This document shows, piece by piece, positions 1 through 64,000 of a stretch of DNA of 64,000 nucleotides. Under the pieces are notes generated by a model that made no database searches, was not told the DNA's origin, and saw only the letters and a program-made list of their open reading frames with translations. This DNA comes from Scyliorhinus canicula (lineage: Eukaryota). The position numbers and the translations under genes are program-made. The DNA lies in NCBI RefSeq assembly GCF_902713615.1, contig NC_052151.1, positions 132,355,455 to 132,419,454 of the forward strand, written 5' to 3'. Numbering within the stretch: the stretch's first letter is position 1; each line of letters begins with the position of its first letter.

Positions 1-12330: not shown

Positions 12331-13049
12331 AGGAGTTGCCAGGTGATGTGAACATGAAAGAAATCCCAAACTTCCAATCCCTTTATGGGACTTCACTCCA
12401 GATTGTGTGTCCCGTCTAACTCTCTTAGCCATTAACTCAAGTTGAGGGGAGGTGTGTGGAAAATAGTCAGCTAACCAAACATGATTGGGAGAAAGAGAAT
12501 TGGACAGAAAAGCTATGTAACATGAACAAAAAGTTAAACATTTCAACTGAGAAAAAAAGTGTTAACCACAATGAGGAAGAAAACTGATCATAACTCAGTC
12601 ATATTTAAATATGTCTGCATTAACTGTTAACAAGATATGCAATTTAAAATGCTTATATTGAAAAAGACATGCCATACTTAAGGGTGTAATATTGTACCAT
12701 TAGTCACTGTGAGGAGTCAGAGGTTTACAGCATGAAAACAGGCCTTTCAGTCCAACTTGTCAATGCCGACCAGTTTTTAAAACCACTAAGCTAGTCCCAA
12801 TTGCCCGCATTTGGCCCATATCCCTCCATACGCGTAACTATCTAAATGCTTTTTAAAAGACAAAACGATACAGCTCATTCCAGACAGACTCGTGTGAAAA
12901 TATTGCCCTCCCTCTTCACCTTAAACCCTCTAGTTTTAGACTCCCCTAACTTTCAGGAAAAGATGTTGACTATCTCCCTCATCTATGCCCCTCGTTATTT
13001 TATAGCCCTCTATAAGAGTTATTTTCTTCAGTGAATATTACAGATTAAT

Positions 13050-13260
13050 AATAATAATCTTTTTATTGTCACAAGTAGGCTCACATTAATACTGCAATGA
13101 AGTTACAGTGAAAAGTCTCTAGTTGCCACATTCCAGCACCTGTTTGGGTACACAGAGGGAGAATTCAAAATTCTCAGCTGGTACGGGAATTGAACCCGCG
13201 CTGCTGGCCTTGTTCTGCATCACAAAGCAGCTGTCTAGCCCACTGAGCTAAACCAGCCCC
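13050..13260 (-). mobile_element. tRNA-derived SINE, second head type (ggggctggtttagc)
   Basis: A/B boxes on the minus strand and tail ...gcctacttgtgacaataaa. Similar copies at 26682-26870, 39350-39530 and 57358-57535. Confidence 0.8.
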
Positions 13261-13536
13261 TCAGAACAGTACATTTATACAATGAGACACTTGACCTATG
13301 CAGTCTATAAATTGATTGTTTGGTGATTTACACAGGTCATTCTTTTTAAAATGTGTTTTAATAGAAGTGTTTCTGCAGATATCTTTCTATATTTATGTTT
13401 GTGATTCTAGCTTTTTATTTGTTCTACAATTAAATATAGCAATTATGATGAATTTTAAACACAACCATCTTTTACTCAAATTGTCATACATGTTCAAACT
13501 GCAAATCTTGCTATGGTTTTGCTTCTACTGCCTTAC

Positions 13537-13632
13537 CTTAACAGTTATAATAATGGTGAAAGAAAGTAGAACTATCAGTAGAAGGCAGCTGGAGTCCAAA
13601 GCAAGAAGGTCATCCTTGTAAGGGAAGTCAGG
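13537..13632 (-). CDS. LAPTM4A: LAPTM4A exon 5: [32 protein letters not shown]
   Basis: tttttacag acceptor, AAG|gtaagg donor, 96 nt. Confidence 0.97.
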
Positions 13633-14257
13633 CTGTAAAAAGAATACAACATTTATGTTGTGCATTTGAAATATTAACCAGTTTATATTTGTTGCACATC
13701 ACAAAAACAAAAAAATGATCTCAAAATATGCATATAATAAATAATATAGCTTGAATATCTATCCGTTTATGTTAATCAGCAAATAATTGGCACATTAAGT
13801 TCAACATATAAATATCTGAAGTAGTAGTTTTTGTTGAAGTCACTTATTACTTGGAAGAAGCAGTCTAGATGGGGTACAGGAACAAAAACGGATCTTGACA
13901 TGCAAATACATCGTTCATTAAAAGTTGCACCGTGGGTTAGAAGGACCATATAAAAAGCCACCCAGGCGCGATATTGATAGAGAGATAAAATTGAAAAGCA
14001 TGGAAGTTATTGTAAACTCATACTGTACCACCATTAGACTGTCGGCAGCTTTGGTCACCATATTCTGAAATGAGGCACTGGACAGATGCAGAGATGGTTG
14101 ACAAGGATGATGCCAAAAATATGCGGGTGTGTATCAGGAAATAATTGATGGGGTGAGTCACTCTTGTAAAAAAAAAAAGGCCACGCACCGAACAGAGGTA
14201 TTTAAAATAATGAAAAGTTTTCAGAGACAATGTTTCCTCTTGTGGGGAAGAGCATAA

Positions 14258-14548
14258 GGGCAGCACGGTAGCATTGTGGATAGCACAATTGCTTCACAGC
14301 TCCAGGGTCCCAAGTTCGATTTCGACTTGGGTCACTGTCTGTGTGGAGTCTGCACATCCTCCCCGTGTGCGCGTGGGTTTCCTCCGGGTACTCCGGTTTC
14401 CTCCCACAATCCAAAGATGTGCAGGTTGGGTGGATTGGCCATGAAAAATTGCCCTTAGTGTCCAAAATTCTATGATTAAACTAGGACAAAAGTTCGGCAC
14501 AACATTGTGGGCCGAAGGGCCTGTTCTGTGCTGTATTTCTCTATCTAT
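14258..14548 (+). mobile_element. HE1-type SINE within an old CR1 fragment
   Basis: gggcagcacggtagc head, conserved core and CR1-like tail. Confidence 0.85.
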
Positions 14549-14646
14549 AACTATAGACCATCAATAAGATAGTCACCAAAAAATCCAATGGGAACTTAGA
14601 AAGAAACTTTACCCAAAGAATGGTAACAATATGGAACTTGCTACCA

Positions 14647-14965
14647 GGGCAGCACAGTGGTTAGCACTGCTGCCTCACAGCTCCAGGGTCCTGGGTTCAA
14701 TTGCAGCCTCGGGTGACTGTCTGTGTGGAGTTCTTCTAGTGCCTGCATGGGTCCCGTCCCACCCCCCGTTCTCCAGTTTGCTCCCACCGTCTAAAGACGT
14801 GCAGGTTAGGTGGATTGGCCATACTAAATTGTCCCTGGTGTCCAAAATGTATGGTCGGGTTACGGGGATAGGGCGGAGGGCTGGACTTAAGTGAGGTGCT
14901 CTTTCCAAGGGCGGTGAAGACTCTATAGGCTGAATGGCCTCCTTCTGCACTGTAAATTCTATGAA
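14647..14965 (+). mobile_element. HE1-type SINE
   Basis: Head, core and tail ...ctgcactgtaaattctatga. Confidence 0.8.
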
Positions 14966-15009
14966 ATCGCTGCAGGAGCTTTTCAGGATAGCGTCCCAGA
15001 ACCAACTAT

Positions 15010-15840
15010 AAGACCATAAGAAATAGGAACAGGAGAAGGCCATTCAGCCCCTCAAGCCTGCTCTGCCATTCAATAGGATAATGGCTGCTCTGACATGCCT
15101 CACCTCACGCTCGCTTTCCTGTCCTTTCCTCGTAACCCTTCATTCTCTTCCTTACTGATCAAGAATCTATCTCAGCCTTAAATATACACAGCGACTCTGT
15201 TCCCACAGCTGTCTGTGGCAAGGAGTTCCAGAGACTCAATCGCAGAAGAAATTCCTCCTCATCTCAGTCTTAAATTGGTACAACCATTCTGAGACAGTGC
15301 CCTCTGGTCCTAGACACTCACATGAGGGGAAACATCCTCTCAGCATTTGTCCTGTCAAGTCCCGTAAGAATCCAAAATGTTTCAATGAGATCACCTCTCA
15401 ATCTTTTAAATTTCAATGAGTAGAGTCCCAAGATGCTTAACCTTTGCTCATAAGCCACCCCTCCAAACCGGGGATCATCCTAGGGAACCTTCTTTTAATC
15501 ACCTCCAATGAAATAATATCTTTCCTTAAATAAGTGGACCAAAACTGTTCACAGTACTCCAGATGTGGTTTCACCAGTACCTTGGACAATTGCAGCAAGA
15601 CTTCCCTACTCCAGTCCCCTTGAAATCGGCGCCAACATTCCATTAGCCTTCCTGATTCCCTGCTATACCCATGTGCTGGCTGTGTGTTTCGTACACGAGT
15701 AAATCCAAGTCTCTTGTGTTGGCAGCTTAATGCAGTTTTTCTCCATTTAAATGTTCTTTTGTTCTCCATTCCAAAATTAACTTCACATTAAACTCCATTT
15801 GCCAACATTTGCCCAATTGCTTAACCTATCAATATCCCTC
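15010..15840 (-). mobile_element. CR1 LINE 3' fragment
   Basis: Minus ORF contains KVLVKPHLEYCEQFWS, and a CR1 3' tail is present at ~15015. Confidence 0.8.
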
Positions 15841-15869
15841 TCGTAACTTGCCTTTCTACCACTGACTTT

Positions 15870-16260
15870 CATGTCGTCTACAGATTTGGGGGTGGGGGCT
15901 GCTGACAAGGTTGGTGTGGTGCAGTTGGAAGGAGATCGGTGACGGGCCTGGAGGGTCGCGTGACCCTGTCTGGCTCAAAATGGGGTATGACTGATCAACA
16001 TGGAAAAGGGGCAGTGAACCCCTGATCAGGCTGTTCACTTGGAACGCGAGGGGTTGAACGGGCCAGTCAAACGGCTGCATGTCTTTGCGCACCCGAGGAG
16101 TCTGAAGGCACACGTGACCTTTTTTGCATGAATTGCACCTGAAGATAGGGGTCCGACAAGGTTGAGGAATGGATGGGTGGGCTGGATGTGAAGATGAGGT
16201 GGGGTGGTGGCGCTGGTTAATAACCAGGTAGTGTTCGAGGTGTGGAGTATTGTAGCCGAT

Positions 16261-16310
<50 letters not shown>

Positions 16311-17284
16311 GGAGGAGGAAGAAGAAAAGAGAGATAGAGATATGTGATGATGAGTGGAAAGTTGGAGGGAATGCCAGTGGTTCCGGTAAATGTCTATGGT
16401 GCGAATTGGGGCGATGCAGATTTTATGGAGGATGCCTCAGTGTAGGCACCAATCTGCGACAACCATAGGCAAGGCTGGATGCAAGGTTTCATGGGTGGCA
16501 GCAGGCAGGGATTGAGCGATTTAATGTTCGGTTTTTAGGGGGAAAATTTCCGAAGTTGGAGGACCTGGAGGAACAGTACGAGTTGCCCAGGTGCGAGGCT
16601 TTGCAAGGAGAGAGATGCCGTCCTTTCCTGGGTTTGCAAGACGAGGTGCTGTCGAGGGACGAAATAGAGAGGGGAATGTGCCCGATATCTACAAAGAGGG
16701 TGAATGAGTCCTCGTCCTGTGTGAGGCTAAACCTCATCCAGTTCAAAGTGATACATAGGGCGCTTTATACGGTGGCAAGGATGAGTAGAGGACAGGTGTG
16801 GGGGGAGGCCCACAAATCATGTCCACATGTTCTGGGCATGTCCACGTTTAAGGGGATTCGCAAATGTGATGTCCGAGGTGCTGTGTGTGGAAGTGGTCCC
16901 GAATCCAGAGATGGCAATATTGTGGGTGTCGGATGACTCGGGAGTCCAGAGGGTGAGAGAGGCCGATGTTTTGGCCTTTGCCTCCTGCTAGCCCGGAGAC
17001 GGATTTTGCTCAGGTGGCAGGACTCAGTCGCCAAAAGCAGGGGTGTGGGTGAGCGACCTGGCGGAATTCCTGAGGCGGGAGAAGGTTAAGTTTGTCTTGT
17101 CGGGGGCGGTGGATGGGTTCACCCAAAGGTGGAAGCCATTTATTGATTTGAGGTTTGAAGGGTCAGCGGGACTGAGAAATGGGTGGGGAAGAAAGAGTGG
17201 TGCTGGTTGTTTTTCCGAGATGTTTGGTTGTTCTGCTGCTTCTGTTTGTTTATATGAAAATGCCTTGAATAAAAATGTTTTTTA
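15870..17284 (+). mobile_element. Internally deleted L1/Tx1 fragment (endonuclease start joined to C-terminus); includes poly-G 16263-16309
   Basis: RLFTWNARG endonuclease start, CVRLNLIQFKVIHRA, EKVKF...RWKPF C-terminus, AATAAA at ~17268. Confidence 0.75.
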
Positions 17285-17392
17285 AATTGCCCCATAATGT
17301 CCTAAAGGTTACAGGGATTGGGTGAGGGGCTGGCATCAGGTAGGGTGCTCTTTCAGATGGTCGCTGCACTCAATGTACCAAATGGCCTCCTT

Positions 17393-20300
17393 ATGCCATG
17401 AGCTAGTACGAGTAGGAATGTCAGGATAGATAGGATGAATGCGTGGCTCGAGAGATGGGAGGGATTCAAATTCCTGGGGCATTGGGACCGGTTCTGGGGG
17501 AGGTGGGACCAGTACAAACCGGACGGTCTGCATTTGGGCAGGACTGGAACCGATGTCCTGGGGGGGGGGGTGTTTTCTAGAGCTGTTGGGGAGGGTTTAA
17601 ACTAATGTGGCAGGGGGATGGGAACCAATGCTGGAAGTTGGAAGGTAGTAAAACAGGGACAGAAACAAAAGGAAGTAAGGGGAAAAGTGCAAGGCAGAGA
17701 AGACATAGTCAGAAATCCATAAGGGCGACAGTACAAGGTACAGTGACTGAGGGGAGCACAGTGAATAGGCCCAGTAATAACAAAAGGAATAAAACTGGAG
17801 ATGTTAAGATTCAAAACAGAGGTAAAAAAACCAACATAAGTGTACTTTACCTGAATGCTCGTAGTATTCGGAATAAAGTAAATGAGTTGGTGGCACAAAT
17901 CATCGTAAATGACTATGATTTAGTGGCCATTACTGAAACATGGTTAAAGGATGGTCACGACTGGGAGTTAAATATCCGAGGGTATCAAACTATTCGGAAG
18001 GACAGAGTGGATGGTAAGGGAGGTGGTGTTGCTCTGTTATTTAAGGATGACATCCGGGCAATAGTAAGGGATGACATCGGTGCTATGGAGGATAAGGTTG
18101 AATCCATTTGGGTGGAAATCAGGAATAGTAAGGCGAAAAAGTCACTGATAGGAGTAGTCTATCGGCCACCAAATAGTAACGAGATGGTGGGGCAGGCAAT
18201 AAACAAAGAAATAACTGATGCATGTAGAAATGGTACAGCAGTTATCATGGGGGATTTTAATCTACATGTCGATTGGTTTAACCAGGTCGGTCAAGGCAAC
18301 CGTGAGGAGGAGTTTATAGAATGTATCCGCGATAGTTTCCTAGAACAGTATGTAATGGAACCTACGAGGGAACAAGCGGTCCTAGATCTTGTCCTGTGTA
18401 ATGAGACAGGATTGATTCATGATCTCATAGTTAGGGATCCTCTCGGAAGGAGCGATCACAATATGGTGGAATTTAAAATACAGATGGAGGGTGAGAAAGT
18501 AAAATCAAATAGTAGTGTTTTGTGTTTAAACAAAGGAGATTACAAGGGGATGAGAGAAGAACTAGCTAAGGTAGACTGGGAGCTAAGACTTTATGGTGGA
18601 ACAGTTGAGGAACAGTGGAGAACCTTCCAAGCGATTTTTCACAGTGCTCAGCAAATGTTTATACCAACAAAAAGGAAGGACGGAAGAAAGAGGGAAAATC
18701 GACCGTGGATATCTAAGGAAATAAGGGAGAGTATCAAATTGAAGGAAAAATCATATAAAGTGGCAAAGATTGCTGGGAGATTAGAGGACTGGGAAATCTT
18801 TAGGGGGCAACAGAAAGCTACTAAAAAAGCTATAAAGAAGAGTAAGATAGAGTATTAGAGTAAACTTGCTCAGAATATAAAAACAGACAGTAAAAGTTTT
18901 TACAAATATATAAGACAAAAAAGAGTGGCTAAGGTAAATATTGGTCCTTTAGAGGATGAGAAGGGAGTTTTAATAATGGGAAATGAGGAAATGGCTGAGG
19001 AACTGAACAGGTTTTTTGGGTCGGTCTTCACAGTGGAAGACACAAATAACATGCCAGCGACTGATAGAAATGAGGCTATGACAGGTGAGGACCTTGAGAG
19101 GATTGTTATCACTAAGGAGGGAGTGATGGGCAAGCTAATGGAGCTAAAGGTAGACAAGTCTCCTGGCCCTGATGGAATGCATCCCAGAGTGCTAAAAGAG
19201 ATGGCTAGGGAAATTGCAGATGCACTAGTGATAATTTACCGAAATTCACTAGACTCTGGGGTGGTCCCGGTGGATTGGAAATTACCAAACGTGACGCCAC
19301 TGTTTAAAAAAGGAGGTAGGCAGAAAGCAGGAAATTATAGGCCATTGAGTTTAACTTCGGTAATAGGGAAGATGCTGGAATCTATCATCAAGGAAGAAAT
19401 TGCGAGGCATCTGGATAGAAATTGTCCCATTGGGCAGACGCAGCATGGGTTCGTAAAAGGCAGGTCGTGCCTAACTAATTTAGTGGAATTTTTTGAGGAC
19501 ATTACCAGTGCAGTAGATAACGGGGAGCCGATGGATGTGGTATATCTGGATTTCCAGAAAGCCTTTGACAAGGTGCCACACAAAAGGTTGCTGCATAAGA
19601 TAAAGATGCATGGCATTAAGGGTAAAGTAGTAGCATGGATAGAGGATTGGTTAATTAATAGAAAGCAAAGAGTTGGGATAAATGGGTGTTTCTCTGGTTG
19701 GCAATCAGTAGCTAGTGGTGTCCCTCAGGGATCCGTGTTGGGCCCACAATTGTTCACAATTTACATTGATGATTTGGAGTTGGGGACCAAGGGCAATGTG
19801 TCCAAGTTTGCAGATGACACTAAGATGAGTGGTAAAGCGAAAAGTGCAGAGGATACTGGAAGTCTGCAGAGGGATTTGGATAGGTTAAGTGAATGGGCTC
19901 GGGTCTGGCAGATGGAATACAATGTTGACAAATGTGAGGTTATCCATTTTGGTAGGAATAACAGCAAACGGGATTATTATTTAAACGATAAAATATTAAA
20001 GCATGCCGCTGTTCAGAGAGACTTGGGTTGTGCTAGTGCATGAGTCACAGAAGATTGGTTTACAAGTGCAACAGGTGATTAAGAAGGCAAATGGAATTTT
20101 GTCCTTCATTGCTAGAGGGATGGAGTTTAAGACTAGGGAGGTTATGTTGCAATTGTATAAGGTGTTAGTGCGGCCACACCTGGAGTATTGTGTTCAGTTT
20201 TGGTCTCCTTACTTGAGAAAGGACGTACTGGCGCTGGAGGGTGTGCAGAGGAGATTCACTAGGTTAATCCCAGAGCTGAAGAGGTTGGATTATGAGGAGA

Positions 20301-20740
20301 GGTTGAGTAGACTGGGACTGTACTCGCTGGAATTTAGAAGAATGAGGGGGGATCTTATAGAAACATTTAAAATTATGAAGGGAATAGATAGGATAGATGC
20401 GGGCAGGTTGTTTCCACTGGCGGGTGACAGCAGAACTAGGGGACATAGCCTCAAAATAAGGGGAAGTAGATTTAGAACTGAGTTTAGGAGGAACTTCTTC
20501 ACCCAAAGGGTTGTGAATCTATGGAATTCCTTGCCCAGTGAAGCAGTTGAGGCTCCTTCATTACATGTTTTTAAGGTAAAGATAGATAGTTTTTTGAAGA
20601 ATAAAGGGATTAAGGGTTATGGTGTTCGGGCCGGAAAGTGGAGCTGAGTCCACAAAAGATCAGCCATGATCTAATTGAATGGCGGAGCAGGCTCGAGGGG
20701 CCAGATGGCCTACTCCTGCTCCTAGTTCTTATGTTCTTAT
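17393..20740 (+). mobile_element. Young 5'-truncated CR1 LINE: ORF1 esterase tail plus nearly intact ORF2 (endonuclease and RT)
   Basis: ORF1 remnant KPDGLHL ends in TAA at 17603-17605. ORF2 pieces 17605-18858, 18925-20043 and 20003-20647 contain YLNARS, TETWL, GDFN, SDH, YLDFQKAFD, GVPQGSVLGP and FADD, broken by one TAG and one frameshift. The tail is ...ttcttatgttcttat. Confidence 0.95.
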
Positions 20741-20799
20741 ACACGATGAGGAGAAATCAAGTCAGTTGGGGTGGGGGGTGCGAGCGCAATCTCAAAAGG

Positions 20800-21145
20800 A
20801 ACTTATAAATTTCTAATAGAACTTGCAGGAGGGTGTTTCCAATGATTGGGGTGTCCAGAACCAGGGGGTCACAGTCTGAGGATACGAGGTAAGCCATTTA
20901 GGACTGAGACGAGAAGAAATGGCCTGTGGAATTTGCGACCACAAAAAGCAATTGAGGCCAAAAAACTGTATATATGTTTTCAAGAAGGAGTTGGATATAG
21001 CACTTTGGGCGAAGGGGATCAAAGGATATGGGGGGGAAAGGCAGGATCAGGCTATCGAGTTGGATGATCGGCCAATGATCGCAATGAATGGTGGAGCAGG
21101 CTCCAAGGGCTGAATGGCCGCCTCCTGCTCCTATTTTCTATGTTT
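20800..21145 (+). mobile_element. CR1 3' fragment
   Basis: GHSLRIRGKPFRTE and CR1 tail ...cctcctgctcctattttctatg. Confidence 0.75.
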
Positions 21146-21289
21146 ACATTTAGAGATACAGTTCCACCATGATAAACTTATAAACCAAAGATCATACACT
21201 TCACTTAACACCTGTTTTTATGCTGTATGTCAAGTTGAATACAAACAATTCAATTGTTGAAATAATTTACATTTGTATTCTGTCTACAT

Positions 21290-21575
21290 CCAGGTGACGT
21301 TTTGAAGTGTAAGCAAACATGAAAACGATGTCCATTGCAAGATCCAGCAAAAACTGGGATAATAAACTACTCTATTTTGGGGGTTGCTGACTAGGTCACC
21401 AAGGAGAACACTACAGTTCTGTAGATCACATCATTGGACCATTTATTTCAATCTGAAATTGTTTGACATTTTATGCAAAAGACAGCACCACCAACAATGG
21501 AGCATTTCCACAGAATGCAATGAAGTACCATCCTAAGATAAGTGCACAAGGCTGAGGAAATGGTACTTGTAATTC
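21290..21575 (-). mobile_element. Ancient Deu-domain SINE-like remnant (a second, plus-strand remnant lies at ~23170-23330)
   Basis: Degenerate similarity, from memory, to DeuSINE/AmnSINE cores (aaagacagcaccaccaacaatggagca; ggtcatcattacattgctattgtggga). Confidence 0.45.
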
Positions 21576-21729
21576 AGTTGCTCCACATATTTGTCCTTAT
21601 AAATTCAAAACTGAAGACAACAGGTAAACACAGGATTATTTGAAAAATGTCAGGGGTTAGGATTATTAGCACTAAGATCTACCCCCAAGATCCAATTGTT
21701 ACAAAATATGACTTTTAACTAAAACTTAC

Positions 21730-21852
21730 CAGCTGGTCCAGATAGTCCTTGATTCTGGGGACATAGGTGAGAGAGCTGATAGCAACAAGGCAAGAAAGGG
21801 CAAAATTAAACAACAGGTAGCAGAAGAATGGAATCAGCCATCCTCCACGATG
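21730..21852 (-). CDS. LAPTM4A: LAPTM4A exon 4: [41 protein letters not shown]
   Basis: ttatccag acceptor, CTG|gtaagt donor, 123 nt. Confidence 0.97.
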
Positions 21853-21961
21853 CTGGATAAAAGGAAAAAAACAAATAATAACAATTAGAAAAAGTTGCAT
21901 ACTTAGCAATTATAAGCAAAGAACAAATAAACCTTTCAGGCAAAGTAATGAAAGTACTTAC

Positions 21962-22038
21962 AGTAACAGCACCATACACCAACATGGCACTGATAGTAAA
22001 CATCAAAAGTGAGATGGTAAAGCCAACACAAGCATTCT
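21962..22038 (-). CDS. LAPTM4A: LAPTM4A exon 3: (E)NACVGFTISLLMFTISAMLVYGAVT
   Basis: ctgtatag acceptor, ACT|gtaagt donor, 77 nt, phase 1-0. Confidence 0.96.
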
Positions 22039-22645
22039 CTATACAGAGGGAAAGGGGAGGGGAAAAAAAGAAATTTATAAAATAATATTAATGACAGGGA
22101 GTTTAGTCAATGGGTTAAGTATATCTGGTCAGCAGCAGAGATTTTGAAAAATCTATAGGTTTATCATTCAAACCTCAAATATTGAGTCTTCATTAGAACG
22201 CTAGAGTCCTAATCTAAAAACCACAGATACAGCTGCTAAGTGGCTTTAACAATTTAAAACATATTAAGGCTAGGTTGTGGATTTCTTCCAGAAAATGATC
22301 AAAAGCACTTCATAATTAAGGAAAATATATAATTCAGGTTTCCTCCTAAGAAAAATAAACTATTTATGCACATTTATCTTAAGCTTTGGATAACATTTCC
22401 ATATGAACAGCACACGGGTGTATTAGTTACCTACATTTACAAGTTGCTTCTCCAGAACTAAGTATTGTATTGTGCAAAATTTTAGTTTTCTGCTTAATAA
22501 GTTACATCTCAACAAAAGAAGGAATAAGCAAAGGAGAACGCAGAGCGCACAAGTACTTCTTTGTATACAGGACAGAAGTTAATTCAAGGCATTCCCAATA
22601 CTAACAACACAGAGGAATATCTACATCCATTATCAATGCTGTCAA

Positions 22646-22859
22646 GAGTACCCAATTCTTTTTTTTCCCCCAATTAAGGGCAATTTAGCATGGCCAATCC
22701 ACCAGCCTGCACATCGTTTGGGTTATGGGACTGGGACCCACGCAAACATAGGGAGAATGTTCACACTCCACATGGACAGTGACCCGGGTCCAAGATCAAA
22801 CCCGGGTCCTCAGTGCCGTGAGGCTGCAGTGCTAACCATTGCGCCACAGTGCTACCCCT
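22646..22859 (-). mobile_element. Short-tail HE1-related SINE
   Basis: SINE head and core on the minus strand, flanked by the imperfect repeat aatg(c/t)tgtcaa. Confidence 0.8.
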
Positions 22860-23526
22860 AATGTTGTCAATTGTTCAATATCTCCATAGTGCTCCAATGT
22901 GCACCTTCCAAAATTAACAGTTATACAATCGGATTAGGGATTATACCTCCAGCTGGTTTGGATTTTGTTCCAATCCAAGTTACGCAAGAAAGTTGAGCTA
23001 GCTTCACTGTATGGCCAAGATCAGGTAAAGTGTGCCACATTATCATTAAATATTTACAGGAATAAACCATAAATATAGAAAATGCTGGACAAACTCAGCA
23101 GTTCTGGCAGCATCAGTGGAGAAACAGAGTTAATGTTTCTAGTTCATATGATTCCACACAGGAATGAACCAACTGATTCTGCTGCTGTCCCATCAGGTGG
23201 ATAAATTTCACAACATTTGTGCACTATTCAGGGAAGTGCTGTCTGGTGATCCAGGGCAATCCTTTTACCATCATCACCAAAAAAGATCATCAGGTCATCA
23301 TTACATTGCTATTGTGGGACCTTGTGTATCTCATGGTACTGGACTAACATTTGATTCACCATTAATGTTATACATCTTCAGAAGAAACAATCGCAGCTTT
23401 TCAGCATATAAATTTATAACACAAGGAACTATTTCTGAAAAAGGTGCCATTGCAATGTGCACTATGAGAGATAAGAAGCTGCTCACGAACGGAATAAAAG
23501 CCATGCATATAAAATACTTTGCTTAC

Positions 23527-23647
23527 CTGTTACTCTGTCTGAGGAATAGTAGTTTCCAATAACTTCGTATTGTATGTCCAGTGGAGGTACTGTTTCAGGG
23601 TGAGTTATTGCCACAGTCAATAAAATGCCCATCAGTAAATTCACCAC
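23527..23647 (-). CDS. LAPTM4A: LAPTM4A exon 2: [40 protein letters not shown](E)
   Basis: ttgagcag acceptor, ACAG|gtaagc donor, 121 nt, phase 0-1. Confidence 0.97.
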
Positions 23648-25296
23648 CTGCTCAACAAAGATTTATACACAATAACTAAAATACTGGACTTCAGAACATC
23701 AATTTGATACCTTTATCATACACACATTATAAAGTAGAAAAGAACTAACACAAAGCAAGTTCTGTCAATATATTTGGCATTGCCTACATCTCTTGTAAAG
23801 CCATTCTATGACATTAACAAGATAATAAGCAGTTAAAATTTAAAATTGATGTACTTTTCTTAATTAAAGTTAGTAAGGAATATGGGGCAACAGCTGGTAT
23901 ATGAAGTTGTATTATGGCTGATCCACAATCTAATGAATGGTGGAAACAGCTCAAGGGCTTAGTGAGTCTGCAAAGCAACACTGTATTAATTAGGATGAAT
24001 CACAAGGTGCAGTCTGCAGAATTCCCAAATTCTAGTATGTCTTTAGGCTTTTTAAAAAGCCTAAATTGATGAGTGTCATCAATATGACACTCGCTTTTGT
24101 AAAGCAAGCCAAGTTTGCCTATAGGTCTTGGTACTGAAGAGACCACCTATATTTCACAGAAACAAGAAAGTCTATAGATGCTTCTAGTTGCACGGAAAAT
24201 GTTTTGTAGATTATGGAGCCCATCATGACTTATTTGTACTCCATAGCAGCATTTTGATTGCCTTCCTCCGACTAATGGGTAGAGATGTTCCCATACATTC
24301 CTGGACCACTGCATTAAGAATAGCTTTCTAAATATGGTTTTCAATCTACTGCCAAGGCCCTAGTAGATGCCCATCAAAAGTTATGACGTAATACATTTCC
24401 AAATGCATTAGTGATGATGTAGGTATGAGGAAATGCAGCGTGTAGAGCTCCAGCTAGTGGTATAAGTCTAAAGTTACAGGCAATGGTGATGCCCAAATAT
24501 GGAGTGCATAACATACAAAGCAAAATGGCAGGTATGTATACATTTATGCCAGTGGCCTACTATCCAGATTTAAATCGAATATTTTGTCTACGCCAGCAAA
24601 ATTGTTAAGTAATAAACTAAGGTTTTGATGGTTAATTCAAATCAAAGTTGATACAAAGGGATGCGCTCAATATTCAAAAGACCTTTTGTGCAACACTTTC
24701 AATTTAATGCAAAATAAGGCCGTAATAATTGAGGGATTTGTTTTGGGTCCATTGTTACAAATTTGAGACCGCAGGTATGGAATTAAATCTGAAGCTTCTA
24801 TAAGGATCAAGAGCTGCAGAAACTATAAATGGTGTCTGTTTTTAAAATCATCAATCCTGATAATGCGAGTGCATGATTGATTCTTTTGCCCAATTATAAC
24901 ACACCTAACTTTCTGCTTTTCTGAATGGATCTGCATAACACTAATAATAGCCCCTCTCTGTGCTGTCTTTTGGAGGTGATGATAGAACATAGGCTATCTA
25001 CACATCTTTCAGTATTTAGGAGTAATACCAAGAGAAGTCAAGGGTGTAGGTTTTGGTTATACAAGGCCCTCCGTTACTGGAAGCCAGACAAGCATACATA
25101 GGGAAACAAAGGTACTAGCAAACAAAGTTCAATTAAAGACTTGGATTTATATAGTGATTTTCACAACCACAATGTCTCAAACTACTTTACAGCCAATGAT
25201 AGACTTCTAAATTGCATTCACTGTTGTAATGCAGAAAACATAGCCAGCTCCCAAAATGATCAGATGTTGGTGCAAGGTATGTTTCGGTGACATTTC

Positions 25297-25996
25297 TGAA
25301 TGTAGGAATTTCAAGTATATTGTATTTCGTGTAGCAATGGTTAAAAAGGTTTATTATGTGCATGACTGCTGCAGTAGAGTTTTTCTAAATCCTAGCTTGA
25401 AAGGCAACTATGTTTTTGGGTGTCAGAGGTGCAATTAAAGCATCGTAAACGCTTGGGCTAATGGTTTTTATTTGTATTAAAGGGGGTTCCATGTGGAGCA
25501 TTTAATTAGAGGCCTTTGTGTTAATTTAGTAAGATGATGTAACTAATGGGAGGTGCTAGAGCATCGGGCATTTTAGAAAAGCAGAGAGAGTTAGTTGGCC
25601 GGAAAGTCAAACCTTACAGTTTCTGAAGACTTCAGCTAGAGATCACGCATTGTTCAGGTCTAGCTCTTAAAAGTCTCTAAGAACACCTCTGAAGCAGGTA
25701 TGCTTGGATCTGCTAACTGTATTTAAAAAGTGTATGCGCCAAGATTGCGTTGTAGTATTTTGAGTGGGAATAAAAGATAGCTGTTAAGTTTATTGTGTCA
25801 TTTTCTTGCGTGATATTAAAGATATTTTAATACTGCATTAAGAATAAAGTTTGATTTAATATACCATATCCTTATTTTGCACAAAATCACTCCTGGAGTG
25901 AAGTATCCTTTTCTCAGTCTTACAAAATTCAAATAAAATATTGGGGTTTCTGACTAGTATCCTAGTCACTGTTGGGGTCTGGTTTGGAATTGTACA
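25297..25996 (+). mobile_element. Probable old solo LTR related to 8951-10386
   Basis: Shares aataaagtttg and a similar 3' end (tagtcactgttg...tgtaca). No clear TSD. Confidence 0.45.
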
Positions 25997-26681
25997 TTCT
26001 TTCGTTGATTATTCAGTTCACTGATTTGTAAACCACCCCACCTCCAATTACCACAACAAAACATATACAATACAAGATGTTCAGGACTACATAACTTGGG
26101 TAAACTCTTCATCAAACATCTACTTCAGGGTTAACCATATTAATCATGATTCAAAACGTCCAATTACTTCCAAGACTTTCATGGAGGGCAACAAAGCATA
26201 GGCTCTTTTCTTCTTTCTCATCCTGCCCAGTCAAACCATTTTCTGAGGTACACTATCACCCCATGCCCCTCAGGCACCAAAGTATAGAACTAGTCAATTT
26301 AGTCCTCAGGTTAACTAACTAATCAGCAGATTTCTCCAAAGCAGTTGTGATGATGCCATAACACATCTACCACCCACTTCTTGTTTTCCTGCTCTGCAGT
26401 CCTTGTGCTAATGGGTGTGCAGCAGGGAACTGAAGGATTTCAACACAACTGCAATAAAGGAACAGCAATACATGTCCAAGGTGAGGTCCATCACAATAAG
26501 TAGTCGAGACAAATAACATTGCTGTATTTAATTGTAAGTTGGGTGATTATGAGGGCAATGTGCCCTCTGAGCTGCTCAGCAACTCAAAAGTTCCCACACA
26601 TGCCTTTGAGCAAAAAAAAATGGTATGTTGCACAATGAAAGAGGAATAACAGGCTATGTCAATTGAATTAGGCGAATTAAA

Positions 26682-26870
26682 TGAAATGAAATGAAAATGA
26701 AAATTGCTTATTGTCACGAGTAGGCTTCAATGAAGTTACTGTGAAAAGCCCCTAGTCGCCACATTCCGGCGCCTGTCCGGGGAGGCTGGTACGGGAATCG
26801 AACCGTGCTGCTGGCCTGCTTGGTCTGCTTTAAAAGCCAGCAATTAGCCCTGTGAGCTAAACCAGCCCCT
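26682..26870 (-). mobile_element. tRNA-derived SINE with (CATTT)n tail
   Basis: Near-identical to 57358-57535, with B box GGTTCGATTCC on the minus strand. Confidence 0.85.
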
Positions 26871-28651
26871 GAGGGTGGGAGGAGACCCCTGTGAAGTATA
26901 CACATTAAATATAAACCTGCTAGGACGAATGGCCCAATTCTGTGCTGTAAATACTTTTACTACGTGAATTGTGAGCAGAGCTTAAGTGATGGTGTTGCCT
27001 TGATCTTGCTGCTTTTTTGTCCTTGGCGGTAGTGTCCAAAATTACAATCAAAGTAAGCTTGCTGTAGTACGTACTGTAGATAATACATTCTGAATGCACA
27101 GCAGAGTGGCAAAGGGGGTGGGATAGTGAGTCCAGTGGCACCACTCAAATAGGATGGACATGCAGAAATGTTGAAAAGTAGTATATTCCAAATAGCCTCT
27201 CAACATTATTCTTCATAAAGAAAAATGACTCCAAAAAGGTTACAATTTTATGCATTTAGCGCCAAGCAGGGTTTGGTTATATAATTGTAACATCTAGGAA
27301 GCCTGGGGAATGTTAATTTCAGGCCCACAAGTTTCGAGTTTGGTCTAGGAAAATGAAGCCAAATTGAACAGATGTCAGGGGCGCGTTTTTACAACTACGT
27401 CTAGAAAGACAATGATTGTTTGGGACAATGATCGTTTTCAGGAGTAGCCAACATAATCCTGAAGTTTAATACTACTTTAGGTCACAAATCAACTCAAAAT
27501 TGCTTAAAAAAACCCTTGTGTATTGATTTCCAGTTTAACATATTGAAAATAAAAACTTCATAAATTAGAATCAGGAAAGCAAAAGCCACAGGAGTAAGCT
27601 AAGTCATTGTAAGTAGGAAAAGAAACGCTAAAAGGGGAGGTCAAGTATCAGGCAAGTCAATCATGTAACTAGTGGCGTGACATATTAAATTAAAAACCTA
27701 AACGTGATAATGACTCCCCTCCGGGGAGAGAACACAAGAGGTGATTGTCTCCCTGGACGCAGAAAAGGCCTTTGACAGAGTCGAATGGAAATACCTCAGA
27801 GGTACTGGAGTGTTTCGGGCTTGGAACAGGGTTCACCTCCTGGGTAAAGCTCCTATACAACACTCCCATGGCGAGCGTACGGACCAACAATACCAACTCC
27901 CAACTGCACAGGGGCACCAGACAAGGATGCCCACTGTCCCCGCTGCTGTTCGCCCTAGCGATCGAACCGCTAGCAATTGCGCTCAGGGCAGCAAAAAGCT
28001 GGAGGGGGATCCGAAGGGGAGGCAGAGAGCACAGAGTATCACTCTATGCAGATGACCTGCTCCTCTACATTTCGGACCCAGAGCAGCATGGGCGGAATCA
28101 TTGCGCTCCTGAGGGGGGGGGGGGGGGGGCAGCACTAAAGGAGCTGCCATTTAAACAAGCCCAACACAAATTCCGCTACCTGGGGATCCAAATAACCCAT
28201 GACTGGAAAGGGATCCACAAATGGAACCTCACCAGTCTGGCGGAGGAAGTAAAAAAGGACCGGCAAAGATGAAACACTCTCCCACTCTCTCTCACGGGGG
28301 GCGGGGGGTCCAGACGATCAAAATGAACGTACTGCCCAGGTTCCTCTTCTTGTTTAGATCCATCCCGATCTACATCCCCAAGGCCTTTTTCAAAGCGCTG
28401 GACAAACTAATCATGGCGTTCGTATGGGGGGTAAAAATGCTAGGATCCCAAAGAAGGTCCGACAAAAAACAAAAAAGCTCTCCCAAACCAACAATTCTAC
28501 CACTGGGCAGCAACAGCCGAGCGAATAAAGGGATGGATCAAGGAGCCAGAGGCCGAACGGGTGCACGCGGAGGAGGCCTCCTGCGTGGGGAACTCCCTCC
28601 AGGCACTCGCCACGGCAGCACTCCCATCCCTACCCAAAAAACACTCCAGCA

Positions 28652-28877
28652 AGGGCAGCACGGTGGCCGAATGGTTAGCACAACCGCCTCACGGCGCTGA
28701 GGTCCCAGGTTTGATCCCGGCTCTGGGCACTGTCCGTGTGGAGTTTGCACATTCTCCCCGTGTCTGCGTGGGTTTTGCCCTCACACCCAAAAAAAAAATG
28801 TGCAGAGTAGGTGAATTGGCCATGCTAAATTGCCCCTTAATTGGAAAAAATAATTGGGTAATATAAATTTAAAAACA
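28652..28877 (+). mobile_element. Short A-tailed HE1-related SINE
   Basis: 16-bp TSD AAAAAACACTCCAGCA (28636-28651, 28878-28893). Confidence 0.9.
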
Positions 28878-29273
28878 AAAAAACACTCCAGCAGCCCGGT
28901 GGTGATAGCCACCCTCCAATCCTGGAACCAACTGCGGCAGCAATTTGGCCTGACCAAAATGTCGGACAAAGCTCCCATCTACAACAACCATAGGTTCACA
29001 CCAGCACTGACTGACGCCACCTTCAAAAGGTGAGGCAGGACGGAGGGACACTGTCAGTCAGGGACCTATACACGGACGGCAGGGTCGCAACACTGGACGA
29101 ACTGACAGAGAAATTTCAGCTAGCCAGGGGGAGTGAGCCAAGGTATCTGCAGCTTAAAAACTTCCTAGGAAAGGAGACAAGGACGTACCCACAACCGCCA
29201 CGGCAGACACTACTGGAAGAACTACTGGACGCAAGCATACTAGACAAGGGAAACTGTAGTGACATGTACGACC

Positions 29274-29537
29274 TGTGGTGATCACAAGTTAACTAGATGC
29301 AATACAACTGAGCAAACACTAGAGGGGGCACGGGAGAGACATATAAATAGACGGGGACAGGAAGTGAGGACACACTTCACAGAGGGCAGAACTTGGAGCA
29401 GGACACATACACCCACACCAGCTAGGAGTACTGAAGGTAACCTTAGGAAACAGCTCTGAAGAGAGAACGAACTCACAATAAAGCATCTTCTCCACATTTG
29501 AGACTACGAGCTTTATTAAGACACGAGTAACAACACA
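29274..29537 (+). mobile_element. Solo LTR (264 bp) nested in the L1
   Basis: TGTG...CACA termini, 5-bp TSD CGACC (29269-29273, 29538-29542), TATA box ~29342, AATAAA 29477-29482. Confidence 0.88.
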
Positions 29538-31608
29538 CGACCGACTGACAGAAAGGGCCGACACCGTACTGGACGCAACAAGAAAGAAATGGGAGGAGGA
29601 CCTGGGGATTGAGATAGGGTGGGGACTCTGGAGCGAAGCACTGCATAGGGTCAACTCCACCGCCACGTGCGCAAGGCTCAGCCTGACACAGCTAAAAGTG
29701 GTACATAGAGCCCACTTAACAAGAACCCATATGAGTAGGTTCTTCCCGGAGGTGGAGGATAGATGTGAACGATGCCAAGGAGGCCCGGCCAACCACGCCC
29801 AGATGTTCTGGTCTTGCCCCAGACTTGTGGAGTACTGGACAGCCTTCTTTGAGGCAATGTCCAAAGTGGTGGGGGTGAGGGTGGAGCCATGTCCGAAAGT
29901 GGCAGTCTTCGGGGTCTCGGACCAGCCAGATCTATTCCTGGGGAGGAGGGCGGACGCCCTTGCCTTTGCCTCCCTGATCGCCCGCCGGAGAATCCTGTTT
30001 GGCTGGAGGTCAGCAGCACCACCCAGAGCTGCAGACTGGCTGTCCGACCTCTCGGAATCTCTCCAAACGGAGAAAACCAAATTCGCCATCCGAGGGTCAG
30101 ACGACAGCTTCCACAGAACGTGGGAGCCATTCACGCGAATGTTCCGTGACCTGTTTGTGGTCAACGAACAAGAGGAAGACTAGCCAGGTAGCCAAGAATC
30201 AGGGGAAAGTAGTCAAGAATCAGGTGATGGTAGCCAAGGCATGAAAGGGAGAGAAAGAGAACAGCTAAACCTGAGGAAAGAAAGGTGAACCACGGGGGGG
30301 GGGGGGGGGGAAGACAGCTAAACCTGAGGAAAGAAAGGCGAACCGTGGAGGGGGGGGAGAAAACAAGAGAGAGGAGAACCAGCGGGGTGGGGCAGGGAAA
30401 CAGGAGCCGGAAGGAAGGCACGGGATGCCAAAATGTGCATGACATCTCTCCAGGAGTGGGGAACGAGGAAAATAAAGGTGGAAGACTGGAGGAGCAGCAG
30501 AAGCGGAGGCAAGCGCGGGACGGCAGCGAGACCCGTCTGGGAGAAGCAGGCGACAACACAAAACACAGCCAAGTATCGCACACTGTAATTATCTCCCCGG
30601 CACCCAAATGTATATTTGCCTCCCCAATCCCCGCCCCCCGCAAACAGTCGCCTACTTACGTGGTGTAAATAATTCTGTGTACACAACGGTAATTATACCT
30701 TGTTCAAAAACCCAATTAAAAAACATTTATAAAAAAAAAATAAAAACCTAAAGTTCTTAGTAGTCCATACAGCCTCTCCACAACCCCTGCAATCTTTAGG
30801 CTTTTATGACCACTTATACAGTGCGCCATCACAAACCAGCCAGTACAGTTATTGTGCAAGGTGGTGAAAAGGAGGAGAAAAACAAACTGTGGTTAATTTA
30901 AGCAATTGCTTTGGGACATACTTCCGTGACTCCGTAAAGGCCAGGCTTTCACGCTCACCTTAATGGATGTTCCTTCCCAAAATGTAGTCAGTGTGGTGAC
31001 GGAGTTGCATTAATGTCACACAGGACAAGTTACTTACTTGGATGTCACAACCAAACAGCATTCATGGTCACTCTTCAGGTGCCAATCCCACAAATAACAA
31101 GGCTGACAATTTAATTTTACAAAACACCACAATAGGGTTTCAACTCAAACTGGATTGTTGCTCACTACCAATCACTGGACATGTATTATCCACTCGAGTC
31201 AAAACATAACGCAACAAGAATGAGTACGGGGAGTTGATCAAAGACAGTTAAAAGCAGTTTTTGAGGCGGTTTAAGATGATCTGTAGCAAAGTAACAGGTA
31301 TAAACACAAAATTCCAGCTAGCAGGGATGCTATTGACATTGCTTAAAGAAAACAGTAGGCCAGTGTCTGAACGGTGTAGGTGGTTGCAGACATAAGATCA
31401 AAGAGCAGGGAGGAATCTGCAACTATGAAGCTGTTTGCAATAGGAACAGGAGCTGGCCATTCAATCCTTTGAGACTGCCCAGCCATTCAATAAGATCATA
31501 GCCCATTGGGATGTGGTCTGTGTTATGCATTTTATGTCTTGTCTGGATCTCAAAATTCACGTTTTCTTATAGTTCGACTGCTGAAGCAATAAATGTACAG
31601 TTGCAATG

Positions 31609-31938
31609 GGTGCGATTCTCCACAACGGCCGATGCGAAACCCGGAGTGTTTCACGACGGCATCGGAGGCCGCTCCTCGCCACCGGCGTCAAGGCAGTGAG
31701 CCGATAATGACATGGCTGGCGGCGCCTACATGACGTCAGCCGCGCATGCGCGGTTGCCGTCTTCCCCTCCGCTGCCCTGCAAGACGTGGCGGCTTGATCT
31801 TGCGGGGCGGCGGAGGGGAAAGAGTGGCGTCTCTTGGAGACGCCGGCCCGATGATCGGTGGGCACGCCATTTTGGGGGGGGGGGGGGGGGGGGGGGTGAG
31901 AGAATCGCAATGCTAACCACTGTGCCACGTGCTGCCCC
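31609..31938. mobile_element. GC-rich Harbinger-type MITE joined to a 29-bp SINE head
   Basis: gcgattctc...gagaatcgc inverted ends, followed by a reverse SINE head. The unit is flanked by the 12-bp direct repeat ACAGTTGCAATG. Confidence 0.7.
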
Positions 31939-32176
31939 ACAGTTGCAATGTTAATCTCCTCCAGCATCTACTTGTGTATTGATTGACGTTGAAAGTTGCC
32001 ATGACGAAAAGCACAACAAACTGGTGATGAGGCGACGGGTCCTTACAGTAAGGCCATCCGAAAATTAAAGTGAAGAAACTTTATTTTTCAACTGCAAACC
32101 ACACGTTGGCTTTGAACTGCACAGCAGAAAAAAGGCTGACAGGAAGTTGCTGAGTTAGAGCAAAAGAAAGTTATGA

Positions 32177-32885
32177 TTCTTCGTGTTTTTTTTGAAGCAG
32201 TCCACTACCTTTTCCTAGCTCAGAAAATATTTTTCAAACTGACATTTCCAATAAGGGGGAGGAATGCGCTATTCATTATATGTCTCGCCTGGCTTGCTGT
32301 ACTTTGCAACCCAGTGCATTATGAGATTGTAGGACCCATATTTTCTTGTTCGACTTGTTTAAAAATAAAAGATTAATGCAGCTGATTGAAAGATTTAAAA
32401 GAAAAAACCAGCAATCAAAAATCTGTAGCTTTAAGCTACAGATCTCCCAACCACTCCCAATAAAATCTACTTCATTACAATTAGAGTGAAATGCTGAAAC
32501 CTTTGTTTTAAAAGCACTCTAAAGCGAAAGGAAATGTCTTTAAACACTCCTTCTAAATGAGAGCATATTTATGCTTCAAGCTCACTGCAGTACTAAAGCT
32601 GGAATACTGTGTAATTGATACCTTTGTTGAAAAATAAAAACTTTATACCCTGCAAGTAAGCACCACCTGCATGGTCACACATTGGAACTGGAGATAGTTA
32701 TAATTCTTCGTGTTTTTTTTTTGAAGCAGTCCACTACCTTTCCCTAGCTCAGAAAATGTTTTTCAAACTGACATTTCCAATAAGGAGGAGGAATGCGTTA
32801 TTCATTATATGTCTCGTCTGGCTTGCTGTACTTTGCAAACCAGTGCATTATGGGATTGTAGGCCCCATATTTTCTTGTTCGACTA
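32177..32885. repeat. Local duplication of a ~180-bp segment (~32177-32355 and ~32705-32885)
   Basis: Two near-identical copies differing by a few substitutions. Confidence 0.9.
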
Positions 32886-32974
32886 CTGAAGCAATAAAGG
32901 ACAGTTGAAATGTTAATTACTCCAATGTCTATATGTGTACCGATTGGTCTCGAATGGTAACAGAACAAAATGAA

Positions 32975-34130
32975 CTACACTTTCCTGTCTGCTCCTATTA
33001 TAACCCTGGACTCCTTTATCTATCAAAAATCTAATCAACTCTGTCTTGAATAAATTCAATGACCTAGTCTCCACTGCTTTATGGGAACAGAATTCCACGC
33101 ACTAATGACCAGAGAAATAAGTTCTCCCATCTCTGTCTTAAAATAGAGACCTCTTATTCCTTTTTTTAAATTTAGAGTACCCACATTTTTTCCAATTAAG
33201 GGGCAATTTAGTCTGACCAATCCACCCACTCAGCACATCTTTGGGTTGTGGGGCAAAACCCACGCAAACATGGGGAGAACGTGCAAACTCCATACAGACA
33301 GTGACCCAGGGCCAGGATCGAACCTGGGACCTCAGCGCTATGAGGCAGCAGTGTAAATCACTACTCCATGGTGCTGCCAAGAGACCTCTTATTCTTAAAC
33401 CTGTGTTCCCTAGTTCAAGTCTCCCCTACAAGTAGAAACATCCTCTCAGTATCTACCCTGACAGGTAACCTCAGGATTTCATATGTTTCGTTAAGATCAC
33501 CTCTCATTCTTCTAAACTCCAATGGATATCGACCCAATCGATTCAACCTTCCTTTATAAAAGATAAGCCCCTCATGCCAGGAATGACTCGAGTGAACCTT
33601 CTCTGAATTGCTTCTAATGCAATTATATATATTTTCAAATAAAGAGACCAGAACTGGACACAGTACTCCAGATTGTGTCTGATCAAGGCGTTGTAAAGAT
33701 GCAATAAAACTTATCTACTTTTGTATTCCATTCCCCTTTCATGGTAGCAGAGTGGTTAGCACTGTTGCTTCACAGTGCCAGGGTCCCAGGTTCGATTCGC
33801 GGCTTGGGTCACTGTCTGTATGGAGTCTGCACATGCTCCCTGTATCTGTGTGGGTTTCCTCCGGGTACTCCGGTTTCCTTCCACAAGTCCCGAAACGTTA
33901 GGTGAATTGGTTTTCTGAATTCTCCCTCAGTGTACCCGGACAGGCCCCAGAGTGTGACGACTAGGGAATTTTCACAGTACCTTCATTGCAGTGTTAATGT
34001 AAGCCTACTGGTGACACCAAAAGATTATATGCCAACATTCCATTTGCCTTCCTAACTAGTTGCTACACCTGCACATTAATATTTTATAATTAATGTATTG
34101 GGACTCCCAGATCCCTCTGAACCACCAAGT
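32975..34130 (-). mobile_element. CR1 3' fragment containing two SINEs (33160-33379 minus; ~33740-34028 plus)
   Basis: CR1-like sequence on the minus strand. The first SINE has a 15-bp TSD AGAGACCTCTTATTC (33145-33159, 33380-33394). Confidence 0.75.
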
Positions 34131-34974
34131 TTTGATAATTGGTTAGAGATGAGCAGTATTTAACATGGGATAGCACATGGCAAGAGTTTTTGTACAATTA
34201 CAAAAAAAAAGTATTTATATCCTCAATTAAGTATTTTTGAAGTGTAGTCATTGTGTTGCAGAGCACTTCTTGGGTACTAACAAGATCAAATAGGTGAAAA
34301 ACAAAAAGTTGGAAATGTACAGCATATCAGTCAGCATTTGTGGAGAAGGCAATCAGTTAACATCTCAGGTTAGCACCCAATTAGAAAAGTCAAACATGAA
34401 GATGACAAGACGTGAGAAAATTGTACTGGCAAAGGATGAACTGAATTGCATTATAACCAGGGGATCTAAGGTAGCAATAAGCAATGTGGATTTTCTGGAA
34501 TACCACCAAGTATGCACCGAATGGCCTCCTTCTGCATTGTAAGGATTCTACATACACAAGAAATTCTAACTCGACAGCAATCGTGATTAATAATGGGATC
34601 AGCGGTTATGGGGAGAAGGCAGGTGAGCAAAATATCATTAAATATTATTAATTTGACAGTCAACCTTTTGAAAAAATATATCTCAAGACATTTCAATCAA
34701 TGTAAATTTTGTAATCGGACTTTAGATTAGTCAAATCAATATATTCAGACCTATGGGTGTCTAGGTATAGAGATATTTTGATTTGGTAAATGCTTGTTTT
34801 TATTTAAAAGTCTCGCCACGAGCTAAAACTATCACTTGGACACTAGGGGCCGGGTAAACCTGTTGACTTTTGAACAGACTTCATTTCCCAGAAATGACAT
34901 CAAAAAACGTCACATAACCCGGTCATATGGGGGGGGGGGGAGAAGGGTCAGGAACCGGGCCCAGGGTTTTTTTT

Positions 34975-36773
34975 GGGGGGGGGGGGGGGGGGGGGGTCGG
35001 GAGCCCGGAAGGGGGGGGGGGGTCGGGAGCCGGAAGGGGGGGGGGTCGGGAGCCCGGAAGGGGGGGGGGGGTCGGGAGCCGGGAGCCCGGAAAAGGGGGG
35101 GGGGGGGGGTCGGGAGCCGGAAAGGGGGGGGGGGGGGGGGGTCGGGAGCCCGGAAAGGGGGGGGGGGGGGGGTCGGAGCCCGGAAAGGGGGGGGGGGGGG
35201 GAGGGTCGGGAGCCGGAAAGGGGGGGGGGGGGGTCGGGAGCCCGGAAAGGGGGGGGGGGTCGGGAGCCCGGAAAGGGGGGGGGGGGGGGGTCGGGAGCCC
35301 GGAAAGGGGGGGGGGGGGGGTCGGGAGCCCGGAAAGGGGGGGGGGGGGGTCGGGAGCCCGGAAAGGGGGGGGGGGGGGGGTCGGGAGCCCGGAAAGGGGG
35401 GGGGGGGGGGGGGGGTCGGGAGCCCGGAAAGGGGGGGGGGGGTCGGGAGCCCGGAAAGGGGGGGGGGGGGTCGGGAGCCCGGAAAGGGGGGGTGGGGTCG
35501 GGAGCCCGGAAAGGGGGGGGGGGGGGGGGGTCGGGAGCCCGGAAAGGGGGGGGGGGGGGTCGGGAGCCCGGAAAGGGGGGGGGGGGTCGGGAGCCCGGAA
35601 AGGGGGGGGGGGGGTCGGGAGCCCGGAAAGGGGGGGTGGGGTCGGGAGCCCGGAAAGGGGGGGGGGGGGGGGGTCGGGAGCCCGGAAAGGGGGGGGGGGG
35701 GGTCGGGAGCCGGAAAGGGGGGGGGGGGGGTCGGGAGCCCGGAAAGGGGGGGGGGGGGGGGTCGGGAGCCCGGAAAGGGGGGGGGGGGGGGTCGGGAGCC
35801 CGGAAAGGGGGGGGGGGGGGTCGGGAGCCCGGAAAGGGGGGGGGGGGGGGGTCGGGAGCCCGGAAAGGGGGGGGGGGGGGGGGTCGGGAGCCCGGAAAGG
35901 GGGGGGGGGGGTCGGGAGCCCGGAAAGGGGGGGGGGGGGGGTCGGGAGCCGGAAAGGGGGGGGGGGGGGTCGGGAGCCCGGAAAGGGGGGGGGGGGGGTC
36001 GGGAGCCCGGAAAGGGGGGGGGGGGGGGTTCGGGAGCCCGGAAAGGGGGGGGGGGGGGTCGGGAGCCCGGAAAGGGGGGGGGGGGGGTTCGGGAGCCCGG
36101 AAAGGGGGGGGGGGGTCGGGAGCCCGGAAAGGGGGGGGGGGGTCGGGAGCCCGGAAAGGGGGGGGGGGTCGGGAGCCCGGAAAGGGGGGGGGGGGTCGGG
36201 AGCCCGGAAAGGGGGGGGGGTCGGGAGCCGGAAAGGGGGGGGGGGGGGTCGGGAACCCGGAAAGGGGGGGGGGGTCGGGAGCCCGGAAAGGGGGGGGGGG
36301 GTCGGGAGCCGGAAAGGGGGGGGGGGGGGGGGTCGGGAGCCCGGAAAGGGGGGGGGGGGGTCGGGAGCCCGGAAAGGGGGGGGGGGGGTCGGGAGCCCGG
36401 AAAAGGGGGGGGGGGGGGTCGGGAGCCCGGAAAGGGGGGGGGGGGTCGGGAGCCCGGAAAGGGGGGGGGGGGGGGTCGGGAGCCCGGAAAGGGGGGGGGG
36501 GGGGTCGGGAGCCCGGAAAGGGGGGGGGGTCGGGAGCCCGGAAAGGGGGGGGGTCGGGAGCCCGGAAAGGGGGGGGGGGGGGGGTCGGGAGCCCGGAAAG
36601 GGGGGGGGGGGGGGGTCGGGAGCCCGGAAAGGGGGGGGGGGGGTCGGGAGCCCGGAAAGGGGGGGGGGGGGTCGGGAGCCCGGAAAGGGGGGGGGGGGGT
36701 CGGGAGCCCGGAAAGGGGGGGGGGGGGGGGTCGGGAGCCCGGAAAGGGGGGGGGGGGGGGGTCGGGAACCCGG
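34975..36773 (+). repeat. G-rich minisatellite [G(~10-20)TCGGGAGCCCGGAAA]n, roughly 60 units
   Basis: Direct observation. The G-tract length varies around a nearly invariant core. Confidence 0.97.
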
Positions 36774-36983
36774 CTCGGGGTTTGGGGATCAGGAAACGGG
36801 TCCGGGGGGCCAGGAGCCCGGAAGGTGGTCAGGGGCCAGGCCGGGGAAAGGGGTCAGAGGCCGGCGGACTCTCACTATCCCTCAGACGCCTCGCTGTCCC
36901 CCCTGGGCTCAGCCCCGGGTGGGCGGCCGTTTGTTTATCGCTCCGCCCGCCTCCGGCTGCGCGCATTTCAATTCCGGACTCAC

Positions 36984-37082
36984 CATGTACCAGGTTCCGA
37001 GGATAATGGTGCCGGTGCGGACATGGCAGAAAACGCAGCACCAGGTACTGTACAGGCGGCTGCCGACAGATTTGAAAGTCAT
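36984..37082 (-). CDS. LAPTM4A: LAPTM4A exon 1: [33 protein letters not shown]
   Basis: ATG with A at -3 (aaacaATG), ATG|gtgagt donor, 99 nt. Confidence 0.96.
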
Positions 37083-37330
37083 TGTTTTCTGGGGATGGGG
37101 GTCGAGGGACGGCAATAATGTCCGCTCAGCGGCCTGGGCTTTCACCTCGCAGCGCCTCAACCCAATCTGACAAACCACACCCACCAACTGATTGACAGCG
37201 GGCCCCATCCAATCACAGCGCCGAGAGAGGCAGCCGCACAAACAGGCCAATGGGAAGGTGGCAGCGGCTGCGTCACAGAGTTCCACTTTCATTTCGTCAT
37301 CGAGTGGGCAGACTGGCAACGCCTAGTGCC
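37083..37330 (-). promoter_or_regulatory. LAPTM4A: LAPTM4A 5'UTR and proximal CpG-rich promoter with CCAAT boxes
   Basis: CCAAT at 37162, 37209 and 37247 (plus strand); CpG-rich; no obvious TATA box. Confidence 0.7.
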
Positions 37331-37659
37331 TACAAATCCACATCGTCTCTTTGTGGCACGGGGCTGGTCTACTGAGTTCCCCATATCTGCAGTTTCATAC
37401 CTGGCAATAGCTGAGAAGGAAGTCATTGTACCCATCGTTTCTCTGCTGCACCAGATGCCACTACCCTGCCTTTTCTCGTCGCTGCAAGTTTCCCCCCCCC
37501 CCCCCCTGTTCAGCTAATGACAAAATTCCTATGGAAAGCATTAATTGAACCTGCCATCACCACACACTCAGCCAATACATTCCAGATCCAAACCACTTGC
37601 TGTGAGAAAACGATTGCCATTGATTCTTTTGTCAATTACCTTCAATCTGCCAGTGGGTA

Positions 37660-37978
37660 GTAGGGTACCATAGTGGTTAGCAAAGTTGCTTCAAAGCTTC
37701 AGGGTCCCAGGTTCGATTCCCAGCTAGGTCACTGTCTGTGCAGAGTCTGCACGTTCTCCCCGCATCTGCGTGGGTTTCCTCCGGGTGCTCCGGTTTCCTC
37801 CCACAGTCCAAAGATGTGTGGGTTGGGTGGATTGGCCATGCTAAATTGCCCTTGGTGTCCAAACAAATGTTAAGTGGGGGTTACTGGGATAGGGTAGATA
37901 TGTGGGCTTCAGTAGGGTGCTCTTTGTAAGGGCCAGTGCAGACTCAATGGGCCTCCTTCTGCATTGTAAATTCTATGA
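37660..37978 (+). mobile_element. HE1-type SINE
   Basis: Head, B box, core and tail are all present. Confidence 0.85.
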
Positions 37979-37988
37979 TCTGCACCCT

Positions 37989-38698
37989 GGGCGCGATTCT
38001 CCGCAAATGCGGAGAGTCGTGAAGGCTGCCATGAAAACGGCCGTGTTTCACGGCAGCCTCCGCGCCCCCGCCCGGGACCCGATTCAGCTCCCCGGTCAGG
38101 GCTAGCATCGCGGCCCCGTGAACTACGGCATCGCAGGCTTAGCGAATTTCGCTAAGCCCGCGCGCCAATGTTAGTGACGGCTGATGCATATGATGACGTC
38201 AGCCACGCATTGGACGACTCCAACCCGTGCATGCGCGGATGACGTCATCCGCGCATATGCGTCAGACCCGCGGTCCGTAATGCCCCTCAGCCGCCCACGG
38301 ACTGATCCAGCGGGGCGGCGGAGTAACAAAGAGTGCGCGGGGTAAGTACCTGCTGCCCGCGATCGGTGCCCACTGATCGCAGGCCCATGCCATCCTTGGC
38401 ACGGCCGTGCCAATCGGTGGCATGGTTGTGCAGAACGGCACTTTGGTACCGTTTTCACGAACTTATATAGCAGGTGTATTCAAATTCGTGAAAACGGCCG
38501 TAAAGGCCTTGGAAATCGGCCCATCGGCCAGGGGAGAATCGCTGCTCGCTGTAAAAAAACGGCGAGCAGCGATTCGTGTCGGGGGGCGGGCGTGGGGGTG
38601 GGGGGGAGAATAGCGGGAGGGCGTCAGACCAGCGTCGCCGTAAAAATTTGCGCCGCCCTCTATTCTCGGCCCCATCGTGAGTGCGGAGAATCGCGCCC
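37989..38698. mobile_element. PIF/Harbinger-type MITE (710 bp)
   Basis: Perfect 17-bp TIR GGGCGCGATTCTCCGCA, 3-bp TSD CCT, CpG-rich. Confidence 0.88.
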
Positions 38699-39349
38699 CC
38701 TGTTTTTCAGCTTCCAATGGGAGCGGTTTTTCCCCTGTTTGCTCTGCCCAGACTCCTCATGACTTTGAATATCTCTACCAAATATCCTCTCACCCACTGC
38801 TTTTCCAAGAATGTTTTTAATATAGGAATAAAGGAGCAGGAGTGTGCTGTTCAGCCCCTTTCAGCCTTCTCCGCCATTCAACTGAATCATGGGTGATGTG
38901 TCTACTAAAACGCCATTTTCCCATTCTCAAAATTTTTCCATGCATTTGAAGCTCCTCCTCCCTGGAACCATTCTTGGAATATTTTTTGTACTGTTCCTGA
39001 ACATATGTTCCAAAGTATGCTGCCCCAAAATGGACACAACACACCAGTTGAGGCTAAATCACTATTTTATACAAGTTCAATATAATTTCCTTGTTTTTGT
39101 ACCCCTATTGATGAAGATACCATAATGCCTTTGATAACTTCTGCCACCTTCAATGATTTATGCATATATGCACCTACATCTCTCTGCTCCTGCACTCTCT
39201 TTAGACTATATCCTTTATTTTATATTGCCGGTCTGCACTCTTCCTACCAAAATCAATCACTTCATACTTTTCTCCATTGAATTTCATCTGCTTGTCTACC
39301 CATTGTACCAACCGATGTCATTTTAAAACAAAAATTGGTTGAATGACTG

Positions 39350-39530
39350 ATGAAATGAAAACCGCTTATTGTCACAAGTAGGCTTCAAATGAAGTTACTG
39401 TGAAAAGCCCCTAGTCGCCACATTCCAGCGCCTGTTCGGGGAGGCTGATACGGGAATCGAACTGTGCTGCTGGCTTGCCTTTCAAACTTTCAAAGCCAGA
39501 GATTTAGCCCAGTGAGCTAAATAGCCCCAT
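39350..39530 (-). mobile_element. tRNA-derived SINE, second head type
   Basis: Similar to the 26682-26870 copy. Confidence 0.8.
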
Positions 39531-39734
39531 GACTACTAATTAATAAGCAAAATACCACACATGCTGTAACCCTGAAACAAAAACAGAAAATCATGGAAAT
39601 ACTCAGCCTGTGAGGCAGTTTCTGTGAAGAGAGAAACCCTTAACATTTCAGATTGATGCAATATTAAAACCTGTTGCATTTCTAACTTCTGAATCCAATG
39701 GGAGGTCGGTACAAAATGAAACATCATCATTACT

Positions 39735-40045
39735 GGGCGACACGGCAGGACAGTGGTTAGCACTGTTGCTTCACAGCGTCAGGGATCTGGGTTCAATTCC
39801 TGACTTGGGTCGTTGTTTGTCTGGAATCTGCACGTTCTCCCCATTTCTGCGTGGGTTTCCTCCAGGTGCTCCAGTTTCCTCCCACCAGTCACAACAGATG
39901 TACTGTTAGGTGAATTGGACATTCTGAATTCTCCCTCAGTGTACCTGAGCACATTCCCTAGTGTGGCAACTAGGGGATTTTCACAGTAACTTCATGCAGT
40001 GATAATGTAAGCCTACTTGTGACACTAATAAAGGTTATTATTATT
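39735..40045 (+). mobile_element. HE1-head SINE with alternative 3' tail
   Basis: HE1-type head followed by gaattggacattctgaattctccc...aagcctacttgtgacactaataaag. Confidence 0.8.
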
Positions 40046-40796
40046 ACTGTCAGCAAAATAGGCACAGGCCTGTGTTATTCCCAGCCTATAGTTGCAGGTG
40101 AGTTCAATGCAGGTTTAGCTCTACATAAGTGCGTGTATGTACAGTAAAGCCAATTTTTCCACACCCCAAAGCTCTTTCCTGTTGCCAACTTCCATTGGGA
40201 GGTGATGAACTCTTGTCACTTTGCACTTAGGTACCTGTCAATGGAACTATGCACAACAAACTGAGTTATAAGGGTCGAATTCCCTGATGAATTCCTGGTG
40301 TTGCTGAAGATATACATTATAATGACCCCTGCACCACAGAAAAGTTACAGGGTGGAGGCCATTTGGTCCTTCTTGTCATGTCAGCCTGAGAACACCTAGT
40401 GCCCTTTCTAATCCCACCTTCCTGCACCCGACCCATAACCCTGCAGTTTACAGCACTTTTTACCATTTAAAAGCATTTAGCTCTGCCTCTGCTGCCAACT
40501 GAGGAAGCGAATTCCAGGCACCCACTACCTTCTGCGTAAAAATGTTCTTCCTCATGTCTCCTCTACACCTTCTGACACGTATCTTGAATCTATGTCCCCG
40601 GTTCTAAAATTCTTCGCCAAGGGAAACAATTTTATCCTGTCCACTCCATCTCTTCCCCTCATACCCACCATCCCCTCCTTCGTTCTTTTCCACAACCTCT
40701 CCAGTTCTGTGGGACTGCTTTCCTCTTCATTTGGCAACCTTATAAACCTGTTTTCCACCACGGCACTGAAGCCAATTCTGTAAAGATTAATTCCTA

Positions 40797-41112
40797 TAAA
40801 TCATAGAATTTACAGTGCAGAGAGGCCATTCAGCCCATTGAATCTGCACCGGCCCTTGGAAACAGCACACACCTCCACCCTATGCCCATAACCCAGTAAC
40901 CCCACCTAACCTTTTTGGACACTAAGGGTAATTTAGCATGGCCAATCCACCCAACCTGCACATCTTTGGACTGTGGGAGGAAACTCCAGAGCACCCGGAG
41001 GAAACGCACACAGAGACGGGGAGAAGGTGCAGACTCCGCCAAGCCGGGAAACGAACCTGGGACTCTGGAGCTGCGAAGCGATAGTGCTAACCACTGTGCT
41101 ACCGTGATGCCA
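40797..41112 (-). mobile_element. HE1-type SINE
   Basis: Reverse-complement head, core and tail. Confidence 0.85.
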
Positions 41113-41429
41113 AATTAGGCTAGCATTATTTCAAGATTCCATTAGGGAGGCCTATGAAGTATCTGAACCAATATGGCATGAATCTACTCATGGTGCCTTT
41201 TGAGCACAGGAGGTTATGTGCCTTTTGAGCACAGTGAGTTATTTTTGCCAGCGTTTTATGCCCAATTTCGGCAAAATGACATCCAATTCCCCACCCCGCA
41301 CCAGAGACGGAACTAAAATATGAGTCAGACTTTCGATGATGGTTGCATCCAATTGCTAAATAGATCTTGAAAAAGAAAATCAGTTCATGCCATGCACCAA
41401 TGTGTGTCTTGTCAACAACAGCTTCTATT

Positions 41430-42020
41430 TAATACAGCATCTTTTGCATAATAAAACATCCCAAGACACTTTACAAGAGAACTGTAAAGCAAAATTAGAC
41501 ATCAAAACACATAAGACGATGTTTGGACAGCTGGCCAAAAGATTGGTCAGAAATAAATCTTAAGGAGTGTCTGAAAGGAGGAAAGGGCTAGGGAGGAAAT
41601 TTCAGAGCTCAAGGTCTATGCAGCTGAACAGCTACCAATGATGGTGAAATTAAAATTTGGAGGTGCTCAAGAAGCCAGAATTAAATGAGCACAGATATCT
41701 TGGGAGGGTTATAGGGCTGGAGAAAATTAGAGAGATACTAAGGATATGAGGCCATGGACGGACTTGAAAACAATCAAGAATTTCAAAATCGGGACCTTGC
41801 TTGACTGGATGCCATTGAGGTCAGATAACACAGGGATGCTTGTGATCAAATATGATGTCACGGTTGTGAATCGTCTGGTTCAGCATCAGATAGTTGCCAG
41901 GGAGAGAATTGAAGTCAGTATCTAGGAAACAGAGTTCATAGCAGGCACTAAAGACAATGGCTTCAGTCTTTCCAATGTTTCGCTGGTGTAAATTTCTGAT
42001 CACCTAGTACAGGATGTCAG
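41430..42020 (-). mobile_element. L2-like LINE 3' fragment
   Basis: Minus ORF with NIGKTEAIVF and an L2-like tail. Confidence 0.55.
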
Positions 42021-42342
42021 ATATGCAACCTATCTAACAAAGAACAAAACACTTAATTTTCTTTTTGACAACATGTTTTGCAATTTACTCAAAATAGGGT
42101 AGATGCAGATTATTGGCCAGAGGTACTATAATGAATGGCATGATAGCCGCCTATATGTAGAAATGCATATTAATAGGGCACGTCCTCAGTTATAATTAAT
42201 ACGCTGGAGAGTCAAACCAATGCTGCATAATCCAACATGTTTCTACATATTTCCCTTCAGTTAAAAGAAAGCTAAAAATAACAAGATCTCCCAAGTTTGC
42301 CTTTTGGCTTCAAAATATTTAAACTGAAGTTTTAAAGAAAAT

Positions 42343-42936
42343 GGGCTGGATTTTCCGATCCTCCGCGCCGAAATCGCGATTGGCGCAGGGGCGGAGAATG
42401 GGCATTTACGCCAAAATCCTGTCCGACACCTCTCCCGTGATTCTCCAGTCCCCGGGGAATCACCGCAAATCGCGCCCATGCGGTCTACGCAGCACGGGTA
42501 GGAGGCGATTGACAAGAGGCCCCCCCAGCGATTCTCTGAGGAAAACTGGCCGAGTTCCCGACAGTGTGGTTCTAACCACGTTTTGCCTCTCGGGAATGGC
42601 CGGTGGCGGCTGCAGACTCAGTCCGCGGCCGCCCTGGTCGGGGAGGGGGTGATCCTTCCATGGGGGGCTCATGGACGGCCAGGCAAGCGAACAGGCGGCA
42701 CCGATCCGTGGGCGCCCACAATATCGTGGGGACCTACTTCTTGCATCAGGGTCCGCGGTGCGAGTCCGCCATGGCCGAAGTGTAATGCTCGTATTCGCAG
42801 CCAGACCGCAAGAAGCACTCCGGGGCCCTGCAGGTTGGAGAATCACTCTGGACTTTCTTAAGGAAAGTCCAGAGTGAAACGCCCGCGTTTTGATGCTGGC
42901 GTGGGGACATTGCCCCATTATTGGTGAATCCCACTC
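42343..42936. mobile_element. Harbinger-type GC-rich MITE
   Basis: Imperfect TIRs gggctggattttcc / ggtgaatcccactc, similar in style to the 37989 element. Confidence 0.65.
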
Positions 42937-43509
42937 CATGTGTACTGTTTGAGGAGGCAAAGGTACTTTTATAATACAGCACGGCTTCTGTTAACCTACA
43001 TCACATTATTTCCTAAATCTGTACATTCTAATGATGTATGTGGTAGTGATGAAAAAATATTAGGAGCACTGTTAAAACAGTTGACAACATGTTGGGGTAG
43101 TTCATTAATAAAAATATGCAAGAGTAAATAAATTCTTGCCTGCCAATTCTCTTTCCCCTTCTCCCAAAGGCACAGGCTCACTTGGAACAACAGTTTCAGG
43201 AGCATAAGCAGCCCACCACACTTTACATCAGTGTCTATTTTTCAAAAGTCAGCTTAGACTATGAATGTAGGTTGGGTATTTGAGTACAGGGGCAATCACA
43301 GTTGAGCCTGATCCTTTCATCACTGGACTTTCATGAGCTATATCACCCCCCTCCTTGCATTAACAAGATTAACTATAGTGCTTCTACCATAATCTTGGTT
43401 GCGATCTGTTAATTAGTACAGTTCAAAGATTGTATCTGGAATGGTCAACGATGATAAATATTTTTAAAGGCACGCATCATAGCTTAGACGGTTATTAAAC
43501 ATAGCCTGA

Positions 43510-46500
43510 GTAGGCAATTGATGTTTAATGAAACATTTTTCAAATGTAGTTCTGAAAAGCAGTTTATGCAGGTCTCATAAAATGAATACCAAAATAGATG
43601 AGACTTTTAATATCAGCTGTCAAGTAAAATATCACTCTCCTTACACATTAAAAAAATGATCAAACATTTACCAGCATATGCTGAGAACACCTTCACCATA
43701 GTCACTGTATTGCAAATCACAGTGCTACTGTACAAGTTCCACTTTCACAGCTTTATATTTGTAAAGTTTGAGAAATACCTTCCAAAAGGATTGTAAAAGA
43801 TTTGTTAAAACAATTATCCTACTTAAATTAACATAACACAATGATTACACCACACACGTGGTTTACTATCAGGAAGATATTTTTTATTATCCTTTTTAAG
43901 ACCTTCATGAAATGAAATCTTATGAAAAGGATAAACTGCGTGTTCCATCATTTCCCAATGCGTAGCATATTTACCTCATGATAAATACTTGTTTTTTTAA
44001 ACCAATTGTTGAAACATAGAACATTCATTATATAACAGAAACGAAAAAAAAAATCGCACAAACTCTATAATATAAAGTGCAAACATATTATACAGTAATG
44101 CAGACTTATACTGAAAAAATTGTCCACATTATCAAAAGACCCAACTTGTTTCTAGACTACCTTTAACCAAATGACTGTTCAATATTTTACAAGTAGGAAA
44201 TCAGTAAACTTCAGAAGCCCAGAATTCAAATTTGAAAATCCAAAGTAATTTAAATATTGAAAAAATGTTATTCCCTTGTTAAATACTTTTGTCCAGCGTA
44301 AACCGACCATACAATCTGATGAGTTGCAAATTCCTGCACATTTTAAAGTTTCCCGCGCAGTAAGGGAATGACTTATAAAGTGGTTCACTTTGCATCAGTT
44401 CTGTTAACTAAATCAGTCACTAGAACAGAGAAATGATGCATAAAATGGACTTTACAGTTATATATAGGTTTGAGTAAAACATTTCTTGACAGTCTTAAAC
44501 AATTATCATTATTTGCTACAAAAGCATTTCAAATTTAATTTATTAATTGATGCCGTAAATTATCATTGCATCAAGATGTTTATGAAGTAAAAGTCAAATA
44601 TTCAGCGAGAGCAAAACAGGCATAACCTTCACAGCAGATTTGAAGTCAGGTCATATTTTGAAAGAAATGTGTCGCAGAAGTACATTGTAATTCTATATAA
44701 ATCGTTGCTGTTGGGGGAGGAAATAATGCACTCCAAGAGTTATAAAAAAAGGACCGAAATACTTTCTTATAAGAACACTCGTGAGAACTGTTAAATCTTC
44801 TCCTATAAAACTGTTAAGTCATCATTAAGGCTAATCTGGCCATATGACCAGTTAAAAAGTTGTATAGCTGGAGAAAAAACATCTTTCCTGCAGTTATTCA
44901 GAGACTGGCATGTGTTCATCATGTTTATCACTGATTGTGAAAGAAAATGTAATGGGTGAGTGACAGTAGCAAACACCCTCAGAAATCTGGATAGTTTAGC
45001 TCTTTGCAAATAGTAAATGCTATATTTAAGGATACTGGTTCAGGAGGTATCGGTTGTTGCTAACTAGTAGGCTATTTACATAAAATACGATGTTGCTTTG
45101 ATTTTAAATCACTCTTTAACTGAATTCTCTTCCAAAGAAAATTGAAAATTCACTGCTACATTACACAGGATTGTATCTAATATTGAATACTCAAACAAAT
45201 AATACACAAGGTGTATACCTAGGGAAGTCATAGGTGCTGATTTACTTTCTGTAAGATAATTTAGTGCATGTGTTCTAGCCTTCATTCAGACATTTTTATC
45301 CTTTGTTTGCGCCAACTCAGGTTTTGATGCTGTCAAGAATCCAACACAGCAATTAAACACTATCCCTTTAGTTCAAACAATTATCATTACATCTTTAGTT
45401 GTCACATTTCACACTGTTTGTCATATTACTGCTCAATGATTCATTTAGTGTAAGCACATTGAATGAAACTATAAAATAAAATAAATTATCAATTTGAAAA
45501 GTTAATGGAAAAAGACTTTAGATTTCAGAAGGCAATGGACAGATCATCATATCATAAGTTTGAGTGCCTGTGACTGATGCTTAGTTTGTATAAACTATCT
45601 TATTGCATCTTGAAATGGTAACATTGCAGAACAACTAGGTTGAGCAAAAAAAGTGGATCTTTCTAGAAGGCCCCCACTTCTACATTTGTACAGCAACCCT
45701 GATTGGGTTTACAGCAAAATGTTTCAAAATGAGCACATTTCTTGGAAATATTGGTCTTCAATGTCGTTTAGATCAATAACTGTAATGCCAATCCATGGAT
45801 TTCCGTCTGATTGGAATAAGATATTCTCATTAGTAAGCGCTCATTGAATCCTTCTATCAACTGATCAGATAATCTCAGCCTTTAGTATCTATTTTAACAT
45901 TGGAGATTATGTCCCCTTTTGTTTGATAGAAGGTTTAGAAATAAATCAGCCTGACTGATATAGAGCACTTTTAAACTCGAAACTAAGGATTTGTCAATAA
46001 ACGAAGTGAAAGCATTGGCACCACTGACAAAAGATACATAACATGTTTTATAGGCTGCACTTCTAAGGCTCCCTTGCAGTTTGCAAAAAAAAAAATCAGC
46101 CATGTTCACCCTAAAAGATGCAAAATTATAGTATTCAAATAATAACCTTGCTTGTCCAGATTTTGTAAGTAATACCTGAAGTGCTATAATATTGCTATGA
46201 GCTATCAGTGGACAAATGACAGATGACTCCACATGTACACCTCAACATTGTCGAGTATGATCCTACCTGCAAGTAACCAGTATGACTTAAGACACAGACA
46301 TGCAGACATAGTTTTAAGTACAGCTTCACAATAAGACACAACACATCTGTTCCTGTGTACATGAGATGAACATGGACAGTTTTACATGGATTGCAATTAA
46401 AAATGAAACTTTAAAAAAAAAATGTAATCTAGCCTGTTTCTATACTGCCATAAGTCGAGGCTGCTTGGGACTGGCAAAGCGGGTTTGCATCCCATGTTGT

Positions 46501-46781
46501 GCTAAAATAGAAAAATCTACAAGGAACGTAGGAAATGCATCCCTTTTGTAGCTGAATTTCACCCTTCAGTAGCAATAAGCACTTGGCTTCAACTACTCCG
46601 TTTCCTTTGCTCTGTGGTTTCCATGACTAGGCCAGAGCTTCCTACTATTTTGTCCCTTTGTTCATTTTATGGACTTAGTGCAATGCTTCCTGCAGCAGAA
46701 CGCTTGAAGCTAATTTAGCAGTAACTGGTGACGATATCAGAATGAAAAACTTGAACCATTTACATGAATAAAAAGGCAGCG
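43510..46781 (-). other. Putative long 3'UTR of the MTDH-like gene
   Basis: About 3.2 kb of AT-rich sequence with no recognisable repeats follows the TGA. Minus-strand AATAAA at 43883-43888 and ATTAAA at 43524-43529. Confidence 0.5.
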
Positions 46782-46849
46782 TCAAGTTTCTCTTCTTGCT
46801 TTCATTTTCCTCTTCTCTGTTTTGGCACAATCTAAAGTGAAGCCATTAT
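46782..46849 (-). CDS. Terminal coding exon of a metadherin/LYRIC (MTDH)-like gene: (N)NGFTLDCAKTEKRKMKARRET*
   Basis: Strong acceptor ttttttgtatttattacag, phase 1, 68 nt. The C-terminus KARRET* matches MTDH ...KKKKKARRET*. Confidence 0.8.
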
Positions 46850-46960
46850 CTGTAATAAATACAAAAAAAAAGCACTCGGGATTAAATATTGTTCACTGAA
46901 CAATATGTCATCTGCCTACAGCAAGCTTATTGTTATATATCAGAGAATAAATCCCTGTCG

Positions 46961-46992
46961 GTGACGTTTCACGTGATTTGCAGTGACGTCAG
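46961..46992. promoter_or_regulatory. Candidate enhancer: half-CRE, TCACGTGA E-box and full CRE
   Basis: TGACG 46962-46966, TCACGTGA 46969-46976, TGACGTCA 46984-46991. Confidence 0.4.
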
Positions 46993-49779
46993 CAGTGAAT
47001 GTTCGCATGGGCTTCGGTTCTCCATCTTAGATTGTATGAGCAACATCCTGAATAAAACCTCTCATTGTGTTTGTAAGAATCGAGAGTGTGGGCACCTCAA
47101 TACCTTTTCTTTTTGCAGCAAACTCAAAGATTACGATTTCCAGATTTTGGGACATCTAATAAGACCTAACAAAATTCCCCTTCTATTGAGTTTTTGAAAT
47201 TCATCTTTGCTCATCAGTCCTGGAGAAGACAATTGGTGGAAGTGATATTATGGATGAATTCTTACCATAAAAGTTAATTGCGGTTAGAAAGATTTGTAGC
47301 ATAAGAACTGATTCACTGGAATAAAATTTACACACTCAATCAAGCACAAAACCCAGGACCAGAAATTCCCGCCCAGTCAACACACCTTTGGCTTTGTCTG
47401 ATATATTTAACATCCTGCCCGCAACAATTCGCAGGGCGGGCGGGACCAGAACATTTAGGTCCCAGTTTCCCGGCTCCATTAAGCCCAGTGACCCTCTCAG
47501 ACTCCATGACCTTGATATGAACAGGGAGATTGGAGGGGGGAGTGGGAAATAATTGTCAAAGCCAGGAACGTGGATGCCGTGCTAATCTTAATGGTTGTGG
47601 CTCATTTAAATAAAATAATGGTGATTCCCACAGACAGCTCGGTCAGTGGAGCAGAATCGGAGGCCAAAATTGGGGACCTGTGGGAAGCTCCGGCCAGTTG
47701 TGAGACAGCCAAGGTAGGGCCCCAAGGTTCCAATTCCTTAATGCCTGTGAAAGGGGAAATTATTGGATTTTATAGAGGGGGAATAGATCTAACACCCCTG
47801 CATTAGAGTAAAAGCAAATGCTGGTCAAGCACCTGAGATCAGCAGAACTCGCCAACAAGGTAGTTTACTTTTTCGAAAAACAGACAATTCTCTAGCTCGA
47901 CTACTAACAAGCTTTTGGGTGAAGGTTTAATAATAAACCTACATAGGTACGATCGGAATTTTAAAACAACGTTCTGTGTACTGAATAACTGTATATCAGT
48001 CTGTACCTGTGACATGGGAGAGAAAATGGTTTTAGAATGCTCTCCCTGTGATTGCTGTGTTAGAGAAATGTGTTAGAGGAGGGTGCTCCCCCAGAGGTTT
48101 CTCCGGGGTAGTTCCTTCCATGTTTGAATCATGAATAAACTATTGTAACCGGTTCCTGGGCCTCCTGTGGTTAGTTGGAGGAAGTCCACCACAACGCTGT
48201 CTTACTCAGATGTGAGGTCGATCTGTGAGGGTTTTGGCTTTTACCCAAAAGTTTGGTGATTTTGTTAACAATGCAAAATGAAAGCACTGATTAAGCACAT
48301 AATTTGCTGCAAACGAAAATGGTCGAAACAGCCACCAAAAGAGAAATAATATATAAACCAGGAAACCCAAACTACACATGTTTAAGGGGTTCTGCTGACA
48401 AAATACGAAAGCAGAAATTTAAAGTCTCTCCAGACAGTAGTGTAACCTGTGCATTTGAACAAAAATGCTGCTAAATATTTTCATAACCTCTTCCACAATG
48501 TTAAGAAAAACATTTAAAAAATTAATTTCATTTCAATATTTCATAGATTTACTTCATAGCATTAAGATCAAAAGGTTATGGTCCAGGAATTTCATTGCCC
48601 AGAGACGGTCCTGACTGACTCTGGTACAACTGTTGTGAAGGCTGCCAAACACAATGCAGCAACAGTAAAATTCTGCACAGCATTAAGAGTGAGTTAAGTT
48701 TTCAGAGTCAGAAAAAAAAACTCCCAGACTTTAACCAGCAGCCTAAAATAACAAACCAACTAACCTATCTAATGAGCATTTTAATAACACTAAAGGGCCC
48801 TTCATGTCCGAAGTCCCATGAGTTGCTGAGTGAATTTGTCACCGTGATGGCTCAGGTGCTGCAATCGACCATTATTGAGAAAAGGGTCCTATAATGAATG
48901 TAGGGGCTTAATTTGAATATTTAATTCCTTATTTTAAATAGGTTGGCATGGATCCTGGATGCCTCCAAGAGCAATCAGATACAATAGAACTGGTGGTGCA
49001 CTTCCAGCAGCTAATGAGCATACTCAGCCTCTCAATTTGGGTGGCGGTATTTTTCATGACTGTAAAACAGGCATAATACTACTGAGTTTCCAGGCCCCTA
49101 GCCCTGAATTTTAGCTCCTGGTGAGACTTAGGCAGGCAGTAGTAGTAGCGGACAGCAAACTCTCTGGGTCCCTGCAGTGCGAAATCTGGGGGATTTTATC
49201 ATAGAATTTAATCTGGGACTAATTCTAACTAACCCTGACCAGATTCAGTATCAGTATCTAGAAATCAGGATATTGTTGGAAATTGGTCCTTAGCTTTTAA
49301 CTGAATAGGCTGTGAGCACTGGTTGTGTCTACACAACCAGTTCGTCCAATATGGAAACTACTTTCAATTGTCTTCCTTGCTGACAGCAGCCCTCAAATAC
49401 GTCTTGATGAGGGTTGGGAGTGGGCTAAGTATTACTCTATTTATAAATGATTGTCTCTGTGATATAACAAGACACAGGGTTAGATTAAAAGATTAAATTT
49501 TCTTGGACATTGTACAAAAGGGAGTTCATGTCCCAAGGGTGCTTAAAATTTCTTGAACCAAATGCATTCAAACAACACTGATATTAACAGATGGAATTCT
49601 GTTTTTTTCCTTCAAACAAAAGGGATTTGACAATAACTGGCACACAAACTGGTTCAGGCAAAGGCAAGAATAAGTGTCAGAGGATCAAATTCCATTTCTC
49701 AGTTTGCTGTGATGTAAGTTAGGTTAATACAATTTCTATTTTTCAAGGTATATTAAATTGAACTGACTAGTGCCCTCCT

Positions 49780-51509
49780 AACATGTTTGAATCTATGAAA
49801 AAGGATGTGATAACTGGACACTTGGAAAATAATAGCAGGATTAGCCACAGTCAACACAGATTTATGAAGAGGAAATCACATTTGACAAACCTGTTGGGAG
49901 TTCTGAAAGGATGTAGCAGAATAGATGAGGGTGGCGTGGCGTGGGGGGGGGGGGGGGATCAGTGACTGCGGTGTGTTTGGATTTCCAGAAGGTTTCCAAT
50001 GAGGTCCCAAAAAAAGGTGAGTAAACAGAATTACAGCACGTGAAAATTGGGGTAATATACTGGCATGGATTGAGCATTGGTTAATGAACAGAAAACAAAC
50101 AGGAGGAATAAATGGGTCATTGTCAGATTGGCAAGCTGTGACTAGTGGAGTATCGCAAGGTTCAGTGCGTGGGCTCTAGCTATTCACAATCTACATAAAT
50201 GATTTGGATGTGGGGTCTCAAAAGTAATATTTCTAAGTTTGCTGATGGCACACAAGTAATGGGAGTTGTGAGAAGAATCAGGAGGGGATCAGGGTTATGG
50301 GGAGAAAGCAGGAGAATGAAAATGAGAAACATATCAGCCATGTTGAATGGCAGTGCAGACTCGATGGGCCGGATGGCCTAATTCTGTTCCTATGTCTAAT
50401 GTTCTTATAACTCAGAGAGGCTTCAAAAGGATGAAGATAGACCAAGAGAGCATGCAAGAACATGATAGGTGGAATATAGTATGTAAAAATAAAGTTATCC
50501 ACTTTGGCAAGAAAAACAGAAATGCGGAGTATTTCTTAAATGGTGAGAGATTGGGAAGTGCTGATGTCCAAAGGGACACTAGAACATAGAATGCAGAAGG
50601 AGGCCATTCGGCCCATCGGGTCTGCACTGACCCACTTAAGCCCTCACTTCCACCCTATCCCCGTAACCCAATCTAACCCTTTTGGTCACTAAGGGCAATG
50701 TTACCATGGCCAATCCACCTAACCTGCACGACTTTGGGTTGTGGGAGGAAACTGGAGCAGCCGGAGGAAACCCATGCAGACAGGGGGAGAACGTGCAGAC
50801 TCCGCACAGACAGTGATCCAGCGAGAATCGAACCTGGGACCCTGGCGCTGTGAAGCCACTGTGCTATCCACTTGTGCTAACGTGCTGCCCCGAGGGACAG
50901 GATTCTCCGTTTGGGAGACTAAGCTCTTCCACCAGATTTGAATTGCAAGTAATTCGTGCTCCCACTAGGAGGGCCAGTCAGGTGAAATTCAGATGATGCA
51001 AATGGGCCAGCACGCTGCCCAAGTGCAGCCCGAGAGATTCCTGGCTTAATTGGAATCTGATTCGCTGATATTGGAATTTACGTGAAAAGACTGACAAGGT
51101 GGAGCAGCTCATAAGCGTTCCACTCACCACAGACTGTTATTCCAGTCAAGAGGATGGCTGCACGCAGACCAGCTCCCAGATTCCGGGAGTCAGCGATTGA
51201 CTGAATGCTGGATGGCACTGAGGAGAGGAGGGCTACCCTCTTTCCCAGGGTGGGACTGGCAGCCTCACCAAGAGGACCAGCACGCAATGCAGAAAGAAGA
51301 TGAATGACCCACTTAGGGCAGCTCGGGTGAGTCACCACCTCTGTGATCCTGACATCACTCCCATTCCTCACTCCTTACATCATCCCCCAATACGCTAGAG
51401 GCCAACAATACTGCCTGCATCTCCTTTACAACCCATCCTCCACCAAACCTCAACACATGTATTGCCTTTTTTGGCAACGTGCCTTGCACTCACATGCCAC
51501 TGGTTACAG

Positions 51510-51551
<42 letters not shown>

Positions 51552-52700
51552 TAGAACTAACTTCTGTGTCCCCAAGGATAACGCGGCCCATAATCGCCAT
51601 TGCACCAGAAGACAGGAGGGGGCATCACAGACATTCGGGTCTACACCCCTCTCAGAGAAGGGGGCCCTGCAACTCACGGGGGAGGCAGAGCAGAGTGCAG
51701 TGGCATGCGAAAAATAAGTGAGAACCCAATGCAATGCAGATGTCCCCATAGTAAGCGAGTCACCCCTCTCCCACAGAACAGTCCTTCCCAAGATCTCACT
51801 CCATGGGCGCGTTCTTCCCAAAAGGGAACAAAGTTCCAGAGCGAGCGCGTTTAGCCGCATGTTTCCCAGCACTCGCAGTGCCAGGAAACCACCCTGCCCA
51901 AAGGGCATGAAGCTGGAGGCCTCCAAACCCCTTGGAGACCACCATGAGTGCCATTCTGTCTGGTCTCCATTTGTGGGGACCAGTACCAAAAGGCACTTGC
52001 CTGAGGTCCCCGAGGCGTTGGGATTGAATCCCAAATCCTCAGGTACCTTGGGAATCTGCACATTTGAGTAATGCTTCCTGCCTCACTCTAATGCGCAGAT
52101 TTGCCAAAAACAGATCCTAGGCGTTGTGGGCGGGATTCCTCTTGTAATGTCTCACGCGATTGTGTTGAATCTTGCAAGGCCTTGGCGAGCTGCTTTTCCG
52201 GCGAGCTTCTTTCTGGCACAGCGTGCCGGAAGATGGTGTCCCATGTCTTTTGTCTTGCAGGATCATCCCGATCCTGAGAGGGTCACTCTGAGTCCAGGCA
52301 CTTGACATAAGGTCATAAATACTTGTACCAATTCACATGACACCTGCCTGAGAGGGCTGGAACGTTGCAGAGGGGTGAAGCATCTGTTTTCCATCCCGTT
52401 AACCACATGTAAATCCATGTAAAGTGCAGTTTTGCTTGGTGCCACAGGAGCGGGGCGTGTACCTGGCCGTTAAAGCCAGGACCAGAACATGACAACGAGT
52501 AAAGATGTCTTGCTGCATTTGTATAGAGCCTTGTTGCGTACGTACTGGCTCCCTTATCCAAGGAAGAACATATTTGTCATGGAGGGAGTGAAACAAAAGT
52601 TCACCAGACTGTTTCCTAGGATGGCAGGATTGTCGCATGAGGTGAAATTGAGGAGACTGGACGAAGTTAGAAGAATCAGAGGTGATCTCATTGATCTAGC
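49780..52700 (+). mobile_element. Degraded CR1 RT fragment interrupted by a SINE (50581-50890, minus) and a Harbinger remnant
   Basis: SQHRFMKRKSHLTNLL, SNISKFADGT, VIHFGKKN and LHLYRALLR motifs. Confidence 0.75.
50894..52272 (+). mobile_element. Harbinger transposon derivative with a Myb/SANT-like DNA-binding pseudo-ORF
   Basis: From ATG 51154: MAARRPAPRFRESAID*MLDGTEERRATLFP, then RTSTQCRKKMND, a GTGAGT donor and AHNRH...TGGG. The left end gggacaggattctcc is TIR-like. Confidence 0.65.
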
Positions 52701-53289
52701 CTCCCACCATCAAATTGATAATCTTCAATTGTGCAATAATTGCAAACAATTGCGAAGCAAGCATATATTGCACAACAAAATATATTTATACAAAGCCTGT
52801 AATGTAGTTAAACGTCCCCATCCACTTTACTGTTAAACACAATTTGACATTGGATCACATAAGGAGATATTGGAGCAAATAGCCAAAAGCTTAATCAAAG
52901 TGGTTGGTTTTAATGAGTGTCTTAAAGGAAGAAAGTGACAGGGAGGTGGACAAGTTTGAAGAGGGAATTCCAGAACTGAGGCCATGGGCAGCAGAGTTTT
53001 GAACGATTCAAGTTTATGGATGGTAGAACATGGGAGCCATCCAGGAGTGAATTGGAATAGGCAAATCCGGAGGTAGAAAAGGCGTGGGTCCCCTGGCGAT
53101 GACTGGAGAGATTCGAATGCATCCAGGGGAGGGGTGATGCAAGGGTGGGAATAGCTGTTTTCCCGTGAGCTCTGGTGCTACTCAGGTTACAATCCTTTCA
53201 TTTATCATGTTCACACAGTTGGTGTGTAACTGATCCAGGAGTGAGAATTCCATATTATGTAATATTTATGGCCAAACATTGGAGACAAA

Positions 53290-53900
53290 ATGCCTAGAAA
53301 TATTAAGAAAACCATCGGCATAGAAGCGGAGTCAGAAGTGACTGGGGTGGAGCAGACCCCTCAACATGGCAAATTAGTGAGCGAACAGCTTCTCAATCAG
53401 GCACTCTCAAAGACATTACAACCGATGGCTTCTAATACTATTAAGGTGATTGTCGAGAAACTTGGTCTGTTAGCACAAAATACCAGCGTTCATACTATAG
53501 AACTGCGAAATGATGGTAAAAGGTTTGATGAAGTGGAGGAAAGAATTAGTACTGGTGAAAGTGCAACTGCCTTGGTAGAGGCCTGCTTACAATCCTTGGA
53601 AATTCCTTGATGACCTGGAAAGCTATGGCCGGAAGATGTCTGGATTGTCAGTTTGCCAGAAGGAGTTGATGGTAAGCTCCAAGATAAATTCTTTGAGGGA
53701 TGGCTACCACATTTTCGTAATTTAGCAACTAACAGTGGGCCAATTGAATTATAAAGGGCATTTTATGTCCTGTCTCTGAGACCTAGGGACAACCAACGGC
53801 ACTGGCCCGTAATGATCTGTTTTCATAACTTCAAGGGTCGCCAACGAGTATTGGCGGCAGCTAGACGTACTGGGGCGTTGCTCTATGAGGGAAAAGATAT
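53290..53900 (+). mobile_element. Old L1 ORF1-like remnant
   Basis: Coiled-coil ORF 53290-53610, followed by degenerate IVSLPEGVDG and PVMICFHNFK motifs. Confidence 0.55.
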
Positions 53901-54109
53901 TTGATACAACCTAATGGATTGCATCCAATGGAATTTCCAACCTGTATACTCCGATCCAAATCAGATGCATTCCAAAAAGTATGGAAAAAATGCCCCTATC
54001 CAAATACTCAGGCTCCATAGCTTCTGACTTACTCCTACAAGGTTTTCCATATGTTATATAGTACTGCCTCTAATGTACTTGATGTGAGAGTGTGCACCAC
54101 TTTGCCATG

Positions 54110-55053
54110 TGTAGCCACCTAAAATGGATGCTGAGCTACAAAATTAGACCAAGCGCTAAGACTGCTGGGAAACAGACAGTTTAGCCAGAACAGCAGTCTG
54201 CAAAGAGCATTTTGCATTCTGCAGCAGCAGAAACCAGTTTGGGCTCAGGTGAGAAGACCTTAGCTAGGTGCAAATGGCAAAACGCTTTGCATGCTAATGA
54301 GGCCATCAGACTTGAACACCCACACAATAGATACATTTGGTTCTGAATGGACACATTCTAATCAAGGCCCAGACATCGAGGCACCAGAAACCTCCAAACA
54401 AAAGGGCATAAGAAACGCCCCCTCCATCACGGAGACCCCCTCGCATTGGGGAATTAATCCAGTATCGATAAGAAATTGATCCAATAGGTAGAGCCCGCCC
54501 GAGAAGAGGGAAGGACAATGGAACCCCTATAAAAGATAGGGACCTCGTGTTGTCCGGTCTGTTTTTCCGTGCTCCGGCTCTGACCACGACTTAGAAGATC
54601 TACTGACTCCAGCCGTTGAGCACCAGCCGCCGAACCGTAAGTGCCAGTACGACGCTCGCTACGCGAACTAAGCCCGCTAGAACCCCCAGTGACCAGAACG
54701 CTTGCTGAAGGTTGCAGCCCAAGACCAGGACGAAGGCCTCGCTCCCTGACCTTGCCTGTTCCTGTTAGATAAGTATTCTGATTACTTTAGTTTAGTCATA
54801 GCTTAGTCTCTTAGTGTGTGCATGAATATTTATTATTACTGTATAATAAATATTATCGTTTGGACCTTACTAATCGGTGTATCGTCTTTATTACTTTGAA
54901 CTTGACCTTGGAATACTAGTGACGTTGTCTATACGGCAACTGGCGACTCCTAAAGCTGAACAAATACATAAGACAGAGCCTAGTGGTGTTAAGCACTTGG
55001 AAGTTAATACACCCCAATAAACGCGTTTTACGCCCATAGTAAAACGTGCAACA
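54110..55053 (+). mobile_element. Solo LTR (944 bp)
   Basis: TGTAGC...GCAACA termini, 4-bp TSD CATG (54106-54109, 55054-55057), CCAAT 54481, TATAAAA ~54528, AATAAA ~54845. Confidence 0.88.
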
Positions 55054-55349
55054 CATGTTTCATGGCTTTATCCTTCCCCCCACTCTCCTCCGCCACCCTA
55101 TTACTTGTCCTCTCTGTTTTTTGTATATGTGCAAGTGCTGGGTTCGCTGTGTTGTTTTCTTCCTGACATTGATCACACAGCAAAAAGGAATGTCCTGACA
55201 ATAGTTTGAGCCCTGAGAAGTGGTATGCACAGCATGCTTGAAAGGAACAGGTGATATTGAATCTATGGTGCTCAAAGCTTTCTGATGATGGGGTTTTCTC
55301 ATATCCTTTCTGTGTCTGTTGCACACTAATTGATGAAGGTTGATCGTTT

Positions 55350-56700
55350 TGATTAGCCAGCAACTCCATTATCATTGCATCATGTGACTATCAGGATGGT
55401 AGGAAGTGAACTAGTTGAACCTTGGAATGCTGTGATGGCCTTAAAGAGATATGGTTGCATGGTGACCAAGGCTGGGAACTGAATAGTCAAAGGTATCTGA
55501 CATTTCAGAAGGATAGGAAGAAAGGAAAAGGAGGTGTGTGTGGGGGGGAAGGGGGGGGGTTCCATCAAGGATGATATTATATAGCAGTGAGAAATGATCT
55601 TGACTCAGCAGACCAAGATGTATAATCAATTTGAGTGGAGTTAAGAAATAGTAAAGGAAAGAAGTCAAAAGTGGGAGTAGGTTATCGAACCCCTAACAGT
55701 AGCTATACTTTAGGGCAGAATATAAATCAAGATTTAATGGAGTCTTGTAAGAAAGTACCAGTAATAATGTGAACTACTGTAATTTTCATATAGATTTGAC
55801 AGATTAAACCGACAAAGGCAGCCTTGAGGATGAGTTCGTAGAGCGTATCATACATTGTGGAACCAAACAAGCAAAAGGTCATTTTAAACCCGATAATATA
55901 TAATGAGACAGGATTAATTAATCATCTCATAGTAAAATATCCTCAAAGAAAAAGTAATCATAACATAAGGGTCTGAAACTAATGTTTTACACTTAAATAA
56001 AGACAATTACAAAGGATGAGACTGGGGAATTAATAATGGGAAGCAAAAAAAAGGCAGACCCTTTGAACAAATATTTTGTATCTGTCTACACTGTAGAGGA
56101 TACTGAAAGCATCTCACTAATAGTAGAAAATAAAGGAGCAAAAGGGAGGGGGGGGGGGGAGAAACTTAAAACAATTATCAATACAGAAAAAGTATTAGAA
56201 AAACTATTGGGACTAAAGTTCTCTGGACCTGATGGCCTGCATCCTAGGGTCTCAGAAGTGGCTGCATTGACTGCAATCTTCCAAAGGCACCAGCGAATTG
56301 GAAAGCCACAAATATTACACCTCTATTCAAGAAAGAAAGGAGACAGATAGAAAGAAACTATCGGCCAGTTAGCCCAACACCTGTCACTGGAAACATGCTG
56401 GAATCCATTAAGGAAGTAATAGCAGGAAAACGGGGCAGGATTTTCCAGCCCCCGCCACCGGCAGGATCTTCTGGTCCTGCCGAACTCGGCCCCTGGCGGC
56501 AGTTTCCCTGGCGGCGTGGTGGCAAGACACTCAAAAGTCGGTAGACTTTGGTGAGACAGGAAGAACCTGCCGATGACCAATGGCCAGCTGCATCTGGCGA
56601 GGGAAAACCCAGCCTTAGAAAATCATAATACGATCAAGCAGTCACCAGGATTTATGAAAGGGAAATTTATTAGAGTTCTTTGAGTTCTGAGGGATAGGTG
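55350..56700 (+). mobile_element. Degraded CR1 ORF2 fragment with a small GC-rich MITE (56433-56614)
   Basis: Endonuclease and RT remnants (LNKYFVSVYTVED, GPDGLHPRV). Confidence 0.65.
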
Positions 56701-56837
56701 GGAGCTCAGGAGAGATTTGACAAGATGTTATGGAACACAAGACAAAGGGCCGTTAAATGGTAGTGTCAGAAACTAAAGAAGGTGGTGATAGCAGCATAAA
56801 ATTAAATAGCTGAATGTATTTTTAAAAAAAATAATAT

Positions 56838-57050
56838 TCTTTATTATTGTCACAAGTAGGCTTACATTAATACTGCAATGAAGTTACAGTGAAAATCCCC
56901 TAGTTGTCACACTGCGGCGCCTGTTCGCGTACACCGAGGAAGAATTCAGAATATCCAAATCACCTAACAGCACGTCTTTTGTGACTTGTGGGAGGAAACG
57001 GGTGCACCCAGAGGAAACCCACGCAGACACGGGGAGAACGTGCAGACTAT
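56838..57050 (-). mobile_element. Truncated HE1-core SINE with alternative tail
   Basis: Reverse complement of the 39735-type element. Confidence 0.75.
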
Positions 57051-57357
57051 TAATAGCAGAACAAGGGTCAGCGTTCTGTGAAAGCAAAACCTATTCCTGT
57101 CTTAAGTTTTGTTTTCACAGAGCAATGACCTTTGTTCTGCTATTAACATATCTGCTATCTTACCTTGAGGCCAAATAATAAAAGCTCATATTCTACAAAG
57201 CAATAAAATTCAAATGAGATGAAAGGATGTTAAATATATTTATAAAAATAGTTTAATTCACATCCTGTGGGTATTTATACGTTTTATTGTTTACTTTTTT
57301 AAAATGAAAAACTGGAAAAGAAAGGTATTTAGTTCTACAAGAGAATGTAAGAAATAA

Positions 57358-57535
57358 AAATGAAATGAAATGAAAACCGCTTATTGTCACGAGTAGGCTT
57401 CAATGAAGTTACTGTGAAAAGCCCCTAGTCGCCACATTCCGTCGCCTGTCCGGGGAGGCTGGTACGGGAATCGAACCGTGCTGCTGGCCTGCTTGGTCTG
57501 CTTTAAAAGCCAGCAATTTAGCTCAGTGAGCTAAA
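57358..57535 (-). mobile_element. tRNA-derived SINE with (CATTT)n tail
   Basis: Near-identical to 26682-26870. Confidence 0.85.
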
Positions 57536-57763
57536 TCAGAACATACAGCACCTACAGCCTGCTCCGCCATTCAATACGATGAAGGCTGATCTTGGGCTTC
57601 AACTCAATTTTGTTGCCACTCCCCATATCCCCCGACTTTCCATGCGACCAAAGATCTGTCTATCCCAGCTCTAAATATAGTCAACAATGGAGCATCCACA
57701 GCCTTCTGGAGCAGACAATTCCAAAGATTCACTGCCCTCTAAAGTGAAGAAATTTGTTCTCCT

Positions 57764-59847
57764 AGCTACTAATGGAAGGAGGTCAGAGTACTTCAGGCTC
57801 TACCGTGGGACCAGGCAGGGGTGCCCCCTGCCCCCCTTGCTTTTTGCACTGGCAATTGAACCTCTGGCTATGGCGTTGAGGGAGTCGGGGAGGTGGAGGG
57901 GTCTGGTGCGGGGTGGGGAGGAACATCGGGTATCGCTGTATGCGGACGACCTGCTGTTATATGTGGCGGACCCATAGGGGGGAATGCCGGGTGTGATGGA
58001 GCTGTTGGCTGAGTTTGGGGGCTTCTCGGGCTATAAGCTGAATCTGGGTAAGAGCGAGCTATTTGTAGTGCACCCGGGTGATCAGGAGAAGGGAATTGGT
58101 AGGCTCCCATTTAAGAGGGCAGTGAAGAGTTTTAGGTACCTGGCGGTGCAGGTGGCCAGGAGTTGGGGGACTCTCCACAAGCTTAATTTTGCCAGGCTTG
58201 TGGAGCAGATGGAGGAGGAATTTAAAAGGTGGGACATGGTGCCGCTATCGCTGGCAGGTAGAGTGCAGTCCGTCAAATTGACGGTGCTCCCGAGGTTCTT
58301 GTTCCTTTTTCAGTGCCTGCCCATCTTTGTCCCTAGGGCCTTTTTTAGCTGGATGACTAGCAGCATCATGAGCTTTGTTTGGGCGCATGGGACCCCGAGG
58401 GTGAAGAGGGTCTTCTTGGAGCGGGGCAGAGATGGTGGGGGGCTGGCGTTACCCAACCTCTCGGGGTATTATTGGGCGGCCAATGTGTCAATGGTGCGCA
58501 AGTGGGTGATGGAGGGGGAGGGGGCAGCATGGAAAAGGTTCGAGATGGCGTCCTGTGGAGGCACAAGCCTTGGAGCCCTGGTAACGGTGCCGTTGCCGCT
58601 CCCTCCTACGAGGTATACCACAAGTCCGGTGGTGGCGGCTACCCTCAAGATCTGGGGGCAGTGGAGGCGACATAGAGGGGAATTGGGGGGCTCGATGGAA
58701 GCCCCGCTAAGGGGGAACCATCGGTTCGTCCCGGGGGACATTGATGGGGGGTTCCAGGGTTGGCACAGAGCGGGCATCAGAAAGTTGAGGAACCTGTTCA
58801 TTGATGGGAGGTTTGCGAGCCTGGGAGAGTTGGAGGAGAAATTTGAGCTCCCCTCGGGGAACATGTTCAGGTACCTGCAGGTAAAGGCGTTTGCTAGGCT
58901 GCAGGTGGAGGGATTCCCTTTGCTGCCCGTGAGGGGGGTGAGGGATAGGGTGCTTTCGGGTGTCTGGGTCGGGGATGGGAAGGTATCTGATATCTACAAG
59001 GTAATGCAGGAGGTGGAGGAGGCGTCAGTAGAGGAACTAAAGGCTAGGTGGGAGGGGGAGCTGGGGGAGCAGATCGAGGATGGGACATGGGCGGATGCCC
59101 TGGAGAGGGTTAACTCTTCCTCCTCATGTGTGCGGCTTAGCCTCATCCAATTCAAGGTGCTGCACCGGGCCCATATGTCCGGGATTAGGATGAGTAGGTT
59201 CTTTGGGGGCGAAGACAGGTGTGTCAGGTGTTCGGGGAGTCCAGCGAACCATGCCCATATGTTCTGGGCATGTCCGGCACTGGAAGAGTTCTGGAAGGGG
59301 GTGGCGAGGACGGTGTCGAGGGTGGTAGGATCCAGGGTCAAGGCAGGCTGGGGACTCGTGATTTTTGGGGTTGCGGTGGAGCTGGGAGTGCAGGAGGCGA
59401 GAGAGGCCGGTGTTTTGGCCTTTGCGTCCCTAGTAGCCCGGCGGAGGATCTTGCTACAGTGGAAGGATGCGAGACCCCCAAGCGTGGAGACCTGGATCAA
59501 TGACATGGCGGGTTTTATCAAGCTGGAGAAGGTCAAATTCGCCCTGAGAGGATCGGTACAAGGGTTCTTTAGGCGGTGGAAGCCTTTCCTTGACCTTCTG
59601 GCTCAGCGATAGGGAACTAGGTCAGCAGCAGCAGCAACCCGGGGGGAGGTTGACTATGTTTATTTAATTTAAATTTATTTTCAAGTTCTCTTGTTGTTTA
59701 CCGGGTTTGGGGGGGTGGGGGTTTTCGATATATGCGTTGCTACGGTCTTGGGGGTGTTATGCTTATTATGTTGTTTTATTGTTGCTTGTGACCGTTTGTT
59801 GTTATATATTTTGTAAAAAATTTTCAATAAAAATTATTTAAAAAAAA
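57764..59847 (+). mobile_element. Young 5'-truncated L1/Tx1 LINE inserted in a minus-strand CR1 fragment
   Basis: RGTRQGCPLPP and LYADD motifs, 542-aa ORF 57984-59612, one in-frame TAG at 57975-57977, AATAAA plus polyA, 17-bp TSD AAGAAATTTGTTCTCCT (57747-57763, 59848-59864). Confidence 0.95.
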
Positions 59848-60038
59848 AAGAAATTTGTTCTCCTCTCATTCCCAAATGATTGGCCCCTTGTTACGAGATT
59901 GCACCCTGGTGTTCTAGATTCCTCAGTGAGGGGGGACAATCTCTTAGTGTCTACCATGTCATGCCCCTTCAGAATATTGCACGTTTCTCTGAGATCCCAG
60001 AAGAAAGTTTGTTCCTACTTTAAAATCACATAACTTAC

Positions 60039-60183
60039 TTTTACTGGATGATGTGCTGGCCTCTGTATTCCATGGTTCAGTAAAAGCAATCTCTGTCAAA
60101 CACGGTTCCACCCCTGGTCTTTCCAACAGCTTCCCTTTTGGATCCTCACCCATCTTAACTTTCTTTTGAGAATCATCTCTGAG
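60039..60183 (-). CDS. Penultimate exon of the MTDH-like gene: LRDDSQKKVKMGEDPKGKLLERPGVEPCLTEIAFTEPWNTEASTSSSK(N)
   Basis: Pyrimidine tract plus AG acceptor, AAAA|gtaagt donor, 145 nt, phase 0-1. Joins the 46849 exon in frame. Confidence 0.65.
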
Positions 60184-60454
60184 CTTCCATGTAAAAAAGA
60201 AAACAGTGTGATACATTGTAAAATAACAACTTGCATAATAAGAGGTGCAAGACACTTCACAGTATTATTATCCAGCAAAGCTTGACACCAAGGCATACAT
60301 TGAGGCTGGTTGCCAAAATCTTGCTTTAACGAATGTCTTCAAGGTGAGAGATCATATTATAATTTATCTTGAAGTAAATATGGACCAGAACTCCTCAGAT
60401 TGCATTGACAGTTTCCGTGAAAGTAGTAGGCACCCATTTCACTATGGTTTTTAA

Positions 60455-60760
60455 AAAATCTTTATTGGTGTCACAAGTAGGCTTACATTAACACTGCAAT
60501 AAAGTGACTGTGAAAATTCACTCGTCACCACATTCCGGCGCCTGTTCGGGTACAGAGAGGGCGAATTCAGAATGTCTAATTCACCTAACAGCATGTCTTT
60601 TGAGATTTGTGGGAGGAACCAGAGCACCAGGAGGAAACCCACGCAGACACGGGGAGAACGTGCAGACTCCGTACACACAGTGGCCCAAGCTGGAAATCAA
60701 ACCTGGGACTCTGGCGCTGTAAAGCAACAGTGCTATCCACTGAGCTACCATGCCGCCCGT
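60455..60760 (-). mobile_element. HE1-head SINE with alternative tail
   Basis: Full head, core and aagcctacttgtgac tail on the minus strand. Confidence 0.8.
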
Positions 60761-61792
60761 GCTACCTTTGATACCTGTGCTCCACCAAAGGGAGTAAAAA
60801 ATATATTTCTGACACCATTTAGGAGTGCCCATTCCCGGATTTTGATTTGAAAATTAAGACTTTACTTACACTTAGTGACTCGTAGCATGAGAATGCTATT
60901 TACCTGCCTTCCGACATCATGGACCATGTTTGAGGGACATTCAGGTGCTACCCCAAGGTAGCACTGACGGAAACTTGGTGCCTAGGGTTTGTCATATCCA
61001 GGATTTACCTTCCGCCTTTTGCCATCTCAGCTAACTTATACCAAGGGTCTCGCTGACTCCATTTTTTATGTTTTGGCCCCATTTGAATGTGATTGGTGAA
61101 ATAGAGCAGCTCCTCCATGAAGCAGAGTGAAGGAAATCCCAGCGGGAATGCACAGAGGGCCGGCAGCAAGCTAAAATGTATTTGGGAGCCAGGAGAGCAG
61201 GAAGAAATTTCTCCCCAATGGATCAACATTTCTTTCAGTGTGAGCAGAGAACTAGCCAGGTGAAAATTACTCCAAAGGTTTCTATCTTGGCGATGAAGGA
61301 AGAGATGAGGTCCTCGCACTTGTTACTAGAGATGAGGGTTGAATGCGCGGGGAGTGGAATTAAAGCAGTCGCTTGTTAGGAAATATTAATAGGTTTCCGG
61401 GTTGGGATTTCTCTCCCGGACGATCCCAAAGTCATGAGCAGCTTCAGCAGTGGAAAGTAAGGCTCAGTAGAGCTGGGTATAGAGATAACAGAATGGAGCT
61501 CTAGAATGGAGCTAATGCCAGTTACTGGCTAAAGTGCCTTTATGTCTGCAAGGGTAAATTTAGTACCCAGGATTATTACTAAGGAAATTTTAAGTAGATA
61601 CTGTCACTGAGTCTATAGTATCCATCCTCCTTACATCCAGTGCTACACAAAACTAATTTGAGTAACCACTTCTCCCCTGTCCAGCAAAATAAATCGTTTT
61701 GAAGTTGTGTCCTAATCCCAGGAGATTTTGAAACCAAAAGTTTCAACATTATATTGCTTCCTATTAACAGGGCAGAAAACTAAAATAATTAC

Positions 61793-62511
61793 TGGCCGCT
61801 ATATACCGGCCGCGCCGTGCCCAACTCGGGACACGACAAAGCCTCTTGGGAGATTTATCGGTCTCATCTGGATCCCGCTCACAATGGGTGGGGCCTAAAT
61901 TTGCATATTCAAGTGTGCAATCACTCAAGTTTACCCAAGGCGTGGGTTCTAACTGCCACGCGCTGGAGACCCCAAGCGGGCGCTCTTTAGTACTGGTACA
62001 GCCGCTTGTGGGGGGGGGGGGGTTGTCTCCCCGGCGATTGGGGACGCCTGGTAGTTGGGCTCTTGGCAGGGTGGTGCTCTGGCATCCCGATGCCACTGGG
62101 CACTGCCAGTCTAGCACCCTGACAGTGTCACCTGGGAACCCTGAGAGTGCCAGGCTGGCAGTGCCAAGGTGATATTTTGCCCATGCCAGGAATTGTGCCC
62201 TGCCCTTATGAGAAGGGGTGCAAGGGGTTGAATGACCCCATTATAGGGGTGCTGGGTTGGTCCCGAGGCCACGGTGGGCAGGCTAGAGATCAGGGTGTCA
62301 TTCCGATCTCCTCGTGCAGTGGTGCGTGGAGCTTGTTAGTGCAGGAAATAGGACTAACTATGACTTCGGCTGAGTGTTCCTCGGCGATGCCCCAAACTAA
62401 AGCAGAGCCCTGTTCAATAGTGGGGTCGCTCTCGGCACTGCAAGCGCCGGGAAACACCCGGCTAAACGCGCTCGACACGGGACTTTGTCTCATTTCCGTT
62501 AAATCACGCCC
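61793..62511. mobile_element. Degenerate GC-rich Harbinger-type MITE
   Basis: GC-rich block ending ...aaatcacgccc that shares motifs with 51800-52100. Confidence 0.5.
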
Positions 62512-62595
62512 ACTGTCACTGCAAAGACAATAAAAAGTACCGCACTTCCTCGGCCAACATGTGAGAAATCCCCAGACATAAACATTATATCATAC

Positions 62596-62709
62596 CTTAT
62601 TTAGTGCTGGACCCATTAAAATGAAATGGACCTCCGAAGAACTGGTTATAACCGAATGTGTTTTTCCAAGTTCTGTTTGTGATTTCGAACTGTGTTTTTC
62701 CAGTGTTAC
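62596..62709 (-). CDS. Candidate internal exon of the MTDH-like gene: VTLEKHSSKSQTELGKTHSVITSSSEVHFILMGPALNK
   Basis: ccttttaattccag acceptor, AAG|gtatga donor, 114 nt open, phase 0-0, Ser/Thr/Lys-rich. Confidence 0.55.
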
Positions 62710-64000
62710 CTGGAATTAAAAGGTGGATAGAGGTTCCTTTTTGTTTTATTTAATCTTTATTTGATAACACTTGTCAAACTAAGGAGAGCCTTTAGTACAT
62801 TTTAATCACATATTCCATTTTGTTTGTTATCATTTTTTTATTACCTATTTCTGTGAAATAATGTCAATAATAACCTCACTAATAATTTAATAATAATAAT
62901 AAATTGTAGGTAATCATGGTGGTTTCATGCTTTTATGAACTCTTTAAGCATTGAATGGTAAATCAGAGGGCAAATAAGAATTGTTTTATGCAGCAAATAG
63001 TCATGACCATAATGCACTGCTTGAAAGGGTGACGGATAGAATGTCAATAGTTACTTTCAAAATTGAATTGGATATATATTTGATGAAGAACAACTTTAAG
63101 GGCTATGGGGAAAAGGGACTCGGAGCTAATTAGATAGATCTTTCAAAGAGCCAGCACAAGCACGTGGGCTGAATGGCCTACTTCTCAGCTATATGATTCT
63201 ATGTGGACCGCTTTACATCTGAGGCTTGCATGGAAGATGCAGAAGCTGGGATGAGATTGGCTTTTAAACGTAAAAAGCAATGACATAATAGGATCGAAGG
63301 AGAAAGCTGGACGTTTGGACACTATTCAAGTGTTGGTGGATGTGGGTTTCGCCTACGAGCTGGGAGCCTCTTTTCAGGAAGGCCCGCAAAACAACAAGCC
63401 AATGAGGCAGAAGACTTGCCTACCCAGAGCTACAAACCAATTAGAGACCGGCAGCTCTTGTGCTTATTGGCGTCAATTAGCAGGCCTTAGCTGCTGCTGG
63501 AATGACAGGCACTGACCGGAGCCCCAGGAGCGCAAAGTGACCCAGGCCACAGATATTGTGGAGGGGCAGCTCACAACAGGTCCCTCCCCCTTCTCATGTC
63601 CAGTCCCTCAATCAGGCATCAAGTAGCTTTCATTGAGGGGCACCCCACCCACGATAACAAGCTAGCTGCCATGTATATTGCAGGGCTACAGGCTGACCCG
63701 CAGCGGGGCTAATATCAGCGGCGGTGGGATGAGGCCCTTAAGTGGTCATTATTTGGCTACTTAAGGGCCTCAATAAGCGGCAGGGTGGGTAAGCTGACCA
63801 TGGGCCTTCCAACCCAAAACTTAATTTCAACAGCGGATGGTAACCAGGCTCCGGTACACCATCACCAGCCTAAATACATGCCCTTCCCACATCCAGTAGT
63901 TTCCTCCTATGTGACCAACAATCCTGGCCTTCTGTGCATTTCTGCAAAACCAAGCTGACCTTGAGATGATCTCATTTGAATATTTCAGTAGTATTCTTGT

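Follow-up and report, generated by a model that had tools for sequence, protein, structure and literature searches.

MTDH2, a probable genome-duplication paralogue of the metadherin gene, next to LAPTM4A in the shark Scyliorhinus canicula

Metadherin (MTDH, also called AEG-1 or LYRIC) has been studied intensively as an oncoprotein and drug target, and the question raised by the present locus is whether the coding exons that lie upstream of LAPTM4A in a 64-kb stretch of shark chromosome C6 (the window) belong to a second gene of this kind. The initial annotation had proposed here three minus-strand GT-AG exons with an ARRET tail, followed by an AT-rich 3' region, as part of a hidden second MTDH paralogue. 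All three exons were found at the proposed positions, bounded by AG and GT (114, 145 and 68 nt; phases 0-0, 0-1 and 1-stop), and their splicing gives an open tail of 108 aa which ends in KTEKRKMKARRET and a stop codon. This ARRET-stop terminus did not occur in any of the six frames of 100 shuffled windows, and the region 3' of the stop is indeed AT-rich (GC 0.32-0.38). The exons are numbers 10 to 12 of an intact gene of 12 exons and 188 kb, here named MTDH2, with a predicted protein of 549 aa. The features are given below; for exons 9 to 1 the numbering is continued beyond the window (C6 coordinate = position + 132355454).

7221..37082, minus strand, LAPTM4A (exons 37082-36984, 23647-23527, 22038-21962, 21852-21730, 13632-13537, 11025-10927 and 7295-7221)
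43860..46781, minus strand, likely MTDH2 3' UTR of about 2.2-2.9 kb with a putative end; AATAAA at 44544 and 43888
46782..46849, minus strand, MTDH2 exon 12, coding part, 68 nt; basic tail and ARRET-stop end
60039..60183, minus strand, MTDH2 exon 11, 145 nt, phase 0-1
62596..62709, minus strand, MTDH2 exon 10, 114 nt, phase 0-0
62710..64000, minus strand, 3' end of MTDH2 intron 9; the gene extends past the window
66788-66672, minus strand, MTDH2 exon 9; poly-Lys run
76022-75907, minus strand, MTDH2 exon 8; motif DWSPPTEEWGN with W375 and W382
93320-93222, minus strand, MTDH2 exon 7
104415-104341, minus strand, MTDH2 exon 6
109964-109719, minus strand, MTDH2 exon 5
162559-162386, minus strand, MTDH2 exon 4; basic block (with exon 3)
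170617-170533, minus strand, MTDH2 exon 3; basic block (with exon 4)
176278-176180, minus strand, MTDH2 exon 2
234972-234661, minus strand, MTDH2 exon 1; start codon and hydrophobic helix (aa 36-54)

The 12 exons, all with GT-AG ends, rebuild exactly the NCBI model P0001, an automatic prediction which is identical letter for letter to the MTDH2 protein and carries the name 'protein LYRIC-like'. The gene is therefore not hidden; it is annotated already, yet unrecognised as a paralogue in its own right. The acceptor at 60183 is weak, being purine-rich just upstream of the AG, and the reading frame at this point is the same in the orthologous proteins. Exon 10 is likely to be a cassette exon since it is missing from several database isoforms (P0002, P0009, P0011, P0013, P0015 and P0018). 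No Rfam match was obtained within the 64-kb window.

An intact canonical MTDH was found on a different chromosome, C10, where it is followed by a second LAPTM4 gene and then a matrilin, in agreement with the expectation that a separate MTDH would sit beside another LAPTM4 gene in this genome. The two genes have in common 12 coding exons with identical phases (11 of 11 introns), an N-terminal hydrophobic helix, a basic block, a two-tryptophan motif, a poly-Lys run and a basic tail ending in ARRET, and MTDH2 too is followed head-to-tail by a LAPTM4 gene and a matrilin. The last coding exon measures 68 nt in MTDH2 and 71 nt in canonical MTDH, and the two proteins are 30% identical. By MTDH2 exon the identity is 13% (exon 10), 18% (exon 11) and 42% (exon 12), so that the part visible in the window is conserved mainly at the tail, as had been suggested. 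MTDH2 differs from metadherin in its own clade and chromosome, in a shorter N-terminus, in 18 diagnostic columns, in its truncation in bony vertebrates and in not having been found in mammals.

Searching the genome with the Pfam LYRIC profile matched only the C10 gene and missed MTDH2, while a search with exon 8 gave two matches (C6 and C10) among six candidates; no third copy was seen on C1 or C7 by this last search, which a more diverged copy could escape. The Pfam Mtp and SNase profiles found nothing in the genome, the scores of short exons probably being too low.

In a tree of 34 proteins two gnathostome-wide clades were obtained, each extending from sharks to birds and each set apart by a branch of its own (100/99 and 99/99). 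MTDH2 did not group with canonical MTDH; it lies in the separate clade and has LAPTM4A as its neighbour, and it is thus a second paralogue, as first proposed, and not the canonical orthologue. Members of the MTDH2 clade come from sharks, rays, chimaera, coelacanth, bichir, sturgeon, gar, bowfin, bonefish, mormyrids, turtles and birds; the earlier proposal that the gene was kept in this lineage holds for the shark, but the spread is far wider. The duplication is older than the split between sharks and bony fish. The hagfish protein, on a long branch between the clades, is the sole outgroup and cannot date the duplication; no invertebrate member was named among the named database rows.

The protein presents the expected characteristics of the family. 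The LYRIC domain (PF15686) was recognized in all three proteins tested, with 65-76 bits against a curated cut-off of 30 (E-values 1e-17 to 6e-21), and P0001 contains one N-terminal hydrophobic helix (hydropathy 3.24 at aa 36-54, no window above 1.6 past aa 120), the transmembrane call being made by hydropathy alone. Both are features that the initial annotation had advised looking for upstream, beyond the window. A hydrophobic 19-mer (1.9-3.4) near the N-terminus, with none beyond aa 120, is present in 12 of 12 MTDH2 proteins. In a protein atlas the matches were LYRIC clusters (0.93-0.94); two weaker leads, to an arthropod cluster (0.81) and to ribosome-binding protein 1 (0.77), fell below 0.9 and were dropped.

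Human MTDH carries an N-terminal LxxLL nuclear-receptor motif. Such a motif occurs within the first 60 aa in eight of 12 MTDH2 proteins, in several of them inside the helix, and is not consistently kept; all three elasmobranch MTDH2 proteins tested have it at aa 9, its occurrence in other MTDH2 proteins is patchy, and it is missing from both non-mammalian canonical proteins tested.

Basic clusters were found in P0001 after the helix (aa 95-104), in the middle of the protein (aa 138-188 and 420-431) and at the C-terminus (aa 537-547), and counterparts are described for human MTDH (PMC12025727). Judged by sequence, both tryptophans of an SND1-binding type of motif are present, seven residues apart (W375 and W382); they correspond to the anchors reported for the LYRIC-SND1 complex (PMC12311766, PMC12378409). 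The pattern DW-x6-WG was found in 140 of 152 MTDH2-class records, and the sole strong match of the family profile in the PDB was the LYRIC peptide of 4QMG (E-value 3e-8). Three of the 11 residues of the human peptide are replaced in the MTDH2 motif (SP for NA and T for A). The motif is present in both clades and in hagfish. Moreover, the 13 positions invariant across 25 proteins of both clades are confined to the basic block (aa 139-177) and the motif (aa 374-384).

These features point to MTDH2 as a predicted single-pass ER membrane protein with a cytosolic tail expected to be disordered, where the two-tryptophan motif would dock SND1 and the basic block would bind RNA. It would in this way act as a second scaffold that recruits mRNAs and SND1 to the surface of the ER, overlapping partly with MTDH. 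We regard the predicted ER anchoring with SND1 docking as fairly likely; for the predicted RNA binding the balance is only slightly favourable.

A less probable reading, which nevertheless deserves weight, is that MTDH2 is a true paralogue of diverged function, the motif being kept in a protein that either competes with MTDH for SND1, or modulates it, in a restricted set of tissues, or that works mainly as a nuclear basic protein. The bony-vertebrate copies are shorter (301-457 aa) and barely align over exons 9-11 (3-12%), so that the function may have diverged; this fast change, together with the low identity between the two shark proteins and an apparent dispensability in lineages where no MTDH2 was detected, agrees with such a reading. 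Against it, the helix, the basic block, the motif and the basic tail are all retained from sharks to birds.

No mammal was present among 103 named MTDH2 rows of one protein search, nor among 20 named MTDH2 representatives of a clustered protein search which did recover a rodent canonical MTDH fragment (E-value 1e-10), and we consider, on the strength of these searches of predicted proteins, that MTDH2 has probably been lost in mammals. It is improbable, though conceivable, that a mammalian copy persists unannotated or too diverged for detection: the searches are leaky, the first of the two having missed gar, sturgeon and even the coelacanth member of its own query, and a mammalian protein could sit in a 50% cluster under a different representative, no named row of the clustered search being human MTDH. 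In addition to the counts above, a published BLASTP with human MTDH aa 70-582 is described as returning species variants only (PMC5900566), which speaks against persistence.

As regards origin, LAPTM4A (seven exons, open frame of 229 aa) lies 9.7 kb downstream of MTDH2 on the same strand. The order on C6, all minus, is PUF repeats (PUM) at 133.0 Mb, syndecan at 132.90 Mb, MTDH2, LAPTM4A and matrilin at 132.27 Mb; on C10, all plus, it is MTDH at 10.25-10.33 Mb, LAPTM4 at 10.385 Mb and matrilin at 10.525 Mb, with a syndecan elsewhere on that chromosome at 55.3 Mb. The C10 LAPTM4 gene we take, by exclusion, to be LAPTM4B. Four syndecan and four matrilin loci were found in this genome, on the same four chromosomes, a set that corresponds to the syndecan-matrilin-LAPTM paralogon for which whole-genome duplication was given as the cause (PMC1464127). 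The order of PUM, syndecan, LAPTM4A and matrilin described there matches C6, and its main text contains no occurrence of MTDH, LYRIC or metadherin.

The MTDH2/MTDH pair was thus very probably produced by whole-genome duplication and, with less assurance, by the earlier of its two rounds. It is very improbable that the MTDH-LAPTM4-matrilin block was instead copied by a local or segmental event before jawed vertebrates split: the tree places the split only before the divergence of sharks and bony fish, and the C10 syndecan is 45 Mb away from MTDH, but the loci are two of the four paralogous chromosomes ascribed to whole-genome duplication (PMC1464127). The readings of MTDH2 as a duplicate confined to sharks, as the canonical MTDH in a new place or as a pseudogene are refuted by the intact C10 gene, by the trees, by the AU test, which rejected a forced grouping of the six chondrichthyan copies (p=5.5e-6), and by the open frames of 13 other elasmobranch MTDH2 proteins (71-96% identity).

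We consider it probable that MTDH2 is an intact ohnologue, likely formed together with the genes around it by an early doubling of the vertebrate genome and later likely lost from mammals, and that its product is a predicted ER protein which would dock SND1 and bind RNA. By a narrower preference, we suggest that it is the twin of MTDH from the first genome doubling, a second ER-tethered SND1 adaptor throughout jawed-vertebrate history that was reduced in the bony lineages and disappeared from mammals, and that the helix, basic block and motif common to the twins and hagfish would represent the core function of the oncoprotein.

MTDH2 is a genuine paralogue of an oncogene that has received much study, very probably derived from genome duplication, within a family itself already known. 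Our literature searches gave no description of it; ohnologue tables, supplementary gene trees and Ensembl/NCBI resources, which fell outside their scope, may list the pair. The retention of an ancient paralogue by sharks and birds, with loss in mammals, is a familiar class of event, and the surprise is therefore limited. MTDH itself has been characterised as vertebrate-specific and without classifiable domains (PMC12025727), and the ancient paralogue offers a natural comparison by which two invariant blocks stand out from a protein that is disordered elsewhere. Studies in birds, turtles, sharks and gar may also be confronted with redundancy.

Teleosts have known second MTDH copies (mtdha and its duplicate). 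Four teleost proteins, two of them named 'metadherin a', are nested within the canonical clade and hence represent a younger duplication. Database names fail to separate the two clades because 'protein LYRIC-like' is also given to canonical copies (P0128, P0032), and MTDH2 copies sometimes appear as 'Metadherin', 'protein LYRIC' or 'LAPTM4A'. Besides such mislabelling, MTDH2 is fused to LAPTM4A in eight database models, which come from birds and sturgeons (avian by sequence in two cases), from which it follows that the adjacency of the two genes is shared.

The metadherin-like gene adjoining LAPTM4A on the minus strand (here MTDH2) is a member of the known MTDH/LYRIC family. In the window, placed at G000:C6:132355455-132419454, the initial annotation had taken three exons for part of a second MTDH copy. 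Their positions were confirmed, as were the AG/GT ends and the phases (0-0, 0-1 and 1-stop); they measure 114, 145 and 68 nt and do splice into an open tail with the terminus KTEKRKMKARRET-stop; ARRET followed by a stop had 0 occurrences in 100 shuffled windows. The 200 kb upstream were scanned with the exons of the canonical MTDH of the same genome (coordinates counted on from the window), which gave the first two of the following landmarks:

234972-234661 (-), first exon with a hydrophobic helix, weak match (E 1.7)
76022-75907 (-), exon of the two-tryptophan motif (E 3e-6)
62709-62596 (-), 60183-60039 (-) and 46849-46782 (-), last three exons

The first exon matched at 100% two NCBI proteins named 'protein LYRIC-like [Scyliorhinus canicula]', together with 14 further shark and ray proteins (16 rows in all). 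Twelve GT-AG exons spanning 188 kb, the last three being those first noticed, reproduce exactly the 549-aa NCBI model P0001, and for this reason MTDH2 is counted as annotated. Contrary to the proposal, it was not hidden from annotation, though it carries only the automatic label 'protein LYRIC-like'. The N-terminal helix and LYRIC domain looked for beyond 64000 are both present, the former in the first exon and the latter by a Pfam LYRIC match of P0001 (E 1.3e-19). Isoform X2 (P0002) has an extra exon of about 72 codons (L005:3957-4172, minus strand), absent in the proteins of other species shown; it could reflect either exonisation of a repeat or an artefact of gene prediction. Intron 11 contains a 544-codon open frame (window 57978-59612, plus strand) with no Pfam match, probably part of a repeat element.

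A separate MTDH was expected beside LAPTM4B and was found on chromosome C10, where a Pfam LYRIC genome search gave four exons and the canonical 595-aa protein (P0128) maps as 12 exons. All 11 intron phases are equal in the two genes (0,0,1,1,1,1,1,0,0,0,1), exons 7 and 9 have the same lengths, and the proteins share 29.7% identity in an alignment of 508 columns (E 3.5e-38). When exon 8 was used as a query against the genome, a search of limited sensitivity, only these two loci came up (2/6 candidates).

A seven-exon LAPTM4 gene lies downstream of MTDH2, 9.7 kb past its stop. Its seven exon matches to a sturgeon LAPTM4A-named protein show 53-96% identity, whereas the LAPTM4 gene that follows canonical MTDH at a distance of 60 kb gives five matches at 27-79%; from this higher identity we assign the former as LAPTM4A. 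The C10 gene is presumably LAPTM4B, by exclusion. The gene orders are:

C6 (all minus): PUF repeats 133.0 Mb, syndecan 132.90, MTDH2, LAPTM4A, matrilin 132.27
C10 (all plus): MTDH, LAPTM4, matrilin 10.525 Mb; syndecan at 55.3 Mb

Syndecan and matrilin each have four loci, on C1, C6, C7 and C10, and this set is the paralogon outlined in PMC1464127, which names PUM2, LAPTM4A and MATN3 as neighbours of SDC1, and LAPTM4B with MATN2 as neighbours of SDC2; MTDH does not occur in its main text. MTDH2 runs into LAPTM4A in eight bird and sturgeon database models (P0076, P0087, P0101, P0102, P0119, P0148, P0151, P0188), two of which are assigned to birds by their sequence. We read these eight as prediction errors exposing the same adjacency. 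In one catfish model (P0252) an MTDH of the canonical cluster is joined to a LAPTM4 gene. Real read-through transcripts may be among these models. The C6 syndecan (L047, G000:C6:132901414-132901578) lies between the PUF repeats and LAPTM4A, and a second, SDC3-like gene is on C1. We take the tail of L047 to be of SDC1/3 type, and it is likely to be the shark syndecan-1, a question left open for cartilaginous fishes in PMC1464127.

Profile searches of predicted proteins, with species naming and two-profile scoring, found MTDH2 orthologues in sharks, rays, chimaera, coelacanth, bichir, reedfish, sturgeons, gar, bowfin, bonefish, mormyrids, turtles and birds. In a 119-row search 106 scored as MTDH2, 103 of them species-named (all birds, turtles, sharks or mormyrids). 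Among 69 representatives 28 did so, 20 being named and all within these groups; the other eight comprise seven short fragments, avian- or chondrichthyan-looking by sequence, and one hagfish protein scoring about equally with both profiles. The same searches placed no mammal in the MTDH2 clade, nor any crocodilian, lizard, amphibian, lungfish, chicken or zebrafish-like teleost, their sensitivity being such that the 119-row search missed known members and no named row of the 69 was human MTDH. A rodent canonical fragment, by contrast, was found (E 1.2e-10), and PMC5900566 reports only species variants from BLASTP of human aa 70-582; a loss of MTDH2 in mammals is probable.

The expected separation from canonical MTDH was recovered in a tree built from 34 selected proteins (18 + 15 + hagfish, labels fixed beforehand), with two clades (100/99 and 99/99) in each of which cartilaginous stand apart from bony fishes. 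A quick tree of 23 put four teleost proteins and the rodent fragment inside the canonical clade. With that tree a shark-only duplication is rejected, as tested by forcing the six chondrichthyan copies together (p-AU 5.5e-6). From the 34-protein tree and this test, the duplication predates the shark/bony fish split. Given the pairings SDC1-SDC3, SDC2-SDC4, MATN1-3 and MATN2-4 outlined in PMC1464127, we infer that the first round of whole-genome duplication separated the C6 block from the C10 block and that each then lost the MTDH copy made in the second round; one hagfish sequence on a long branch is insufficient to confirm this. The protein is already in databases, and in the literature searched no account of a second MTDH clade in vertebrates came up; subscription papers, supplements or gene-tree resources may list one.

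Human MTDH is described as a disordered, RNA-binding scaffold that is anchored in the ER by a single membrane pass and carries three basic signals for localisation (PMC12025727, PMC5900566). It binds SND1 via DWNAPAEEWGN, in which W394 and W401 are the anchors (PMC12311766, PMC12378409). A single N-terminal hydrophobic helix is present in 12/12 MTDH2 proteins and DW-x6-WG in 140/152 clade records (isoforms and fragments included); the hagfish protein likewise carries this motif, and the family profile matches the 4QMG peptide (E 3e-8). Thirteen positions, confined to aa 139-177 and aa 374-384, are invariant in 25 proteins from both clades. The first block probably corresponds to the conserved basic region aa 157-209 of human MTDH, which holds the RNA-contact peptide of PMC5900566. 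Because helix, motif and invariant blocks are kept, MTDH2 is likely to resemble MTDH in tethering both SND1 and mRNA at the ER. It differs from the human protein at three motif positions, and its LxxLL is patchy. Since bony-vertebrate copies are shorter and their exons 9-11 barely align (3-12%), the shark MTDH2 is the most complete form. The ARRET terminus occurs only in three elasmobranchs among 14 MTDH2 proteins compared.

Several repeats accompany LAPTM4A in the window:

816-1104, tandem repeats of 52-54 bp within GC-rich sequence downstream of the gene
17581-20647 (+) and 27745-28700 (+), intronic LINE-type retrotransposon remnants whose frames for the endonuclease and reverse transcriptase domains are broken
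34983-36773, G-rich tandem repeat with a 28-bp unit in roughly 62 copies, at the beginning of intron 1
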